From an uncultured Candidatus Poseidoniales archaeon (lineage in GTDB: Archaea > Thermoplasmatota > Poseidoniia > Poseidoniales > CAYMED01): a stretch of 64,000 nt of DNA. Shown here one piece after another: positions 1 through 64,000 of the stretch. The notes beneath the pieces were generated by a model. That model did no database searches. It saw only the letters and a program-made list of their open reading frames with translations, and had not been told where the DNA came from. The stretch spans positions 661 through 64,660 of the forward strand of contig CAYMED010000012.1 of assembly GCA_964389655.1 (NCBI GenBank). Reading direction: 5' to 3'. The translations under genes were made by a program, and so were the position numbers. Each line of letters starts with the position of its first letter. Position 1 is the stretch's first letter.

Positions 1-883
1 CATGTTCACCGGGGCCAAATCCACCAAGTGGCGCCTTTCCCATCTCTCCGTTGCCACCATTGGCTGTGACCCCCCCCTCAAGGATCATTTCTGCTGCCAA
101 GATTGCTATACGACCTCCACCACGCCCACCCAAACTGGAAATTTGTTTTGGGTGTGTGGAAGTCATTGAAGTTGAATTTCCCCCGCTTGATCCATTTTCA
201 TCACCCCACCCATATGGTGGGGCTGAAGTTGTAGGTGCGGTGCTTCCACCTTTTCCTCCATAACCCGCATGTCCCCCCCCTCCCCCGCCACTTTCAGTTC
301 CTGGCGGCAATATTCTTCCTTCTTCCCCTGGGCTTGTTCCATTCCAAATTTTTGCGTCAGCAGTGATTGATGTACCTTGTTCTACGATCAATGTATTCAC
401 TCGAAGAACGAGTCCATTGTTGGCGTGGACAATACCACATTGCCCCTGCCCAATACAAGTAAGCCTCAACACGTCAAAAGAAACCTCCCCGCTGAGGTTA
501 ATTCTGCTTTTGACAGTCAAATTTCCCCCCCCTGCCCCGGGTGGGCTGGATGTTTCAGCATGTTCGATGCCAAGGGGTGTTAGATTTGTACCACTATAAT
601 TCCCCATTTTCAATGGATTCTGATCCCAATATAGTGTTTCATTTACCCCAATAATTGAGGGCGCAAGGCCGATTTCAACGCCCCCTTCAGTAAGCCTTGA
701 ACCGTGTTCGTGATCAAAATCAATTGACCCACCAGTGGGTAAATGAATTTGATTGAAAAATGACCAACTTTGATCCAAAGGTGTGTTTTCTAACCCGCTG
801 GACTGATTGGTCAACATTGGGGATAATACAGTCAGTATCATCAGTGCGGAAAGGGCTAGGCATGCTTTCTTATCCCTTGCCAT
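1..883 (-). CDS. Secreted glycine-rich (beta-helix-like) protein, N-terminal ~294 codons; gene continues beyond the left window edge
   Basis: Absent from the supplied ORF track because it has no in-window stop. Reading the reverse strand from ATG 883-881, no tta/cta/tca triplet falls in that frame down to position 1 (checked by hand). Translation starts MARDKKACLALSALMILTVLSPMLTNQSSG (signal-peptide-like) and becomes Gly-rich (GGGGGGHAGYGGKGG; LGGRGGGRIAILAAEMILEGGVTANGGNGE). A GAGGG purine motif lies 4 nt upstream of the ATG. Confidence 0.5.
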   Translation of the reverse strand, partial: MARDKKACLALSALMILTVLSPMLTNQSSGLENTPLDQSWSFFNQIHLPTGGSIDFDHEHGSRLTEGGVEIGLAPSIIGVNETLYWDQNPLKMGNYSGTNLTPLGIEHAETSSPPGAGGGNLTVKSRINLSGEVSFDVLRLTCIGQGQCGIVHANNGLVLRVNTLIVEQGTSITADAKIWNGTSPGEEGRILPPGTESGGGGGGHAGYGGKGGSTAPTTSAPPYGWGDENGSSGGNSTSMTSTHPKQISSLGGRGGGRIAILAAEMILEGGVTANGGNGEMGKAPLGGFGPGEH

Positions 884-940
884 ATACCCTCGTTTAATAC
901 CATAGGGATGAAGGTGACGGGAAGATGTGCTAACAACATT

Positions 941-2554
941 TCAGGCAGTTTCTTTTGGTGCAGCATTTCGCACATCTTCACTTACCCCTTCTTCATAACG
1001 CTTGAAATTATCATTGAACATTCGTGTAAGTTTGTTGGCGGTGCGATCAAATGCATTTTTATCATTCCAAGTATTTTTAGGTATCAATATGTTTTTTGGC
1101 ACACTAGGGCAGGATGTTGGTACCTCAATTCCAAATCGTTGGTCAATGGAATATTCAACGTCCTCGAGTTTTCCATCTAATGCAGCATTAAGCATTGAAC
1201 GAGTATGGGGTATTCGCATACGATGTCCTATACCATGGGGCCCTGCAGTCCATCCGGTATTGATAAGCCACACAGATGACCCATGTTCTGCGATCTTCTC
1301 GGAAAGAAGATTGGCATATACTCCCGGATGCATCGGCATAAATGGTTCTCCAAAACAAGCACTGAATGTGGCCCGAGGTTCGGTAACCCCCACTTCGGTA
1401 CCAGCAACTTTTGCAGTATACCCAGAAATAAAGTGGTAAGCTGCTTGAGCGGGAGTCAGCCGACTTATGGGCGGGAGTACACCAAACGCGTCACAAGTCA
1501 AGAAAACAACATGTTTTGGATGGTCGGCAGTAGAAGTAATCGTCCGGTTATCTATGAATTCAATTGGATAGGAGCCGCGCGTGTTTTCCGTTTTTGTGGT
1601 ATTAGAAAAATCAGGAATACCTTCTACGTCCAAGATGATATTTTCGAGTACAGTTCCAAAACGGCGAGTTGTAGAGAATATTGCGGGCTCATCCTCTTCA
1701 CTAAGGTCGATGAGTTTTGCATAACACCCCCCCTCAAAGTTGAAAACACCCTTTGAGCCCCATCCGTGCTCATCATCACCCACTAATTTTCGATTTGGAT
1801 CTGCAGAGAGTGTCGTTTTCCCAGTACCTGAAAGTCCAAAGAAGATTGCACTTACATTTTCAGTTGTATTGGCACTACAATGCATTGGTAGAATGCCCCG
1901 CTGAGGGAGCAGAAGATTCATCACACTGAATATGCTTTTTTTGATTTCGCCAGCATAACGCGTTCCCCCGATGATAACCTCTCCCTGCTGATAATTAACA
2001 ATCACAAACGCTTCTGAATTGACTCCATCATTTTCTTGTGCCTGAAACCACGGTGCGTGTAATACTGTGAATTCTGGGGTGTGGTCGGAAATTTCTTGCT
2101 CAGTTGGGCGAATGAACATATTCCTAGCAAATGCAGCATGCCAAGCAGATTCAGTAACAACTTGAATTGGTAACCTTTCAACCGGTTCCGCACCACAATA
2201 AAGGTCACTTATCCATAATTTCTCAGATGCTGAAAGGTGATTTACAACCCGCCGCCGCAAATTATTCCACACATTTGAATCGATAGGGACATTGACATTC
2301 CCCCAATTGATGAGGTGAGCAGTTGTTTTTTCATGAACAATGAATTTGTCATTTGGGGACCTCCCAGTTCTTGTTCCCGTTTCCGTAACTAGGGCCCTGT
2401 GGGCTGTGAAATTTCCCTCTCCGAGTTCGACAGAAATTTCGATGAGTGTTTTTGCATCAAGGTTTTCATGAATCTCACCCGATGGGTGGATTCCAAGCAC
2501 CTCTAACCTTGCGAATTTTTTTCGGTTCGGCCGCGATTCAGTAGTGCTTGCCAT
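941..2554 (-). CDS. pckA: Phosphoenolpyruvate carboxykinase (ATP)
   Basis: 537-aa full-length ORF with ATP-PEPCK hallmarks: P-loop FFGLSGTGKTTLS, DDEHGW, NFEGGCYAK, LTCDAFGVLPPISRL, GYTAKVAGTE. Confidence 0.93.
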   Translation of the reverse strand: MASTTESRPNRKKFARLEVLGIHPSGEIHENLDAKTLIEISVELGEGNFTAHRALVTETGTRTGRSPNDKFIVHEKTTAHLINWGNVNVPIDSNVWNNLRRRVVNHLSASEKLWISDLYCGAEPVERLPIQVVTESAWHAAFARNMFIRPTEQEISDHTPEFTVLHAPWFQAQENDGVNSEAFVIVNYQQGEVIIGGTRYAGEIKKSIFSVMNLLLPQRGILPMHCSANTTENVSAIFFGLSGTGKTTLSADPNRKLVGDDEHGWGSKGVFNFEGGCYAKLIDLSEEDEPAIFSTTRRFGTVLENIILDVEGIPDFSNTTKTENTRGSYPIEFIDNRTITSTADHPKHVVFLTCDAFGVLPPISRLTPAQAAYHFISGYTAKVAGTEVGVTEPRATFSACFGEPFMPMHPGVYANLLSEKIAEHGSSVWLINTGWTAGPHGIGHRMRIPHTRSMLNAALDGKLEDVEYSIDQRFGIEVPTSCPSVPKNILIPKNTWNDKNAFDRTANKLTRMFNDNFKRYEEGVSEDVRNAAPKETA

Positions 2555-2651
2555 AAGGGGTGGCCATTGCAGGCTGTTCTCAATGCTTGCGCTGTTCCGT
2601 TCTCTTTTTCTTTTGATTCACATCTTGATTTGAAACATCTTTACCGGGCCG

Positions 2652-2660
2652 AATATAATA
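2652..2660 (+). promoter_or_regulatory. TATA-box-like AATATAATA about 26-30 nt upstream of the 2686 start (possible leaderless promoter)
   Basis: AT-rich octamer in the 131-nt divergent intergenic region between pckA and the 2686 ORF. The spacing fits the archaeal TATA-to-TSS distance. Sequence inspection only. Confidence 0.3.
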
Positions 2661-2685
2661 TGTGTCACACAACTAGGATGGGTTC

Positions 2686-3435
2686 GTGTATTCTTTCCTT
2701 TCACCCGCAAAGGCGATCCGAAATGGATTGGTGATTTCATTAGCAACACTTGCAATTTCATGGATCATTTGGATTATTTCCGGATGCCACATCATTCCCC
2801 CATTTATCTCCGATTTTGGGATTCACCCACATGGTTCGTGGATTTTCATAATTGGCGTGTGTGTGGGCGCGACTTTTGTTGCAATTGGAATGATACATCA
2901 TACCGTCTCAATGCTTAATTGGGCTAGGTCCCGGCCGTCTCTTTCACTTTTAGCCCGAAGTGATGTCATTGCCCTACCCTTCGGTCTTCTAGTATGTGGT
3001 GCGTGCATCTCTCTAGTATTTCTCCCTTGGAATACCCTTGTCAAACCTCACGTTCAAGCCGCAATGATTATTTTCTATGGTGGTTCATTTTGGGCATCCC
3101 TGATGGTAATTGGGTCTTTTTCACGATCCCGCATCGATAAGGATTTCCAACCAATTCTCAATTATCGCATATATTTCTCACTTTCAGCGATTATATCACT
3201 TGCATGCATGATCAATCGTGTAGCCGCCGCATTTAGCGATAATTTCAGCATAAGCGACCATATGGAGGCATCGAAAAACTTCTATTCATTTTGTCAATAT
3301 CCACTAAACAATTTTGTCTATGCTGCGGCACTCTTTGAGTGGATGCTCATTCTTGCTATCCTTGCGAGTGTGTTTTCTCTTCACAAAGAAATACCTCTTT
3401 TTGAAAGACTTTTAGATTCAACAGAAGAGGGCTGA
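2686..3435 (+). CDS. Integral membrane protein, unknown family
   Basis: 249-aa ORF (GTG start in the track) with about 7 hydrophobic helix-length segments and no motif I recognise. It ends 34 nt upstream of the giant membrane-protein gene on the same strand. Confidence 0.55.
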   Translation: MYSFLSPAKAIRNGLVISLATLAISWIIWIISGCHIIPPFISDFGIHPHGSWIFIIGVCVGATFVAIGMIHHTVSMLNWARSRPSLSLLARSDVIALPFGLLVCGACISLVFLPWNTLVKPHVQAAMIIFYGGSFWASLMVIGSFSRSRIDKDFQPILNYRIYFSLSAIISLACMINRVAAAFSDNFSISDHMEASKNFYSFCQYPLNNFVYAAALFEWMLILAILASVFSLHKEIPLFERLLDSTEEG

Positions 3436-3469
3436 TCTCAACGTAAGTACGGCAAAGCGTCTTCATTCA

Positions 3470-6400
3470 ATGGCGCTTTCGGATGGCATGGCTGACAAAA
3501 GGGGCGTCTTGGATGCGCGCCGCTTTGAACTGGAGGGTGGCCTAGATCTTGCCTCATTTATTTCTCAGGATATAGAATTAAATCAGCGCATGGATATGGC
3601 ATCTTTAGATTTCAAATCCCCAGAACCGACGTCAACTGGTGCCGCCGCAATCGAAGTCCAAGTTCATTGGGGCCTTATGGTCCTCCTAATTGGTTCAGCA
3701 AGTGCTCTCGGCATTGCAGTTGGAATTGCAACACAACCTCTTGTGGCCACTCCTGCGTTGGTATTATTGTCTGTCATTTCATTTGCATTGGCTGAGCGAT
3801 GGATTCCCGAAACCCGAATGCGGTCCCTTGGAATTGTTTGGGCAATTATTGCTCTACGCACATTGGATGGACTAATCCTCAATGCCCACGATTGGGGCTG
3901 GTTTGGGGTCGGTGATCAAGCCTCTCTTTTCGCCTCTTCTCTTCTTGCTTTGTTGGTTATTTTCAATCTCTATTATGCTGGTCGCCACAATTCAGACTTT
4001 ATCGCGGCCCAAGCAACACTCGTTCTTCTCCTTGTTTCAACCGTTGCAGGATCTCTTGGAGGGGTCGGTTGGTTGGTTTCGATGATTATTCTTTCAACAT
4101 TGATTTTACACGGAACAGCACTCCACCGCAATAGTGGCACACTTGCAGTTTTGGGGGTTGCAGCAAGTAACTTGTGGATTGGGGTTCATGCACTTTTAGG
4201 AGGATATATGTTTGCCGGATTTTTGGTTACATCCCTAAATGAACCTACAATTCTCATAGGCGTATTTGGCTTTGTCAATGCAGTGAATGCAGCGGCAACA
4301 GCTCGCCTTTCAAAAGCCGACAATTGGTTTGGTGACATGATTTCCCACCTTGGGTTTGGGCGCCCGACAGTGTGGGTGTTAAGCGTCTGTTTGGGTCTAA
4401 TTGGTGCTACTTTAGCAATTATAGCGGTGAGAGGGCAAACAAGTATCGCCTTGAGCTTGATATCCCTTCTAGCCTTGTTTGCAGTACCCTCTTACCTCCG
4501 CGTTAAGAGCAATGAATCAATTCGTACTGAGATTGTATCTTGGTCATTGCTTCCTGGCCTTGGCTTTCTTCTATTGGGTGGTGGCTTTGGCCAAGAATCA
4601 ACACCTTTGGCATTGACGGCAACATGCGGGGCTGTTCTATGCTCATTAGCGATCCTTCTACCTTCCAAAGGTGTTCTTGGAATTAAGACCACTCATGTGA
4701 TTGCCCCATCCGCATTAATCTCAGCAATTCTTCTCTTGATATTTGGAGATGGGACTTCTTTTTCCGCTATTGCATCGATATCAGGATGGGTAACTGCTGC
4801 CGTTCTAATTCGCCATGGCTCGGCTGTTACGGATGGGGTCCTTGTGAGCGCAGCGATTAGTTTGATCATATTGTGCAGTTTGGTAACAGGGTCTGAAAAT
4901 GGTGGATGGATTCTCATCCTCATTCTAGTGGGCCTACTAAGTTCACTGACCTTTGTCGCAGTACAACGAAATTCAGCAGCAATTGCCTCAACGGTGGCCA
5001 TGCTCCCATGGCTTTGGATCCTCACTTTTGGGCTTCCCTCTTCAGTTCGCCTGTTAGGGGGTACTTCATCTTGGGTTTCTCCGTCAGGGGGAGCGATGGG
5101 TGTATTTGCTTTGTCAGCAACTCTCCTTCAAGTCCCACTTGGGCGGGGGTCTGGAAAACTTGAAGTTATTCTCCCGAATCCTGGCCCTCTCAAAGAATTA
5201 GCTGACCGAATGAGACGCTCAGGGCTGCTACGCGTGTGGTCGGTTGCCTGGGTGGCGGGATTAATTGGATGGGTATCTCTTTTCTCTTCTCTCGATCCGA
5301 GGCTGGCTCTTTTTGGTCCGATTCTTCTTCTCTCAATTCATGCGTCTGCCCGCATTTTTGGGCGCTCATCAATGCCCATTGAAGTATTATCCATTGGTTT
5401 CATTGCTTCTGGTGCGATTTTATCTTGGCTTGGAAGTGGAATTATTGTATGGATGGCGGGCCTTGTAGGCGTATTACTTTTTGACAGAAATAATCAGACA
5501 AAAGCGATTATTTTGACTTTTTCAGGCCTTGCAGGCCTTATGGTTGTATGGCTAATCCATCCTTCGCCTAGTCCAACCCATGGATTTACGATGGATAATG
5601 AACGATGGCTTGCTATTGGGTTGGTGGGTGTGTCTCTGGGAAGTTATCTTCCAAGAGCAAGTCGAATAGATAATCTCCTTGGCCCAGCACTTTCTAGCGT
5701 TCTTTGTCTACTCACCCTTCTTCCATTTTCATCTGATTTGAGTGGAGGACTTCTCATATCCACCCTCCTTGCGTTGAGCGCTGGTGCTTGGTTAGCAGCA
5801 CAAGGTGAAGTTCGTTCCGCTGTGGCCGGTGTTGCTGAGCGCGAGCGAAGAGTTGCAGAATTCCACTCTAAGTACGATGATTTCAACCCATCAAAGGGAG
5901 ATGGATCTCTTCGATTATTTGACCCGGAATTACTTGCATTAGCGAAGCGCAAAGGTTCGGGCGAAATATCGCAAGAGGATGTGGAATCTATCCTTCGAGC
6001 AGAGATTCATCACCGTCCAGTGATTGTTCTTGTGTTGTTATCCTCCTTGACTCTTGCAGGGATTTGGGGGGCGTGGATTTCAGGATCTGCATTAGCACCC
6101 GTCATTCTAGGAACAGTAACATTGAGTGCAATTGGATTTGTTGCTCTAGCACGCTGGCGTTCCAAGGATTTTGAACTTCCCCTCCCCGACGTTTTTGGAG
6201 TAGAGGTAACTATTGTTGCGGGGTTAATTGGGATCGTGTTGGTCCATCTTTCTGGTCGTTTATCGACTTCTGCACTTGTCACGGGAGATGGCGGACAAGA
6301 GTGGGGCCTCCTACTCATTGCATGTTCCTCTTTGATTATTTTAGCACCCTTTGCCCGTGAAAACCGTATTGTGCGTCTCCGAAGCGTCCTCGATTTTGGG

Positions 6401-7189
6401 CTAGTAATCTTACTTATTGACCGCTTTATTGCAGCAATTTTTGGGCGGATGGCGGCGCCCCTGCGTGTTGACCTCCGCATCTTTGATGAATCAACATTCG
6501 CTTGGTTGGGTTCTGAAATTATTTTGCTTTTGGCTTGGATGCTTCTAGTAACTCTTCGCCCAGTAGACCGAATAGTTGGTTCTGATGCACGGAGATCTCG
6601 CGAGAAAGAACTTTTACACGTGGGATTATTAGTTTGTCTTTCAAGCGGCCCTGTGGCAGTGATTGTTTCACTTGATGCTCTCATACGTAGTATTCGCGTG
6701 CGACACCCTGAGTTGGGTTCAGCAGGGTTTATTGGTTTCTCTTTATCCCTTTTCTCACTTGGGTCTTCATCGACGACCCTAGGCGAACATGTGCCAGAAA
6801 TAACTGCATTTATTGGTTTAATTGCACTAATTATTGTGTCTGCGGGGGTTGTTCTCCGCGAATCACTTTGGACACTTTCTCTCCTTGTGGTAGCGCACCT
6901 TCTCCTCCTTGTTGGAATTGTAACATATTATGGTACAATAGAGGGTACTTCAGCAATTGCAATTCTTCTTCTGTCAACAGTAACTTGGCTTTCCGGCCTA
7001 TTTGAGCAACGCAGAGGTCTCCGCGCATTAGGCGCCATCGATCTAACAGCCTGCTGGATTGTAACTGGTTTGGCCGTTTCATCTCTAACACCTTCAATGA
7101 TGGCAATCATTGGAGTTGGTACAGTATCTCTCTTGGCAGTGGTTACTTGGCTTAGCCAACGCATGATGGTTGAAATCCTCGAAGATTAG
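3470..7189 (+). CDS. Giant polytopic membrane protein (1239 aa), unknown family
   Basis: Uninterrupted 3.7-kb ORF. By eye it has about 35-40 hydrophobic helix-length segments in two blocks, split by one ~70-aa charged soluble segment (AERERRVAEFHSKYDDFNPSKGDGSLRLFDPELLALAKRKGSGEISQEDVESILRAE). No transporter or enzyme motif recognised. Confidence 0.7.
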   Translation: MALSDGMADKRGVLDARRFELEGGLDLASFISQDIELNQRMDMASLDFKSPEPTSTGAAAIEVQVHWGLMVLLIGSASALGIAVGIATQPLVATPALVLLSVISFALAERWIPETRMRSLGIVWAIIALRTLDGLILNAHDWGWFGVGDQASLFASSLLALLVIFNLYYAGRHNSDFIAAQATLVLLLVSTVAGSLGGVGWLVSMIILSTLILHGTALHRNSGTLAVLGVAASNLWIGVHALLGGYMFAGFLVTSLNEPTILIGVFGFVNAVNAAATARLSKADNWFGDMISHLGFGRPTVWVLSVCLGLIGATLAIIAVRGQTSIALSLISLLALFAVPSYLRVKSNESIRTEIVSWSLLPGLGFLLLGGGFGQESTPLALTATCGAVLCSLAILLPSKGVLGIKTTHVIAPSALISAILLLIFGDGTSFSAIASISGWVTAAVLIRHGSAVTDGVLVSAAISLIILCSLVTGSENGGWILILILVGLLSSLTFVAVQRNSAAIASTVAMLPWLWILTFGLPSSVRLLGGTSSWVSPSGGAMGVFALSATLLQVPLGRGSGKLEVILPNPGPLKELADRMRRSGLLRVWSVAWVAGLIGWVSLFSSLDPRLALFGPILLLSIHASARIFGRSSMPIEVLSIGFIASGAILSWLGSGIIVWMAGLVGVLLFDRNNQTKAIILTFSGLAGLMVVWLIHPSPSPTHGFTMDNERWLAIGLVGVSLGSYLPRASRIDNLLGPALSSVLCLLTLLPFSSDLSGGLLISTLLALSAGAWLAAQGEVRSAVAGVAERERRVAEFHSKYDDFNPSKGDGSLRLFDPELLALAKRKGSGEISQEDVESILRAEIHHRPVIVLVLLSSLTLAGIWGAWISGSALAPVILGTVTLSAIGFVALARWRSKDFELPLPDVFGVEVTIVAGLIGIVLVHLSGRLSTSALVTGDGGQEWGLLLIACSSLIILAPFARENRIVRLRSVLDFGLVILLIDRFIAAIFGRMAAPLRVDLRIFDESTFAWLGSEIILLLAWMLLVTLRPVDRIVGSDARRSREKELLHVGLLVCLSSGPVAVIVSLDALIRSIRVRHPELGSAGFIGFSLSLFSLGSSSTTLGEHVPEITAFIGLIALIIVSAGVVLRESLWTLSLLVVAHLLLLVGIVTYYGTIEGTSAIAILLLSTVTWLSGLFEQRRGLRALGAIDLTACWIVTGLAVSSLTPSMMAIIGVGTVSLLAVVTWLSQRMMVEILED

Positions 7190-8907
7190 TCTATAATTTT
7201 CAGTGCACCCAGCAAACTCTTCCGAATCAGTTCAAGGTGGGGCGCTGGGTTACATATTGGATTGGCAGTATCAACTCGAAACGTAGCATTTGTCCTTGTT
7301 TCAGTACCAGAGTTCCGTATTGCAAGTGAAATTTGATTTTCCCCCCAATTCCCCTCAAGTAATAATAGAGATATTTCCCCCTCAATTCGCCGTTTCTTGA
7401 GGATTGGACGCACCCCAGATTCATTGTACAACCTTTCTACAAATTCATTTTCAATTTTTAGAGCCAATTCCCCATCAGGATCCCAAAGCATTTGATTTAC
7501 TTCATGTACACTGACCCTTTGTTTCCAACCCGTTGCAGATCTTATTTTTGAGATTAAATTTGAGTGTGATTGTTTTAATTTAGAACGGGCGCGTAGAAAT
7601 TGCAGAAATGTGGCACTTCCATCACCAAGCAAATACCAACTTTCTTTGGTATGTGGATAAATTACAGGCATGATAACATGTCCTGAGTCTTCACTCCCAA
7701 TTATTGCAGGGGGCGTTAACCCCTTCATCTGATCCGCACTTACAGATTGCAGGAGTGCGTTGGCCAGCCACCTATCCCCTACAGCGGTTTCAAGTTGTAG
7801 AATAGTTCCTATTTCTCCTTCAATGCGCGGGAGTCCCAAATCCGATTCGATTGTGCGTGCTAAAGTCCACTCTCTTTCTAAATCTGCTAAAACAATTTCA
7901 GATGCCATTCTATCCCCATCAATTAACCCCACTCCACCGCTCGTTTTTTCTATAGCTAGGCAGCGATCCCCATCCCCGTCTAGTGCAACACCAATGATTG
8001 TTCCAGTTGGATACTTTTCTAATTCCTTTTCTCTTTTGGAAATAGCGTGAAGTAGCACGTGCTCTTGCTTATTTGCGCGCAATTCTTCCCACCCCCATTT
8101 ATCTCCTGGGTTGAATCCAGCAGCGCCACAATTTGCATTCAAATCACGCCCATCATTGGAAATTTCAACACATTCAATCTGATTCTCGGATATTTTCTTA
8201 GAAAACCAAACAGGGAGGTCGCTCCCAGCCCCATCAAGAATTAAGGGGTTGGAAGTGACAGATGCGATACAATCCCAACTGATTGTCCTCATCATAGACG
8301 TGAGGTGTCTTTTGTATGTCTTTTCTGCAAGGTCAGTTACAACCCAATCAATTTTCCCAGGAGGGGGTGAATAATCCATTTCTTCAAGTTTTTTTTCAAT
8401 TTCCAGTTCCGCCTCAGGAAATGATTTGTACCCGTTTTCATCAAACCATTTCAAGCCAGAATCGGATACAGGATTATGCGATGCAGTAATCATCCAACCA
8501 GCATCGCACTTCAACTCTAATTGAGTTAGAACTAGTCCTGGTGTAGATGTAAGTCCTACGATTTCGATAACACCTCCAACTGAACACGCGCCTTCCATCA
8601 GCGCTCTCCCAATGTCCTGATTAGATGGCCGATTATCCCACCCTATGGCGATTCTAGCAGCACCCCTTCGCCCAATAATATGTTCTGCAATAAGGGCGCC
8701 CATTGCTCTCAGCAGTGGGTTTGTAATTGTCCTTTTTTCACGCCAAAGGATGCGAGCACCTTCGATTTTTTCAGCACCTTCGAGATCGATTTCACCCCTC
8801 ACCCCATCGGTACCGAATACACGCATATTGGACCCAATTAGGGGGGTGCTGATCATGCTTGTCAGTCCAAGCATATGATGCGAACCCTCATCTATGTGTC
8901 CCGACAT
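7186..8907 (-). CDS. alpha-D-phosphohexomutase superfamily enzyme (GlmM/ManB-like)
   Basis: Motifs FGTDGVRG, active-site Ser loop TASHNPVSDSGLK, Mg site DGDGDRC and sugar loop GSEDSGH. The likely true start is the internal MRVFGTDGVRG (ATG at 8826). It is about 100 aa longer than a typical GlmM. Its stop overlaps the stop of the convergent 3470..7189 gene. Confidence 0.85.
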   Translation of the reverse strand: MSGHIDEGSHHMLGLTSMISTPLIGSNMRVFGTDGVRGEIDLEGAEKIEGARILWREKRTITNPLLRAMGALIAEHIIGRRGAARIAIGWDNRPSNQDIGRALMEGACSVGGVIEIVGLTSTPGLVLTQLELKCDAGWMITASHNPVSDSGLKWFDENGYKSFPEAELEIEKKLEEMDYSPPPGKIDWVVTDLAEKTYKRHLTSMMRTISWDCIASVTSNPLILDGAGSDLPVWFSKKISENQIECVEISNDGRDLNANCGAAGFNPGDKWGWEELRANKQEHVLLHAISKREKELEKYPTGTIIGVALDGDGDRCLAIEKTSGGVGLIDGDRMASEIVLADLEREWTLARTIESDLGLPRIEGEIGTILQLETAVGDRWLANALLQSVSADQMKGLTPPAIIGSEDSGHVIMPVIYPHTKESWYLLGDGSATFLQFLRARSKLKQSHSNLISKIRSATGWKQRVSVHEVNQMLWDPDGELALKIENEFVERLYNESGVRPILKKRRIEGEISLLLLEGNWGENQISLAIRNSGTETRTNATFRVDTANPICNPAPHLELIRKSLLGALKIID

Positions 8908-8917
8908 ACGTTAATTA

Positions 8918-9262
8918 ATGGCCTCCAAAAACACAGGCTCGGCGATCTGGCTCTTTTTGGGGATTGCCCAATTATATTTTGCAACAATCCTCCATGAGCA
9001 TATTGTGGATTGGCTTGAACCAATCTTTGGTACTGGTGGCGCGGCCTTTCTCGTTCTTGCGGGATTTGCTTGGATAAAAGGCCAAAAGGCGGATCAAGTA
9101 GGTGCCGGCGGGGAATATAACCGAAATGAACGAAGTTCTTGGGCAAAAGACGAGGCAGGGTTGTGGCACGTTTCTTCAATCAATAAGAGGGATAATTCGA
9201 CAGGTCTGATTTTCATAATCGGGCTTGCCGTTTTGTTTTTCGGCGGAAAAATGTTGGGCTGA
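8918..9262 (+). CDS. Small membrane protein (3 hydrophobic helices)
   Basis: 114-aa ORF and first of four co-directional, closely spaced genes ending in flotillin. No recognisable family. Confidence 0.45.
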   Translation: MASKNTGSAIWLFLGIAQLYFATILHEHIVDWLEPIFGTGGAAFLVLAGFAWIKGQKADQVGAGGEYNRNERSSWAKDEAGLWHVSSINKRDNSTGLIFIIGLAVLFFGGKMLG

Positions 9263-9271
9263 GGCCATTAC

Positions 9272-9514
9272 ATGAGCAAGATTGCTGAATTTGTCTCAGA
9301 TGAAAATAAACACCAAGCACTAGATGGGTATTGGGTTGTTTTTCGACGCTTCGCGCTTTTTGGTATTTTGGTATTTATCGGGATGCTCCTTTCCACATTT
9401 AACATCCCTTTGATTATAGTTACACTGGTAACTGGGGCTTCAATAGGGCCATTGTTTGCCTTGGAATATTATTTGACAATTATCAGACCAACCAAGAATC
9501 GAATAGAGCAGTGA
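9272..9514 (+). CDS. Small membrane protein (2 hydrophobic helices)
   Basis: 80-aa ORF starting 9 nt after the previous gene. Hairpin-like TM pair (FALFGILVFIGMLLSTF / IIVTLVTGASIGPLFAL). Confidence 0.45.
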   Translation: MSKIAEFVSDENKHQALDGYWVVFRRFALFGILVFIGMLLSTFNIPLIIVTLVTGASIGPLFALEYYLTIIRPTKNRIEQ

Positions 9515-9561
9515 GAATGTTACGATCAATTCATGCGTGAAGTCATTTACAACATACACCA

Positions 9562-10167
9562 ATGGCTTTTGACTTGATGGATTTAGTTGGGCTCGGCGGG
9601 GTTAAGGGCTTAGAGCTCATTTTTGGAATTTGTGCGCTAGTGGGGGCATTTCTTTTCCTACTATGGTTCGTGATGATGATGATCGGCGGTGCACTAAGTG
9701 ATGTCGTCGATGGAGTGAGTGGAGGCGACTTTTCATTAGGTGATGCAGACCTATCTTTCAAAGCACTCACATTCCAAGGAATTTCTGCGTTTCTCATGAT
9801 GTTTGGATTGGTCGGTTTAGCAGTTTTCCGCACTTCAGATTATCAAGCACTTTCAGTGATTGCTGGCGGCGGTGCGGGGGGGGCATCCATGTGGGGTGTC
9901 GCGAAAATGTTCGATTGGTTCAAATCATTCGAGACAAGCGGGAATGTAGATATTGGGAATGCGGTTGGCTCCACAGGGGAGGTTTATGTTAAAATTCCTG
10001 CAAATGGTCGTGGCCAAGTACAAGTAACTTTCCAGGGTGCTCTTAGGACACATGATGCCCTATCAACAACAGGGGCCGCACTCTCGACAGGATCTTTAAT
10101 CCGCGTAAAAGAAATTGCAGGCTCGATGTTAATTGTTGAACCTCTCAGACCAGATAGTGAAGAGTGA
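9562..10167 (+). CDS. NfeD/YqiJ-like membrane protein
   Basis: Three N-terminal hydrophobic helices plus a C-terminal beta-rich OB-like segment (GEVYVKIPANGRGQVQVTFQGALRTHDALS...GSLIRVKEIAGSMLIVEPL). It sits directly upstream of a flotillin gene, as in known NfeD-SPFH operons. Confidence 0.7.
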   Translation: MAFDLMDLVGLGGVKGLELIFGICALVGAFLFLLWFVMMMIGGALSDVVDGVSGGDFSLGDADLSFKALTFQGISAFLMMFGLVGLAVFRTSDYQALSVIAGGGAGGASMWGVAKMFDWFKSFETSGNVDIGNAVGSTGEVYVKIPANGRGQVQVTFQGALRTHDALSTTGAALSTGSLIRVKEIAGSMLIVEPLRPDSEE

Positions 10168-10201
10168 TCCGAAAGGGTCATGACCCAACGCCTAACCCTG
10201 C

Positions 10202-11653
10202 TTGTTAATGTTGGGTATATTCGCGTTGGCCGAAACTTCGGGCGAGAGTACAAGTGGGGGTAGCATTCTTCTCCTCATTGTTGTTGCAATAACACTGATT
10301 TTCGTGGCTATGCTGATGTTCTTTGCAAGCAGATACAAAAGGTGCCCTTCAGATCAAATTCTTGTCATATATGGTTCTGGCCCGGGCCTTAAAGGCCAAC
10401 CAGCTAAGACCTTACATGGCGGTGGTGCATTGGTATATCCCTTATTACAAGACTATGCTTATTTGTCTCTAAAACCAATGACAATCAACATTAACCTGAC
10501 AAATGCCTTGTCTCTCCAAAATATCCGTATCAATGTCCCTTCAACATTTACAATAGGGATCTCCACCGATAATTCCCTCATGCAAAATGCAGCTCAGCGC
10601 CTACTTGGTCTTGCTCCAGCACAAATCGAAGAAATGGCAAGAGAGATCATATTTGGTCAATTGCGGTTGACAGTAGCAACCTTAACAATTGAGCAAATCA
10701 ATCAAGACCGTGATTCTTTCCTGAACATGATTCGAACCAACGTCGATACTGAATTGAATAAAGTGGGTCTATTTCTAATCAACGTCAATGTAACTGACAT
10801 CACAGATGAAGCTGATTATATCGAAAGCATTGGGAAGAAAGCGGCATCCATTGCAGTCAATGCCGCTCGTGTTGATGTTGCCCAAGCAGAAAGGGACGGA
10901 GCAATTGGACAAGCCCAAGCGGACCGCGACCGAGAGATTGCAGTATCAGAGAATGAAGCCTCTTCAGCGAAAGGTGTGAAAACAGCAGAAGCCGACCGCC
11001 GTATCGTCGTTCAAGAACAAGAATCAGAGGCAGTTCGGGGTGAAAATGAGGCAAATGCTTCAATCGCAGGTTATAATGCTGACTTGGCAGAAAAAGAAGC
11101 ATCAGCCCTGCAACGAGCAGAAGTGGCCCGCCGTCTAGCCGAAACAGAGGTCCAAAAGGCCCAATACAGCCTTGAGCAAGAGCGCTTGCGTGCTGAAGAT
11201 ATTGTCCGTGAAAGAGTAACAAAGGAGCAAATTGAGATTGCTGCAGAAGCCGAGGCCCAGCGCCAACGCCTTGTTGCACAAGGTGAAGCGGATGCAATCC
11301 TTGCGAAATATACGGCAGAAGCAGAAGGTATTGAGAAAATCCTAGATGCCAAAGCAGGTGGCTATGAGCGCCTAATAACCGGTGCATCAAATGACGCTCA
11401 GGCAGCAGCAACCTTGCTGATGATCGAAAAGATCGAAAGCATGGTTCAAATGCAAGTTGAAGCAATACGAAATCTCAAGATCGACAAAGTAACTGTCTGG
11501 GATGGGGGGCAAGCAGGTTCTTCTTCGACTGCTAATTTTGTCAGCAGTTTAGTTCAAGCACTTCCTCCAATACATGATGTTGCAAAAATGGCGGGAGTTG
11601 AATTACCACAATATCTTGGAAAAGTCGAGGGAGATATAGAAATTAGCGAATGA
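10202..11653 (+). CDS. Flotillin (SPFH/band-7 family)
   Basis: 483 aa with an N-terminal membrane hairpin and SPFH core, then Ala/Glu/Arg-rich flotillin-type coiled-coil repeats (AQAERDGAIGQAQADRDREIAV; EAEAQRQRLVAQGEADAILAKYTAEAEG). The track start is TTG 10202 and the first ATG is at 10208. Confidence 0.9.
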   Translation: MLMLGIFALAETSGESTSGGSILLLIVVAITLIFVAMLMFFASRYKRCPSDQILVIYGSGPGLKGQPAKTLHGGGALVYPLLQDYAYLSLKPMTININLTNALSLQNIRINVPSTFTIGISTDNSLMQNAAQRLLGLAPAQIEEMAREIIFGQLRLTVATLTIEQINQDRDSFLNMIRTNVDTELNKVGLFLINVNVTDITDEADYIESIGKKAASIAVNAARVDVAQAERDGAIGQAQADRDREIAVSENEASSAKGVKTAEADRRIVVQEQESEAVRGENEANASIAGYNADLAEKEASALQRAEVARRLAETEVQKAQYSLEQERLRAEDIVRERVTKEQIEIAAEAEAQRQRLVAQGEADAILAKYTAEAEGIEKILDAKAGGYERLITGASNDAQAAATLLMIEKIESMVQMQVEAIRNLKIDKVTVWDGGQAGSSSTANFVSSLVQALPPIHDVAKMAGVELPQYLGKVEGDIEISE

Positions 11654-12004
11654 TTATTTTTTATCCTCGCGTATTTTTTCAAGGCGGTGAAGTAGTCTTT
11701 CTAACCCCCCTCCCGGCCATGATTTAATTCTCGACCCATGCTTCCAAATTGTGTTGTAGGGTAGATCTCTTACTTCTTTTCCCAACCATGTTTGGCTTTG
11801 TTTAAATGAAGATAAACCAGGTGTGTTTAACATCATTTTTCCGATCTTCAAACCTCCAAATTCATTCTCATCCAATGCCTTGAGTTGTTCCACCCATCGC
11901 TTGCAAGATGCACAATTCGTTTTTCCAAGGATGAGCAATGCTTCATCACTGTCAAGAAATTCTTTCCAGTTATGCCCGACAACCTCTGCAATTTGCATTG
12001 TCAC
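11654..12004 (-). CDS. Thioredoxin-fold protein with CxxC
   Basis: 116 aa with GKTNCASCKRW in a position typical of a Trx-like active site. It starts 3 nt after the peroxiredoxin gene stop on the same strand. Confidence 0.6.
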   Translation of the reverse strand: MTMQIAEVVGHNWKEFLDSDEALLILGKTNCASCKRWVEQLKALDENEFGGLKIGKMMLNTPGLSSFKQSQTWLGKEVRDLPYNTIWKHGSRIKSWPGGGLERLLHRLEKIREDKK

Positions 12005-12007
12005 ACA

Positions 12008-12532
12008 TCATGCAGCATAGTTGTCGCCAGGCGACCAATTTGCACCACATAGTCCCCCCGACATGCATGCTTGTAGGGTGCGCAGCGTCTCTTCGGGACT
12101 TCGTCCAGCATCCAATTCATTTATGCCCAACGAGCGAATTAAACCATCCCCATCGACAATGACGGTCCCTCTAAATGAAATTCCTTGGTCTTCTTTTAGC
12201 ACACCAAAAGCCCTGCTGATTTCATGACTTGTATCAGCTAACACGGGGTGCGTAATTGCATTTGGAAATGTGTCTCTATCTGCAAACCATGCATTGTGGG
12301 AGTGCCAACTATCTGTTGAACAACCAATAACCTTCACGCCTTCGTCTTCAAACTCACCTAAGAGTTCTTGAAATCCTTTAATCTCAGTTGGACAAATAAA
12401 TGTAAAATCAAGGGGATACCAATACACGACATACCACGACCCCTTTAGACCCTCACTTGACAATTGAACTTCTTCTCCTTTATCCCAAGCTTTTCCTTTC
12501 CATGTTGGTGCTGGTTGCATGATCACACTCAT
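12008..12532 (-). CDS. Peroxiredoxin (AhpC/Prx1-type)
   Basis: Peroxidatic Cys motif WYPLDFTFICPTEI and the expected ~170-aa size. Additional Cys residues lie near the C-terminus (LQACMSGGLC). Confidence 0.9.
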   Translation of the reverse strand: MSVIMQPAPTWKGKAWDKGEEVQLSSEGLKGSWYVVYWYPLDFTFICPTEIKGFQELLGEFEDEGVKVIGCSTDSWHSHNAWFADRDTFPNAITHPVLADTSHEISRAFGVLKEDQGISFRGTVIVDGDGLIRSLGINELDAGRSPEETLRTLQACMSGGLCGANWSPGDNYAA

Positions 12533-12616
12533 ATTCGCGCCTCAAGTTTCGCGGAGCGAATGGTAAATATGAATTCATGTGCTGATATGTTCATCAGAAA
12601 ATATCCTTCTGCTGAA

Positions 12617-15358
12617 TTATTTCTCATCTGCTGGCGCTTTAATTTCTTCAATGAGTTGATCGCCCCACCGCTTCCACGCCATTTGGTAAAATTCAGATAA
12701 CTCAAAAGAAGCTCCATCCCATTCAACCCTACTGCTTCCAGACTTCTTTGCTTCACGAATCACACGCGCCGCACCCTGAACGGTCATTTTTGTCTTTCTC
12801 GCAGGGGCTTCCTCTACTAATTGCTCTTGAGAAACGGTTGTCTCCTTTATGCCCTCTTCAACACCTTTCACATTTTTCTTTTTTGCAGCTGTTTCCATTT
12901 TTGCCACTCGTTTTGCTTCAGCATGTTCCTCTTTTTCCCGTTTTAAGCGCTCTTTTTCCTCTATTTTGGCCCGCTTCAGTTTCTCTTTAGCGAGTTTCTT
13001 TTCTTCTTTCTTTGAGATGCCTGTTTCTTCGGGCTCCATTTGTTCGGGTTGTGCATTCTTAATGGCAGTGACTAAATCATCCCCCCATCGCTTCCATGCC
13101 ATTTGATAGAATTTTGACAATTCATAACCAACGCCATCCCATAATACGGACTCTTCACCTGCATTCTTTGCTTTCCGTATTGCTAATGCCACACCCTCAA
13201 CCGTCATTTCAGTTTTTATAGTTTCAGCAGGTCCAATTTGTTCTTGCATTACCCCTTTCTTTTGCAATTTCTTTTCTTCGGCAATTCTTGCCCGCTCTGC
13301 CTTTGCATGAGCTTTCAAGTCTGCCTTTTCTTGTTTTAGTCTCTCTTTTTCTTCAATTTGAGCGCGCTTTGCGGCAGCTTTCACTTCCCGTTTTGACATG
13401 CCGTCTTGCAGATCACTTTCAGGTGATTCCGACTCCTCAATCGGGTTTTGTAGTGCTGTTATGAGCCCATCACCCCATCGTTTCCAGGCCATTTTGTAGA
13501 ATTTTGCCAAATCATAGCTGACCCCTTTCCATTGGATGGTATTTTCATCCAATGCTTTGGCTGAGCGAATCATCCTTGCTGCACTATCCACATCCAATTC
13601 TTCTTCCGGTTGTTTGAGCACTTCGAGAAGGTCCTCACCCCACCGTTGCCATGCTGATTGGTAAAATGCCTCCAATGGAACAGGCCCACCACGCCAAATC
13701 ACATTCTTACTTTTATCCGTCTTTGCCTGTTTAATCGCATTTGCCATCTCAATTAGAAGGGCATCTTCTTCATCTATTTCGTCAGAACTTGATTGAACAT
13801 CATCCGCCCTAACTCTTCGTGCACCAAGTTGTCGTTTTCTTTCGGGGATTTCGAATACACACACCATGGCTGGGGGTGTGTTTGTACTCACCTGTGCTTG
13901 GTATTCAGATACCGCTTTTCCTATCTGGATTCGGATCCTAAACACACAAGGGTCGGTAGCCCCTCTCTTTTTCGGCTGCTTGTAGTGGTGAACCCAAACC
14001 TGATAATTTCCAGGCTTTGCAGTGGCTTCTGGCCAAACAACATTCTCGATTGGCTTTTTAGAATCCCCCCGCACATTCATGTCCACATTGAGTTCTCCTC
14101 CGAACTCATCGGTCTTTTTCCCATGATATATTCGGCCAGCATCGGGGGTTAGAATATGGAGGTCGAGGTCATTTCGATCAAACCACATAAGGGAAACCTG
14201 TATCTTTCCTTTTCCGGCACCTTCTCGTTTCAAGCGCTTGAGGAATTCGGCCTCTAAATTCTTCTCATCAGGAACAAGGACTCCAATTGGATCGGGCGGG
14301 TTTTCAATGGCCAACCTTGCCTGCTCTTCCAAATCTTCGATTTGATCGTCACTCCATGTCTTTCTAGCTTCGAGTTCCTCTTGTTCTTTTGCTGCAATCG
14401 CCTCTTCCCTCGCAACAATCTTTGCCTGTTTCTTTTCTTCCTTTAGAAGGTATTTTTCATTCTTTGTGATGTCTTTATTCATTCTCTTTTCTGCTTTATC
14501 AAGAGACCTTTCCGTTAATTTAAGCCGCTTTCTTTCTTCAGGTAAACTGACTCTCTCTCGTAGCCTCTCACTGGAAGAAAGTAGCAACTCGTTTCTTTTT
14601 CTGAGGATCTCATTTGAGGCTGAAACAAGTCCATATCTATATTGGATTACAGTATCTCTTTGTCGGAAAAACCGATGATATCTTCGCGTCATTCGATATT
14701 CCAGTGTGTCGAGATGATGTTTTGAATGAATCCAAATATCAAGGGCCTTTGAAACACCAACCCGGAGGTTGTGCAGGCGTCTATGTTCTGACACTGAAAA
14801 ATTATCCAATGCCGCAGCAAGTTCATCTTGTAGTGATGCAACTCGTGTGATCCGTTCACCAAGTGCATCCTCCATAGCATAGAATACATGCCGTCCCGTA
14901 GAGCCAACTTTTGTCCCAATATTCTCAACTTTCTCGATTTTCTGCTCGACTTCTCGTTTGATAGTAACTAGACGCTCAAGCCCTGCTTCTGTGGCTTCAG
15001 CACCAGATAGCACCATAAATGACCGTATTGTACGTATTTGCTTTCTCAAACTAGATAATAACTTGAGGGGCGAACGAAGCTCAGCTGCGGTAAAACCCGT
15101 ATGTTGCAAAGCGTTGACGGCTCTTTGCGCACTTGCCTCAATGTGCTCAATAAGGAGGTCAATATCAGCAATTGATGTTTGAGTCAGATCAAGGACTTTG
15201 ATTCTCATGTTTGATAATTCATTAATCCCTCCAGCATATGCTGCCATCGCATCATCCATCATAGGGGGGACTCTTCGCTGGAACTTTGCTAAGCGGGCAA
15301 TGCCATATGCCGTCCCTATACCTAGCGCAGCTGAGGGCGCCAATACGGGGTCGATCAT
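12617..15358 (-). CDS. Orphan 913-aa protein coupled to arlJ: N-terminal hydrophobic segment, long coiled-coil-like region, beta-rich module, 4 Trp-rich repeats
   Basis: The track ORF runs to 15439, but its first 27 codons lie inside arlJ. The in-frame ATG at 15358-15356 shares one nucleotide with the arlJ stop (TAATG) and follows a GGAGCTGGGGGA purine tract. The N-terminus from that ATG reads MIDPVLAPSAALGIGTAYGIARLAKFQRR. The middle module reads KIQVSLMWFDRNDLDLHILTPDAGRIYHGKK...PIENVVWPEATAKPGNYQVWVHHY. The C-terminus holds four FY(Q/K)(S/M)AW(Q/K)RWG(E/D) modules. Confidence 0.7.
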   Translation of the reverse strand: MIDPVLAPSAALGIGTAYGIARLAKFQRRVPPMMDDAMAAYAGGINELSNMRIKVLDLTQTSIADIDLLIEHIEASAQRAVNALQHTGFTAAELRSPLKLLSSLRKQIRTIRSFMVLSGAEATEAGLERLVTIKREVEQKIEKVENIGTKVGSTGRHVFYAMEDALGERITRVASLQDELAAALDNFSVSEHRRLHNLRVGVSKALDIWIHSKHHLDTLEYRMTRRYHRFFRQRDTVIQYRYGLVSASNEILRKRNELLLSSSERLRERVSLPEERKRLKLTERSLDKAEKRMNKDITKNEKYLLKEEKKQAKIVAREEAIAAKEQEELEARKTWSDDQIEDLEEQARLAIENPPDPIGVLVPDEKNLEAEFLKRLKREGAGKGKIQVSLMWFDRNDLDLHILTPDAGRIYHGKKTDEFGGELNVDMNVRGDSKKPIENVVWPEATAKPGNYQVWVHHYKQPKKRGATDPCVFRIRIQIGKAVSEYQAQVSTNTPPAMVCVFEIPERKRQLGARRVRADDVQSSSDEIDEEDALLIEMANAIKQAKTDKSKNVIWRGGPVPLEAFYQSAWQRWGEDLLEVLKQPEEELDVDSAARMIRSAKALDENTIQWKGVSYDLAKFYKMAWKRWGDGLITALQNPIEESESPESDLQDGMSKREVKAAAKRAQIEEKERLKQEKADLKAHAKAERARIAEEKKLQKKGVMQEQIGPAETIKTEMTVEGVALAIRKAKNAGEESVLWDGVGYELSKFYQMAWKRWGDDLVTAIKNAQPEQMEPEETGISKKEEKKLAKEKLKRAKIEEKERLKREKEEHAEAKRVAKMETAAKKKNVKGVEEGIKETTVSQEQLVEEAPARKTKMTVQGAARVIREAKKSGSSRVEWDGASFELSEFYQMAWKRWGDQLIEEIKAPADEK
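12620..13770 (-). repeat. Four diverged tandem coding repeats (~45-aa Trp-rich module plus K/E-rich linker) inside the 913-aa gene
   Basis: Protein copies: NVIWRGGPVPLEAFYQSAWQRWGEDLLEVLKQP, TIQWKGVSYDLAKFYKMAWKRWGDGLITALQNP, SVLWDGVGYELSKFYQMAWKRWGDDLVTAIKNA, RVEWDGASFELSEFYQMAWKRWGDQLIEEIKAP. The similarity is also visible at DNA level near 12660, 13085, 13470 and 13635. Confidence 0.85.
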
Positions 15359-17163
15359 TATCCCCCAGCTCCAATAAACGATCCAACAGCAAATGACATA
15401 ACAAGGTCGACAATTAATCTTGTAATCGCAGCAGTCCATGTCAGAATGGCCATTTGTCCTAGGGTTCCAGCAACCTTCCCTCCACGTAACCTCGTGGTTA
15501 CAAAGGACATGCTAGCAATTTGAGACAATATCAGAAAACTAATTATTATTTGAAAGCTCAAAGTATTTCCTTTTACGGCGGTTGAATCAGATAATACGGG
15601 GATCCCAAAGCCCGCTAAATCTCCAAGCAAATCCCTTCCACCCTCAACAGATGTGGGGTCTGTAATGATTCCTGCCATTGATTGCCCTAAAGTTACAACA
15701 ATGTGGAGGGTGATGTCAAGGCTAGCGATTGTCGCTATCAATGTACCAAGTGCCACACCCCACATGGAGCCAGCAGAGATCATTCTTCTCTTCCTAAGAC
15801 TGTTGAGGTTCGTTGTAGTCTGACTAACAATATCTGCAACATCCGCTGGAAGTCCAGAGGTTTGGGCACCTTCGATATAGATGCGATTGAAACGACTAGA
15901 CATGGATGAATTAACTTCAGCGCTGAAATAATCCCATGCCCTATCACTGTCGATCCGCGTTGCCAATCTCCTTTCGAGACGTTCAATATCTGCGGAGAGT
16001 ATTCCAAAATCGATGCCCCTAAGGGCCTTCATTGTTGCACTCGGCTCAGAAGATCTCGCTTGAGCCGTTCCTCCAAGAGCACGAATAAATACGGGGTATG
16101 ATTCGTCCCGTCGCCGAATCCTTTCCTCTTCAGACTTCTCATACCTAGAGGCGAAAAGGAATGGGGTAAAAGGCAAGGCAGCCATCACCAAACCCCACCT
16201 TGCAAATGAATCAGCGACAAAACTGGGAGCAAGAATTGCAAATAAAATAACAAAGCCTCCAACCATAATCCCAATTGTGATTGAGATATTCCATATTCGA
16301 GAGAAGCGTTGTCTGTATGGAGTAACTAATCCATCCTTTGCAAATAGCGGTTCTGCGGGTATGACTGTTCTAAAAATAACAGCAGAAGCAACTTGTACAA
16401 AGAAAAACATTGCTCCTGAAAAAAGAACCCATCGCAACTGAGCTACTGCGTCTAGCCCGCTGTTTGGAGTTCCAGTAATGAATAGGACAAGATGAATTCC
16501 AGATACAACAAGCAAAAAAATCATTGCAGTAGAGAGTGAGATATAGAGCTCCTTGAGTATGTCTAGCGTTTCAAGCCTCGTGTCATATAGCGTTTGATAC
16601 TCTTGCCTAACCGTCACTAATTCACCAGACATGTATTCTTCAAGTGATTGACCGGACTCTATGCTGAATGCCATCCTGTCTAAAAAGTCAGCGAATAATG
16701 GGCTCGGCGTCTGGTTTGCAACAATTCGTGCGGCTTCAGGAAGGCTAGTATGCCATCGCTGGACCATCGTTTCAATTCGTTTTACTTCAACCGCGAGTTC
16801 TCCATATTCTGACATTTGACGTAACATGTCGAACATGCTTTTTGGGCCGACTTCGCCGAGGGCAAGAATCCCCATTCGAGTTACAAACATATGCATGTCT
16901 TGCTCAATCAAGGCCGCAGATTGCCGAAATTTAAGAATCGGCCATCCCATCACGATTAAGAGTGCCAATAGAGGTATGGCAAATGCATTGAGAACTCCTA
17001 CAGCACCACCAAGGATTGTTGGGAATAAGAATGCTAAAATGACACATGCTATGAAAAGACTACCTGCGAGGGGCGTGCCTAATCTCGTAAGCCTATGAAC
17101 GGGGTCTACTCCGATGCGGGCATAGGCAGCACCAACGACTTGCATACCCTGCATTCGTTCCAT
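15358..17163 (-). CDS. arlJ: Archaellum membrane platform protein ArlJ (FlaJ)
   Basis: 601-aa polytopic membrane protein with two cytoplasmic helical domains alternating with TM clusters (T2SF/TadBC-like layout). It directly follows arlI, and a GAGGGAG SD-like motif lies 5 nt upstream of the ATG. Confidence 0.85.
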   Translation of the reverse strand: MERMQGMQVVGAAYARIGVDPVHRLTRLGTPLAGSLFIACVILAFLFPTILGGAVGVLNAFAIPLLALLIVMGWPILKFRQSAALIEQDMHMFVTRMGILALGEVGPKSMFDMLRQMSEYGELAVEVKRIETMVQRWHTSLPEAARIVANQTPSPLFADFLDRMAFSIESGQSLEEYMSGELVTVRQEYQTLYDTRLETLDILKELYISLSTAMIFLLVVSGIHLVLFITGTPNSGLDAVAQLRWVLFSGAMFFFVQVASAVIFRTVIPAEPLFAKDGLVTPYRQRFSRIWNISITIGIMVGGFVILFAILAPSFVADSFARWGLVMAALPFTPFLFASRYEKSEEERIRRRDESYPVFIRALGGTAQARSSEPSATMKALRGIDFGILSADIERLERRLATRIDSDRAWDYFSAEVNSSMSSRFNRIYIEGAQTSGLPADVADIVSQTTTNLNSLRKRRMISAGSMWGVALGTLIATIASLDITLHIVVTLGQSMAGIITDPTSVEGGRDLLGDLAGFGIPVLSDSTAVKGNTLSFQIIISFLILSQIASMSFVTTRLRGGKVAGTLGQMAILTWTAAITRLIVDLVMSFAVGSFIGAGG

Positions 17164-17176
17164 TAATCTCCCTCAA

Positions 17177-18895
17177 TCAACTATCTTCAGGAACCCACGA
17201 CTCAATCGCTCTTCCCATAACCTCTAATCCCGCTCCATAGAATATGGCTAGCATTGTTTTGACATCTTCATAGTGCGTCAGATTTCGATCAACCATGCGC
17301 TGTATGATCTGGGCCCTCTTGTCCAATTCCTCATACACGAGTCGCTTGTTCGAAAGGCCCATTTTTGGGGCGATTCTTTCTTCTAATATGTATGATTGAT
17401 TCCGCCCACGGAAGAAGTGCTTGTCTCGAACCGGATCCCATTCAAAAACACCCCTTGTTAGGATCCCGTCACTGATTTTATTGTAGCCAAGGATTTCATC
17501 AACGCCCGTAATTCTTCTTGCAATCATACCCCCTGGCAATTGCACAATGGTTTGGAAAACGGCTAGGTTAAGGTTGTCAAAGAATCTGGCCGGGACATTA
17601 ATTGGGTCTCCCGTAAATCTCTGAATCATTTTTAGAATAGATGATGCGTGAAATGTGCCCAACACAGCGTGTCCAGTCTGCATTGCTTGGAATGCGGTGG
17701 AGCCTTCCTTCCCACGTATTTCCCCTATAATAATATATTTTGGCCGGCTCCTTAAAGCAGCCTTCAATAAGTCAAAGACATCGACCTTTGCTTCTTCATT
17801 TTTTGACTCACGTGTGACTAGCCTTTGCCATACCTTGTGTGGAACTTTAACTTCAGGAGTATCTTCGGCACTAAATATCTTGAAGTGGTGTGGGATTAGG
17901 GGCAATGTTGCATTTAATGTGGTGGTTTTTCCTGAAGCGGTTTCACCAGATACTAACATGGATTGTTCAAATTCATAACACATCCAAAGGTAGGCCGCAA
18001 GTTCAGATGACAATGTTCCCCATTGGATAAGCTGAATGAACGAGATGGTTTCTTCAGCAAATTTTCGAATTGTAAATGAGGGCCCGAATAAAGAAACATC
18101 ATCGCTGAATATGATATTTATTCGACTCCCATCAAGAAGGGCCGCATCCACAATTGGTTTTGAATCAGAAACGGGTCTTCCGATTCTCTCACTCATAGAT
18201 CGTAAATATCCCCCAAGCACGAGCCTATCTCTAAAGCGGATATTTGATAAGACCGTTCCGAATACTTTGTGATCCATATTTACTGACCGCAAACCAACTG
18301 AGTGTATGTCCTCAAGAAACTCATCAGAAAGGAGCGGTTCAATGGGCCCATTTCGAGTTAAATCCCGAATAATGATATATTCAATCCGATTTTTCTGATC
18401 TAAAGTCATCTTGATCTTCTTTTTCGCAAACCCAAACCGCTCAGCCAAACTTGTACCTCCGCTCGACTCTCCCTCTGACTGATCGAGAATTGTGTATCTT
18501 TCAATCATCGTTGTCAAAACTTGTTCAAATTCATCATCGCTTGAAAAAGTAGGAGCCGTGGGTGCTTGTTCGAGAATGATTTCCATTAATTCCTTTTTCA
18601 TTAGTTCTTCATCTTCATCGAGGCCGGGTTCAACAGCCATCCAAAGGGTCTGTGTGGGGTTCGTTTCATCAGCAGGGGGTTGGTATATGTGCACAAAAAT
18701 AGGTGGCTTTGTAATGTACAAGAGGTTTCTAGGTTCCACAGTTCTTGCATCTCGATCTAGTTCCCCATAATAGATGGGCCGACTACCATAACGATCTTGA
18801 AAATCATCAATCCACGTTCGAACATGCGGAAATGCATTCATGACATCATCTAGAGTTTTTAGTTCATCAACATTAATATCACTATTAGCCAACAT
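17177..18895 (-). CDS. arlI: Archaellum motor ATPase ArlI (FlaI)
   Basis: Secretion-superfamily ATPase motifs: Walker A GETASGKTTTLNA, Walker B region PKYIIIGEIRG, His box GHAVLGTFHA. The track ORF extends to 18946, but ATG 18895 (MLANSDINVDEL) lies 1 nt after the arlH stop and is the more plausible start. Confidence 0.9.
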   Translation of the reverse strand: MLANSDINVDELKTLDDVMNAFPHVRTWIDDFQDRYGSRPIYYGELDRDARTVEPRNLLYITKPPIFVHIYQPPADETNPTQTLWMAVEPGLDEDEELMKKELMEIILEQAPTAPTFSSDDEFEQVLTTMIERYTILDQSEGESSGGTSLAERFGFAKKKIKMTLDQKNRIEYIIIRDLTRNGPIEPLLSDEFLEDIHSVGLRSVNMDHKVFGTVLSNIRFRDRLVLGGYLRSMSERIGRPVSDSKPIVDAALLDGSRINIIFSDDVSLFGPSFTIRKFAEETISFIQLIQWGTLSSELAAYLWMCYEFEQSMLVSGETASGKTTTLNATLPLIPHHFKIFSAEDTPEVKVPHKVWQRLVTRESKNEEAKVDVFDLLKAALRSRPKYIIIGEIRGKEGSTAFQAMQTGHAVLGTFHASSILKMIQRFTGDPINVPARFFDNLNLAVFQTIVQLPGGMIARRITGVDEILGYNKISDGILTRGVFEWDPVRDKHFFRGRNQSYILEERIAPKMGLSNKRLVYEELDKRAQIIQRMVDRNLTHYEDVKTMLAIFYGAGLEVMGRAIESWVPEDS

Positions 18896-18896
18896 C

Positions 18897-19613
18897 TCAG
18901 GCCACCGCCGTAATGTCAAGGATGAAACCCATATTTGGTTCAACACGCCAACCTATAACGGACTGAATTGTCGCAGCAGCGCGCTGAAATCTCCGAACAA
19001 GCATGGTTCGCTTTAACTCCCCACCAATTATGTCGGCTGATAAATCGAGAAGGATTTCACATGATGTCGATAACCGATGCATCATCCGATCATCAATTTC
19101 GGTAGGGTCGCAGGCAAGAATGAGCAGGTGGTCATTGTCTGCAAACCTCCGTAAGCGATGGATGAGGGCGGCAGCCTCCGCATCACTCGTATCATGGCTT
19201 CCAGAGGTATCTACATCACCAATCAATGAGGATGCAGTATCAATAACAACAATTTCACTTTCCTTCACACGCTTCTCTTCAAGGATATCATCGATACCAA
19301 CCTCAGGCCGTGGAGCATGGCGCATGCTAAATGGCGATAATACGGTCAAACGCCCAGCATCTGCATGGGGTTCAACATCATACCCTAGGCTCTTCATCTG
19401 TTCAAACCAGCCGCGAGTACTCGATTCTGTTGTCGCCACTACAACTTTATGCTCATTTTCAAGAAGCCCATATGTAAATCGCTGAGTTAAAACACTTTTT
19501 CCCTCACCCATTTTTGCGCTAAGAACCATCATTGATCGTTTAGGAAGGAGGCCCCCTAATGCAATATCAAGGCTATCTGATTCAATAGCAAATTGAAACC
19601 CATCAGATGTCAA
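18897..19613 (-). CDS. arlH: Archaellum KaiC/RecA-like protein ArlH (FlaH)
   Basis: 238 aa with LGGLLPKRSMMVLSAKMGEGKSVLTQRFTYGLL (Walker A) and IVVIDT (Walker B-like). It sits between arlG and arlI. The TTG start overlaps the arlG end by 11 nt. Confidence 0.8.
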   Translation of the reverse strand: MTSDGFQFAIESDSLDIALGGLLPKRSMMVLSAKMGEGKSVLTQRFTYGLLENEHKVVVATTESSTRGWFEQMKSLGYDVEPHADAGRLTVLSPFSMRHAPRPEVGIDDILEEKRVKESEIVVIDTASSLIGDVDTSGSHDTSDAEAAALIHRLRRFADNDHLLILACDPTEIDDRMMHRLSTSCEILLDLSADIIGGELKRTMLVRRFQRAAATIQSVIGWRVEPNMGFILDITAVA

Positions 19614-20100
19614 GGCGAATCACCCCTGAAGTCACACAAGTGCCAGTTGAACCCGCCTTTGTTCCATCAACTGTATTCGAAGTGATGACCAACACCCCTT
19701 CATCACCATCTGAGTATGATGTGAAATCAGCAGTTGCTACAACCTTGTATATTTCTCCAGTAACCCAGTCACCTCCTGAAAGGACTGAACTAGACGCTGA
19801 CTTGAGCGTCAAACTGCTCCCATCAAAAAGAGATATTGTGGTCGTATCAAGTTCTTCAGTACCAGAGTTGATCAGATAAAATGTAATTTCATCAGGGTTT
19901 GGAACCGTGTTGACATCCACATCCAAAGGGTCTCCTGCGATTGATACTTCACAGCCTTCATCAAGTGCGGCTTTAATCGCTTGTTTTTCAGAAATTAATA
20001 CGAGCTCCGTAAAATTCTGGATAATAACTGCGGAAGCGATGCCTGCGGTAATTAAGGCGGCAACAAGCATGATGATACTACTAGCCCCACCATCAGCCAT
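19603..20100 (-). CDS. arlG: Archaellum protein ArlG (FlaG)-like
   Basis: 165 aa with an archaellin-like hydrophobic N-terminus (GGASSIIMLVAALITAGIASAVIIQNF) and a small beta-rich domain. GAGGGA lies 6 nt upstream of the ATG. The F versus G assignment rests mainly on gene order. Confidence 0.55.
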   Translation of the reverse strand: MADGGASSIIMLVAALITAGIASAVIIQNFTELVLISEKQAIKAALDEGCEVSIAGDPLDVDVNTVPNPDEITFYLINSGTEELDTTTISLFDGSSLTLKSASSSVLSGGDWVTGEIYKVVATADFTSYSDGDEGVLVITSNTVDGTKAGSTGTCVTSGVIRLDI

Positions 20101-20112
20101 TCATATCCCTCT

Positions 20113-20745
20113 CTAGAGTGCCACTCCTTTTGTAGCACTTAATGCATTAATTGCAAGCCTGCTCCACGCAGTGCTCCCACCAGTACTAATGTCTTTGACT
20201 GCGATAACCTCGCCCGAAAAAATGTACTCGTGCGTTGTATATTTGCTTGAAATTTTTTCTGGCGGGCCTCCATCAACAGAATACCACATGTCACTAATTG
20301 GAATTGTTTTTTCTCCATCGTTGGTGATGTTGAACCAAAGAGCATTGCCTTTTGTCGTAGAAAATACTGCATTCGAATCGCCCGCATGCGAGGGAGTAAT
20401 TACGACAATACCTGTGTAATCCTTTCCGTATTCTGTGATTGTAATGCTATCAATCTCTCCTGACATATCTACAGTATATGATGCACTAAAGCCCGACCCC
20501 CCCCCACTGGCAGTTAGCGTGCCTGAACTATATGTAGCACCACAAGGTGAACAAGAAACAGTAAGAATTGCGTTTGCATCACGCGTCGCATTATTGATGG
20601 TGATTTTCGCTTTTGGCTCTTCAGCCTCTTTGATTGTTTCAAGTGCTTCATCGAGGCGATGCCCAACGGATGTCAAGGCCATTGCAAGTGCAATCATGCA
20701 TGCCGTGCCTACGACAAGAGCGCCGACTCCAACGCTCGCACCCAT
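20113..20745 (-). CDS. arlF: Archaellum protein ArlF (FlaF)-like
   Basis: 210 aa with an N-terminal hydrophobic helix (VGVGALVVGTACMIALAMALTSV) and a Ser/Thr-rich beta domain. It starts 3 nt after the upstream stop, with a GGGGAGAG SD. The assignment rests mainly on order and size. Confidence 0.55.
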   Translation of the reverse strand: MGASVGVGALVVGTACMIALAMALTSVGHRLDEALETIKEAEEPKAKITINNATRDANAILTVSCSPCGATYSSGTLTASGGGSGFSASYTVDMSGEIDSITITEYGKDYTGIVVITPSHAGDSNAVFSTTKGNALWFNITNDGEKTIPISDMWYSVDGGPPEKISSKYTTHEYIFSGEVIAVKDISTGGSTAWSRLAINALSATKGVAL

Positions 20746-20748
20746 GTT

Positions 20749-21621
20749 TTACTCTCCCCGTGCTCCACCCGTCCTGTCTCTCCATCTTCGGAGATAATCG
20801 TGGAACGCGAGAAGGCTGCGTTGGCCGATACGCCCAGCACGGGGGCCAATCTCTTCTCCAGTCGAGAGTGTAAGGGATAGTAGACTTCTCATTTCTAATG
20901 CTTCATCCCCCATGATCAGGCCACTCCGCTCCGCTTCATCGACGAAGTGTAGGCACGCGCCGGGTTGCATATCAGCTAACAAAATCGCGGCCAAATGCGA
21001 TACAGTAATGGGGCCACTAGGGTCACTTCCAACTTCAGCCGCTGCCGCAATCTCTTCTTCAGTCAGTTCAAGGAATGGGTTGTAGGGGAGAAAGGCGAGT
21101 TCGTGTCTTCCAATCCCTCCTCGGGGTGGAGGTCGCGGCGCATTCTTGCCATTAACTGGGGCCCAATCACCCTCGGTTCCCTCAGTTGGGGCACTTTTTT
21201 CTTCAATTTTCACATCTTCTTCACCATCTGTAGTGGCGGCCACGGATGAGATTTTGGAGACCAGTTCTGGCAACGTCTCCATTATCCGATCTTCAAGTCC
21301 AGCGACCTTATCAACGACAGTTTCGAATTTAGATTCCATCATTTCTTCCAGTGCCTTTGTATCCGCTGGGGCCGAATCTTCACCGAACCCAGCGGCAACA
21401 CCCCTCCTCCCACCTTCGGAATCATCACTTCTTCCTCCAAATACTGCTCTTGTGGGCCCACTTGAAATGACCCAAGCATCTTCAGAACGAAGCATTCCTT
21501 GTTCAGCTACAACAACTTCGGAAAGGTCAAGGTCTGATATTGCAGAAAGACGATTGCTATCCCGCTCACGAATGACGTCTGCGTCCTTCTTACCTTTTCC
21601 GAAGAGCCAGCGTTTCGCCAT
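20749..21621 (-). CDS. Archaellum accessory protein in the ArlC/D/E slot (weakly ArlD/E-like)
   Basis: 290 aa with no TM. The N-terminal half is acidic, Gly-rich and probably disordered. The C-terminal ~110-aa helical domain (ELAFLPYNPFLELTEEEIAAAAEV...HFVDEAERSGLIMGDEALEMRSLLS) only loosely resembles the FlaD/E domain. GGAGGA lies 6 nt upstream of the ATG. Confidence 0.4.
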   Translation of the reverse strand: MAKRWLFGKGKKDADVIRERDSNRLSAISDLDLSEVVVAEQGMLRSEDAWVISSGPTRAVFGGRSDDSEGGRRGVAAGFGEDSAPADTKALEEMMESKFETVVDKVAGLEDRIMETLPELVSKISSVAATTDGEEDVKIEEKSAPTEGTEGDWAPVNGKNAPRPPPRGGIGRHELAFLPYNPFLELTEEEIAAAAEVGSDPSGPITVSHLAAILLADMQPGACLHFVDEAERSGLIMGDEALEMRSLLSLTLSTGEEIGPRAGRIGQRSLLAFHDYLRRWRDRTGGARGE

Positions 21622-21646
21622 CTTATATCCTCCATAACTCCCCCCT

Positions 21647-21667
21647 GGGGTGAGCGTAACTCACCCC
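21647..21667 (-). terminator. Perfect 8-bp stem-loop (GGGGTGAG-5 nt loop-CTCACCCC) between the second archaellin gene and the accessory genes; candidate attenuator or RNA-stability element
   Basis: Read directly from the sequence: ggggtgag cgtaa ctcacccc at 21647-21667, starting 20 nt downstream of the arlB stop (21687-21689) and ending 26 nt upstream of the next ATG (21621). No U-tract follows it. Confidence 0.45.
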
Positions 21668-21686
21668 TGAATGGGGAATCACGCGC

Positions 21687-22328
21687 TCAGACGACGAATG
21701 TGCCGGCAGTTACGACCCCTTTGTAACTCAGGGTTTCGTAAGTCGTTCCGCCGCCTTCAACATGGAAATACAAGGTGTGGTCTTCGTTTGCGGTTGGATC
21801 ACATTCTGTGCCTGCATTCTCTTCAGTAACGATGGATGTATAGTATGTCGTTCCAACACTGAGCGATGTCACCGCAGTCTTCGTGCTATCATCGAGTGCG
21901 ATTGCTCCAACGTCTTGTCCCCCAGCCGAAAGCACGCCTTCTACAAGGCCCATGGCTTCAGCACTGGTGGCGCAAAATATTTGGTAGGCGATTTTTGCAG
22001 CTGTTATTGTTTCACTTCCTGGGGATAGTTCAAAGGAGATTTTGATTCCCTGATCATCTGCATTACCACCCTGGCCATCGGCATCTGCAGCAGAATTTTC
22101 GTCAGCATCAGTGACTATGTGGACGGAAAGAATCGTGATTTTTCCCCCGATTTCCTCTTTGGTGTCTTGCCCAGTCTGCTGGGCATTTTGCTGAAGCTTT
22201 TCTGCCGTTTGGATAATCACGCTGGACGCGACAGCAGCAACTAGGACAAGGGCGATGAATACGATCATTGCGCCGATTCCAATTGCACCCTCTTCCTCGC
22301 GTGTATCATTGATTTGTTCCATATTCAT
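21687..22328 (-). CDS. arlB: Archaellin (ArlB/FlaB), copy 2
   Basis: 213 aa with a class III signal peptide plus the conserved archaellin N-terminus EEEGAIGIGAMIVFIALVLVAAVASSVIIQTAEKLQQNAQQTGQDTKEEIGGKI. Its ATG overlaps the upstream archaellin stop (ATGA at 22328-22325). Confidence 0.9.
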   Translation of the reverse strand: MNMEQINDTREEEGAIGIGAMIVFIALVLVAAVASSVIIQTAEKLQQNAQQTGQDTKEEIGGKITILSVHIVTDADENSAADADGQGGNADDQGIKISFELSPGSETITAAKIAYQIFCATSAEAMGLVEGVLSAGGQDVGAIALDDSTKTAVTSLSVGTTYYTSIVTEENAGTECDPTANEDHTLYFHVEGGGTTYETLSYKGVVTAGTFVV

Positions 22329-22957
22329 GTTACCACCTCTCCAAGCGTTCCTGAAGTATATTTCAGAGTTTCAAATGTAGATCCTCCATTTGGCACGTGA
22401 ACATACATGGTGTGCTGGAAACCCTGTGCTATTTTGCACCCGTCGTTATTGGTAGTAACCCCGGCGGTCGTGCCAAAGTCATCATACAGATCAGTAACGA
22501 TCACGCCTTGTTGTCCAGCACTAATTGTGGCCATAGCACTACCATCTGTGGCTGTTGTGGCATTTGTACCATCATCAATGTGTTCGTACAAGGATGCGAC
22601 CCCTTTGATGAAACCCCCATCTGCGGCAGTGCAAGTTATCTGAATTACAATGTCTGCCAAGGTAATTGTTTCAGATCCGGGGGATGTTTCAAACGTGATT
22701 GTCAACTTATAGTCGTCATTCACGTCAAGGGCGGTGGTGATGGCGGAAAGAATAACGATCTTTCCACCGATCTCATCGCGGGTGTCTTCTCCGGTATTTT
22801 GGGCGTTCTGTTGCAAATTTTCCGCAACCCCGATAATAACGGATGATGCTACGGCAGCGACTAAAACGAGCGCAATAAACACAATCATTGCGCCGATTCC
22901 AATCGCACCTCCATCATCCCGATCACTGTCGGGCTGCGCGTTGCCTATTGGGTGCAT
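22325..22957 (-). CDS. arlB: Archaellin (ArlB/FlaB), copy 1
   Basis: 210 aa with N-terminus DRDDGGAIGIGAMIVFIALVLVAAVASSVIIGVAENLQQNAQNTGEDTRDEIGGKI. It is the first gene after a 192-nt AT-rich intergenic region. Confidence 0.9.
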   Translation of the reverse strand: MHPIGNAQPDSDRDDGGAIGIGAMIVFIALVLVAAVASSVIIGVAENLQQNAQNTGEDTRDEIGGKIVILSAITTALDVNDDYKLTITFETSPGSETITLADIVIQITCTAADGGFIKGVASLYEHIDDGTNATTATDGSAMATISAGQQGVIVTDLYDDFGTTAGVTTNNDGCKIAQGFQHTMYVHVPNGGSTFETLKYTSGTLGEVVT

Positions 22958-23098
22958 GGCTTTCTGACGTACGCAAAGGGGTGATAAAGGAGACCCACGA
23001 TTAATTCTAATTGACTTGGATATAGTCGCTTTGAATTGAAATCTAGTTTCATTTTTTTGGGAAAATATTTGGTTCTATTTCTAGCCCATTATTGGCCG

Positions 23099-23117
23099 AA
23101 AAAAAACTCCAAAAAAA
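23099..23117 (-). terminator. Oligo-T tract pair (T7-GGAG-T8 on the minus strand), candidate archaeal intrinsic terminator for the upstream three-gene module
   Basis: The plus strand reads aaaaaaaactccaaaaaaa, beginning 33 nt downstream of the 328-aa gene stop. Archaeal termination is typically signalled by U-tracts. Confidence 0.4.
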
Positions 23118-23149
23118 GATCGCAATTCAATTTGAATAATTGTAATTCA

Positions 23150-24136
23150 TTATGATGAAACGTAGACGTCTCCCAAATCCGCATCGGGGCGGATCCAAAC
23201 ATTTGCCTCTTCACCCGCCTTTAGTTTGATGATGGCAGGATATGTTTTCAGCAAAAACCCCCTAGGCACCCACGGAGATAATACAACATTTCTGAGGGTT
23301 GTTAGTGATCTATTTTGAACCCGCATTGCGATCCTTACATCTCCGTGCTCAACAGTGTATCCGGTTGCAATTGAAACTGTGCGCATAAGGGGGATTGAAT
23401 CTGACCCTAAACTCCGAGATGGGATTAGATTAAACCTGAGGTTGACTGCAGCACCGGGGTCTATTGGGGGGACATCAATTTGCGTTGGGCTCCCCTCCCA
23501 CCCATTTGGAATTGGCGGCGCAAGGACCATTTCGGGCATGGTTGACTGCCCATCATTTTCAATTCTAATGACTAGGATTCCGTGATTCGAACCAGCGGGC
23601 CACCTTGCCTCCACTCCCATCCAAAATGCTCTATAGTGGAATGGATTGAATCTTGATGGATCATTTCCACTAACATCTTCAATCCCACCCTGCATGGATG
23701 TGATTGCATCCCCAAGTTGTCCATCCTCAACATGTAATGATGCTCGATGCAAACATGAAACCAGTAATTTCCGATCATCTTCAGTGGTTTGAATATCTTC
23801 TAAAAGAATTCGAATGAGCGCTACATTTCGCTTCATTTTCATAATTTCATTATCCAATGATCGAATACGGCTCCTCGCATTTTTGACCTCGCGCCGGGCA
23901 CGGATGATGCGGTGGTCATTCAAATCTTCCTTTGCACGATGTATTGCGTCTTCAATCGCTGTAATTGGGTTGTCTGTACTCCCGTCTCCACTGAGTTCTC
24001 GAACAGCACGCTCTACCTCGGCGGCGTGTTTGCGAATCTTCTCAATTTGGACACTTGAAGAGCGCAAGGCACTCTTCGCATCACGAATACCCATTTTGTC
24101 CTCATCCTCAGATTCATTTTCTTCGGACTCTGTCAT
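23150..24136 (-). CDS. Signal-less coiled-coil protein with two CARDB/NEW3-like beta-sandwich segments
   Basis: 328 aa with an acidic N-terminus (MTESEENESEDEDK) and a ~130-aa helical heptad-like region. It then carries ILVIRIENDGQSTMPEMVLAPPIPNGWEG...IDPGAAVNLRFNLIP and IAMRVQNRSLTTLRNVVLSPWVPRGF...LKAGEEANVWIRP. Its ATG directly abuts the upstream TAG, and a GAGAGGGGGGGG purine tract ends 6 nt before the ATG. Confidence 0.6.
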   Translation of the reverse strand: MTESEENESEDEDKMGIRDAKSALRSSSVQIEKIRKHAAEVERAVRELSGDGSTDNPITAIEDAIHRAKEDLNDHRIIRARREVKNARSRIRSLDNEIMKMKRNVALIRILLEDIQTTEDDRKLLVSCLHRASLHVEDGQLGDAITSMQGGIEDVSGNDPSRFNPFHYRAFWMGVEARWPAGSNHGILVIRIENDGQSTMPEMVLAPPIPNGWEGSPTQIDVPPIDPGAAVNLRFNLIPSRSLGSDSIPLMRTVSIATGYTVEHGDVRIAMRVQNRSLTTLRNVVLSPWVPRGFLLKTYPAIIKLKAGEEANVWIRPDADLGDVYVSS

Positions 24137-27100
24137 CTAAACCCCCCCCTCTCTATTGGCAGGACTTACATTTTCTTCTGCATGGAGTATCTTGTCAACA
24201 GCGGTTGCAGGTTCTCCGAGTTGATCTGCCAACATCATTGCTTCACTCTGAACATCTGCGATTTGTCCGAACGTGACTCCATATAATCGATCAATAAGTG
24301 TCAATAGGCCGATGATCAAGAGGGCTTGGCCAATAATAGCAAATAGTAATGTGGTCAGGTTTTGGGGGTCTAGGATGAATATTGGGGGTATACCAATGGC
24401 AATTAGGAGGAATGGACAAATTGAGAGGCCAAGTATGATTGTTAAAGAACCCCTCATCCTACGCAGTTCAGAGGCATGGTTAACAAATGAACTATTCAAT
24501 CCCCTTCTAGCCAATTCATGATCCTGATGGATAACCAACAATTCTTCTGAAGACCACCATACGATGGCGAGTATCCAAATAGAGGTTAGGGCCAACAAGA
24601 TCCACCCTCCGCTTTCTAGAATTCCAATGTGGAAAGCAAAACCAAATGCGGAAGAACCCGTAAATGCAGCGCCCAAACGCAACTTCTCACGATCTTCTTC
24701 TTTTCCCATGGAAGTGAGTGCAATCGTGAGGCCAACGGCAGCAAGGGTTGCAATAATCGCAGCAATCATCGGTACACTCCGAGATACAACTGAACCCTTG
24801 AACTCCATCATGTCATTTGCTTGAACATTAGAAGATACGCCCTGAACGTCCAATTCTACCTTGCACGTGAAATCCTGTTTTGTGGCCCACCATGGCATGC
24901 TAATTTTTTCAATAGCCCATGTAATTTCGACGTATTCCAAAGGAGGCACGGGGGGGACCTCTATTTGTCGCCCACCCTTGAGTGAGACTCCATCACACGT
25001 CGCTATGGCGGTTGTTGAGGGGATGCCTGCAGTCCCTGAATTGAAAATTTCAACAACAATGATTCCTGCCTCGCCTTCTCTCAAAGACAAACCTTCGAGC
25101 CCCCGCTTTGGCTCTCGCAATATTGCATCCGCCTCCGCCTCCAACCGAATTTGGAGAACTGATTTAGTGGCGTGCGAGATTTCCCCATCCGGTGAGATCA
25201 CTAACATTAGGTCATAACCATCTCCCACAACCATATTTTCAGCAGGAGGGAGTTCCATTTCAATAATAATTTGCCCATGCCCCCATCTGTCGATAGGCAT
25301 CAATTCAACAGCGACGTATTGGGGCCCCAAGTCGTTTGTTTGTCCCTCCACCACAATGGAGTGAAATATCCATTCTTCTGCTTCTTGCGCAGATGCACTG
25401 ATTCGAGCAGCCTGAACTGCTGAGAAATAATGGTCAGGTATGACTTGATCACCTAAGCGAGCAAGGGTTGGAACGTGAGTCCAATCAACAATTATTTTGG
25501 GTTTTTCTCCTGGGCTGACATAGATGGGTCCATCAAAGCTCATCCGCTCAATGCGTAGATTCCGAAGCAAGGATATGCGGCCACGAATTTCATCAGAGAC
25601 GGGAACAATGTCTAGGGTAAGGTTGGTTGTTTCTTGATGATAATGGTCTGGAGCAATGGGCGTAATTTGAACTATAAATGAAACAATTTCTGTGCGGGGG
25701 AGGATAATGGGTTCCGAAGGGACAGTAACATTCCAGCGTGTGGGGTCTAATGTGGTTGCGTTAATCTTTGCCTCAAGGCTTGATAAAATACCGTCATTTC
25801 GAACTTCAAACGAGATATTTTTCGTAATCCCAGGCCGAATGTCAACTAATGTCGGAGGCGTGGAAACAAAAGTTACTACAAATGGCGTTTCAACAATTAC
25901 AATTGTGGACGCATTTACGGCGACTTCATTGTTTTCATCCATCATGTTCACGAGCAAGTTGGTGCGTTCAGCAGAATCGAGAATTTGCGTTGAATTTAGG
26001 GGGGGAACGGTAAATGTAAGGTCCAGTGTGACTGATACTGGAAGATTATCTGTTCCTGGCGGCTGTATTGTAAATATAGTCGGCCCAATACCTAACGACC
26101 AAGCAGCATTGTGATCCGAAACCGCTCTAAGGTTTTCAGCAGTATTGCCGCGGTTTGTGACTATCACTTGTGTTGTGGTTGTTTCCCCAGGCGCGATGAT
26201 AATCTCAGATGGCAAATCGATGGTTAAATCATGCGTTTCAAGAATTTCTATTGCTAGGGATACAACATCAAGTGGATCTGAACTATCTGGTGATATTAAT
26301 TCGACCAGGGCATCATATGCTTCATCCGAACGTGCATACATTGCACTACTGATTTCAAGACGCAACAATCTTTCTTCGTTTGGGGCAATTAACACGCCAT
26401 CTGGTGTAGATACATTAATTGTGATGGAATTCGAATTAATGGATGCAATCCTGAGGGCAAATGTGCTAGGTGCGTTACCTGTGTTTGTAGCTTTGATTAG
26501 AAGTGATGTTGTCGACCCACTTTGCATCCGCGCATCAACTGTGTCGGTTGGGGACAAAACCGCAGCAATGGTGCGATTTACAGTAGTTACATAACTGTGG
26601 GATGCCAGAAGACTTCCAGTATCAATTGACCTTACCTCGATATCAATCATCCCTACTGTTCCTGCAATGACTCCTTCGAGGGGCATAATATCCGCATAGA
26701 ATGATTGCGAATTCACATTTGTGGCTGGATAAGATGCCATAGGGGGTGAGATGATTCCTGTTTGTGAGCGGGAAAGTAAGATACTCCACCCATTTGGGGC
26801 ACTTGCAATTAAATCGTATGCGGATGGGTGATTGCCGATGTTTTCGACACTAATGCTAAGGCGTCCTCCGTAGGCTGGATCCAAATTAAGTGGTGCTGCA
26901 TCAATTAGATTTGCCCGCTCAACTTCAGGGATGCGAACAATGAGTTGTCTGATGATTGCTTGACTTGAGATTGTGGTTAATGCGCCATTTGGCGTGACCG
27001 TAAGTTCCACAGGTATGGCTAAATCTCCTGCAAGGGGTAATCCATGCACTCCCGTGGGCAATGGGCCCAATATGGCAATTTCAATTTCAGCTTCATCATC

Positions 27101-28828
27101 AATGCCGATTGTGCTTGCTAGAGATTGTAGTTGAAGCGTCCACCGGTCGGCCTCAGAACTTGATGCATTGCTCGCGGCATCAAATGTCTTGTTTCCAATC
27201 GCAGCAGTTACATCAACAGTATCTGCAATGTTCCGAACGATATTGTGGCGTAGTGTAATGGACCCTGTTGCGACCCGAACAATTTTATCTGCTAATATCT
27301 CATTTTTAGAAACAAGGAGGACATCTTCGTCAAATTCAACATCTGCAATTAGGACTGCTTGTACTTCGAGTGTTGCTTGGGATGTGGAGGGCATACCCCC
27401 TGTTGATGGCGTTGCTTGCAGCCACACTTCGATTTGATCGTTTTCTCGGAGATGGGAATTTGGGTCCATAGGGCGAGTAAGCTCAGGTGGTTTGACATGT
27501 ACGTTTATGCTGACATTTTCATTTGGCTGAAGAATACTTGTTGCGGTCATTTCGGGTGTAACCTCCCATCCAATCGCTACAGTTGCTAATCCAGCACTTA
27601 TGTCAAATGTAGCTGGAATATTCCCCTCATTTTTGACAACATATGTGATGTCAACTGAATTTGGGGGAGTTAGCGGGATTAATCCCGTTGGAGCGCTAGT
27701 GTTTGCTATTATGACGTCCCCGGCAAGAACATACGCGCGCCCCTGTAATACATAGCCGGCATTAACTGAAGTTAATGTCAAATCCAACGTATCAAAATTT
27801 GCCCGGCTTGCATTTTCTGGCACAGTAACGGGAACCTGAACAGTTCCAGTTTCCCCTGCATTCAATATCGCGGTTTGCAAGGGCATGGATGCGGGGTCAG
27901 CCCACCCCTGTGTGCTTGTAAGTCCTATGTTCCACCGATCAGCAGCAAGCCCTTTGTTGAGTATCACAAAAGCCAAGTTTGTATTTGCTCCCGGAGATAT
28001 TGCTGTACTCGCAGGATCAATTAATTCAGCAACATAAGGGGAGACGTCTACAACATCACTGGGAATTTCCAATTTGACATTATCTCCTCCCGATGAAGTA
28101 AGAGTAATCGTTCCATTCAAGAGAATCGTTCCTGTGAGGTTGGCCAAATCTATGTTGACGTCAATTCCTTGTGCGGAAGCGGGGGCGTTAATTTCTCCAG
28201 GCAGGAGGGAAGTCGTCGGCCCAGTCCAACTTCCTCCTGAAACACTCCCGGACCATGCAGTAATTCGCACTACTACATCGACGGCAATGGTGCCGGTATT
28301 TCGGACAGAGACGCGAGCACTCGCGGTTTCGGGTGGATGGCGCCCATTTGGCAAAGATGAATCTACCAATTCACCATTGACAAGTTCTACGCCGTCATAA
28401 GCAATATTTTGAATGTTATCTGAGACATCAGCATCTCCGACTTGCTCTAGGCGGAGGGAAAGGGTCCAACTGAGCCCGGGGTGTACGATCCACTTTAGTT
28501 CATATGTTGCTTGTTCACCCGGGAGGAGAACAACAGCAGCACTATCTACTTCTGTTTCAACAGCCCCTGAATCAACTTCAAATGCCTTCAACGTCCCATT
28601 ACTGTTGCTTGTTCCGTTGTTTTCTATTGTCACTCGAACTGTGTGTTCGCCCGGTGCAAGAACAATCGTTGTAGCATTTTCAATACCATCTCCTAGGATT
28701 TTTGTCTGGACAAATTCAAGGTCGGGGGGCCCTCTCCCACTTGTTGCAGTTACTGATAGAATTAAGGGTGATAATAGCAGAATTAGTACTATTATTGCAC
28801 ACGTGGGTCTTCGACTATTAGGGGACAT
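24137..28828 (-). CDS. Giant (1563 aa) surface protein: signal/anchor, 10 or more Ig-like CARDB/NEW3-type modules, C-terminal 5-helix membrane domain
   Basis: N-terminus CAIIVLILLLSPLILSVTATSG. Recurring strand motifs are VSVRNTGTIAVDV, FVILNKGLAADRW, YVVKNEGNIPATF, ISVENIGNHPSAY, IKATNTGNAPSTF, VIVTNRGNTAENL, FEVRNDGILSS and VEIFNSGTAGI. There are many N-x-S/T sequons. The C-terminal hydrophobic helices include MIAAIIATLAAVGLTIAL, GWILLALTSIWILAIVWW, LTIILGLSICPFLLIAIGI and LLFAIIGQALLIIGLLTL. Confidence 0.8.
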   Translation of the reverse strand: MSPNSRRPTCAIIVLILLLSPLILSVTATSGRGPPDLEFVQTKILGDGIENATTIVLAPGEHTVRVTIENNGTSNSNGTLKAFEVDSGAVETEVDSAAVVLLPGEQATYELKWIVHPGLSWTLSLRLEQVGDADVSDNIQNIAYDGVELVNGELVDSSLPNGRHPPETASARVSVRNTGTIAVDVVVRITAWSGSVSGGSWTGPTTSLLPGEINAPASAQGIDVNIDLANLTGTILLNGTITLTSSGGDNVKLEIPSDVVDVSPYVAELIDPASTAISPGANTNLAFVILNKGLAADRWNIGLTSTQGWADPASMPLQTAILNAGETGTVQVPVTVPENASRANFDTLDLTLTSVNAGYVLQGRAYVLAGDVIIANTSAPTGLIPLTPPNSVDITYVVKNEGNIPATFDISAGLATVAIGWEVTPEMTATSILQPNENVSINVHVKPPELTRPMDPNSHLRENDQIEVWLQATPSTGGMPSTSQATLEVQAVLIADVEFDEDVLLVSKNEILADKIVRVATGSITLRHNIVRNIADTVDVTAAIGNKTFDAASNASSSEADRWTLQLQSLASTIGIDDEAEIEIAILGPLPTGVHGLPLAGDLAIPVELTVTPNGALTTISSQAIIRQLIVRIPEVERANLIDAAPLNLDPAYGGRLSISVENIGNHPSAYDLIASAPNGWSILLSRSQTGIISPPMASYPATNVNSQSFYADIMPLEGVIAGTVGMIDIEVRSIDTGSLLASHSYVTTVNRTIAAVLSPTDTVDARMQSGSTTSLLIKATNTGNAPSTFALRIASINSNSITINVSTPDGVLIAPNEERLLRLEISSAMYARSDEAYDALVELISPDSSDPLDVVSLAIEILETHDLTIDLPSEIIIAPGETTTTQVIVTNRGNTAENLRAVSDHNAAWSLGIGPTIFTIQPPGTDNLPVSVTLDLTFTVPPLNSTQILDSAERTNLLVNMMDENNEVAVNASTIVIVETPFVVTFVSTPPTLVDIRPGITKNISFEVRNDGILSSLEAKINATTLDPTRWNVTVPSEPIILPRTEIVSFIVQITPIAPDHYHQETTNLTLDIVPVSDEIRGRISLLRNLRIERMSFDGPIYVSPGEKPKIIVDWTHVPTLARLGDQVIPDHYFSAVQAARISASAQEAEEWIFHSIVVEGQTNDLGPQYVAVELMPIDRWGHGQIIIEMELPPAENMVVGDGYDLMLVISPDGEISHATKSVLQIRLEAEADAILREPKRGLEGLSLREGEAGIIVVEIFNSGTAGIPSTTAIATCDGVSLKGGRQIEVPPVPPLEYVEITWAIEKISMPWWATKQDFTCKVELDVQGVSSNVQANDMMEFKGSVVSRSVPMIAAIIATLAAVGLTIALTSMGKEEDREKLRLGAAFTGSSAFGFAFHIGILESGGWILLALTSIWILAIVWWSSEELLVIHQDHELARRGLNSSFVNHASELRRMRGSLTIILGLSICPFLLIAIGIPPIFILDPQNLTTLLFAIIGQALLIIGLLTLIDRLYGVTFGQIADVQSEAMMLADQLGEPATAVDKILHAEENVSPANREGGV

Positions 28829-29304
28829 TAGTCATTCCCCCCGGGTAATTGAAAATCAGAAATTCTTGTGTATTTGCCTTTAGCCTTCCTTTTTGAAACC
28901 ATGATTGATAATAATTCAACATGTTCTTTATCAGATATTCCAAATTTTCGCCGCTCATCCCACAAAAGGAGTTGTTCTGTTGCAGTTAGTACACCATCTT
29001 CAAGATAGATATCCAATGACTTTCGATATGAATCTCGGTCTGAAAGCGCATATACTTGCGTTGATGAATCAAACTCGTCATTGTACCTGTGTATTTGATT
29101 CCCCAAGTGTGTTGCTTCATCAAGAGTGATTGAACGGCGTTCAACTTCAACCTGTATCTCAGTTGCCACTTCTTGCAATTCGTAAGCGGTATCGGCGCGC
29201 TGAATACGCTTGAGAAAGCGCCGACCTCTGCGGGACAAGCGCTCCGCTGCCACGTATACAAGCGGCATGGGGCGGGTTATCAAATCGCCTGTTGAATTAT
29301 TCAA
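28828..29304 (-). CDS. Small basic helical cytoplasmic protein, first gene of the coupled surface module
   Basis: The track start is TTG 29304 and the first ATG is at 29268 (MPLVYVAAERLSRRGRRF). The C-terminal LEDGVLTATEQLLLWDERRKFGISDKEHVELL weakly resembles TerB/DjlA-N-type helical modules. Its stop TAA shares a base with the next ATG (TAATG, 28830-28826). Confidence 0.5.
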   Translation of the reverse strand: MNNSTGDLITRPMPLVYVAAERLSRRGRRFLKRIQRADTAYELQEVATEIQVEVERRSITLDEATHLGNQIHRYNDEFDSSTQVYALSDRDSYRKSLDIYLEDGVLTATEQLLLWDERRKFGISDKEHVELLSIMVSKRKAKGKYTRISDFQLPGGND

Positions 29305-29413
29305 AGTGAATCATAATTAAACATAATGATTTAATCGTGCACCCCCAAAACATAGCACATACACCCTAAAATGAAGGATCTTGACATTTAACTATGGAAT
29401 CAAAATACTCCTT

Positions 29414-30079
29414 TCAGTTACAAATTTCGTTTGGCCCTCTTGTACCACTTACTAGTGCGACCGGCCAAACAGAACATCCCGGGCCAAGGATGACACCAGG
29501 ATTCAATACTGCATTGCAACCGATACTCACATCTGCTCCAACTAAGGATCCAAACTTTCTCAAACCAGTATCCACCATTTTAGTTCCAATCCGCACTCGC
29601 ACCTCATTGTTATCATGGCGTAGATTAGAGAGTATGACCCCAGCACCCAAATTTGAGTTCGGTCCAATAATGCTATCTCCAACATAGTTGAAATGAGGTG
29701 CTTTTGCCCCTGGTAGAAGAATGCTATGCTTAATTTCACAAGCATGGCCAAGGACCGACTCGCGACATAACCATGACCATGCCCGAACATATGCATTAGC
29801 ACGCACTTCTGCATTTGGGCCGATGTAACATGGGCCTTCGATTATTGCAGAGCTGGCGATTTTCGCAGATGGATCAATCCAAACCCCCCCTTCAAGAGTC
29901 AATTTTGTGGAGGCAAAATCACATCTCTGGTCCAGCGCAGCAATTTGACTTCGAAGATTCCCTTTACTATTTGGGTCGATTAATACCCACGGCGTTCCAC
30001 CTTCTGGATATACTGGCGCAGCCCAAAGGTCGCTATCCCACTTTGGCCAAAGTTCCTCTGCAGTTGCAACCCATGACAC
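29414..30079 (-). CDS. Left-handed beta-helix (hexapeptide-repeat) transferase, GlmU-C-terminal-like
   Basis: Hexapeptide periodicity in IASSAIIEGPCYIGPNAEVRANAYVR, IIGPNSNLGAGVILSNL and VGADVSIGCNAVLNPGVILGPGCSV. Confidence 0.7.
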   Translation of the reverse strand: MSWVATAEELWPKWDSDLWAAPVYPEGGTPWVLIDPNSKGNLRSQIAALDQRCDFASTKLTLEGGVWIDPSAKIASSAIIEGPCYIGPNAEVRANAYVRAWSWLCRESVLGHACEIKHSILLPGAKAPHFNYVGDSIIGPNSNLGAGVILSNLRHDNNEVRVRIGTKMVDTGLRKFGSLVGADVSIGCNAVLNPGVILGPGCSVWPVALVSGTRGPNEICN

Positions 30080-30109
30080 ATTCCTTCGATCGGGCTTCTG
30101 AAGATGAGT

Positions 30110-31402
30110 CTACCGCCCTTTCCCTTCTCCGACCCAAGTAGGGGGGGGTGCTCTAAGTCGATACACAATCACAAGGATCCGATCTAGCAACAACCCCGTA
30201 ATTCCCAAACCAATCAATAGAATTGCATTTTTCATTCCCCAAAGCGGTGCTAATAACATTGCGATCCCCAACCATCTCGAACAAAACCCTAGGGCAGATA
30301 TGGACCTTGAAAGAAACATTCTTCGTTCTAATCTAGGTACTTCAAGCAACCTTTCTCGCAATTCAGCAGACTTTCCTTTTCCCAATATTTTGAATTCCGC
30401 CACTTCAATCAATAAGCACTCATAAACCCAAATTGAGATGCCCCCTCTATGGCCATCAAGAACCCTGCGGTTGGCCCACATTCTAGGGGCAGTTGCCTTC
30501 CATCCCGCGATAAATACCTGTCGAGCAGCCTTTGAGTCTTCGTGTGATAGGTTAGCTCGGTCAAGGTCTAGTAGAATTCGACCAATATCACGTGTGGCAG
30601 GTAACTCCTTGTCAGGTAACAAAACCTCAACCCATGACTGAGATGGTTCAACCATGCCAATAATCACGCCCTCTGAACTAACGATCCAATCTCTAACCCC
30701 GGGTCCGTTGAGGTCTATTGTTGCGTGTGTGCTTAGCGTGTGTGGTGCTCTCCAAAGAGTATTTGCCTGAGTCCACCCTTCTAGCAATTTGAGCCTATTG
30801 TTCCAAGACCTTTGATCAGATGCTGAGCATTTTCTCTTCGCAGAAACTCTGTGACAGCGTCCAAGAACTTGTCCTAATTTCGTAGCACCATCTTTTGGAA
30901 AATCTCTTATTTCTGAAATTAGATTTTTTGATCCACTTGGCACTTTCAATTGGCTAATTACAATTTTCCCTTCAATACTAACTAGCACTTTAGATGAGGA
31001 TAATCCAGCCCCCTTGAGCACTTTCTTCCGTTCTTCAAATAATTTGGGTGTGCTTCGATGAAGCCGCACCCATTTGCATTCGCCTTTTTGTTCTATGAGC
31101 CAAGTAACTTCCCTTTGGCTGGTGTGTAGAGGGACCATTCCGAAAAGTGGCTCAAAAGAGCCACTTTTTCCATGCACTTTACCACCATTTTTCTTTACAT
31201 CTTCAAGAAAATCCACCCATTCTTCCTTTTCTTTCAAGATTCCTTCAATTAGTAACTGTTTTGTTTGATCTTTTGGTATTGCAACTTTGAGTGGACCATA
31301 TTCCTTGATCTCAACAGACTGCAAAAAATTCGCATCGAGACCTACTAGGGTCTCCATCATAATCTCGGCTAAGGCCTTGTACTCTTCTATTCTGCCGGTC
31401 AA
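30110..31402 (-). CDS. Membrane-anchored protein with weak kinase/APH-like fold cues
   Basis: 430-aa ORF. The track start TTG overlaps the upstream stop (TTGA, 31402-31399), and the first ATGs are at 31360 and 31357. Cues are HATIDLNGPGVRDWIV and ATRDIGRILLDLD. Two C-terminal hydrophobic helices are present (WLGIAMLLAPLWG; AILLIGLGITGLLL). Family not established. Confidence 0.45.
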   Translation of the reverse strand: MTGRIEEYKALAEIMMETLVGLDANFLQSVEIKEYGPLKVAIPKDQTKQLLIEGILKEKEEWVDFLEDVKKNGGKVHGKSGSFEPLFGMVPLHTSQREVTWLIEQKGECKWVRLHRSTPKLFEERKKVLKGAGLSSSKVLVSIEGKIVISQLKVPSGSKNLISEIRDFPKDGATKLGQVLGRCHRVSAKRKCSASDQRSWNNRLKLLEGWTQANTLWRAPHTLSTHATIDLNGPGVRDWIVSSEGVIIGMVEPSQSWVEVLLPDKELPATRDIGRILLDLDRANLSHEDSKAARQVFIAGWKATAPRMWANRRVLDGHRGGISIWVYECLLIEVAEFKILGKGKSAELRERLLEVPRLERRMFLSRSISALGFCSRWLGIAMLLAPLWGMKNAILLIGLGITGLLLDRILVIVYRLRAPPPTWVGEGKGR

Positions 31403-34400
31403 TCAGCCCAACGAATCCATGACCCACCAGGGCCTTGTCGATAGAAATGGTTTCCAGAGGCTGGTGGATGTTCCACCCATTCAAGTCCATCTTGCCCGAT
31501 TCTTCCAGCTGCATTCGCGGGAGGCCCGCCCGAATCACTGGAAAAGTCACCGTATTCACTCGCCCAATCGCTTTCCCTATCTCCTTTCCCACCTTTGCGA
31601 GAGAGCAAGATTCCAATAATTGCTAACACTGCAATGATCCCCCCAATTGCATATATTAGAGTCATTGGTAATTCTGAAACGACACTTTTTGAGGCTAAAG
31701 TTTGAGATGATTGATTAGTACCTGTTTCATTTTCTAACACACCAGATGAATCAGAAACATTTGTTGTGTTAGTTGCATTTGTCGAAATATCCACGCTGGT
31801 TGAATTAGGAGTTTCCGCATCCCCATTTTCATCATCATTAGTTGTATTCATCACAGATTCCTGTGTGGTAAGGCACAGGGCTTCGCCGTACGGGCACTTA
31901 TCAACAAGGTCGGGAGTACCATCATTATCGTCATCTGTATCTTCAGTAGAATCATTACAACCGTCTCCGTCAAAATCACTTGATGGGTTTGATTTCCACC
32001 CGATTGCTGAGAAGCAATTGTCATCTTTGTCTTCGACACCATCATCATCATCATCATCATCTTCGCCAGCATCTCGACAACCATCCCCGTCAATGTCGAG
32101 CACACGCCCCGATACCCAATTTGTTTCCCCATCAGGGCAGAAATCGTCGTGATCGGGAATACGATCATTGTCATCATCTTCATCTTCAGTGGCATCTTCA
32201 CACCCGTCTCGATCATTATCCGTGGTACTACTGGAGCGGAATAATCGACCTTGCGGGCATAAATCTGCAAGGTTTTCCACCCCGTCATCATCATCATCAT
32301 CATCTTCATCTGTATTTGCACAACCATCTCTATCATGGTCGCTAGACCTCAAACTCACCCACCCTGTGAATCCTAGAGGGCACGTATCATCTGTGTCTGG
32401 GATACCATCATTATCATCATCCAGGTCTTCTGTTAAGTCAAAGCACCCATCTCCATCATGATCTGTAGAGGGAGTGGATGACCAATTTGTTCGGCCAAGC
32501 GGACAGTCGTCGTTTGCATCAATTATTGTGTCATTATCTCTGTCATCATCCTCTACGCCATCTTGACATCCATCTCCATCATGGTCTGTAAGTGGGTTTG
32601 AACCCCAACCAATTTCTGCACGGAAGCAACGATCCATTCCATCATTGACACCATCATTATCATCATCATCATCCTCAAATTCATCATGACAACCATCCTC
32701 ATCATGGTCATTTACGGCCTTGTTAGATAGCCAACCAGTTAGGCCGATGGAATGACCAAAAGAATTCCTTTCACACAAGTCGTAATAATCTTCGATGCCA
32801 TCATTATCGTCATCTTTGTCTTCCCCTCCATCGCGACAACCATCACCATCTTGATCGGTCAGTGGGGCAGAGATCCAATCAATGTCTCCATATCGGCAAT
32901 CATCATTTGTATCGCTGAGGCCATCGTTATCATCATCAGTGTCACAAACATCCCCATATTCATCTGAATCATGGTTTGTTTGGTCAGAATTTTGGATTAA
33001 GGGGCAATTATCCAGTCGATTTGGAAGCCCATCACCATCATCATCAGGATCAAATTTTGAGATCCAAAGATCATAGGAACTTCCTCTGTGAGAATGTGAA
33101 ACGCCATCTAATGTGATTGTATTTTGGTGTTTTCCGGCACGATATATGGTCCCATTCGCATCAATATTAACGGAATGAACCCACATGGCAACCCCGTTAT
33201 CATCTGTCTTTGTAGTATATTTCTTTGAAGTCGAACCATCGCCTGAAATAATCTCTTCATACCGATCATGGACAATCCACACATCACCATTCGTTGGGGA
33301 AACCGAAAGTCCGGACTCTTTCTGATTGTTATTGTAGCAACATGCTGTTAGGTCCTTGACCCACTCTTCAGAGCCTGAACGATTCCATTTAGCGACAAAG
33401 TCCTTGTTTGTGCTTGGTGTCGAACCACCCCCAAATGAAATTGAATTTCCACTTCGATATCCATACACAACGGGGTTCCATAATCCATCAAATGCTATTT
33501 CTCTGAGATAGTCATCTGAGTTTGAACCAATGTGCTTTATCCAATCCACGGTTTTATTTTGGTCAAATTTAAGCATGAATCCATCCCAATTGCTCCGTTG
33601 TGCCCCACAATGGCGAGTGCCATAAAATTCTAAACAATATCTGAAATATCCAGTCACATAGATGTTTGATGCATTATCTATTTCGATATCCCATGCCTCA
33701 TTATTTGAATTTGTATTGCAACTAGAGCCAGAACTGCCTGTATACCCCTTTATTTCTTCACCCCACTTTGTATTACCATTAGAGTCAAAACGAAGGACAA
33801 AAGATGACCAAATCCAACTCCCACAATAACTGCTGAAGTAGTTACTTTGGTCAATATGAAAACTATGGGTTGTATGATACCACCTTCCAGTAGTATATAC
33901 ATCACCATTATTTGGGTCTATAGCAACCCCTTCTCCATATGTGTGTTCACAACAACTTCTGTATCCATAACTGTGTGCCCATTTCCACTGCCCATTTTTG
34001 TCTATTTTTGCGACAAAACCATCCCAATAACTGCTGTAATCATTTTGGATATTGAATTGACCACCAAAATACATGGTATAGCGAAAATACCCGCTTATTA
34101 CTGCAGTTCCATCGGGTGCAACATCCAAGTCTGTAACGTAAACATATCCACTACCACAATTATCACTTGAGTAAGCGTATTCTGACCATTCCAAATCACC
34201 ATCTGGGCTATATTTTGCCACAAATAATTCGACACACGAATTTCTTCCACTCAATTGAGCATTCTTTGATGCTGAACCACTGTTGTCAAAGTACATCGTG
34301 CAACTTGAACTTCCACTCGTACAATATTCTCCCGCGACATAGACACTCCCATCTCCAGAAGTTTCTATATGGTACCCATAATCATTCTCATTACTCCCCA

Positions 34401-34578
34401 TGGTTCGTGTCCAAGATGTTGTTTGTGTTGTAGAAGATCTTCCATCACTCACGCCCAAAACATCAGAATTATCTAAAATTTTGGCAGTAATGGTCGGATC
34501 ATCTACTTCATCCTCAAACAATGGAATTGAAGACATGGCTAGGAACATTAGGGCAAGGAACACGGCGCGACGATGCAT
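31399..34578 (-). CDS. Giant (1059 aa) surface protein: SBBP-type beta-propeller repeats, thrombospondin type-3-like Ca-binding repeat array, C-terminal TM anchor
   Basis: Signal peptide MHRRAVFLALMFLAMSSIPLF. SBBP-like strands are GDGSVYVAGEY, PDGTAVISGYF, NNGDVYTTGRW and ASNIYVTGYF. About nine units follow of the form D.DDDNDG..D..D.CP......W.S....D.D.DGC.D..ED. Then come an N/T/S-rich linker, a TM (LIYAIGGIIAVLAIIGILLS) and a ~75-aa cytoplasmic tail. Confidence 0.85.
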   Translation of the reverse strand: MHRRAVFLALMFLAMSSIPLFEDEVDDPTITAKILDNSDVLGVSDGRSSTTQTTSWTRTMGSNENDYGYHIETSGDGSVYVAGEYCTSGSSSCTMYFDNSGSASKNAQLSGRNSCVELFVAKYSPDGDLEWSEYAYSSDNCGSGYVYVTDLDVAPDGTAVISGYFRYTMYFGGQFNIQNDYSSYWDGFVAKIDKNGQWKWAHSYGYRSCCEHTYGEGVAIDPNNGDVYTTGRWYHTTHSFHIDQSNYFSSYCGSWIWSSFVLRFDSNGNTKWGEEIKGYTGSSGSSCNTNSNNEAWDIEIDNASNIYVTGYFRYCLEFYGTRHCGAQRSNWDGFMLKFDQNKTVDWIKHIGSNSDDYLREIAFDGLWNPVVYGYRSGNSISFGGGSTPSTNKDFVAKWNRSGSEEWVKDLTACCYNNNQKESGLSVSPTNGDVWIVHDRYEEIISGDGSTSKKYTTKTDDNGVAMWVHSVNIDANGTIYRAGKHQNTITLDGVSHSHRGSSYDLWISKFDPDDDGDGLPNRLDNCPLIQNSDQTNHDSDEYGDVCDTDDDNDGLSDTNDDCRYGDIDWISAPLTDQDGDGCRDGGEDKDDDNDGIEDYYDLCERNSFGHSIGLTGWLSNKAVNDHDEDGCHDEFEDDDDDNDGVNDGMDRCFRAEIGWGSNPLTDHDGDGCQDGVEDDDRDNDTIIDANDDCPLGRTNWSSTPSTDHDGDGCFDLTEDLDDDNDGIPDTDDTCPLGFTGWVSLRSSDHDRDGCANTDEDDDDDDDGVENLADLCPQGRLFRSSSTTDNDRDGCEDATEDEDDDNDRIPDHDDFCPDGETNWVSGRVLDIDGDGCRDAGEDDDDDDDGVEDKDDNCFSAIGWKSNPSSDFDGDGCNDSTEDTDDDNDGTPDLVDKCPYGEALCLTTQESVMNTTNDDENGDAETPNSTSVDISTNATNTTNVSDSSGVLENETGTNQSSQTLASKSVVSELPMTLIYAIGGIIAVLAIIGILLSRKGGKGDRESDWASEYGDFSSDSGGPPANAAGRIGQDGLEWVEHPPASGNHFYRQGPGGSWIRWAD
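31885..33051 (-). repeat. Coding tandem array of about 9 Asp-rich TSP3-like units (~135 nt period)
   Basis: Runs of gat/gac codons with conserved Cys and Trp positions. The array produces long spurious His-, Ser- and Met-rich ORFs in other frames and on the other strand. Confidence 0.85.
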
Positions 34579-34673
34579 CAGATATCCGTCCGGTCATGGA
34601 CGATGGAGATTCATCCAATATCACGGTTCCGGCGACACAAGACATAATGTTGGGGAGGTTTCATCGCCAATAG

Positions 34674-35117
34674 ATGCCTGCGCTAACTCCGATGTCAGAC
34701 TCAACGATTCCCGACCACATTATCACGGGGCTTATTCGTCTTGACCCGTATGACCGGCTTCTTGAAGCGCAACGACTAGGGCCACAATTTGGAATGAACC
34801 CAGATGACTTAGTCGCATATATCGCAACCATAGAAGCTACTAGAAAAACTCCGAATACGGAGAATTCATCCTTAAACCCCCTAACGCAAGACATTGAGGA
34901 AGAAGCATCGCTCATTGTTCCAAGTGCTGAAAGAATTGTTGATTCTGGGCGTTACCGACTTAGATATGCACCCGACGACGCAACAAAAGACCGCCAAGAA
35001 TCTGTCTCTGATGCCGTTTTGTGCCCATCATGCTCAGCACCATTAGGCATCCCTTCTATCCGTCCAATAAAAGTCACTTGTCCGGCATGTGGTGTTGATA
35101 GTTTAATCATGAGTTGA
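34674..35117 (+). CDS. Small protein with C-terminal zinc ribbon (CPSC...CPAC), coupled to priL
   Basis: 147 aa ending in LCPSCSAPLGIPSIRPIKVTCPACGVDSL. Its stop (35115-35117) overlaps a TTG (35114) and lies 11 nt before the first ATG (35129) of priL. Confidence 0.5.
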   Translation: MPALTPMSDSTIPDHIITGLIRLDPYDRLLEAQRLGPQFGMNPDDLVAYIATIEATRKTPNTENSSLNPLTQDIEEEASLIVPSAERIVDSGRYRLRYAPDDATKDRQESVSDAVLCPSCSAPLGIPSIRPIKVTCPACGVDSLIMS

Positions 35118-36286
35118 GTTGTGGGACAATGGCGAGAAAACCAGATCCCCCTCCCATCACAAATCAAGCCTCCTTAGCCAGAATGCCATTTCTTCCTCAA
35201 TCACGTTCGATTATGCAGTCGATGGCACGTGAATATGGCTTGGATATTGTAACACTACTTGAATCACAATCAACTGCAGCGATTCGAGCACGTGGACATC
35301 AGCGCTTGCTCGAATCGATTGTATCTAGTGCCGGAATCGATCATTCATCATCCATCGACCTCTATACAAGTGAAGGCCGGATGATTGAGATTTTTAGCTA
35401 CCTTTACGCGTTGATGGTTGTTTGTGCGAGTGCAGATAAAGCACTTGGGCGCCGATGGGCCCACGGTGAGGCAATGCGTGCTAAAGCCCTAATTGAATCA
35501 GACCCACACATGCTTGAACAGGTTGCACTAACGTACCTGGGTGATGTGAATTTAGACCCTGAAAACATATCCATTGGACTTCTAGATTGGTTGGAGTTAT
35601 CCCCCCGAATTTCGGGAGATAATTGGAGATTAATTCACCAAGATCTTGAAGATGGCAGGGTGATGCTAGGTGGAGGTATTCAAGGCCAAAAAAGAGTTGC
35701 TCGCCTACTTCTTGAGCGCGTGCGTGACGCAATAACGGAGTCGATAGAGGAACGCTCTTCACGCCTCGACGATGAAACAGCATCTCATCTAGCAGAATCT
35801 GTAGCCATTTTTGAATCAGAATTGCGCCTTAATCATTCGTCAGAGGTTGAACTCACCGAGGTGAATGAAGGTGATTTACCGCCTTGTATGCAAGTTATCA
35901 TTTCTGAATTAAGTGAAGGGGTAAATGTTAATCATACAGGGCGCCTTTTTCTTGCATCGATGGCTCATACAATTGGTTGGACAATTGAACAAACAAAATC
36001 ATTATTCCAAAAAGCCCCTGATTACGATGCCGGCACAACGACATATCAACTTGGCCAAATTTATGAAACAAAGTATACGCCAGCAGGCTGTCCTAAAATG
36101 AAGGTGAATCGAAATTGCCCAGTCCAACTAGGAGACAATTCACTATGCGATCAATCTTGGATGACCCACCCCTTGAAGTACCTCAAAGCCCGACAGCGCG
36201 ATCGTCGACGCGATGCACCTTTAGAGGCGGCGGGCGTGCCATCAAAAGATACAACACTCCCCGAAGGAGCTATTGATAATGAATAG
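35114..36286 (+). CDS. priL: DNA primase large subunit PriL
   Basis: LPPCMQVIISELSEGVNVNHTGRLFLASMAHTIGW...APDYDAGTTTYQLGQIYETKYTPAGCPKM..NCP...LC contains the PPCM motif, the HxxR(F/L) helix and the Cys ligands of the archaeo-eukaryotic PriL Fe-S domain. Confidence 0.8.
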   Translation: MSCGTMARKPDPPPITNQASLARMPFLPQSRSIMQSMAREYGLDIVTLLESQSTAAIRARGHQRLLESIVSSAGIDHSSSIDLYTSEGRMIEIFSYLYALMVVCASADKALGRRWAHGEAMRAKALIESDPHMLEQVALTYLGDVNLDPENISIGLLDWLELSPRISGDNWRLIHQDLEDGRVMLGGGIQGQKRVARLLLERVRDAITESIEERSSRLDDETASHLAESVAIFESELRLNHSSEVELTEVNEGDLPPCMQVIISELSEGVNVNHTGRLFLASMAHTIGWTIEQTKSLFQKAPDYDAGTTTYQLGQIYETKYTPAGCPKMKVNRNCPVQLGDNSLCDQSWMTHPLKYLKARQRDRRRDAPLEAAGVPSKDTTLPEGAIDNE

Positions 36287-37391
36287 GACTCTCGTACTGA
36301 CCATTGACCGTGACGATGATCTCGGCGTGAAAGCAGGCCTTCGTGGGCCAATCATTGGTCGGAGAAATGTACTTGCCGCCGCCCTCAAACTCGGCATTGC
36401 TGACCCGGAAGAATCCGATACCAATGCGATCCTTGGAGCATTGCAGCAGCATGACTTTCTTGTTGATGAAGACGGCGAGGATGAAATTTCAATTGCAATT
36501 TTAACTGGCGATGAACGCGTAGGCGTTCGTTCGGACCGAGCAATTGCCATGCAACTCGAAGAAGTCATAGATCATGCAGAACCAGATAGAGTAGTGGTAG
36601 TAACTGATGGTGCAGAAGATGAAACCCTCCTCCCAATTATCCAAAGTCGCTTGCGCATCGACCACGTTCATCGAATAGTTGTGAAACAGTCAAAAGGACT
36701 TGAAGGGACGTATTATTACATTGCCAAAGCACTTGATGACCCCGGAATGCGAAGGAGAATTGTCATACCAGTATCTCTTGTTCTAATTCTAATTGGCGCA
36801 GGGATCAGTTTTGGCCAGCCATGGATGATTGGTGCTCTCCCACTTTTGCTTGGAGGGTGGCTTTTAGCACGAGGATTGGGTGCTGAGAATTTGATTTCCA
36901 GAATTATTCTAGAGATGAATGCAAATACAGACGGGGCAATGATTACTACAGTACTTTGGTCTATTGCACTTATATCAGCCATTTTAGCTGGAACGGCGGC
37001 ATGGGAAACTTACTCAGATGGAATTGGTTTAGACCACCCCTCTTCTCTCTTAGTTCTTACAGCCCTGCGAGATTCTTTGACATGGGTTCTCCTTACGTTT
37101 TTGTTTACTGCCCTTGGTTCAATGGTTTTAGCAGCACGCAGGGGGCACTTCAGAAAGCGAGTGGTTGTCATGTCTATTTTTGTTCTAACAATTTGGGAAT
37201 TTACCCGCAATGCAGTCCGAATATCCATTGATCGCATCAACAATGGAACTGATTACGCATTTGATGTCCAACAAATCCAACAAGATTGGTCGGGCACATT
37301 GCTCTTATTGGTGGCTTGGTGGATTACTTGGCGAGCAATGAAAGCCTTTGATCCAACAGGAGATGAGGGGCGCCGATTTCATGGAGTATAA
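36273..37391 (+). CDS. DUF373-like archaeal membrane protein
   Basis: The N-terminal soluble domain TLVLTIDRDDDLGVKAGLRGPIIGRRNVLAAALKLGIADPEESDTNAILGAL matches my recollection of the DUF373 family. The C-terminal half has about 6 TM helices. The probable start is ATG 36279, preceded by GAAGGAG, which overlaps the priL end by 8 nt. Confidence 0.6.
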   Translation: MIMNRTLVLTIDRDDDLGVKAGLRGPIIGRRNVLAAALKLGIADPEESDTNAILGALQQHDFLVDEDGEDEISIAILTGDERVGVRSDRAIAMQLEEVIDHAEPDRVVVVTDGAEDETLLPIIQSRLRIDHVHRIVVKQSKGLEGTYYYIAKALDDPGMRRRIVIPVSLVLILIGAGISFGQPWMIGALPLLLGGWLLARGLGAENLISRIILEMNANTDGAMITTVLWSIALISAILAGTAAWETYSDGIGLDHPSSLLVLTALRDSLTWVLLTFLFTALGSMVLAARRGHFRKRVVVMSIFVLTIWEFTRNAVRISIDRINNGTDYAFDVQQIQQDWSGTLLLLVAWWITWRAMKAFDPTGDEGRRFHGV

Positions 37392-38142
37392 TTTCCCTAC
37401 TTCCCTCTCTACTAAATGCTTTCAAATTCAAGAAAGAGCGCGTTCGGAATTTAATTGGCCATTGAACTTAGACATTCAATCCGCTCAGAAATTAGCACAC
37501 ACTTTTCTTGATATATTTACGCTTGCAGAATTAAACGCCACATGGGAATTAATAGGACAGAAACTCTCTAAAGCCTCGACAATTACGATCATTGGGGCAG
37601 ATTCCTCAGTAGAAAAATGGATGGATGTGCTACCGGATTGGCTCAAACCACATAATCATCGAGCAACAATTCTCGTTGCAGACGGTTCTATCGGGGCGTT
37701 GCTTGCTCTTGAAGAGCCATATCAATCCCGTGCCCTCAAACGAACTTGTGCAATCCTATCAGATGGTGATGGATTTTCATTTTTCCATCCTATATTGAAA
37801 GACTTTGAGATTGCTTTAATTCTACACGCACATGGTAATAATGATCTTTCACCATCCTTATCTGATGCAAAAGCGGTTTTTGGTTCGAAAATTTGTTTCT
37901 CACACCAAGTACCAAATAAAATCACAGGAGGTAAAAATATTGGTGGACTGACCGATGGTGACCGTTGTGCTTGCTTGGCAGTATTATCTGGCAAATCAAA
38001 ATCAAATATCATATTTGAAGGATTTCACTTAACACGAGTGGGAAAATGGTCTGGGAAAACAGATCCTAGAATTAAAATAAAAAAACTTGATTACATGGGC
38101 AAGGTATTGAAAATACTTGGCTTCTCAGAAGAAATCATCTAA
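37381..38142 (+). CDS. MptE-like (DUF115, 6-hydroxymethylpterin diphosphokinase-like) protein
   Basis: ITIIGADSS..., ILVADGSIGALL, ILSDGDG and LILHAHGNND resemble the DLDG / HAHGDN motifs of archaeal MptE. The start is set at ATG 37381, while the track ORF begins at 37348. Confidence 0.45.
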   Translation: MEYNFPTSLSTKCFQIQERARSEFNWPLNLDIQSAQKLAHTFLDIFTLAELNATWELIGQKLSKASTITIIGADSSVEKWMDVLPDWLKPHNHRATILVADGSIGALLALEEPYQSRALKRTCAILSDGDGFSFFHPILKDFEIALILHAHGNNDLSPSLSDAKAVFGSKICFSHQVPNKITGGKNIGGLTDGDRCACLAVLSGKSKSNIIFEGFHLTRVGKWSGKTDPRIKIKKLDYMGKVLKILGFSEEII

Positions 38143-41100
38143 TGTGGTAATTGTAACTCGATCATCGCAGAAAAGTGAATCTACTGCTTCTACGAGTTGA
38201 TCGACCCGCTGTTTTGTATATGTTCGCACACCATAGGTTTGCATAACCCACCGCATTGTTTCGATGTATTTTCTAACCGCACCTTCACTGACAGTTAATG
38301 CGATAGGCCCACGGCACTGGGGATCGACAGCACCATCTCCACGAATTAAACCACTGCCAACGACTCGCTTTTGGATACAATGGCCAGCCAAAGGAACTCG
38401 TCGATAAGAATGTCCACACCGCGTACAACGCACTTTTTGCCGACTGAAGGCGACAAGGTTGCCACGCAAATCAGGGAGGAAGTGGTCTTCAACAACACTT
38501 GATGCAACCCCTTGTTCATCAACTCCTCGAAGTTTTGTACATAATCTCAATTGTGCATTGAGCTTGTCCCGCATTGTTTCAAGGGTTGTGTAAGCGGAGG
38601 CTCTGGGCCCTAAATCAATACAATCAGTTTCATGCGTGTATCCTAGCCCTTGTTCTGCCCCCGAGGTTCCCAACCTTGTCCCAATTAAGTCCATTTTATC
38701 TTGAATTTCTTTTGGATGTAATCTTTCCAATGTTGCTCGATAAAACCATGATGGATAATACCATGCAGCGTCAACATTGAGTGCTTCTTTGTCAATCTCA
38801 TCTGGGTCAATACGTGTGGTCAGAACAAGAGGTGCATCCATCAAACCACCCCTCCGACGGGGAAGTATTTGGCGACTAAAATTTAGTAACCCATCAACGA
38901 GTAACATCACACAATCTTCATCTCCATCACAATTTCTCCGTTTGGCCGCATGAAATAATGGGTGAGCAAATGCAGCACGAGCCTTTGTCCACCCTAGAAT
39001 TCTCCCAAGTACCCCTCCTGATGTATGCGGGGCTAATGCAACAACTAATTGTCCAATCAGGTCATCAGCATCCTTCACATTATAGAATGGCTTTTCATCG
39101 TAAAAGCGCACAAGTAACTCATCAACATATGCTGCTGTTTGAGTAAGATAAGGGATGGAATCTTGAGAGAGGATGATGTCCTGTGGCATGATCTCAAAAA
39201 TTTGATTTTCGTCTCGAAGAGGCGCTCCATCGATATCGAAGGTATATCCAAGGCTTCTGATTTTTTCAACAGATGTGTTGATTTCACGTACTCTGGCGTG
39301 TGTACAAGGCACATCAATCATGTCGTAACGGATTGTTCCATCCCTGAAGACGGACACTCCATTTTTAGCACGAAGAATTCCTTTTGCAAGTGGTTCGGGA
39401 GAACGAAGTTCTGACATCATGCCCTTGATGCATTTCACAATTTTAGGAAGGTTTGTTCCTTTCACATGATTCAGAGCATCAGTTACTATCGCATTCATAT
39501 CTAGGACCATTGGATTGGCGATTTTTGGCTTCATTTCACCAGAATACGGATTTCTCATCATCGCAGGATTTGTCCTTCCATTGCATTTATTTCCTGGTTC
39601 TGAAACATCAGGATGTGGACAAGTGATGAGGGGTGTTTCCCTCTCACAACGCGTGCAAATTCTGATGCACAATCCCCTAATGCTCGCCGTACCCGCAGCC
39701 ATTGCTGCGTTGAGCCTTCGCTGGTTTCCAGATGATTCACCAATCGGGAAAAGAGCGTGAATTGGTGGTTTCATTGCCCTTGGAGCTGCCTTTTCCGGCC
39801 TTCCCATTCTACTCCCTACTCGTATTGGTACAGCGTCTTCCCATCGTATCCGTCCTGATTTTCGAACAATTTCAAGTGTTCGCAATACTTCATCAACCTC
39901 GAGAAGGTATTCCAAGTGCTTAATCCGTTCATAGTCAAGCCCCGAATCATCTTTGACCGCATTTGCGGCTGCAAGTCCAATTCTCTCAGTCTCAGCGATC
40001 GTTTTTTCTTGCTGTCGCGCTTCAACTTCTGCCCGAATTCTCGCGACATTTCTTTTCTGAAGATAATCACTCTTCGCAATTTTTGCATTATTCACCTCAT
40101 TCTGAGCCTCTAATAGCAATTCGATCCTATCGTTTACGCGCTGGATTATTCGTTCCCCTCCCGTAATGCTTTGCCCAGATGCATCAAGGTCCAAACCTAA
40201 TGCGATTGCTCTCCATACTTCGCCGAATACGATGTGATTTCCTTCATGACGGTGTTCTATTCCAAGAGCTAATAACGCTGCTTTTACACTCCCGTGCTTT
40301 AGGCGCTCTTCCCCTTCTTCGTTTATTTCACCCCAAAGCCCATCTTCGCTTTCTTGGCCGACTTTTGTCGATGGCCGCCAACCAGCAGCTGCATCTAGGA
40401 GACAAAGATCACCATTATCCCTGAACTCAGAATTTTTCAGTGCTTTAATTAGGGGCTCTATCCATCCAATCGGAAGGTCTGACCACCAAGGAAGAAAAGG
40501 CGGGGGGAGGGAGGTGCCAAATGTGGCTGAAATTTCTAGGGCTTGAGAATATTCAAGTTCCAAATTTCTTAGGTAAATATGCCATTTCCTCACCCTTATC
40601 GCAGCATCTAATCCTCCCGATGTTACATCATTTCCAGGAACTCCTTGTGGAATTAGGTCGTCATGCCAATCAAGAATTTTCTTTAGTGCGGAAACATCTT
40701 TTTCATCCTTTAATCCCTCAAGAACTTCTATACCCCACCAGTGCCGATCATAACCACTTGGGACTAACTCCTTGTTATTTTCAAGAAATTCTCCATACCC
40801 CAACACCAGCTCGCCAGCATCCCAGACCTTCAACACGCGCTCTCGAATAGAATTCCATTCACTCAAATTCTTTGGCCTACAAGCAGTCCCGTCTCGAAGA
40901 AGGAGCAACGGCCCTTCGGCGTCAGTACAAGCAGTAACTGCACATGCTTTCCCAGGTCGCTCAATTTTCATTTGCGTCCCAACTGACAGAAAATCATCAA
41001 ATGCAGCCATGGTGATTGGATTAATCCCGGCAGCTGCCAAACCCCCTCCCCGCGCACGTCCATACCTTAGCCGAAGCGCACCTGCACGACTAGGATCGCC

Positions 41101-42120
41101 AAAAACCGGCCGACCTGCGATAATTTCTTTCATATAGTTACGAATCGGTTTTATCCGCAGGCGAGATTTGTCCCCGGTATCTTTCTCCTTAGCGCCCCGA
41201 TCTGCGAATGCGCGGATAAAATCCCACCCTTTTACATTCAATCGATCAGTATGTGCAAGGAGTTTTGGGGCCTTGAGGCACATTCCTTCACCTATGACCA
41301 ATAACACTCCACCGCGTATTCGATTATCATCTACATTTGGCAAATCTCTCTGTCCACTGACTTCAATCTCTTCAGTAGACTCTCCATTTATCATCACAGG
41401 ACAGGAAGATACAATGCTTTCAATTTCTTCAGGAGATGGGCGATATTGCAAATTTCCCCGGTACAGTCCAAATTCTTCCTTGACCCGCTCAATTTCTTGT
41501 CTACTTGGAACATAGGGGCTAATTCCCAAATTCGTCCGAATCATATCGGCAATTAGCACTGCCAGCGCTTGTGCTGTTCCGCCAGCAGCGCGAATTGGTC
41601 CTGCAAAATAGACGCTAAGAAAAGGCGATGCATCTGCATTACGCAAAATTCTAACTTCACAGACGCCTTCAAGGGGTGCCACAAGGACGGCTTCGGTGAG
41701 TACGGCAAGCCCAACTCGTAGGCCAACTTCGACAGCTTCGTGATCTTGTCGCCCCTCATCTCGAGCACGTTGTGCCACGTCTATTGCAATTTGGATTGAA
41801 GTAGTTTCACGGTCATGTTCCTTGAGCAATTTTCGGATATCATCGGAAACCTCGATACCCTTAAGATGCTCAGAAAGTAGTTTTTCAGTTCGTCCAGCTA
41901 AATCAGAAGCCCGGGGAATCTCGACACGAGGTTCTAGATCCAAACCCTTTGCACGTGCCCGCTCCGCAAGAAGATAAGCACGCTCACATTCAGAATCTAG
42001 ATTCGATCGATAGGAGGCAATGCGCGCATCTAAGTCATCTAAGTCGAGAGTTTCAAGGGGATTCGCCGACCGCACTTTTCCCCACCAATTTCTTGCCAAA
42101 AGTTCGTTGTCCATGAGCAT
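38125..42120 (-). CDS. polC: DNA polymerase II (PolD) large subunit DP2
   Basis: 1331 aa. It carries the hallmark VGSRMGRPEKAAPRAMKPPIHALFPIG and several Cys-rich Zn modules (CTRCERETPLITCPH; CTRCGHSYRRVPLAGHC). It is colinear over its full length and I saw no obvious intein-like insertion. Confidence 0.93.
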   Translation of the reverse strand: MLMDNELLARNWWGKVRSANPLETLDLDDLDARIASYRSNLDSECERAYLLAERARAKGLDLEPRVEIPRASDLAGRTEKLLSEHLKGIEVSDDIRKLLKEHDRETTSIQIAIDVAQRARDEGRQDHEAVEVGLRVGLAVLTEAVLVAPLEGVCEVRILRNADASPFLSVYFAGPIRAAGGTAQALAVLIADMIRTNLGISPYVPSRQEIERVKEEFGLYRGNLQYRPSPEEIESIVSSCPVMINGESTEEIEVSGQRDLPNVDDNRIRGGVLLVIGEGMCLKAPKLLAHTDRLNVKGWDFIRAFADRGAKEKDTGDKSRLRIKPIRNYMKEIIAGRPVFGDPSRAGALRLRYGRARGGGLAAAGINPITMAAFDDFLSVGTQMKIERPGKACAVTACTDAEGPLLLLRDGTACRPKNLSEWNSIRERVLKVWDAGELVLGYGEFLENNKELVPSGYDRHWWGIEVLEGLKDEKDVSALKKILDWHDDLIPQGVPGNDVTSGGLDAAIRVRKWHIYLRNLELEYSQALEISATFGTSLPPPFLPWWSDLPIGWIEPLIKALKNSEFRDNGDLCLLDAAAGWRPSTKVGQESEDGLWGEINEEGEERLKHGSVKAALLALGIEHRHEGNHIVFGEVWRAIALGLDLDASGQSITGGERIIQRVNDRIELLLEAQNEVNNAKIAKSDYLQKRNVARIRAEVEARQQEKTIAETERIGLAAANAVKDDSGLDYERIKHLEYLLEVDEVLRTLEIVRKSGRIRWEDAVPIRVGSRMGRPEKAAPRAMKPPIHALFPIGESSGNQRRLNAAMAAGTASIRGLCIRICTRCERETPLITCPHPDVSEPGNKCNGRTNPAMMRNPYSGEMKPKIANPMVLDMNAIVTDALNHVKGTNLPKIVKCIKGMMSELRSPEPLAKGILRAKNGVSVFRDGTIRYDMIDVPCTHARVREINTSVEKIRSLGYTFDIDGAPLRDENQIFEIMPQDIILSQDSIPYLTQTAAYVDELLVRFYDEKPFYNVKDADDLIGQLVVALAPHTSGGVLGRILGWTKARAAFAHPLFHAAKRRNCDGDEDCVMLLVDGLLNFSRQILPRRRGGLMDAPLVLTTRIDPDEIDKEALNVDAAWYYPSWFYRATLERLHPKEIQDKMDLIGTRLGTSGAEQGLGYTHETDCIDLGPRASAYTTLETMRDKLNAQLRLCTKLRGVDEQGVASSVVEDHFLPDLRGNLVAFSRQKVRCTRCGHSYRRVPLAGHCIQKRVVGSGLIRGDGAVDPQCRGPIALTVSEGAVRKYIETMRWVMQTYGVRTYTKQRVDQLVEAVDSLFCDDRVTITTLDDFF

Positions 42121-42184
42121 ACCGGCTGGACATAGATCGTGGCTAAGGGAGAAGCCCTATGATGACAAACCATTCGCAGGTAGC

Positions 42185-42769
42185 ATGGTCGGAATCAGTG
42201 CGACAGAGGCCAAGGCAAAAATAGCGTCTCTCAGCCTGCTTGAAGCTGATGAAGAAACCTTTGAATTAGCCTCGGGTCGCCGTAGTAAGTGGTTTTGTGA
42301 CCTTAAACCATCCATGATGGACCCCGAACTAAGTAGTTGGATTGGGATATCCCTTCTAGAAGTTTCCAAAGGCCTGAATGCGAATCTAGTTGGTGGATTA
42401 GAAATGGGTGCAGTTCCTCTTGCAGCTTTGGTCGTATCTAAAGCAGACCCTGCTGGGCCGAAAGGTTTCATGATTCGGAAAAAGCCGAAGGGGAGGGGGG
42501 GGAGAAAGACAGGAAATCCTACGGGAATTGAGGGGACTTCGATTCAAGGAAATGAGCGCGTATTAATTCTCGAAGATGTGACCACAACAGGTGATTCTTC
42601 CCTATTAGCTGCACAGAGAATGAGAAATGAGACTAGTTGTGATGTAATTGGAATTATTACTGTGGTCGACCGAGAGGAAGGCGGCCGCTCTAGAATTGAA
42701 AACAATGGTTTCCAATTTTTTTCATTGATGACTCTGAATGATCTCATTCACATCAATGAAGATGGCTGA
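42185..42769 (+). CDS. pyrE: Orotate phosphoribosyltransferase
   Basis: PRPP loop VLILEDVTTTGDS, LASGRRSKWFCDLK and a C-terminal VVDREEGG. The start is set at ATG 42185 because 42020-42120 of the track ORF overlaps the polC 5' end on the opposite strand (polC start codon at 42120). Confidence 0.85.
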   Translation: MVGISATEAKAKIASLSLLEADEETFELASGRRSKWFCDLKPSMMDPELSSWIGISLLEVSKGLNANLVGGLEMGAVPLAALVVSKADPAGPKGFMIRKKPKGRGGRKTGNPTGIEGTSIQGNERVLILEDVTTTGDSSLLAAQRMRNETSCDVIGIITVVDREEGGRSRIENNGFQFFSLMTLNDLIHINEDG

Positions 42770-43900
42770 GTGTCCAAAATGACCCATGATTCCATGCACA
42801 GGATCATAACGCCAGATGATGTATCCACCCAGCGTGCAAACCGACTCATGTCTCTCAAAATCCCAGCAGGGTACGTGGTAGATCCTGCGTGTGGTACAGG
42901 ATCCCCATTGGCAATTATTTCAACAAAGTTAGACAGGGAAGGAATTGGAATTGAAGTGAATAAAAAGCGTGCAATGGTGGCCCAAAAAGTTCATCAAAAA
43001 ACCCTCCTTATTGTTCATGGAAGTGCCGAAGATGAGGATTTAGCACGTGAATTAACTAAAGGGAAGTGTTCTGTGGCAGTATTCCTCCTTGACCCGGCTC
43101 GTCCCTTAGACGGTGCCCGATCATCCTTAACGGATTTAGAACCAAACCCAAAAACTGTTCTTGCAACTTGGCACAAATATTTCACCAATAACACAGCAAT
43201 TCTTCTCGACCTTCCTCCCCGGTTAGATTTTGATAGTCGCCAATCAATTGAAAGAATGGTTCGATCCTTTTTTCCAAATAATCCATTGACTTGGGAACGC
43301 CTATCCCAAGGTGGGGGGAGAATAGATCGTTTAGTGCTTCATGTGGGCTTATCGGCAGGTGAACCTGAACGAATTACAAGGTTGCTAACTGATGGCACTT
43401 GGGGTGATCATAGCGGCGCACGGGAATCGGAGCCCACAACTATTCATCCATCAATGGTCCAATTATGTGACACCATTTTGATTGTGGATGCTGTTGTGGG
43501 TGAAAGCGGGCTTTGGAAATCATGGGCTGATAATGTCAGCAGCGATGCATTATCTTGGCTCCGTACAGGGGGACGGAGACCTTTGGCACACCTCCCGAAA
43601 GGAAGAACCGTCAACCCCTATGACCCATTCATTATATCAGCTGGCGTTGTGATTGGAATTTTTGAAAACCCCTCAAATATCATGGATAATTTTCTAGAAA
43701 TATCTCAGTTGGTTTATGCTCATGGGCTATCAGGACCCACTCTTAAATTAGCAATATCCCCCAATGATCACCCCATTTTACAACGCAAACTCACTAATTT
43801 ATCATCTACTGGAAACCGACCCAGTGCCCTGATTCGATTTGGTACAAATGAATCGTCTCCGCTCGCGTTACTGCGCCTTGATATACAACATGGGGTTTGA
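42770..43900 (+). CDS. Class I SAM-dependent methyltransferase with extended C-terminal (THUMP-like?) domain
   Basis: Motif I VVDPACGTGSPLAII and motif IV-like FLLDPARP. The ~376-aa architecture resembles the DPARR-type methyltransferases as I recall them. GTG 42770 or ATG 42779 could be the start. Confidence 0.5.
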   Translation: MSKMTHDSMHRIITPDDVSTQRANRLMSLKIPAGYVVDPACGTGSPLAIISTKLDREGIGIEVNKKRAMVAQKVHQKTLLIVHGSAEDEDLARELTKGKCSVAVFLLDPARPLDGARSSLTDLEPNPKTVLATWHKYFTNNTAILLDLPPRLDFDSRQSIERMVRSFFPNNPLTWERLSQGGGRIDRLVLHVGLSAGEPERITRLLTDGTWGDHSGARESEPTTIHPSMVQLCDTILIVDAVVGESGLWKSWADNVSSDALSWLRTGGRRPLAHLPKGRTVNPYDPFIISAGVVIGIFENPSNIMDNFLEISQLVYAHGLSGPTLKLAISPNDHPILQRKLTNLSSTGNRPSALIRFGTNESSPLALLRLDIQHGV

Positions 43901-43922
43901 CGCTTGTTTGATATAGGGATGC

Positions 43923-44441
43923 ATGATCGCCTCGATCCCGAAAGGCAGGTATGGTGGCTCATCGATGGCAGGTGGAAGGCAGTCGAGCACCGATGAATTA
44001 GGTGACGACTTCCGATATCTTTTCCGAATTGCAAATTCCGATATCGATGGTCAGCGCCCAATTCGCCTTGGCCTAACCTCCATTCGAGGTGTAGGGCGTC
44101 GTGTTGCAGATTCCATCTGCATGCTTTCTGGCTTAGATGGAAGCCGACTTGGTGGTACATTGTCGGATGAAGAGATCGCACAACTTTCAGCCAGTCTTGA
44201 AAAATTTCCTGAAGTGGCCCCAATTTGGATGCTAAATCGGCAAAGAGACCTTGAAACAGGCGATGAACTCCATCTTTACGGGCAAGACTTGTCCATTATA
44301 CAGGATGAAGATATTTCTCGAGAACGTATGACAAAATCCTATGCTGGTGTCCGACATGCCGGCTACAAAAAAGTACGAGGACAGCGTACACGTAGCAATG
44401 GGCGCCGTGGATTGACCCTTGGTGTAAGCCGTAAGAAGTGA
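43923..44441 (+). CDS. rps13: 30S ribosomal protein uS13
   Basis: FRYLFRIANSDIDGQRPIRLGLTSIRGVGRRVADSI and a basic C-terminus RGQRTRSNGRRGLTLGVSRKK. It is the first gene of the conserved archaeal S13-S4-S11-RpoD cluster. Confidence 0.9.
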   Translation: MIASIPKGRYGGSSMAGGRQSSTDELGDDFRYLFRIANSDIDGQRPIRLGLTSIRGVGRRVADSICMLSGLDGSRLGGTLSDEEIAQLSASLEKFPEVAPIWMLNRQRDLETGDELHLYGQDLSIIQDEDISRERMTKSYAGVRHAGYKKVRGQRTRSNGRRGLTLGVSRKK

Positions 44442-44452
44442 GTTGGGTTTTG

Positions 44453-45136
44453 ATGGGTCACCCAAAATTTTCACGTAGTAGATTTGACACCCCCCAACAT
44501 CCTTGGAAAAAAGAGCGTATTGAGGAAGAGAATGAAGTTCGAGTCAAATTCTCTCTAAAGAATATGCGGGAAATTTGGAAGGCGAAATCCCGCCTTCGAC
44601 GACATCGACAACAGGCAATGAAACTCATTGGTCGTGTCGACTCTGAAGATGGGCACTTCAAACGAGAGCGAGAAGACTTACTGACTAGTTTACAAGTCAA
44701 AGGCCTGATTGCAGAGGATGCTACACTTGATGATGTGCTTAGAATGTCACTTGAGGATGTACTAAACAGGCGCTTACAATCTATTACGTATTACAAAGGT
44801 CTCGCCTCCTCCCAAAAACAAGCACGGCAGTTAGTATCCCATGGCCACATTTCAATTGATGGTCAAAAAATAACAGTGCCGGGATACAATGTATCCCGCC
44901 TCGAAGAAGATTTGATTGGATATTATTCCACCTCTGCACTAAATGACGAAAATCATAAGATCAGGCAAATGATTGAGCAAATTCGTGTCGAGGGTGAAAA
45001 TACTGAAGAAGAAGTGGGTGAATTACCCGAATTTACGGAAGAAGAAATCAAGGAGATCAAAAAAGCGGCAGAATCAGCGCCGTCTGCAGATGATGTTTCA
45101 GAAGAAACAGAAGACCCCTCACAGAAGGAGGCTTAA
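44453..45136 (+). CDS. rps4: 30S ribosomal protein uS4 with acidic C-terminal extension
   Basis: [24 protein letters not shown]-terminus and S4 RNA-binding domain [40 protein letters not shown]. The start is set at ATG 44453. The last ~45 residues are Glu/Asp-rich. Confidence 0.9.
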
Positions 45137-45138
45137 AC

Positions 45139-45522
45139 ATGAGTCACAAAGCCATTGTCCATATCTTCTCATCTTACAATAACGTGTTACTTACAGCCAC
45201 CGATTTAACCGGAGCAGAAACAATTGCCCGTGTTAGTGGTGGTATGGTTGTAAAATCATCAAAAGATGGTGGTGGACAATTTGCGGCTACCCGTGCAGCA
45301 GAACGTATTGCAGATGCGATTCGTGAAAAAGGATTTGAGACAATTATTGTGAAATATCGCGGCCCAGGGGGGAACCGTTCGGCTGCAACCGGGCCAGGCG
45401 CCCAAGCAGCAATCCGTGCCTTTACACGTGCAGGAATTTCCATCGCTCGAATAGAGGATGTAACTCCCATTCCACATGATGGAACCAAGAAGAAAGGCGG
45501 TCGTCGAGGGCGGCGCGTCTGA
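45139..45522 (+). CDS. rps11: 30S ribosomal protein uS11
   Basis: [31 protein letters not shown]...[31 protein letters not shown] and a basic tail. Confidence 0.93.
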
Positions 45523-45534
45523 GGAGGCGAATAC

Positions 45535-46434
45535 ATGAACATCGAAGTCTTGCAAACAAATGGAACCAGGGGTTCTTTTCTCATTTCAGATACAGGTCGA
45601 GCTACATTGAATGCCCTTCGGCGAACAATGATCTCAGACGTTCCAAAAATGTCAATTGTGCGCGTGATGTTCACGCAGGGTACACATCAAGACAACTCAA
45701 CCGGTGAGATTGTAGAATCAATTAACGTGCTTCCGGATGAAGTAATTGCTCATAGAATGGCAATGCTTCCAATTCCCACACGCCATGATGAGTTTCATTT
45801 TCAGGATAAGTGCCCCAATTGTCAAGATCTAGTGATTGAAGACCGTGGCTGTCCCTTGTGTCAAATTTTGTATTCTGTTTCTGCAACAGGGACTGAAGAT
45901 GGCAAAACGATAACTGCTGGAGACCTGAACGTCCTTGGTGATGATACCCTACAAATTCCAGACGGCTTTCAGACAATTCCAATAACCAAGTTATATGCGG
46001 GCCAATATCTAGAGGCTTATGCTTATGCAATGCTTGGGAGAGGGCGGGATCACGCGAAATGGACTCCCGTATCTGGAGTATCTTTCACTCCGAGAAAAAC
46101 TGCGGTGATCAAAAATAAAGGCCGAGCAGAGCAACATTTCTTCAGTCTCGACCTTGGATTTAGTATTGACGAATTCAAAAAGAACCGCTTGGACGACCCT
46201 CTTCGAGTGATTGAACTATCCAAAGCCCTAAATCATGTTGGAAAGGGTTCAGGCCGTGAGGAAAAATTTGATGGGGCAATCGTCCTTGAAGAAGAGCCAA
46301 ATCAATTTGTGCTTAATTTTGAGACCGATGGCTCAATGACCCCTGAAATTGCTCTTCGTGAAGCTGCAAAAGAACTTGAGATGAAGTTTAATCAAATAAC
46401 TACTGATCTTGCAGATTCGTTTTCATCTCGATAA
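45535..46434 (+). CDS. rpo3: DNA-directed RNA polymerase subunit Rpo3 (RpoD)
   Basis: The N-terminal dimerisation-domain motif LNALRRTMISDVPKMSI, a Cys cluster CPNCQ...CPLCQ and the conserved position after uS11. Confidence 0.88.
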   Translation: MNIEVLQTNGTRGSFLISDTGRATLNALRRTMISDVPKMSIVRVMFTQGTHQDNSTGEIVESINVLPDEVIAHRMAMLPIPTRHDEFHFQDKCPNCQDLVIEDRGCPLCQILYSVSATGTEDGKTITAGDLNVLGDDTLQIPDGFQTIPITKLYAGQYLEAYAYAMLGRGRDHAKWTPVSGVSFTPRKTAVIKNKGRAEQHFFSLDLGFSIDEFKKNRLDDPLRVIELSKALNHVGKGSGREEKFDGAIVLEEEPNQFVLNFETDGSMTPEIALREAAKELEMKFNQITTDLADSFSSR

Positions 46435-47434
46435 GTGGAAATTCACATACGTGGGTATATACCATATTCATCCCCCCATACTCTTCCATGATTTCATGAA
46501 AATAATGCTTGTAATCGCCTTCAAGTTTGGTTGGAACGATCGCACACGCGGCACCAAGAAAGCATGGCAGAGCCGTGAGGGGCCGATCTGAAATAAGCCG
46601 GTTAGCCATAGAAAGAACATCAAGTAAACCCTCCATTTCCAAAATATTTACCCCCTTAGCAAATGAATGGCTTAATTCGATTATTTCAGGCCACCGAGAG
46701 ACGTTCCATGGCTTTTCCAGCAATGGTTCAAGTATCCGATCCCCCACTTCAGTTATCCGCTTTTTTCTTTCAAGATGATTAATCCAATTGCCTGTTGATT
46801 GTGCGCATTCACCCCACAACAACAGCACAGGAATCTCCGAAAACCAACCCTCAGATTCACCAGGGCCAGCTTTTGAAACAATCACCCCATCATCATTTTT
46901 ACATATGTGTGTGGGGCTCCCCGCAGCAGTTCTAAGTTCGACCCCCCCAGCAAAAATCCCAGTTATATCTCCCAACCCCCCTGAATTTATTCTCTCAACA
47001 AGATGAGCAACCTCATAGGAACACGCGAGAAGATCTTCTTTTCTCTGACCTTTTTTATCACATAACAAATCAATAACTGCAGCACTAGTCGCTAGAGCGG
47101 TGGATGCTGAGACTGCAAAACCACGCCCTGGGGGCAACTCTTGCTTAACATGAAATAAAAATCCTTTTCTACCCAAAAACCAGCCCATCTTAGATAAAAC
47201 ATCTAATGTAGTATATACTGTTTTTTTTGCATCCTCATTTGTGATTAAATTTCCATTATGGTCTTCAATTGACAAACTCAAACCCTCACAATCTAGTGTG
47301 CGCTTTACACTTACTTCTACTCCAGATTTGATAGATAGCCCAAAGCCCCTACTTCCCTGTTTGATCATCTCAGAGGATCCATCATCAATCGAGAAGGCAA
47401 ATGTGAGATGTCCACCACATCTCCAGATAACCAT
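46400..47434 (-). CDS. GHMP-family kinase, most like archaeal pantoate kinase
   Basis: The N-terminus GGHLTFAFSIDD....GSRGFGLSIKSGVEV resembles the pantoate kinase signature (hiTaFF...GS.GAG..L..G). GHMP motif PPGRGFAVSASTALATSAAV is present. Its 3' end overlaps the rpo3 3' end by 35 nt (convergent). Confidence 0.55.
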   Translation of the reverse strand: MVIWRCGGHLTFAFSIDDGSSEMIKQGSRGFGLSIKSGVEVSVKRTLDCEGLSLSIEDHNGNLITNEDAKKTVYTTLDVLSKMGWFLGRKGFLFHVKQELPPGRGFAVSASTALATSAAVIDLLCDKKGQRKEDLLACSYEVAHLVERINSGGLGDITGIFAGGVELRTAAGSPTHICKNDDGVIVSKAGPGESEGWFSEIPVLLLWGECAQSTGNWINHLERKKRITEVGDRILEPLLEKPWNVSRWPEIIELSHSFAKGVNILEMEGLLDVLSMANRLISDRPLTALPCFLGAACAIVPTKLEGDYKHYFHEIMEEYGGMNMVYTHVCEFPLIEMKTNLQDQ

Positions 47435-47443
47435 TTGCTCCCC

Positions 47444-48451
47444 TCACGCCTCATTCATTAATGCTAGATCAAGAGGCTCTGCATCCAATAATAGAGTTCC
47501 AGGAATGCGCATCGATGAATTGAATCCATGCCGGTATACAACCGCCCCTTGTCCCCACATCTCAATATATCTCTTCACCTGCTTTCGTGTTTTCCGCACT
47601 GGGAAATCTAAATTTGCTCCATAGTAGTGTTTTGCATCAATCCAAGCAACATCTCGGCCATTTATCCGTAGGCGGTCAAGAATTAGCAAATCCGGAGTTC
47701 GCATGGCCCTTCCATGCTTTGCAACTTGCTCCTCAACCAGTTCGGCTTGGGGCCGAACACGGACACCATGTGATTCAACATATTCAATAAGCACTTGCTC
47801 AAATTTATCAGCGCGCTTGTGCGTTTCACTTTGATCAACACTACTTACTCTATCGGCATCATTTGCTTCTATAAACTGTTCTAAGTCTCTTTGACTCAAC
47901 CTCTTGTCAGGTGCCTGCATAGCTTCTTTGACTCTCTTTTTTGACCACCCACGATTTAACAAAACATGGCGCATCACATTAAGGGGCGGAAAATCTCTTC
48001 GCTTGGCGATGGATAGGATTGATTCACCATTTTCATATGCCAAAGATATTTTTTTTGCTTCAGATAATAACATTCGATGCCTTCGCACAGACTTTTGCTG
48101 TAGAAGCGCTTTTCGCAGAGAAAGTGCTTGGTCAAGATTCATCTCTATGCCATTTAGCTGGTCTAAGATCCGATCAACTTGATTCTGTGGCATCCACCCC
48201 CATTCACCACGCTTTACTACCCACTTACTCACTAGATTTTCTGTTTCAGGAGGGATCCCTCTGACATTCCACTTAATCTCGATTAATTTTGGCGGAGGAT
48301 CAAGGGAGTCTGGAATCCCTTCAACACCTCCGAAAAACCTCTCTTCGGCTTTCGCCTTTGCCTCACGTTCAAAGTTTGCACCAGAGACCCCTTGTTTGTT
48401 ACCTGTTTTCTTCGGTCGGCGGCCTCTCTGGCGGCGAGTTCGTTCACCCAT
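47444..48451 (-). CDS. PD-(D/E)xK nuclease-fold protein resembling the CDIN1/C15orf41 family
   Basis: The C-terminus RTPDLLILDRLRINGRDVAWIDAKHYYGA...YIEMWGQGAVVYRHGF parallels, from my memory of human CDIN1, KTPDFIL...IHWIESKASFGD...YWNRFGPGLVIYWYGF. HTH-like helical repeats precede it (ILSIAKRRDFPPLNVMRHVLLNRGW). The N-terminus is very basic. Confidence 0.45.
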   Translation of the reverse strand: MGERTRRQRGRRPKKTGNKQGVSGANFEREAKAKAEERFFGGVEGIPDSLDPPPKLIEIKWNVRGIPPETENLVSKWVVKRGEWGWMPQNQVDRILDQLNGIEMNLDQALSLRKALLQQKSVRRHRMLLSEAKKISLAYENGESILSIAKRRDFPPLNVMRHVLLNRGWSKKRVKEAMQAPDKRLSQRDLEQFIEANDADRVSSVDQSETHKRADKFEQVLIEYVESHGVRVRPQAELVEEQVAKHGRAMRTPDLLILDRLRINGRDVAWIDAKHYYGANLDFPVRKTRKQVKRYIEMWGQGAVVYRHGFNSSMRIPGTLLLDAEPLDLALMNEA

Positions 48452-48554
48452 TATTCTTCAACCCGAATTGCTGATGTTGAACTAATATCCCTATCTCTCA
48501 TATGAAAACACACCAATATACTAGTTATCTCGATAATAATTATTGGCAATAACA

Positions 48555-51398
48555 TCATATGAAGGCAATCCCCGGTTGAAGGGCCCAAGCGTGTTCTCCT
48601 TTGCCCCCCACATCTTCTCCCTCTCCAGCTACCCATATGTTCACTTTTTTGAGGTTTAATTCCTTCTCAATGAATCCTGCTGCTTCTTGAATCACGTTTT
48701 GCTCATTTAACCCTGACTCAATCCATTTTCGCTCATCATCACTCCATCGATGATGTTGTGTAACTACTCTATTCCATGCTTTTGCAATTTTTGGCCGTAT
48801 CTTTGGGTTTTGTGCCCATTCTTCAGCCATTATCGCCCCTAATGCCTTTCGAAGATCTTTCCCCTCCCTCTCCAAAAATATCGCGGTTTTTGCTAATTTA
48901 ATCTTCCATTCAGGTGCCGTTTGCATAAATATTTGTTCTGGTATATTTTCTATATGGCGTTCAGCCAGTACCTTAACTTGGCGAGATTGGGATAGAATGC
49001 TTCCGATAAACCCTTCTTTTCCCATAATCTCGCTATCACCTTCAATGGGATACTGTGGATGATATATCGACCCAGATATTAATTCTTTATTGTTAAGTTG
49101 CGTCCACCATTCCTCTGCTAAATGTGGGGTCGAGGGCTGAAGCATATGGGACCAGACTTCTAGCATTTTCTTTGTGATACGCTTGTTGTTTCCACCACGG
49201 CGTCTGTACCAGTTGAAATCTTTGATTAATTCATAGTGGCTGCATTCTACTGCTCGCCTCAAATCACAGAGATTCATTGCGTCAACCCATTCTTTCTGCC
49301 GAGACCTCAACTTTGCCTCCAACCAAGCATCGATTGCCGTATCTTCCTCTTCGAGATTTAGGAGTAATTCGGGCATACTCCAAAGTTGTAACATTTGCTT
49401 CCATGCTGCTGAAACGCCAGAAAATGACCATTCCATCTCTGCTTCAGGCTGTGCACTAAAGAGGATGAAAAGGCGGAGTGTATCCGCCCCATACTCTTCA
49501 ATAATTCCAGCAGGATCAATAACATTTTTCTTCGACTTACTCATTTTTTCTACACGGCCAATTACCATTTTTTCTTTAGATTTTGAATGGATTACGGACC
49601 CGTCTTGGAGAATTTCAACATCACTGGGAAACACCCACTTCCCATCTGAACCAGCATATGTTGCGTGTGTGACCATTCCTTGGCACAATAGATGGTCAAA
49701 TGGCTCTGATAATTCATGAAGGCCTAGATCTCTTGTCGCTTTAGTGAAAAATCGAGCATAGAGAAGGTGCAATATCGCATGTTCAATACCCCCAATATAT
49801 TGATCTACAGGCAACCATCGTTTAATGCTCTCAGCAGTGAACGGCAAATCTTTGTTTGTAGGGTTTGCAAAGCGCATAAAATACCACGAAGAATCAAAAA
49901 ATGTATCCATTGTGTCAGTTTCTCTTCTAAACCGTTCTCCATTTTTATCCGTGAATGCCGCGAATGTTTCTGATTGAGAGAGGGGGTTTCCCCCAATTTC
50001 AGCATCAAAAATGACGTCCTCGGGTAAGATGACTGGTAAATCTTGGTAATCAACGGGGGACGGGTCACCTTTTTCATCATACAATATCGGTATGGGCGTG
50101 CCCCAGTATCTTTGCCTACTAATGAGCCAATCCCTCAATTTCCACTGAACTTCCCCTTTCCCGAGCCCTTTTTGTTCTAACTCATCAATCACTGCCCTTC
50201 TTGCCGAGTCTCCAAATAATCCATCAAAACCTGGATTCTTCGACCTAGTCATCCATCCTTCCCCCGTAAATGCTGCTGAAATCGGTGCAAATGGGTCATC
50301 GTTTTTGTGTTCTAGTAGTACGCGAATAATTCGTAAATCATGCTTGATTGCAAAATCGTAATCCCTTTGATCATGCCCTGGAACGCCCATGACTGCCCCT
50401 GTTCCATATCCCGCAAGGACGAAATCCCCTGCTAGAATTGGTATCTTTTCTCCAGTTAACGGATGTATTGCATTATGCGAGAGATCAATTCCCCGTTTTT
50501 CATGCCTTAAACCTCGTTCAAACTCTGATAAATGATTGACTTCGTCGAGTATGGATTTCCATTCATCCTCTTTACTTGTGTTAGCTATGAGTATTTCTGT
50601 GAGGGGGTGCTCAAGAGATAAAGTTAGAAAAGTGACTCCAAAGAGCGTATCTGGCCGTGTTGTGAATACAGCAATTTTTTCTTCCTTCCCGTCAATGGCG
50701 AATTCAATACGTGCACCTTCACTTCTTCCAATCCAGTTATTTTGCATCGTACGAACATTTTCAGGGAATTCGATATTTTCGAGATCTTGTAACAATTCAT
50801 CTGCATATGCGGTTATTCGTAAAAACCACTGGGGAATCTCTCTTTGTTCTACCAATGCACCAGATCGCCACCCTCTTCCATTGATGACTTGCTCATTTGC
50901 CAGTACAGAACCCTCGACAGGATCCCAATTAACTGTAGCCATCCTGCGTTCAATTAACCCAATTTCGTAGAGTTTAAGAAAAAGCCATTGATTCCATTGA
51001 TAGTAGTCAGGAGTATGGGTTTGTACTTCCCGTGACCAATCATAACTGAATCCCATCCGCTTTAGTTGTTCGGTGATGGTATTGATATTTTCTTCAGTAA
51101 TGGATTTCGGGTTTCCCCCGGCTTCTTTTGCAGCATTCTCCGCAGGCATCCCAAATGAGTCAAATCCCATTGGATACAGGACATCAAAACCAACAGACCT
51201 TCGATAGCGTGCAATTGCATCTCCGATTGAATAATTTCGAACATGCCCCATATGCATTCGTCCACTTGGATAAGGAAACATTTCAAGACAGTAAAATGCA
51301 GGTAAATCCTCTTTTTTCCCTGCAGTAAATACCCCTGATTCAGCCCACGCTTGTTGCCAATATGGCTCGCGTATATGGGGGTTCCATCCTTCTTCCAT
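48555..51398 (-). CDS. leuS: Leucyl-tRNA synthetase
   Basis: 947 aa with the class I HIGH-type motif [15 protein letters not shown] and KMSKS motif KMSKSKKN. It has an editing-domain-sized insertion and typical LeuRS N-terminal sequence. Confidence 0.95.
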
Positions 51399-51444
51399 CG
51401 GTTCACCCGACTAGCGGCTTTTCTTTGAGGACTGCGGCGCTTCC

Positions 51445-53970
51445 TTAACCATCAATCACATCGGCTTTTAGCAAGATGCGCCCACGAATCGTGAGGAAGT
51501 AAACATAGCGAACTCCTCGTCGCTCACGGTCTATAAGGCCATATTCTCCAAGAGTACGCAAATGGTGGCTAATCAATTGCTGACTTGAGTCAAGCCTTGA
51601 GGCAAGGTCACGCTGGGAAAGCAATGCTCCATCATGTGTTCCACCGAGTAATAAATCAAGAATTTGGCCTTGTGTTGAACTCGGGTCTGGCGTCAACAAA
51701 GGAACGGGTAAATCACTTTCAGCAGTATTCTCTGGAATTGAATGGGGGTAGAATCTGACTTTCCGCCCATCTTTTTTCCGCCAAATATGCCCTCGATTCT
51801 CTAATATTCTGAGGTGATGTGATAGTTGTCCATTTGACATCGATAAAGCACCTAACAATGCACGAAAATGGCAACCAGGATTTGCTGTTAAATAACCCAT
51901 AATCCTCCCACGCTGGTAAGTTCCATCTTTTGGTTTCTTGCTTGACACTGCCCCAACTAGAGCAAGCCATCCCCATCGGCTAATCGTCATCCTAATTGAT
52001 TCGACTTTTATTCCCACTAGCAAAGCGATACTTGATACGCTCACAGCAACAGGAGCAAGCACTGTTGGCTGAACAAATTTATCGATTACAGTTACTTCTT
52101 CTTCACCATATTTATTTGATGTTAAAATAATTTCCGTGTTGTCATATATTTCTAGGACTTCAAGCATCTCAATACTGTTTATCCCTTCAAGGCATGAAGG
52201 CGAGGGTGATTGTTTGACTAACCACCTTCCATCGACACCAGTAGATGGCCACCAGTCGCCTTCTACAAGCGCCCAAGTTGATGGACCGGACTCTATGGTC
52301 CAACATCCTCCATCCTCCATTCGTACGTGACTCCAAGTTCCCTCAAGGATCATCCTGGCTTTCAAATCCTCATTGATTTCAACCACAGGGGGTGGACGAA
52401 CAATTTTCTCTTTTTGATTAATGGTTGTGAGTTGGCTTGTAGTCTCTCCTTCAAAAAATCCAGCATGTAACTCTATAGCGAAGAAAATAGGATTTTCTTT
52501 ATCTGAATCTATTGCTTCAGGGTCATATATCCCAGCCAAGGTGATCTGATTTAAATCCAAATTTCCTGATGAAAATGAAGTGGAACAATCTGTCATGATA
52601 GATTTTGCAGGTGCTATGAAATTGGGGCCAATTGATCTAATTTCGATAACACAATTGTCAATTTCAATTCTCGATGAATCTTTTGTAGCCACTTCTAATG
52701 TCCAGTCAACATGACCAATTCTCTGATTCGACCATTTAATTTCTGAATCCACGATCAGCAACTCTTCTTTGCCTTTGAATGCACATAATGCGTCATCAAA
52801 AGCATCACGTATGTCCAAATTATGTAGTAATTCTATTGAATTAAGGCGTAGTCCAAACCATTGCCTTGACTCTGAAATATGGCAAAATAAATCTTGATTT
52901 AAGTGGAAACTCGCAATTTTCATACTTTCTCCAATATCTAATTCCATCTTGCCTTTAGCAGGGGCTGGGCATTCTTCATTTTCAAAGCCAATTGTCTGCA
53001 TTGTTGCCATTAAATCAATTAGGACGAATTCAAGATCACACTGTTTATCATCCATCGCAATTGAATAGGACCACGGTGCCCCATTAACAAGATTGACTTC
53101 AAATTGATTTGCACTAGATTGGACTTCAAGAGAGAGGCCCAAACGCATGGGATTTTTCTCATTTATTCTTGAAAGGATATTGATTTCTTTGTGATACCAG
53201 TATTGACCAATTCCTACTGAGAGAAGATAACCTCCATGATTTAGTTTTGACCCATATTTATCCATCAAATCGATTTCTAACCACCCCAAGTGGCTATTTT
53301 CATCTGACTTTGGAGTGCAGGGGATTTCAGATAGTCCATTCAAATTTGTCGAAGAAATCGAAGATAGTTCCCAACGCAGAGTACAATCATGATTTGATGG
53401 ATGGTCTTCTTGTGCATTGTATCCAATAGGCAGGACTAATGTTGAGCCCTCAAATACCTCAATTTGAGAGTCTGGAAATAGCAATTGAAAATCATCATTT
53501 ATTTTTGGGTCTGCTTGGTGGAAAAATTCAATCTCATCAGCATATTGGGTTCCAACTAATTCAATTCGAAGGATAAGCATCCCATTTGGCAGATTATATA
53601 TTCCATTAGATGTTGAAAATAGGAATTCCGGGGTGTTGTAGCTAACAACCCGCCCTGGCTCAATAATTTCATTTCTCGAATTCCCACACCCTCGCTCCAA
53701 TCCGTCGCTCCACAATTGTTCTCCATTTAATGCATGGATGGTAGTATGGATTGGACAATTATTATCAATTTCTAGAATAACTCTCGCTTCACCCTGATTC
53801 GCGAGCGAAAGTGCCGCAAAAAGTAGGTCTCCTTTTCCATATGTGGGGTTCTCTTCACTCCCGTAAATTATCACATTTTGGTCTATATTGCGACTTTCTT
53901 CAGCAATCGCCGGCATTGCCAGAACGATCAGCGCCACCACGCCTAGAGCCGCTCGCAAACCCCCGTGCAT
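51445..53970 (-). CDS. Membrane-tethered protein: ~640-aa extracytoplasmic domain, one TM, two cytoplasmic ArsR-like winged-helix domains
   Basis: The start is set at ATG 53970 (MHGGLRAALGVVALIVLAMPAIAEE), preceded by GGAGGT 12 nt upstream; the track ORF runs to 54012. The TM is VLAPVAVSVSSIALLVGIKV. wHTH 1 is YLTANPGCHFRALLGALSMSNGQLSHHLRILENRGHIWRKKDGRKVRFY. wHTH 2 is LSQRDLASRLDSSQQLISHHLRTLGEYGLIDRERRGVRYVYFLT. Confidence 0.7.
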   Translation of the reverse strand: MHGGLRAALGVVALIVLAMPAIAEESRNIDQNVIIYGSEENPTYGKGDLLFAALSLANQGEARVILEIDNNCPIHTTIHALNGEQLWSDGLERGCGNSRNEIIEPGRVVSYNTPEFLFSTSNGIYNLPNGMLILRIELVGTQYADEIEFFHQADPKINDDFQLLFPDSQIEVFEGSTLVLPIGYNAQEDHPSNHDCTLRWELSSISSTNLNGLSEIPCTPKSDENSHLGWLEIDLMDKYGSKLNHGGYLLSVGIGQYWYHKEINILSRINEKNPMRLGLSLEVQSSANQFEVNLVNGAPWSYSIAMDDKQCDLEFVLIDLMATMQTIGFENEECPAPAKGKMELDIGESMKIASFHLNQDLFCHISESRQWFGLRLNSIELLHNLDIRDAFDDALCAFKGKEELLIVDSEIKWSNQRIGHVDWTLEVATKDSSRIEIDNCVIEIRSIGPNFIAPAKSIMTDCSTSFSSGNLDLNQITLAGIYDPEAIDSDKENPIFFAIELHAGFFEGETTSQLTTINQKEKIVRPPPVVEINEDLKARMILEGTWSHVRMEDGGCWTIESGPSTWALVEGDWWPSTGVDGRWLVKQSPSPSCLEGINSIEMLEVLEIYDNTEIILTSNKYGEEEVTVIDKFVQPTVLAPVAVSVSSIALLVGIKVESIRMTISRWGWLALVGAVSSKKPKDGTYQRGRIMGYLTANPGCHFRALLGALSMSNGQLSHHLRILENRGHIWRKKDGRKVRFYPHSIPENTAESDLPVPLLTPDPSSTQGQILDLLLGGTHDGALLSQRDLASRLDSSQQLISHHLRTLGEYGLIDRERRGVRYVYFLTIRGRILLKADVIDG

Positions 53971-53991
53971 GAACGAGCATCGACCTCCTTG

Positions 53992-54000
53992 TTTAGAATA
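53992..54000 (+). promoter_or_regulatory. TATA-box-like TTTAGAATA centred about 26 nt upstream of ATG 54022 (possible leaderless promoter of the MBL hydrolase gene)
   Basis: Read from the sequence. The spacing fits the archaeal TATA-to-TSS distance. No experimental support. Confidence 0.35.
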
Positions 54001-54021
54001 CTCACGGTTCATGGCGCTTGT

Positions 54022-54786
54022 ATGGACGCGACTTCCGAGCCCACTGTGCTATACCCTCAAATAGGGATGCGAGTAGTTCAAATTCAATTAGGTGAATGGG
54101 ATAACCTCAATCATCTTGTCACTTGTGAGGAAACAGGTGATTCTGTTTTGATTGATCCATTTGATGGGGACTATTGGTACAACTTTTGCCATGATGATGG
54201 TTGCAATTTGGCAGAAGTATGGCTTACTCATACACACTGGGATCATGTAAAGGGCCTTCAAGAATTACTCTCTAAAATGCCCCGCCTTGTTGTACGTTCT
54301 CACGTGAATGAACGATTGCATGGATGGAATGGGCCAACGACCCACGCTTGGAAACACGCACCTCTTTCGTCAATTAAGCAGAAAATTGGTGAATTGGAAT
54401 TTGAGATACATTCTACGCCGGGACATACGCCCGGCCATGTAACGATTCTCGGTCATGGAATTGTAATCAGTGGTGATTGCCTATTCCTTGGACGCTGTGG
54501 GAGAACAGATCTGTTTGGGGGGGATTTAACTGAGATGTATCATTCTATCCGGCACCTTTCTTTGAGATTTGAGTCCATGGCAAAAGAAACTCTTGTCCTG
54601 CCGGGACATCGGTATGATGTCCCATGGGGCGGAAGGATGGGATATGCTTCACTTGCAGAAATCATGAAGGGAAATCCAGCCCTTCTTGCAGTAAATCTAG
54701 ATGAATTTAGAACCCTCCCTTTCCTCGAATTTGATGATAATTTGGCGGAAAATGCCCGCCGCAAGCGTGCCAAAGGACAAGATTGA
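54022..54786 (+). CDS. Metallo-beta-lactamase-fold hydrolase (glyoxalase II-like)
   Basis: HxHxDH motif LTHTHWDHVKG, then HTPGH, SGDCLF and LPGHRY. The track ORF starts at 53965. ATG 54022 or ATG 54067 (MRVVQIQLGEW) are more plausible because 53965-54012 overlaps the divergent gene. Confidence 0.8.
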   Translation: MDATSEPTVLYPQIGMRVVQIQLGEWDNLNHLVTCEETGDSVLIDPFDGDYWYNFCHDDGCNLAEVWLTHTHWDHVKGLQELLSKMPRLVVRSHVNERLHGWNGPTTHAWKHAPLSSIKQKIGELEFEIHSTPGHTPGHVTILGHGIVISGDCLFLGRCGRTDLFGGDLTEMYHSIRHLSLRFESMAKETLVLPGHRYDVPWGGRMGYASLAEIMKGNPALLAVNLDEFRTLPFLEFDDNLAENARRKRAKGQD

Positions 54787-54812
54787 CAATAAATTCTTTC
54801 CGAATTGATGGG

Positions 54813-57800
54813 TCATGGGTTCTGTTCCCCACTTAGGTCAATCATTTCAGGAACACTTGCTTGTTGGAAATCAGCATGCTCACCCGCAAGGTCCTGCCAA
54901 GATGGACCTACTCGTTCAATTCCAGTCCAGCCAAGTTTTCTTGCCTCGTCATAATGTCCATTACTGACATAGTGATCGATCCATTGCTGGCGTCTTGCTT
55001 CCTCCTCTGAATTAGCCATTGCCTGAACTAGTTCTTCATCGCCAGAATTGCGTGTCGGCCTAAGTGCAAGAAGAATCACAGCTACAATAATACCAAGAAT
55101 TGCAATCCCACCAATGCCAAGCACAGCCGGGCTAGAGAGCAACCCACCAGAATTAGATTCCAAATTTTGTTCAGCAGACGCACAAGTAACAAGACCTTGC
55201 TGATGTTTAGGGTCATCGGGGCAAACATCATCTCGATCTGCTGTACCGTCTCCATCTCGATCAGGACACCCTTGGCTCAGGAGATTAGTTGCCGTACCCG
55301 GCTCAAGAGGGCATCGATCATAGAAGGCGGCCGCGAGTGACTCATTATTCCCAAACCCATCTCCATCTCGGTCGCCCCACTGCGTAATTTCAGTTGGAAA
55401 ACGGTCTGGCTTGCTAGCATTTTCAATCATGATTCCAGGCCATTCTGATTCGCGTGAAGATGCCCAACTTGGGTCTGCAAAATTATCCCCATATCCATCC
55501 CCATCTGTGTCTTGCCACTGTGTGGCTTCTAAGGGGAATAGATCCGGCAACCTTGCCTCATCAAACCAAATCCCTAACACTCGTTTATTTGCTTGGTTGA
55601 TAATTCCATTGAGCATTTCAATATCACATTTTTTACCTTCACGACTGGCATTTAATTTTGGATCTGCCCAATTATCCCCATATCCGTCACTATCACAATC
55701 AGACCATTGTGTTGGGTTCGTCGAAAACATATCTGCTCCATCCCTGACGGTCCATAATGGCGGTTGAGCGCCCTCTCCCGTACTTTCATCAGACCATCCG
55801 TCTCCGTCAAAGTCAGGACAACCTTGCCGATCTTCAGTACTCGTTCCTTTATGATCGGGGCAATGATCTGTTTGGTTACTCAATGCCCCGGGATTATCGG
55901 CCCACCCATCACCATCTCGATCTCTCCATCTGTCGTAATCATTGATCCACGCCTCCCATGGCTCTAGATTGTCATCTATACCATCCCCATCTGAGTCTGG
56001 GCAACCGCTTTCTGTTGCAGAGGCACGGTTAGGACAGAAATCAGTGTCTACATACATATTTGCATTTTCAATTGCCTCACCGGGACATGGATCGGGGCTG
56101 CCATCTTGGTCAAAATCATGACATATTCGTAGTGATGGGTCAAATGTTTCAGGATCCCAATTATCAGCCTTGCCATCTCCATCCTTGTCAGACCACTGGT
56201 ATTTATCGTCGGGAAAATCATCCCCCATTCCATCTGCTGCACCTCTATTATCCCCATATCCGTCTCCATCTCGATCAAAACACTGATCGGGGTTATTTAG
56301 AAATAAATCCGCTTCAGTACCAGTTTGATTATCCCCACAACCATCTTCATCGTCATCAATCCATTGTGTTGGATTATCCGTGATAGCATCAGCACCATCA
56401 GATACCGACCAGTTTTTTGTGTCATCTATTCCGTCTTTACTTGGATCTGAATATCCATCCCCGTCTGCATCTGGGCAACCCAATCGATCCATTGACGAAT
56501 TTCCTGGCCATTGGGGGCAATCATCGGGATCGGTTCCTGATTTGTTGTCCCCATACCCATCTTGATCTAAGTCCTCCCATTGGGTCGGATCATCTGGGTG
56601 GGAGTCAAAGGGAATGCCTGATCCATCCCGGTCAGAGTCTGGGCAACCATACTCAATACGCCATGAATCCCCCCATTCATGAGGGCATGAATCCGCTCGT
56701 TCTCGCGGTTCTGGAATTGTATTTGGATTATCGCCCCATAAATCTCCATCAGTATCATTCCACTGGTCATTGTGCACAGGTAATGCATCAGCATTTCCAG
56801 CACCAACCACAAATGCGCCAGGCCATCCCGTGGTTAAGGTCGGCTGGGCAGCTCGATTCGCAGTCCAAGATGCATTTCCATAATTATCCCCATATCCGTC
56901 TCCATCTGTGTCAAACCATTGTGTGACGTCATTTGGAAATTTATCTCCCTCTTGGCTGATGCAAAGTTGTGTAGTACTATCCCACATGCATTCGTAATTA
57001 TCTCCGACCCCATCTTGATCCACATCCACCCATTGTTTTTGATCAGCTGGAAAATCATCGCCCAGATCTGACCATCCATCTCCATCGGCATCTGGACAAC
57101 CGTGTCGATCTTTATTTGATAGACCATGTACATCTGGGCATACATCTCCTTCAGTCCCATTAAGGTTGTCTCCATAACCGTCCAAATCAGTATCATTCCA
57201 TTGTGTGGCATCTTCAGGAAATGCATCAACAGGGTTGAGATATCCATCCCCATCCTTATCTGGATCAACTTTCCAGTGATATATGCCGTCATCATTTCGA
57301 CCATGTGCCGAAATAATGTAATATCCATCTGGGTGCCAATCTAGCCCGTAAATTGTTCCACAATCATTCCCGCCTCCTCCACTGGTGCATCCACCAGGAC
57401 GGGGTGCAGAGAGTGTATCGATAATTGAGGGGCTGCTTCCGTATGTGTTGAAAATACGAATGCTTGCCCCATCGGATTGATAGTAGGTGTGGGAACCAGC
57501 TACTTGTGTTGAATCTGGAGAGAATACAATATCTTGGCAAGATGTTGATGTATCATATACCCATCTTTGACTCATAGAGGGGTAATCAATCATTCGAATT
57601 CTAGCGCCACTACTCTCCCAAGCCTCACAAACAGCAATTGATTTTCCATCAGGTGACCAATCCACGGCATTGATGCTTCCGCGATTTGTATTTCTCGTGG
57701 CATTTTGTACCCAAGTTGCCGTGTTGTATACCCAAATATCTTCGCGCCCACCAATCACAATTCGACTACCATCAGGACTCCATTCAACAGAGTAGAATCG

Positions 57801-58571
57801 GTCAGCACCTGATGGATTGAATGAAGTAATTTCATTTCCCGTCGAAGAATTATAAATTTGAACTTCCCCATTTGTTCCGCCATTTCCAGACCGCCCAATA
57901 ACAACAGCAATCATTGTACCATTCGGGTTATACTCGACTTCTAATGCCTGATCACCCCCCCCAACATCAACACTTACTTCGTACTCTTTTGACAAATTAT
58001 TGCTGACATTATACACATACAAAAGGTCTGAATTATCTACCATTGCTGCAAACTCACCATCAGGTGACCAAGCAATGTCGTGGATGTTACCGGGGGCTAT
58101 TGAAATTAAATTTGCCTTTGTAGTACTTGACCAAATACGCAAGTTTGTCCCATCGGACGTCATGTAATAGTTCCCATCCTTGCTGAAAAGAGAAATGTAG
58201 TGGTCATTATTCGATGGTTGATATGTCTCTTGTAGAAAACCCCCATTAGACATAACCCACGGGTCATTCAAGTCGCTTGTTCCGTCTCCATCTCGATCAG
58301 GACACCCTATCCGGTCAATGGTGCTGTTTCCAAACGCAAGGGGGCATTCATCGGAGTTAGAATCAATACTATCTAAATCCAAATCCTCTGCACTTACTGA
58401 CGTTAATGGGAGTAAAATCATCAGGGCTGTTAAAATCAGCGCAACGACCCTTTTTGCATCACGCACAGATGCCGCATCAACTTCTACTTGAAAGAGGCTG
58501 TGCTTACTTGTTCTTTCCATAATTCGTCGATATCGTTGAATGGAGACGACCTCTCGGTGTAGATGGTGCAC
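54813..58571 (-). CDS. Giant (about 1250 aa) surface protein: PD40/WD-like beta-propeller, long array of DxDxDG Ca-binding repeats, C-terminal TM anchor with cytoplasmic tail
   Basis: Propeller strands are DIAWSPDGEFAA, VEYNPNGTMIAV, VEWSPDGSRIVIG, VDWSPDGKSIAV, IVFSPDSTQVAG and LDWHPDGYYIIS. About 12 (T/D)QW.D.D.DGYGDN units alternate with about 7 GCPD.DGDG.SD units. The TM is VLGIGGIAILGIIVAVILLAL. An alternative start at ATG 58520 (MERTSKHS...) would avoid the 9-nt overlap with the divergent gene. Confidence 0.85.
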   Translation of the reverse strand: MHHLHREVVSIQRYRRIMERTSKHSLFQVEVDAASVRDAKRVVALILTALMILLPLTSVSAEDLDLDSIDSNSDECPLAFGNSTIDRIGCPDRDGDGTSDLNDPWVMSNGGFLQETYQPSNNDHYISLFSKDGNYYMTSDGTNLRIWSSTTKANLISIAPGNIHDIAWSPDGEFAAMVDNSDLLYVYNVSNNLSKEYEVSVDVGGGDQALEVEYNPNGTMIAVVIGRSGNGGTNGEVQIYNSSTGNEITSFNPSGADRFYSVEWSPDGSRIVIGGREDIWVYNTATWVQNATRNTNRGSINAVDWSPDGKSIAVCEAWESSGARIRMIDYPSMSQRWVYDTSTSCQDIVFSPDSTQVAGSHTYYQSDGASIRIFNTYGSSPSIIDTLSAPRPGGCTSGGGGNDCGTIYGLDWHPDGYYIISAHGRNDDGIYHWKVDPDKDGDGYLNPVDAFPEDATQWNDTDLDGYGDNLNGTEGDVCPDVHGLSNKDRHGCPDADGDGWSDLGDDFPADQKQWVDVDQDGVGDNYECMWDSTTQLCISQEGDKFPNDVTQWFDTDGDGYGDNYGNASWTANRAAQPTLTTGWPGAFVVGAGNADALPVHNDQWNDTDGDLWGDNPNTIPEPRERADSCPHEWGDSWRIEYGCPDSDRDGSGIPFDSHPDDPTQWEDLDQDGYGDNKSGTDPDDCPQWPGNSSMDRLGCPDADGDGYSDPSKDGIDDTKNWSVSDGADAITDNPTQWIDDDEDGCGDNQTGTEADLFLNNPDQCFDRDGDGYGDNRGAADGMGDDFPDDKYQWSDKDGDGKADNWDPETFDPSLRICHDFDQDGSPDPCPGEAIENANMYVDTDFCPNRASATESGCPDSDGDGIDDNLEPWEAWINDYDRWRDRDGDGWADNPGALSNQTDHCPDHKGTSTEDRQGCPDFDGDGWSDESTGEGAQPPLWTVRDGADMFSTNPTQWSDCDSDGYGDNWADPKLNASREGKKCDIEMLNGIINQANKRVLGIWFDEARLPDLFPLEATQWQDTDGDGYGDNFADPSWASSRESEWPGIMIENASKPDRFPTEITQWGDRDGDGFGNNESLAAAFYDRCPLEPGTATNLLSQGCPDRDGDGTADRDDVCPDDPKHQQGLVTCASAEQNLESNSGGLLSSPAVLGIGGIAILGIIVAVILLALRPTRNSGDEELVQAMANSEEEARRQQWIDHYVSNGHYDEARKLGWTGIERVGPSWQDLAGEHADFQQASVPEMIDLSGEQNP
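55212..57268 (-). repeat. Coding array of Asp-rich Ca-binding repeats (two alternating unit types)
   Basis: Examples: DATQWNDTDLDGYGDN, DVTQWFDTDGDGYGDN, DPTQWEDLDQDGYGDN, NPTQWSDCDSDGYGDN, EATQWQDTDGDGYGDN, and GCPDADGDGWSD, GCPDSDGDGIDD, GCPDFDGDGWSD, GCPDRDGDGTAD. Confidence 0.85.
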
Positions 58572-60191
58572 GATCTTCCGCGCGTATCAATTGCCGTTGA
58601 AGATCGGATTATCTTGCACCTTTCAAATCAAATTGAGGAATCAGATCGCTATCTTGTCGGGCCTGAAGTGACTCGTCCTGGCATTGCTGAAGCATGTGGG
58701 CTTCACCCTCCTAATGTGAGTCGAGCAATGCGGTCTTTGGGGCGTAAAGGATTGGTATCAGAACGTACTTGTGCCATACGCGGTGAAACAAGGAGACAAA
58801 AAACTTGGCAATTGACAACAACAGGACAATCTTTTGTCGCCGAACGCCGAGTTGAACTCCAAGACATCTTAGTCCTTGTAAGGGATAGTGAAGGGAAATT
58901 GTTGGAAGTTCCTGCACGTGACGCATCTCTTCGCCTGGACGCGCGATTAGATCTTCTCAGCATTCTTATGTTTGCTTCAACCGAAGGCGTCCTCACATTT
59001 GGCGACATTCGTTTTGGTCCAATAGCATCTAGGAGCCCCAAACCGGATGAAATTCCGGGGCGTCTAGTCCTATTTGCGGGAGCTCATTCAACTTACGACA
59101 TAGTTCCTCCAGCACCAAGGAAAATGCACGGAAGGGCAGATGAAATTGAGTTGATTGATTCTTGGTTTGATGCAAATACTCCTGTATTAGCCATTCATGG
59201 GATTGCGGGAATTGGTAAGTCCACACTCATTGCGCATTGGATTCGCAGTCGGCGGCCCGAATCAGAAGGTCACAGCCTTTGCTGGTATCCTTGCCAACCA
59301 TGGGATACTGCAACAGGCATCGCCACAAGCCTACTCCATAGATTTGGTGTGCGTCCGGGGCATGACCCCCATCATTTGATTGATGCACTTCCTCGCCGCC
59401 CAGGGCAACAACTAGACGTAGACGGCCTTCGTCGCCGTTTGGCATCTTACCTTATTGATCCTTCATCTGTACGTGAAATATTTACCCCCCCATCTACTGA
59501 ATCACCTTCTAGAACCAATATGAGCGTAGCCAATGAGGGAGAACCACCTCCCATCTGGTTTGTAGTTCTTGATGATGTGCACCACGTTGATCCAGACCCA
59601 ACCGGTCTTCTTTCTGCCTTTGTAGATTTAGCACGCCAAACCCCATTGCGCTTGGTAATGATAAGCCGAACTAGGCCCAAGGCCTATGATAGAAGAGATG
59701 TGCATGTGCGTAATGTAGTAGATGAAATTTCTCTTGATGGCTTATCGGAATCTGAGGTTGCCGACTGGATCGAATCCATGGAACATCGCCCAGCCTTAGA
59801 TCCAGATGAATTACGTGATCGAACTGGTGGGCACCCTTTAGCTCTTGAGTTGCTTGAATTATATGGAAGTCCACAACACCATGATTGGAGAGGCTTTCTT
59901 GATGACGAAATTCTAGGTGTCTTACCTAAATCTGAAGCCGACCTTCTTGCAGTTCTTGCAGAAGCAGAAGGTCCAGTTCCTTGGATAGCTCTCGCTTCAG
60001 CAGCCGAATTTGACGGACGACCACCAAAGCGGCTTGTTGAGCATGGTTTATTGATTGAAACCGAATCGGGTTGGTGGATGCATGAGGCTTTGCGTGAACG
60101 CCTCCATTTGGATTCGAGCCGCGCACGTCAAGAACGCCGCCGCCTTCTCAATATTTCATTAGAAAAAGAACGCTCTCAGCAGGAAGGATGA
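58563..60191 (+). CDS. wHTH plus STAND/AAA-type P-loop NTPase regulator-like protein
   Basis: The N-terminal wHTH is GIAEACGLHPPNVSRAMRSLGRKGLVSE...WQLTTTGQ. It is followed by MHGRADEIELIDSWFDANTPVLAIHGIAGIGKSTLIAHWI (Walker A), IWFVVLDDVHHV (Walker B) and a helical C-terminal region. The gene is divergent from the giant Ca-binding surface-protein gene. Confidence 0.65.
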   Translation: MVHDLPRVSIAVEDRIILHLSNQIEESDRYLVGPEVTRPGIAEACGLHPPNVSRAMRSLGRKGLVSERTCAIRGETRRQKTWQLTTTGQSFVAERRVELQDILVLVRDSEGKLLEVPARDASLRLDARLDLLSILMFASTEGVLTFGDIRFGPIASRSPKPDEIPGRLVLFAGAHSTYDIVPPAPRKMHGRADEIELIDSWFDANTPVLAIHGIAGIGKSTLIAHWIRSRRPESEGHSLCWYPCQPWDTATGIATSLLHRFGVRPGHDPHHLIDALPRRPGQQLDVDGLRRRLASYLIDPSSVREIFTPPSTESPSRTNMSVANEGEPPPIWFVVLDDVHHVDPDPTGLLSAFVDLARQTPLRLVMISRTRPKAYDRRDVHVRNVVDEISLDGLSESEVADWIESMEHRPALDPDELRDRTGGHPLALELLELYGSPQHHDWRGFLDDEILGVLPKSEADLLAVLAEAEGPVPWIALASAAEFDGRPPKRLVEHGLLIETESGWWMHEALRERLHLDSSRARQERRRLLNISLEKERSQQEG

Positions 60192-60215
60192 TTCATCTCC
60201 TGCCTAGCGGATGAG

Positions 60216-60905
60216 TTGAACCCCATGATTATCGCGCCGAGTGTACTCACAGCCAATCTTGCTGCTTTAGCAAATGCATGTGATGAAGCCATTCAGAATG
60301 GCTTAGAATGGCTTCACCTTGATGTCATGGATGGCCATTTTGTACCTAATTTAACAATTGGCCCTCCAGTAATCCGTTCTTTACGAAAAGCACTTGGCCC
60401 AGATGCATATTTCGATGCACATCTCATGATTCAGAATGTAGAATCAATGTACAAAGACTATGTTGATGCAGGCGTAGATCATATCACGGTTCATGTGGAG
60501 GCAGTAGTAGACCTCCCAATGTGTCTACAAAATATACGAGATGAAGGCGTGAATGTTGGTGTTTCATTGAAGCCAAGTACGCCAATAGATGTAATCAAAG
60601 ATGTCCTTGCGGATGTTGACCTTGTCCTCATCATGAGCGTAAATCCGGGATTTGGTGGTCAGAGTTTCATGGAAGAATCCCTTGGCCGAATCCAAACATT
60701 ACAGGAGATGATCGCATCGCAAATAGAATCCGGGGGGCGGAAAGTAACTATACAAATTGATGGGGGAATCAATACAAATACAATTTCTTTAGCTCAAAAA
60801 GCAGGAGTCGATTGTGCAGTTGTTGGTTCTGCACTTTACAACCAACATCCACTTTCACAAAACCTTGCAGAATTATACCGAGTCATGGGGCGGCTTGCTG
60901 AATGA
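60216..60905 (+). CDS. rpe: Ribulose-phosphate 3-epimerase
   Basis: IAPSVLTANLAAL...LHLDVMDGHFVPNLTIGPPV...MSVNPGFGGQSF...IQIDGGIN. The track start is TTG 60216 and the first ATG is at 60225. Confidence 0.9.
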   Translation: MNPMIIAPSVLTANLAALANACDEAIQNGLEWLHLDVMDGHFVPNLTIGPPVIRSLRKALGPDAYFDAHLMIQNVESMYKDYVDAGVDHITVHVEAVVDLPMCLQNIRDEGVNVGVSLKPSTPIDVIKDVLADVDLVLIMSVNPGFGGQSFMEESLGRIQTLQEMIASQIESGGRKVTIQIDGGINTNTISLAQKAGVDCAVVGSALYNQHPLSQNLAELYRVMGRLAE

Positions 60906-61990
60906 AAGTTCTCATAGTTTCAACTTTGTTTCCATTCCCTTCTGCGCCTTGGCGAGGTACTTTTGTTCGTGATCATGTGCATTTGCTCAAAGATGCAGGC
61001 CATGACATACGGGTCATTGCTCCTAGGCCGTGGGTTCCTTTCGGTTTGGAGAAGCGAATGCCAAATTTCCGGGGACTGCGTTCCGTTCCATGCAGCCTTA
61101 TTCTTGATGAGGTTCTTGTAGAATCTCCTCTTTTCCGCAGCTTGCCAGGTGGAAGAAGCCACCGATGGGTGGCGAGACAATTGCGCCGTTCATCAAGAAA
61201 AATAGCAAAAAAGTGGAATACTTGGAAACCAGATGTTATCCATAGCCATACTATTCTTCCTTCATGCCATCTTGCAGTTGAATACGGGAAATTAGTTGAC
61301 AGCCCCGTAGTTGCAACAGTTCCTGGATGGGACTTTGATGAAGGCGTACTCACTAATTTTACGACTATGAAGTCTCTGTTGTCTCAAGTTGAAACATTAT
61401 TCTTAATGCGAGAAAGCCAACGTGAAATCGCTGATAAATTAGAATACAACAAAAAAACGCATGTCTTGCCTTACCCTGTGATTGTTGAAAACGCAGTAAA
61501 TGTTACTTTAGAGCCACTGTGGGATGGACAACAAGATCGTCCATTTCGAATTCTCTTCCCAGCCAGCCCCTCTCGTTCAGAGAAAAATTTTGATCTTTTC
61601 TCTAGTGCAATTGGTCATTTGCGGTCATCAGGTGTAGACATCGAAACAGAGGTTCTTGGTGGTTTAGATCATTTGGAGGTCCTAGACCTACTTCGTCAAG
61701 TAGACTTGGTTGTTTACACATCTAAGCGGGAAGGTGCTCCGATTGTTGCACGTGAAGCCGTTGCCTTAGGCACTCGCGTATGTGGTGTGAATATAGGCGA
61801 CTTAGCCGATTGGCTCCCCGAGTTTGCTATTTCTTCGTCTCCCACCACAGAAGAAGTTAGCAATACAATCCTTTCTTCTCTCTCAAAGAGCGGAGACCAT
61901 TGGTGCTTGCCCGCGCATTTTATGCCGGATTATTGTACGGAAAAGCACATCCAAGTCTATAGGGAAATTATTGAGCAACACTTCAACTAA
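60902..61990 (+). CDS. Glycosyltransferase, GT4-like (GT-B fold)
   Basis: MKVLIVSTLFPFPSAPWRGTFVRDHVHLLKDAGHDIRVIAP N-terminus and C-terminal TSKREGAPIVAREAVALGTRV (E-x7-E-like). Its ATG overlaps the rpe stop (ATGA). Confidence 0.8.
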   Translation: MKVLIVSTLFPFPSAPWRGTFVRDHVHLLKDAGHDIRVIAPRPWVPFGLEKRMPNFRGLRSVPCSLILDEVLVESPLFRSLPGGRSHRWVARQLRRSSRKIAKKWNTWKPDVIHSHTILPSCHLAVEYGKLVDSPVVATVPGWDFDEGVLTNFTTMKSLLSQVETLFLMRESQREIADKLEYNKKTHVLPYPVIVENAVNVTLEPLWDGQQDRPFRILFPASPSRSEKNFDLFSSAIGHLRSSGVDIETEVLGGLDHLEVLDLLRQVDLVVYTSKREGAPIVAREAVALGTRVCGVNIGDLADWLPEFAISSSPTTEEVSNTILSSLSKSGDHWCLPAHFMPDYCTEKHIQVYREIIEQHFN

Positions 61991-63209
61991 TTTCCAAGAC
62001 TTCTTCCAAGAGGTTATTTGCGATATAATCGACATCCTCTGCACTTAATTGAGTGTGCAACGGTAATGTAATCTCATTTGAATAGCATGCCATTGCAACT
62101 GGATAGTCATCCAGATGGTATCCGAATTCAGAGTATACCTTGAACAATGGCAATGGTTTGTAATGTACGTTAGTTGGGACTCCTTTTGAAATAAGGCGGT
62201 TTATGAGTTCATTTCGTTTTTCTACATTTAAATTAGCTATCCTTAATTGGAAGAGGTGGTAAGAAGACTCACGGTCTTTTAACTTGAATTTAGGCAGTAT
62301 GAATTGTTTATGTGGGGTGAGTATTCTAAGGTATTTCTCCGTTATTTCCTTTCTTTTAGGCAGTATTTCTGTGTTGTATCGCTTCAATTGTGCTAATCCA
62401 ATCGCAGCATTAAGATCGGCCATATTATATTTCCATCCAGCAATTGAAATATCGTATTCCCAAGCACCAGCCTTTGTCTTTGCCAATGCATCTTTAGTTT
62501 GGCCATGTAGTGACATTAGCATCATTTTTTGATAGATATTTTGATCAATGAAGCAAGGATTATTTTTCCAAGTAACTGCACCCCCCTCGGCAGTTGTAAG
62601 GTTTTTGACGGCGTGAAAGGAGAAGGCAGTGAAATCGGCAACATTTCCACTCATCCGCCCATCGTATTTTGCTCCAAATGAATGTGCCCCATCAGCGATG
62701 ACAACAATTCGGCCCAATTGCTCTTGTAATGTTCCTGTTGACGGTTTGAAGATATTTTTATTGATTTCAACGACCTTGAAAATATCATCATAATCAGCAG
62801 GCATACCCCCAATATCCACGGCAATGATTGCTTTCGTCCTCTCTGTAATTGCCCCGGCAATACATTTTGGATCAATGTTGAAACCACCTGGTTGAATATC
62901 AACCAATACTGGCTTCGCACCACAGTGTATAATCACACTTGCTGAAGCTGTATATGTATAGGCGGATGTAATGACTTCGTCCCCCGGCCCAATATCAAAT
63001 AGCCGAAGCAATAATTCCATTCCTGCAGTTGCTGAATTGAGACATGCCGTTCGACTTGAACCACAATAGTCGCTAATTTCTTTCTCAAAACGTTTTGTTT
63101 TGGGCCCAGTTGTAATCCACCCAGACCGCAATGTATCTACTACTTCATCGATCTCAGATTGTGTAATATCAGGGGGGGAGAACTGGATGTTTCGGCTCAT
63201 CCAGACCAC
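61983..63209 (-). CDS. DegT/DnrJ/EryC1/StrS-family PLP-dependent sugar aminotransferase
   Basis: SPPDITQSEIDEVVDTLRSGWITTGPKTKRFEKE, NSATAGMELLL, and the SFHAVKNLTTAEGG PLP-Lys motif. The likely start is MSRNIQF (ATG 63197). Confidence 0.9.
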   Translation of the reverse strand: MVWMSRNIQFSPPDITQSEIDEVVDTLRSGWITTGPKTKRFEKEISDYCGSSRTACLNSATAGMELLLRLFDIGPGDEVITSAYTYTASASVIIHCGAKPVLVDIQPGGFNIDPKCIAGAITERTKAIIAVDIGGMPADYDDIFKVVEINKNIFKPSTGTLQEQLGRIVVIADGAHSFGAKYDGRMSGNVADFTAFSFHAVKNLTTAEGGAVTWKNNPCFIDQNIYQKMMLMSLHGQTKDALAKTKAGAWEYDISIAGWKYNMADLNAAIGLAQLKRYNTEILPKRKEITEKYLRILTPHKQFILPKFKLKDRESSYHLFQLRIANLNVEKRNELINRLISKGVPTNVHYKPLPLFKVYSEFGYHLDDYPVAMACYSNEITLPLHTQLSAEDVDYIANNLLEEVLEIS

Positions 63210-63232
63210 CCACCTTCAAGCATAAATTGAAA

Positions 63233-64000
63233 TCATGCATTCGTAATGGAAGACGCCATTGAAGTTGCAATATCCCTGACGAATGTCTGCAGTTCTTGCT
63301 CGTCAAACCTTTCTGCAGCATCCGAGCATAAACGACGATCTCCAAATGATTCGGCTTCAGATGGTGGCTCCCATTCATCATCATTACCCGGTGCTAGAAT
63401 GATATGCCGTCCTAGCACAAATGCTCGCTGCGCTTCATCAACTGTTAGAAGGTCTTCATGTAACTTTTCAGCGCGTATGACGCCCCTGACCTCCAATCCT
63501 ATTTCAGTTCCATTTTCCATTTCCTTCTGTACAACAGAAGCAAGTTCCCCTAATTGAAATGCCTTCATCGTGAGGACAAATGTTTCTCCTCCTTGCGTGA
63601 GCCTCAATGAATCGAGAATCAATTCGGCTGCTTCAGGGATGGGCATGGCGAAGCGAGTCACTCTTTCGTCAGAGATCCAAATCATGTTTTTCGTCAATGC
63701 AGACATGATCATGGACGGGATGACCGAACCTCTACTTCCTAAGACGTTGCCAAATCTGACACAAGAAAAAATAGTGTCTCCAGTCGAATTCCCATCAAGG
63801 GTCAATTTTTCAGCAATATATTTTGTTGCCCCCATTGTTGAGGATGGGTTAACTGCTTTATCTGTGCTAATTGTAACCATCATATTGACTCCAAATTGTT
63901 TAGCCAGATCAACGACATTTTGTGTTCCGATGATGTTTGTTTTCACGGCTTCTGTGGGATTCTGCTCACTTATCAGTACATGCTTGAGTGCAGCAGCATG
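63233..64000 (-). CDS. CapD/PglF-type polysaccharide biosynthesis dehydratase (NDP-sugar 4,6-dehydratase family), C-terminal part; 5' end beyond the right window edge
   Basis: My reverse-strand read stays open to position 64000: HAAALKHVLISEQNPTEAVKTNIIGTQNVVDLAK...ISTDKAVNPSSTMGATKYIAEKL...VRFGNVLGSRGSVIP, which are classic CapD/PglF motifs. The track starts it artificially at GTG 63946. Confidence 0.85.
   Translation of the reverse strand, partial: HAAALKHVLISEQNPTEAVKTNIIGTQNVVDLAKQFGVNMMVTISTDKAVNPSSTMGATKYIAEKLTLDGNSTGDTIFSCVRFGNVLGSRGSVIPSMIMSALTKNMIWISDERVTRFAMPIPEAAELILDSLRLTQGGETFVLTMKAFQLGELASVVQKEMENGTEIGLEVRGVIRAEKLHEDLLTVDEAQRAFVLGRHIILAPGNDDEWEPPSEAESFGDRRLCSDAAERFDEQELQTFVRDIATSMASSITNA

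Follow-up and report, generated by a model that had tools for sequence, protein, structure and literature searches.

A lineage-restricted protein encoded directly behind arlJ in a marine archaeon combines a widespread beta-sandwich module with four orphan Trp-rich repeats

The window studied here (the whole analysed stretch of 64,000 nucleotides) contains an archaellum gene cluster in the order arlB-B-(290 aa)-F/G-like-H-I-J, at the 3' end of which lies an open reading frame of 913 aa (12617..15358, minus strand, stop codon 12619-12617), the target of this study. Its upstream neighbour is arlJ (15358..17163, minus strand, 601 aa), which matches NF004704 (1.6e-108), while ArlI matches NF058587 (9.8e-198) and ArlH matches NF052589 (1.1e-50), and the other members are an ArlG-like protein of 165 aa, a weakly ArlF-like protein of 210 aa and two archaellins. 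ArlC, ArlD and ArlE were not recognisable in the cluster, and the 290-aa gene at their position matched no family in the profile search; the target itself gave no match to the ArlC/D/E family models of Pfam and NCBIfam. According to the gene calls (in nt, negative values being overlaps), the junctions are -4 (arlB/arlB), 65 (arlB/290 aa), 3 (290/210 aa), 12 (210/165 aa), -11 (165 aa/ArlH), 1 (ArlH/ArlI), 13 (ArlI/ArlJ) and -1 (ArlJ/target), in agreement with the tight packing and the 65-nt spacer after arlB described in the first-pass annotation, which had also placed the target as the terminal gene; it is indeed the last same-strand gene abutting the cluster. One base is common to the arlJ stop TAA (15360-15358) and the target ATG (15358-15356), and the resulting TAATG overlap (15356..15360, minus strand), already noted in that annotation, is borne out by both the junction sequence (GGAGCTGGGGGATAATG) and the gene calls. 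Together with the purine tract GGAGCTGGGGGA just 5' of the ATG, this 1-base overlap looks like what is expected of translational coupling inside an operon. The target sits between arlJ and AhpC, and since AhpC, the next gene, is 84-96 nt away, the target groups with the arl genes and not with its downstream neighbours; it is probably co-transcribed with arlJ. Similarly tight junctions occur among non-arl neighbours (0 nt between the 1563-aa and 328-aa genes, 9 nt between AhpC and a 114-aa gene). Local synteny around the target is rearranged: in MGIIb the PolD DP2 gene adjoins the peptidase gene, and in the window it is 21 kb off. Flotillin and thrombospondin-repeat genes are also encoded in the window besides those of the archaellum.

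The list of open reading frames for the minus strand gives 12617..15439, or 940 aa, if counted from the first ATG, and 913 aa are obtained when the frame is started at ATG 15358. Three public contigs, annotated with independent gene callers, have the same start. The frame is intact on contigs from at least six samples and nearly invariant, with 0-3 nt differences, too few for an analysis of dN/dS among population variants, and its GC content equals that of the neighbouring genes. No paralogue was found within the window. The target is a genuine protein-coding gene, known from one marine archaeal population and lineage-restricted.

At its N-terminus the protein has a weak Gly/Ala-rich hydrophobic segment, aa 5-23 (VLAPSAALGIGTAYGIARL, 15290..15346, minus strand), followed by basic RLAKFQRR; the segment claimed in the first-pass annotation is thus present, although with a best 19-residue Kyte-Doolittle mean of 1.24 it is weak for a TM helix. 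There are 0 positive residues before it and 4 after it, and a signal-peptide-like n-region is not present in the target. Aa 5-23 would be a putative N-out/C-in membrane anchor, and the positive-inside charge pattern, together with the abundance of K/E/R in the body, suggests that the latter is cytoplasmic. The orphan domain of aa 31-275 (14534..15268, minus strand) is of ordinary composition (28% charged, 33% hydrophobic) and presumably helical. A word-index homologue search with the N-terminal 275 aa found nothing, a weak negative as it missed the own protein too, but it is borne out by exhaustive phmmer, run with aa 31-275 against 1.84 billion proteins, which returned only the query itself. 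The adjacent segment, aa 276-372 (14243..14533, minus strand), is K/E/R-rich and helical (48% K/R/D/E), either a coiled coil or a single alpha-helix spacer, and gave only a weak coiled-coil-type match against the PDB. The charged helix of about 330 aa that had been proposed therefore holds for aa 276-372 but not for aa 31-275.

The C-terminal part carries four Trp-rich repeats, all located with the repeat profile on the minus strand: repeat 1 (aa 530-587, 13598..13771), the directly adjoining repeat 2 (aa 585-643, 13430..13606), repeat 3 (aa 715-773, 13040..13216) and repeat 4 (aa 855-913, 12620..12796). Repeats 2 and 3 are separated by a linker (aa 644-714, 13217..13429, minus strand) that starts acidic and continues as a K/E/R/A-rich helical spacer, and repeats 3 and 4 by a K/E-rich helical spacer (aa 774-854, 12797..13039, minus strand) that was duplicated along with the repeat (DNA family D2). 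The four-repeat profile scores 100-109 bits at each of the four positions, with W26, G28, L33, F36, Y37, A40, W41, R43, W44, G45 and L48 invariant, and the repeat DNA is 65-75% identical at a spacing of 390-420 nt. In the AF2 model of repeat 4 (pLDDT 86) a helix is followed by a beta-hairpin and two further helices, so that the predicted fold is alpha-beta-beta-alpha-alpha of about 55 aa; the four modules seen earlier are confirmed, while their length of about 45 aa is corrected. That the repeat belongs to no described family also holds, as Pfam, NCBIfam, PDB profiles and PDB/BFVD folds were all negative (nothing at E<1e-3 in the fold search of PDB and BFVD). Metagenomes and viral contigs were scanned with a pattern of the repeat, in both cases with a negative result, and a word-index search with the repeat profile returned nothing, again a weak negative that missed the own protein. 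An orphan repeat domain at the level of fold is hereby documented.

Between the helical segment and the repeats lies a single beta-sandwich module of nine strands (aa 373-515, 13814..14242, minus strand) with the motifs NDLDLH, L(D/N)VDxN, P(I/V)EN.W and G.Y.V.V..Y. The beta-rich module of the first-pass annotation is real, and has strong homologues at per-domain E-values of 1e-39 to 1e-46. Only this module has detectable relatives, the rest of the target being orphan in sequence; searches with the whole protein (Pfam, NCBIfam, PADLOC, PDB sequences) gave no informative match. Thermoplasmatota proteins of 575-690 aa have two such modules, each 45-50% identical to that of the target, with 16 invariant columns. 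It was also found in about 436 bacteriophage records, in large non-structural proteins, and it matches the phage families phrog_1735 (target aa 380-494 to positions 421-532, E 1.3e-20) and phrog_23228, although the phage relatives are 27-37% identical compared with 45-50% for the chromosomal Poseidoniales proteins. Additionally, a subtilase (P0049) bears it at the C-terminus. Since it is widespread in phage proteins and present in a subtilase, the module is a general-purpose domain. A beta-sandwich domain that is widespread but uncharacterised is thereby put on record, shared by chromosomal proteins of Poseidoniales, by subtilases and by hundreds of phages.

The chromosomal relatives form a Poseidoniales-wide family of 575-930 aa (among them P0002, P0038 and P0047) with an N-terminal anchor, an E/R/A coiled coil and two beta-sandwich modules, some members of which have been named "uncharacterized protein YfaP (DUF2135 family)" by JGI. 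In the relatives of 575-690 aa an N-terminal Gly-rich hydrophobic helix is followed by R/K and then by the E/R/A coiled coil, and the target has the same succession of N-tail, Gly-rich hydrophobic helix, basic residues, charged helix and module. The modules are homologous (45-50% identity, 34% for P0047) and have NDLDL, P, G.L, N, P.E..W and G.Y as common invariants. The two nevertheless differ, as the family has two modules where the target has one and lacks the W-repeats, of which the target has four, and the N-terminal 275 aa of the target are unrelated in sequence to the family; when target aa 1-372 were compared by hhalign with the aligned N-termini of 16 paralogues, the probability was 1.4%. 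P0047 (927 aa) has repeats of about 50 aa after its first module, and therefore repeat insertion occurs in the two-module family. These inter-module repeats were considered as divergent W-repeats and rejected: they are in register, but the scores are insignificant (hmmsearch -2 bits; hhalign E 0.5-0.6). Three members of the family lie in a conserved DeoC-DHQS-shikimate / purP / Trp-dioxygenase / COX15 neighbourhood of housekeeping character, away from arl genes, and none of these neighbourhood genes was found in the window.

The comparison of arlJ loci covered 135 related loci (55 from GTDB and 80 metagenomic), each with flanks of 6-10 kb; neither the species representative genomes nor the metagenome collection searched contained an ArlJ relative above 60% identity. 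A homologue of any part of the target was found in 0/135 of them. The other arl genes, including the fast-evolving 290-aa one, which is conserved at the ArlCDE position in the closest relatives, are still detectable in those loci, as are the 328-aa and 1563-aa genes upstream, and what follows arlJ there is either a gene for an A24-peptidase-like protein or one for endonuclease III in convergent orientation. The gene of about 330 aa behind arlJ in MGIIb was examined as a counterpart of the target N-terminus of about 330 aa and was rejected, having no similarity to it and encoding a multipass A24-peptidase-like protein. Because the target is absent from all of these loci, related populations build archaella without it. 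The first-pass annotation had asked whether a homologue always follows arlJ, which is the case at none of the 135 loci, and relatives of the module are unlinked to arl genes and occur in the subtilase and in phages, a finding of the kind which that annotation had itself named as refuting its proposal; for the N-terminal 275 aa and the W-repeats, which have no homologues, synteny is uninformative, so the module is the sole part on which this comparison can be made. With no homologue at the arlJ loci and the module relatives elsewhere, the proposal of a candidate new archaellum component or ArlX analogue finds no support, and the target is probably not a general part of the archaellum.

Our preferred reading, to which we assign a probability of about one half, is that the target serves as a cytoplasmic scaffold, tethered to the membrane and restricted to this lineage, and that it arose from the two-module Poseidoniales family as a rearranged offshoot placed behind arlJ. 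It would be a mosaic of anchor, long helical stalk and beta-sandwich module, as in that family, in which the N-terminal stalk may have diverged past recognition in this population, and the second module may have been replaced by four copies of the new Trp-rich domain of about 55 aa on charged helical spacers. The anchor would insert N-out/C-in with the whole charged body in the cytoplasm, and the predicted product is an extended membrane-tethered scaffold holding five small binding modules, each at a defined distance from the membrane, namely the four W-domains and one beta-sandwich that may bind metal. The position behind arlJ would then reflect rearrangement and tight packing in a compact genome, and not a conserved or required archaellum part. 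Because homology of the N-termini is undetectable, the descent from the two-module family rests on the module and the common architecture. Against this reading stand the weakness of the hydrophobic segment (KD 1.24), the 1-base overlap with arlJ with its purine tract, the gap of 84-96 nt to AhpC, and the fact that the N-terminal 275 aa and the W-repeats have no homologues.

It is unlikely, in our opinion, that the target is instead a lineage-specific archaellum accessory, that is, a membrane-tethered cytoplasmic scaffold or adaptor around the ArlH/ArlI/ArlJ motor, with a function like that of ArlX or of a link to a polar-cap-like structure, and co-translated with ArlJ so as to be assembled beside it. 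The TAATG overlap, the location at the end of the closely spaced arl genes and the lack of a recognisable ArlC/D/E in the cluster argue for such a role, but tight junctions are common in this genome irrespective of function, and the closest relatives conserve the 290-aa gene, which lies at the ArlCDE position, matches no family and is the more natural scaffold candidate. The N-terminal anchor and long cytosolic helical region resemble ArlX as described in PMC8978795, where a single TM helix is joined to a cytosolic domain that forms a ring, binds ArlH/ArlI and is stabilised by ArlJ, and a further point in favour is that MGII are without chemotaxis genes (PMC6461757). However, the target is missing from all 135 related arl loci and matches no Arl family model in the Pfam and NCBIfam searches, and the module, the one part with homologues, is otherwise found in proteins encoded away from arl genes and in those of bacteriophages. 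The more specific version, a new accessory in one deep-branching Poseidoniales-like lineage which would be made together with ArlJ and whose orphan N-domain and four W-domains on rigid charged helices would organise ArlH/ArlI or tie the motors to a sub-membrane structure, is quite unlikely.

Adhesins are commonly built of beta-sandwich modules and tandem repeats, both of which the target has, and it could be imagined as a surface adhesin with a signal anchor and an extracellular body, which would help to attach the cell to particles in concert with the archaellum and with flotillin and thrombospondin-repeat proteins. Rinke et al. proposed that MGII archaella serve in adhesion and assigned flotillin and thrombospondin genes to the same trait (PMC6461757), and all three gene types are in the window. 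We consider this improbable, however, since the charge pattern (0 positive residues before and 4 after the hydrophobic segment) predicts a cytoplasmic body, a signal-peptide-like n-region is absent, and the occurrence of the module in non-structural regions of phage genomes suggests intracellular proteins. In marine archaeal surface proteins, moreover, linkers are usually Thr/Ser/Asp-rich, whereas the spacers here are K/E/R-rich helices. The matches to phrog_1735, phrog_23228 and about 436 phage records, the restriction of the gene to one lineage and the broken local synteny would all fit a gene left behind or carried in by a mobile element or virus, for instance one for defence or anti-defence that was inserted after arlJ. 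This is nonetheless highly improbable: the GC content equals that of the neighbours, the PADLOC search gave no match, no integrase, repeat or tRNA boundary is found in the neighbouring gene calls, and the module is closest to that of chromosomal Poseidoniales genes (45-50% identity), phage genes reaching only 27-37%.

If the archaellum reading were true, the target would represent an independent ArlX-like solution in a group without recognisable ArlCDE or chemotaxis genes, and if the protein works at the archaellum, it would show how fast a poorly understood cytoplasmic motor scaffold can be replaced, and would add a new small protein domain. As matters stand, the case is a caution: where stop and start codons overlap in the compact genome of a marine archaeon, this is not evidence that the two genes share a function. 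Better leads for conserved archaellum-linked genes in this group are the 290-aa gene at the ArlCDE position and the two genes of 328 and 1563 aa that lie upstream of arlB.

Regarding known systems, the suspected likeness to DUF2135/YfaP is a reasonable lead, as the paralogues pass PF09906 (DUF2135 / YfaP_C), P0002 with 33.7 bits against the gathering score of 22 bits used as cut-off. The module of the target stays below it with 15.4 bits (E 0.021) over 15/48 positions, and its whole sequence gave no match at E<=0.1; 13/14 of the aligned modules are sub-threshold or weak. The strand 'AKPGNYQVWVHHY' fits the first ~15 positions of the 48-position model, so the match covers the PG.YQV.VHHY strand and not DLDLH, which had been taken as the signature. 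The C-terminal beta-sandwich of the KP-43 subtilase (P-domain-like, PDB 1wmd) has a weak motif likeness (NDLDL..P.G ... VENV ... G.Y.V.V.Y, E 0.32), and the top fold matches of the module are lipoxygenase PLAT domains and 2qng; with nothing at E<1e-3 in the PDB fold search and TM-scores of 0.3-0.5, the matches to 1wmd and to PLAT/C2-type sandwiches are not significant and denote a resemblance of fold class only. As for phrog_1735, a profile of 673 positions of which P0048 is a full-length member (positions 4-671), only the module is common, the remaining protein of ~670 aa having no counterpart in the target. ArlX, roughly 250 aa in size, is encoded in the arl cluster as the target is, and in both an N-terminal hydrophobic segment precedes a long helical, presumably cytosolic region. 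Unlike ArlX, the target lies after arlJ and not between arlB and arlG, gave no Pfam or NCBIfam match of any kind, while the models of ArlF/G/H/I/J do match its neighbours, and has no counterpart at the arlJ loci of relatives (0/135); it is also about four times larger, with beta-sandwich and repeat domains added.

On the minus strand of the window an ORF extends from 15439 to 12617, and translation from the ATG at 15358-15356, which shares one base with the arlJ stop codon TAA (15360-15358) within GGAGCTGGGGGATAATG, gives a protein of 913 aa (12617-15358, minus strand). The gene callers used on three public contigs picked the same ATG. The TAATG overlap reported in the first-pass annotation is confirmed, and because of it co-transcription with arlJ is likely. 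The arl cluster itself (15358-22957, minus strand) places, in order, two archaellins, a 290-aa gene, a 210-aa gene (weakly ArlF-like by family models), a 165-aa gene (ArlG-like), ArlH, ArlI and ArlJ on the 5' side of the target. According to the gene calls, the junctions down to the target measure -4, 65, 3, 12, -11, 1, 13 and -1 nt, as tight as had been described, and the position after arlJ holds as well; tight junctions are also found between non-arl neighbours in the window. The GC content of the target is native. Contigs with an identical ArlJ from at least six samples all carry it intact, with 0-3 nucleotide differences (T141I, K254E), and therefore it is a real, stable gene in a clonal population. 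An apparent "916-aa" variant (5079-7829 of the population contig L144) is an assembly artefact, caused by a stretch of Ns that falls in the repeated K/E-rich linker. On the 3' side of the target stop (12533-12616, minus strand), an imperfect 10-bp inverted repeat, TTCAGCAGAA ... TTCTGATGAA, was seen by eye across a T-run, and an AT-rich CATATTTA box some 38 nt 5' of the AhpC ATG. With these features, the target-AhpC spacer would fit a transcript that ends after the target and an AhpC gene with its own promoter.

The N-terminus has a hydrophobic, Gly/Ala-rich stretch (aa 5-23), whose best 19-residue Kyte-Doolittle mean of 1.24 is weak for a TM helix, followed by RLAKFQRR. The first-pass annotation had placed a charged, heptad-like helix of about 330 aa next, which is only partly right, since strong charge is confined to aa 276-372 and the composition of aa 31-275 is ordinary. 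An exhaustive phmmer search with the N-terminal 275 aa against 1.84 billion representative proteins returned the query's own protein alone. A word-index search recovered that protein from the full-length query and missed it with either the N-terminal fragment or the profile of the repeats as query; its sub-sequence negatives are therefore unreliable.

Residues 373-515 form a beta-rich module. AlphaFold2, supplied with 14 aligned homologues of it, modeled a nine-strand sandwich (pLDDT 87), for which fold searches returned only generic sandwiches (PLAT domains; 2qng, TM 0.49). The suggested likeness to DUF2135 proved a sound lead: the target scores 15.4 bits against the Pfam threshold of 22 (15/48 positions), while its paralogue P0002 exceeds that threshold. 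The module occurs twice in each of 46 clusters of Thermoplasmatota/Poseidoniales proteins of 575-930 aa, which begin with a hydrophobic helix and continue with a coiled coil rich in E/R/A before the two copies; it also occurs at the C-terminus of the subtilase P0049. It also matches the phage family phrog_1735 (E 1.3e-20), of which P0048 is a full-length member, and tblastn located it in 436 phage records (Salmonella, Klebsiella, Bacillus, Caulobacter phages and others). These are Vequintavirinae/Ackermannviridae-type and other phages, with the module inside hypothetical proteins of about 676 aa in non-structural regions (e.g., L150 and L151). It is thus a promiscuous domain of chromosomal proteins, a subtilase and phages, and with its invariant cluster of acidic and amide residues (NDLDL, LDVDxN, PxE) it may bind metal.

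Four Trp-rich repeats of about 55 aa follow (aa 530-587, 585-643, 715-773 and 855-913), each scoring 100-109 bits against their joint profile. Helical spacers rich in K/E precede repeats 3 and 4. The underlying DNA repeats recur every 390-420 nt, in line with each spacer having been duplicated together with its repeat. A single repeat is modeled as helix, beta-hairpin, helix, helix (pLDDT 86). The novelty claimed for these repeats stands: there was no match in Pfam or PDB profile searches, none by fold in PDB (best E 0.67) or BFVD (best E 0.068), and no relative when contigs from metagenomes and viruses were scanned for the pattern. In the paralogue P0047 (927 aa, locus L004), five acidic repeats of about 50 aa (aa 355-560 and 705-755) lie between the two modules; their helix/x-G-hydrophobic/helix pattern is in register with the target repeats, but with no statistical support.

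The proposal that the target is a new archaellum component was examined by synteny, as the first-pass annotation had asked, in ArlJ relatives from 55 GTDB species genomes, all Poseidoniales-type MAGs, and 80 metagenome contigs (full-length matches, 38-54% identity). Neither phmmer nor tblastn, with the whole target, the N-terminus or the repeats, found a homologue after arlJ or elsewhere in any of these 135 loci. In the closest group, the gene after arlJ is convergent and encodes either endonuclease III (L009-L014) or, in L008, a 585-aa protein (L008:11825-13582, minus strand). This protein has several N-terminal hydrophobic segments and a long helical-repeat C-terminus, belongs to no Pfam family and does not resemble the target. 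In MGIIb, a same-strand gene 34-60 nt past arlJ (L016-L061, e.g., L033:11819-12811, plus strand) precedes a convergent PolD DP2; it encodes a multipass membrane protein of about 330 aa with a GGADVKAL motif and near-threshold matches to archaeal peptidase A24 models, and is therefore preflagellin-peptidase-like. No such gene was found across the 64-kb window. A distance of 21 kb separates DP2 from arlJ there, which points to rearrangement of the region. The three paralogues examined share one conserved neighbourhood (DeoC, DHQS, shikimate kinase-like, chorismate synthase/purP/Trp dioxygenase/COX15-UbiA) with no arl genes. The first-pass interpretation is thus supported in part: its central archaellum claim fails the refutation test set there as far as the module, the sole testable part of the target, is concerned, since the homologues of the module are unlinked to arl genes.

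The best reading is that the target branched off, as a mosaic, from the Poseidoniales anchor/coiled-coil/module family, a known but uncharacterised kind of protein, by domain rearrangement, and that its N-domain and repeat domain are new. From the charges flanking the hydrophobic segment and the many K/E/R residues of the body, the anchor is predicted to be N-out/C-in and the body cytoplasmic, and the most economical mechanism would be an extended membrane-tethered scaffold with five small binding modules on display. An extracellular adhesin clashes with this predicted topology and is quite improbable. Somewhat less remote, though still unlikely, is a role in one lineage like that of ArlX proteins, which combine a single TM helix with a ring domain in the cytosol and bind ArlH/ArlI (PMC8978795); it has no comparative support, and a scaffold is more likely to be encoded by the conserved 290-aa gene.

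That gene (20749-21621, minus strand) occupies the ArlC/D/E position and had no family match in Pfam and NCBIfam searches; its product may be a scaffold of the ArlCDE/ArlX type that has diverged strongly. It is nonetheless conserved, at only about 25% identity, among the arl loci nearest to this one. Unlike the target, the 165-, 210- and 290-aa genes are detectable in 18, 8 and 12 of the 135 loci, in closer relatives only. Better candidates than the target for conserved archaellum-linked accessory or surface proteins are the two same-strand genes directly 5' of arlB, a 328-aa gene (23150-24136, minus strand; coiled-coil N-terminus, weak NEW3-like sandwich) and a 1563-aa gene (24137-28828, minus strand; Ig-like/CARDB repeats), which keep their relative position in 28 and 24 arl loci, respectively, MGIIb included. 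The arl cluster is grouped inside about 25 kb with a flotillin gene (10202-11653, plus strand) and a thrombospondin type-3 repeat protein gene (31399-34578, minus strand). Flotillin, thrombospondin and archaellum make up the 'adhesion' gene set stressed for Poseidoniales by Rinke et al. (PMC6461757), where an adhesion role was proposed for the archaella of MGII, a group without chemotaxis genes.

Follow-up and report, generated by a model that had tools for sequence, protein, structure and literature searches.

A three-gene unit beside the archaellin genes of Poseidoniales as a candidate membrane-spanning accessory of the archaellum

Background

The 64-kb stretch of Poseidoniales DNA analyzed here (the window) carries an archaellum gene cluster, and three mutually abutting open reading frames lie on the minus strand directly 5' of its two archaellin genes and of arlF/G/H/I/J. 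What does this triad encode, and is it part of the motility apparatus? The first-pass annotation, made from the sequence of the window, had taken it for an envelope-spanning assembly with dedicated cytoplasmic partners and had seen a functional link in its position next to the motility genes. How Thermoplasmatota that lack an S-layer anchor their stator has yet to be settled (PMC12448462), no chemotaxis genes have been reported in Poseidoniales (PMC6461757, PMC6864105), and the order is described as having no cultured member (PMC6336850). A 'putative MGII motility operon' had been drawn earlier with genes that are conserved but carry no annotation (Tully 2019, PMC6336850). If the triad is among them, its synteny is not wholly new; the proteins were never analyzed.

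We tentatively propose that, in Poseidoniales (Marine Group II), the triad makes up the promoter-proximal end of the archaellum cluster, is specific to the lineage and encodes one membrane-spanning complex that acts as an accessory of the motor.

A conserved gene triad contiguous with the archaellum cluster

The first gene of the triad (28828..29253, minus strand) encodes a small protein of 141 aa when read from GTG 29253, the second (24137..28828) a 1563-aa envelope protein and the third (23150..24136) a 328-aa protein without signal peptide. They are followed on the same strand, as previously described, by two archaellin genes that both match Pfam Arch_flagellin, arlB1 (22325-22957) and arlB2 (21687-22328). 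The remainder of the cluster, which spans 15358..22957, encodes an unknown 290-aa protein (20749-21621), an ArlF-like protein (20113-20745), ArlG (19603-20100), ArlH (18897-19613), ArlI (17177-18946) and ArlJ (15358-17163), with a gene order that is identical in every locus of sufficient length. ArlC, ArlD, ArlE or ArlX could not be recognized in the archaellum cluster of the window.

Both junctions within the triad read as claimed. Small and big genes overlap by 1 nt in TAATG (28826..28830), and at the big/third junction (24134..24153, GAGAG8-TT-TAG|ATG) the stop adjoins the start and is preceded by a G-rich tract, GAGAG8 (24153-24142), similar to a Shine-Dalgarno site. Across lineages, 59 out of 78 small/big junctions overlap by 1-17 nt and the remaining 19 have gaps of 2-16 nt; big and third genes overlap by 1-20 nt in 46 out of 60 loci, most commonly by 8 nt (36 out of 60). 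Read-through of an in-frame TAG as a general mechanism joining the big and third proteins was rejected, because the overlaps elsewhere are out of frame. No known RNA family was found across 22800-29600.

Relatives of the small protein occur in 249 species-representative genomes, and the best 80 loci are nearly all titled Poseidoniales or equivalents. We counted neighbors only in loci long enough to show them, among the best 80 loci. The order small-big-third-arlB is invariable, with the third gene following in 57 out of 57 loci and arlB in 46 out of 46. Reverse seeding on the 290-aa gene (metagenomes, best 80 loci) returned arlB in 50 out of 50 loci and, upstream, the third gene in 39 out of 39, the big gene in 32 out of 32 and the small gene in 18 out of 18. 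In these loci, the triad is always kept as a unit beside arlB.

None of the three proteins could be assigned to a characterized system by searches of profiles, the PDB and folds, in line with the earlier statement that no such system is described. In particular, none of them matches the Pfam and NCBIfam Arl models (FlaC_arch, E 0.43, is below cut-off). In evolutionary rate, the small protein resembles ArlH and the 290-aa protein, and the big protein resembles ArlF and ArlG; these similarities partly reflect cell compartment alone.

A palindrome common to both upstream regions

The palindrome ATTCA-N3-TGAAT occurs exactly twice in the window, against 0.30 matches expected. The first copy (29299..29311), a candidate operator, precedes the small gene, and the second (23125..23137) lies 13 nt past the stop of the third gene, upstream of arlB1. 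A related palindrome is found at a fixed distance of -89 from the small-gene start in 32 out of 83 other loci; at the arlB-side position a palindrome is found only in the other lineages with a long gap, L057, L065, L070 and L090. Since the palindrome is common to both upstream regions, co-regulation of the triad and the arl genes is implied. Together with the contiguity of triad and arlB in most lineages, this gives the link to motility strong support and makes it tighter than first proposed.

Between the first palindrome and the small gene lies a BRE/TATA-like block, GGCGATTTGATAACCCGCC (29271..29289, minus strand), that may act as a promoter. It aligns with a conserved CCGATTCTTTGAATAACTGCC block that ends ~15-22 nt before the start in more than 60 loci and is found upstream of the small gene only. 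In the window, 17 nt separate the end of the block from GTG 29253, implying that the transcript has little or no leader. The first-pass annotation had used the longer mechanical reading frame (28828..29304, 158 aa), and the database gene call starts at ATG 29268 (146 aa). The TTG at 29304, which lies inside the palindrome, is almost certainly over-extended; by the alignment of orthologues and the conserved promoter-like block, the most likely start is GTG 29253.

At the other end of the triad, the T7-GGAG-T8 tract (23099..23117, minus strand) is a candidate oligo-T terminator at which transcription of the triad may end. Its sequence is similar to the promoter-like block (GCGATC-T-rich-CGGCC) as well. 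The tract is present at 23117-23099 as noted before, but as the end of a module it is peculiar to the lineage: among 54 loci it occurs in the window and in L086 only, and the gap between third gene and arlB, with a median of ~57 nt, contains no T5+ run in 52 out of 54. Given the T-tracts between them, the triad may be transcribed separately from arlB in the window.

A large envelope protein of stable architecture

The big protein opens with a Sec-type signal peptide (residues ~1-29); Tat export was rejected, as the RR of the n-region is not kept in orthologues. At least ten CARDB/NEW3-like modules had been claimed for its ectodomain. An iterated HMM recovers nine clearly (residues 48-136, 154-250, 264-356, 376-472, 638-735, 754-848, 865-961, 985-1078 and 1244-1325), and only the further one or two, including residues 522-624, are weak. 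Pfam CARDB (27.9 bits, cut-off 22.7) and HYDIN_VesB_CFA65-like_Ig (34.1 bits, cut-off 25.5) exceed their gathering thresholds, and NPCBM_assoc falls narrowly under its own (23.6 bits, cut-off 24.4). The ectodomain is indeed rich in N-x-S/T sequons (18 observed versus 11.9 +/- 3.0 expected, p ~0.03).

The protein ends, as described before, in five transmembrane helices (~1352-1513), four of them clear as hydrophobic segments by hydropathy (residues 1346-1521) and one (~1383-1400) read by eye from the sequence. An acidic cytoplasmic tail of 50 aa with a median net charge of -10 follows, and the charges of the loops obey the positive-inside rule. The region 24290..24775 (minus strand) encodes the five helices and a conserved cytoplasmic loop between TM3 and TM4. 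The family consensus of this loop is W.S..EFQLIHEDYQRARKG, with invariant E, H, D, G and H, and in the window it reads WWSSEELLVIHQDHELARRG. A PDB sequence search with the five-helix region returned no relative.

The big protein resembles archaeal S-layer glycoproteins in having a signal peptide, numerous Ig-like modules, sequons and a C-terminal membrane anchor. As another reading, it could serve Poseidoniales as a general coat of the cell, similar to an S-layer, and be encoded beside the motility genes by chance; NCBIfam returns a weak match to the putative S-layer model NF033506 (E 0.012). This match, at 14.3 bits, is far under the cut-off of 110; the choice-of-anchor T model scores 39.2 bits against a cut-off of 70. 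Moreover, every locus examined has the big gene as the middle one of the triad, within the archaellum cluster. The gene has the regulatory palindrome of the cluster, and about half of the Thalassarchaeaceae genera are without the operon (PMC6461757) and would hence be coatless. We consider a general coat very unlikely, and the S-layer-like role suggested earlier is not favored because the gene lies within the archaellum operon.

Synteny and co-regulation are equally compatible with a sensor or with an adhesin that is merely expressed together with the archaellum, which counts against an accessory of the motor. As an adhesin, the big protein would be made together with archaella for attachment to particles, the two cytoplasmic proteins aiding its insertion or anchoring, and it would stand outside the motor. 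Rinke et al. have argued that the operon serves adhesion (PMC6461757), and the co-regulation implied by the common palindrome as well as the large, putatively glycosylated multi-Ig ectodomain agree with this. Adhesins, however, are usually fast-evolving and variable in repeat number, whereas big-protein orthologues are colinear (median 1644 aa, interquartile range 1629-1670 aa) and keep their length and the sequence of their modules throughout Poseidoniales. Nor is the protein hypervariable: between close relatives it varies less than archaellin, with 95% identity where arlB has 88%. Five transmembrane helices and two dedicated, highly conserved cytoplasmic partners would also be unexpected for a simple adhesin, and we regard this explanation as unlikely.

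Two predicted cytoplasmic partners

Neither the small nor the 328-aa protein contains a hydrophobic segment by hydropathy, which agrees with the absence of a secretion signal noted before for the latter. The small protein consists of six helices and has an invariant core, YA.SDRD.YR..L..YL.D..L...EQLLLW.ERR..GI. It had been called basic, which is wrong for the protein as a whole (pI 6.3, with 25 K+R and 26 D+E in the 158-aa frame); its N-terminus alone is strongly basic, the first 27 residues having a median net charge of +8 and a minimum of +5 in the family alignment. An AF2 model (pLDDT 82) found no match in a fold search of the PDB (best E 1.4). A TerB-like identity, guessed from a DG.LT..E motif, is unsupported by Pfam, PDB sequences and the fold search. 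Among the 34 members of the small-protein family, 25 weakly match PADLOC PDC-S48 at E <= 0.01, over profile positions 180-269 of 411 (best E 2.4e-4, ~18 bits). This PADLOC candidate has no description, and we found no mention of it in the literature. A defense system was rejected, as it would have this weak match alone in its favor and the other two proteins match nothing.

The third protein, whose family has 60 representatives among 1.84 billion sequences, starts with an acidic N-terminus (median net charge -9). Five long helices (residues ~6-156) precede an NPF motif at 164-166 that is invariant, and the C-terminal part (~175-320) is a beta-sandwich region. The proposed likeness of this region to the Ig modules of the ectodomain is real but weak: it is weakly NEW3/CARDB-like, with Pfam NPCBM_assoc at 15.2 bits, under cut-off. 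The AF2 model is poor (pLDDT 56.6, from an alignment of 12 sequences of two lineages); it resembled no solved structure, but a fold search with such a model is meaningless. Two candidate relationships were discarded, one with EzrA/spectrin-like proteins (Pfam EzrA 16.5 versus 39.6 bits, PDB EzrA E 0.26), the other with the 290-aa protein on account of the common NPF motif (hhalign probability 1.5%).

The triad might also be a surface sensor or regulator, in which the ectodomain senses particles or surfaces, the five helices relay the stimulus to the two predicted cytoplasmic proteins, and these modulate archaellum assembly or rotation. The triad would then substitute for the missing chemotaxis or ArlCDE switch. 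Chemotaxis genes are unreported in the order (PMC6461757, PMC6864105) and ArlC/D/E unrecognizable in the cluster; the cytoplasmic loop of the big protein has its invariant E/H/D/G/H residues, the small protein is highly conserved, as a core partner of ArlH would be, and CARDB/NEW3-type modules are found in carbohydrate-active surface proteins. Yet a signaling domain is recognizable in none of the three proteins, and the start/stop overlaps in most loci and the fixed ten-module architecture are more what one would expect of a structural component present in fixed stoichiometry. We think it improbable that the triad is a sensor.

A possible accessory complex of the archaellum motor

As an accessory of the motor, the triad would work as follows. 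The big protein would be exported by Sec and expose about ten Ig-like modules, putatively glycosylated, on the outer side. Its five helices would hold it in the membrane, while the conserved loop between TM3 and TM4 and the acidic tail would point into the cytoplasm. There, the small helical protein with its basic N-terminus and the helical/Ig 328-aa protein would meet the loop and tail. The whole would form a scaffold or anchor in the envelope, a fixed support on which the core of ArlH/I/J and the ArlF/ArlG stator could push. An envelope-spanning assembly with cytoplasmic partners, as originally suggested, would fit the predicted topology, the gene overlaps and the complementary charges (medians of -10 for the big tail, -9 for the third N-terminus and +8 for the small N-terminus). 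We infer that the three proteins may bind each other, contact the motor and have a mechanical role.

A more specific version, which is possible but doubtful, is that the triad is an unrecognized trans-envelope stator or anchor of the archaellum, confined to the most abundant archaea of the plankton, with the Ig-module ectodomain as an extracellular collar and two new folds coupling it to ArlH/I/J. If true, this would be a third way of bracing an archaeal rotary motor, beside ArlCDE and anchoring by ArlX and the S-layer. A standard cluster is enough for swimming in other Thermoplasmatales that lack an S-layer (PMC12448462), which counts against an accessory function of the triad. In addition, the 290-aa protein fills the ArlCDE/ArlX slot, and the scaffold may therefore not be 'missing'.

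Comparison with known systems

The motor of the archaellum has lineage-specific cytoplasmic accessory proteins, ArlX in Crenarchaeota and ArlC/D/E in Euryarchaeota, coiled-coil or helical proteins that are thought to surround ArlH/I/J. Like them, the triad is encoded within the arl cluster, is restricted to one lineage and includes cytoplasmic coiled-coil or helical proteins. It differs from them in having no sequence similarity, in lying upstream of arlB rather than between arlB and arlF/G, and in its 1563-aa extracellular multi-Ig protein with five transmembrane helices, which has no counterpart there.

The big protein shares with the ArlF/ArlG stator an extracellular, membrane-anchored position and the same evolutionary rate, and it could give the fixed point that the S-layer gives elsewhere (PMC12448462). 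ArlF and ArlG, both already present in the cluster of the window, are small and archaellin-like with one N-terminal hydrophobic helix, whereas the big protein does not resemble archaellins and has predicted partners in the cytoplasm. It resembles S-layer glycoproteins and COG1470-type CARDB/NEW3 proteins in its signal peptide, tandem Ig modules, sequons and C-terminal anchor. These are anchored by a single pass or a lipid, in contrast to its five helices with conserved loop and tail, and, unlike theirs, its gene shares an operon with those of two predicted cytoplasmic proteins and is always found with the archaellum cluster in the loci examined.

In bacteria, the flagellar basal disks and H/T rings of Vibrio and Campylobacter are lineage-specific envelope-spanning scaffolds around a conserved core motor. 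The triad may be comparable to them as a lineage-specific extra encoded with motility genes; the proteins and the machine are unrelated, and the analogy would be one of function only.

Conclusions

Poseidoniales reportedly outnumber all other archaea in surface ocean water (PMC6461757), and whether and how they swim or attach bears on the processing of particulate organic matter. The triad offers concrete candidates for the missing accessory part of their archaellum: strictly co-inherited and apparently co-regulated genes, including one subunit conserved like ArlH and a 1600-aa envelope protein of fixed architecture. A membrane-spanning archaellum accessory encoded by them would be previously undescribed, and ATTCA-N3-TGAAT is a candidate operator for a regulator of motility in Poseidoniales.

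Conservation of the triad beside the archaellum genes

The three genes form a tandem array on the minus strand. A mechanically called small-gene ORF (28828..29304) is followed by the big gene (24137..28828, 1563 aa) and the third gene (23150..24136, 328 aa). Downstream, the same strand encodes two archaellins, a 290-aa unknown, and ArlF-like, ArlG, ArlH (KaiC-like), ArlI (T2SSE) and ArlJ (T2SSF) proteins; archaeal PolD and primase genes are also present in the window. The junctions reported in the first-pass annotation were all found in the sequence, namely TAATG between small and big (28830-28826), TAG/ATG between big and third (24139-24134, with a GAGAG8 tract in front) and the T7-GGAG-T8 tract at 23117-23099.

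Scanning a single genome per species detected relatives of the small protein in 249 genomes. Among the best 80, nearly all are MAGs titled Poseidoniales, Poseidoniaceae, Thalassarchaeaceae or unnamed Euryarchaeota/Methanobacteriota archaeon, and a few contigs bear bacterial bin names. Starting from the small protein in these 80 loci, we recovered the big gene in 77 and, where the contig was long enough, the third gene in 57 out of 57 and arlB in 46 out of 46. The reverse test, which used metagenome contigs seeded on the 290-aa protein, returned upstream arlB (50/50), third (39/39), big (32/32) and small (18/18). The order small-big-third-arlB(-arlB)-290aa-ArlF-ArlG-ArlH-ArlI-ArlJ holds in every locus of sufficient length. 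The triad is conserved and adjacent to arlB, and its association with the archaellum cluster is very well supported. The lineage of the window is roughly equidistant from all others (38-49% identity in ArlH, 57-67% in ArlI) and is represented by two metagenome contigs only. A 'putative MGII motility operon' with conserved unannotated genes was drawn by Tully 2019 (PMC6336850), and Rinke 2019 and Orellana 2019 described the distribution of the operon and the absence of chemotaxis genes (PMC6461757, PMC6864105); our literature search found no analysis of the three triad proteins.

Across loci, small and big overlap by 1-17 nt in 59 out of 78, and big and third by 1-20 nt in 46 out of 60, most commonly by 8 nt (36/60). 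In the window, the big and third genes share the same frame, with the TAG stop (24137-24139) alone before the third ATG (24134-24136) and a G8 homopolymer in front, and read-through would yield a 1892-aa fusion. This arrangement is probably incidental, because other lineages overlap out of frame. On a JGI contig encoding an identical 328-aa protein (3300008629, locus L173), the call for big has 1498 rather than 1563 aa; a different start codon, an insertion or deletion, or a discrepancy in assembly could account for this.

Architecture of the three proteins

The big protein carries a Sec-type signal peptide with a cleavage-type motif (VTA/TSG; VDA/TSG and ATA/TEA in orthologues) and its CARDB and HYDIN/VesB Ig domain scores pass the Pfam cut-offs. 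At least 10 CARDB/NEW3-like Ig modules had been claimed; an HMM iterated on orthologues identified nine modules clearly and one or two more weakly within residues 48-1325. The ectodomain has 18 sequons compared to 11.9 +/- 3.0 expected, and the count is above expectation in 93% of orthologues. Hydropathy resolved four clear hydrophobic segments within residues 1346-1521 and a further helix (~1383-1400) was read by eye, which gives the five C-terminal helices originally described (~1352-1513), followed by a 50-aa tail. From the charge distribution, the TM1-TM2 loop, the TM3-TM4 loop and the tail are predicted to face the cytoplasm. The tail is acidic (median net charge -10 across the family), and a conserved loop, EFQLIHEDYQRARKG, lies within residues 1340-1563. 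Its length varies little among orthologues (interquartile range 1629-1670 aa) and the protein is not hypervariable, with 95% identity where archaellin has 88%. Less likely but live alternatives to a structural role are that the big protein is a co-expressed adhesin or that the triad is a sensor or regulator; a general S-layer role is unlikely.

Both flanking proteins, which had been reported to lack signal peptides, are devoid of a hydrophobic segment. The small protein had been described as basic. This is true of its N-terminal 27 residues family-wide (median net charge +8, minimum +5), but not of the protein as a whole (the 158-aa ORF has a pI of 6.3). Its AF2 model has six helices and is confident (pLDDT 82), with a best match among PDB folds of only E 1.4. 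Out of 34 members of the family alignment, 25 weakly but consistently match positions 180-269 of PADLOC PDC-S48, an undescribed candidate (best E 2.4e-4), which hints at a common helical domain. The 328-aa protein has an acidic N-terminus (median net charge -9 across the family) and, in a low-confidence model, a series of five long helices and then a beta-sandwich region. Of the ectodomain-like beta segments claimed for it, the first beta domain showed a specific, albeit weak, likeness to the big-protein Ig modules: NPCBM_assoc matched it with E 0.026, and the big-protein module HMM matched the 328-aa protein alone among the other window ORFs (E 0.004). Neither the small nor the 328-aa protein could be placed in a described family by searching Pfam, NCBIfam, PDB sequences and PDB folds. 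For the 328-aa protein, exhaustive profile searching among 1.84 billion representatives yielded just 60 relatives, mostly fragments.

Evolutionary rates and neighboring genes

We compared protein identities between locus pairs binned by ArlH identity. The small protein keeps pace with ArlH and the 290-aa protein (for example, 89/89/88% and 75/74/69%), the big protein does so with ArlF and ArlG (70/71/71% and 45/45/46%), and the third is intermediate.

The 290-aa protein (20749-21621, minus strand) is flanked by arlB2 and the ArlF-like gene and takes the place that ArlCDE or ArlX has elsewhere. It is conserved across the order, evolves as slowly as ArlH and has no match in Pfam or NCBIfam. An invariant NPF(L) motif is common to it and the 328-aa protein; no further homology was seen between the two (hhalign probability 1.5%). 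A highly charged, coiled-coil rich 940-aa ORF (12617-15439, minus strand) follows arlJ on the same strand and contains four W.G..Y/F.L..FYQ/K.AWKRWGD repeats. In MGIIb-type loci (L010, L067, L076, L086, L087), related ORFs are found ahead of the small gene in divergent orientation, and the ORF might be a further cluster-associated protein. A secreted 1059-aa protein (31399-34578, minus strand) contains numerous calcium-binding repeats of thrombospondin type 3 along with a TM helix at its C-terminus; it is of the kind of the 'thrombospondin' adhesion genes noted in Poseidoniales by Rinke et al. (PMC6461757).

Start codon and putative regulation of the cluster

The 158-aa small ORF had been started at TTG 29304, which sits within a palindrome (29299-29311). 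At 29289-29271, the promoter-like block GGCGATTTGATAACCCGCC aligns with the conserved block CCGATTCTTTGAATAACTGCC, which in over 60 other loci ends ~15-22 nt ahead of the start codon. This alignment points instead to GTG 29253 as the most likely start (MAAERLSRRG..., 141 aa); the database gene call uses ATG 29268 (146 aa). The transcript would be leaderless or near-leaderless.

The 13-nt palindrome, ATTCA-N3-TGAAT, has two exact copies in the 64-kb window (0.30 expected; 3 out of 100 shuffles reach two), one just upstream of the small gene (29299-29311) and one just upstream of arlB1 (23125-23137). The relaxed form AT[TG]CA-N3-TG[AC]AT occurs at one and the same position, -89 relative to the small-gene start, in 32 out of 83 loci (for example, L008, L012, L023, L024, L032 and L036) and between third and arlB in four other long-gap lineages only. 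Together, the two spots account for 36 of the 52 relaxed matches in 1.2 Mb. The element also occurs upstream of arlB in those lineages in which arlB has an upstream region of its own. The palindrome is a candidate operator for a motility regulator, and from its position and that of the promoter-like block we infer that the putative main regulated promoter of the archaellum cluster precedes the small gene.

The gap between third and arlB has a median of ~57 nt and lacks a T5+ run in 52 out of 54 loci, the exceptions being the window (192 nt, T7 and T8) and L086. In most lineages it holds a conserved hairpin with compensatory changes (GC 13, UA 6 at one stem pair), an A-rich tract, GGTGA and ATG. 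The element reads TTCCACCC-stem-loop-stem-GGAGGACGAG (L019:16530-16595, L039:15250-15306 and ~40 other loci) and may act in mRNA processing, stability or translation. It is absent from the window, whose 22800-29600 region gave no match to a known RNA family in Rfam.

A possible role at the envelope

No recognisable ArlCDE or ArlX was found in the archaellum cluster of the window, and how Thermoplasmatota without an S-layer anchor their stators is an open question (PMC12448462). Given these two points, the gene overlaps that look stoichiometric, the unvarying big-protein architecture, the evolutionary rates that match compartment and the two putative dedicated cytoplasmic partners, the reading we favour is that the triad may be a trans-envelope structural accessory of the archaellum, acting as a scaffold or as a stator anchor.
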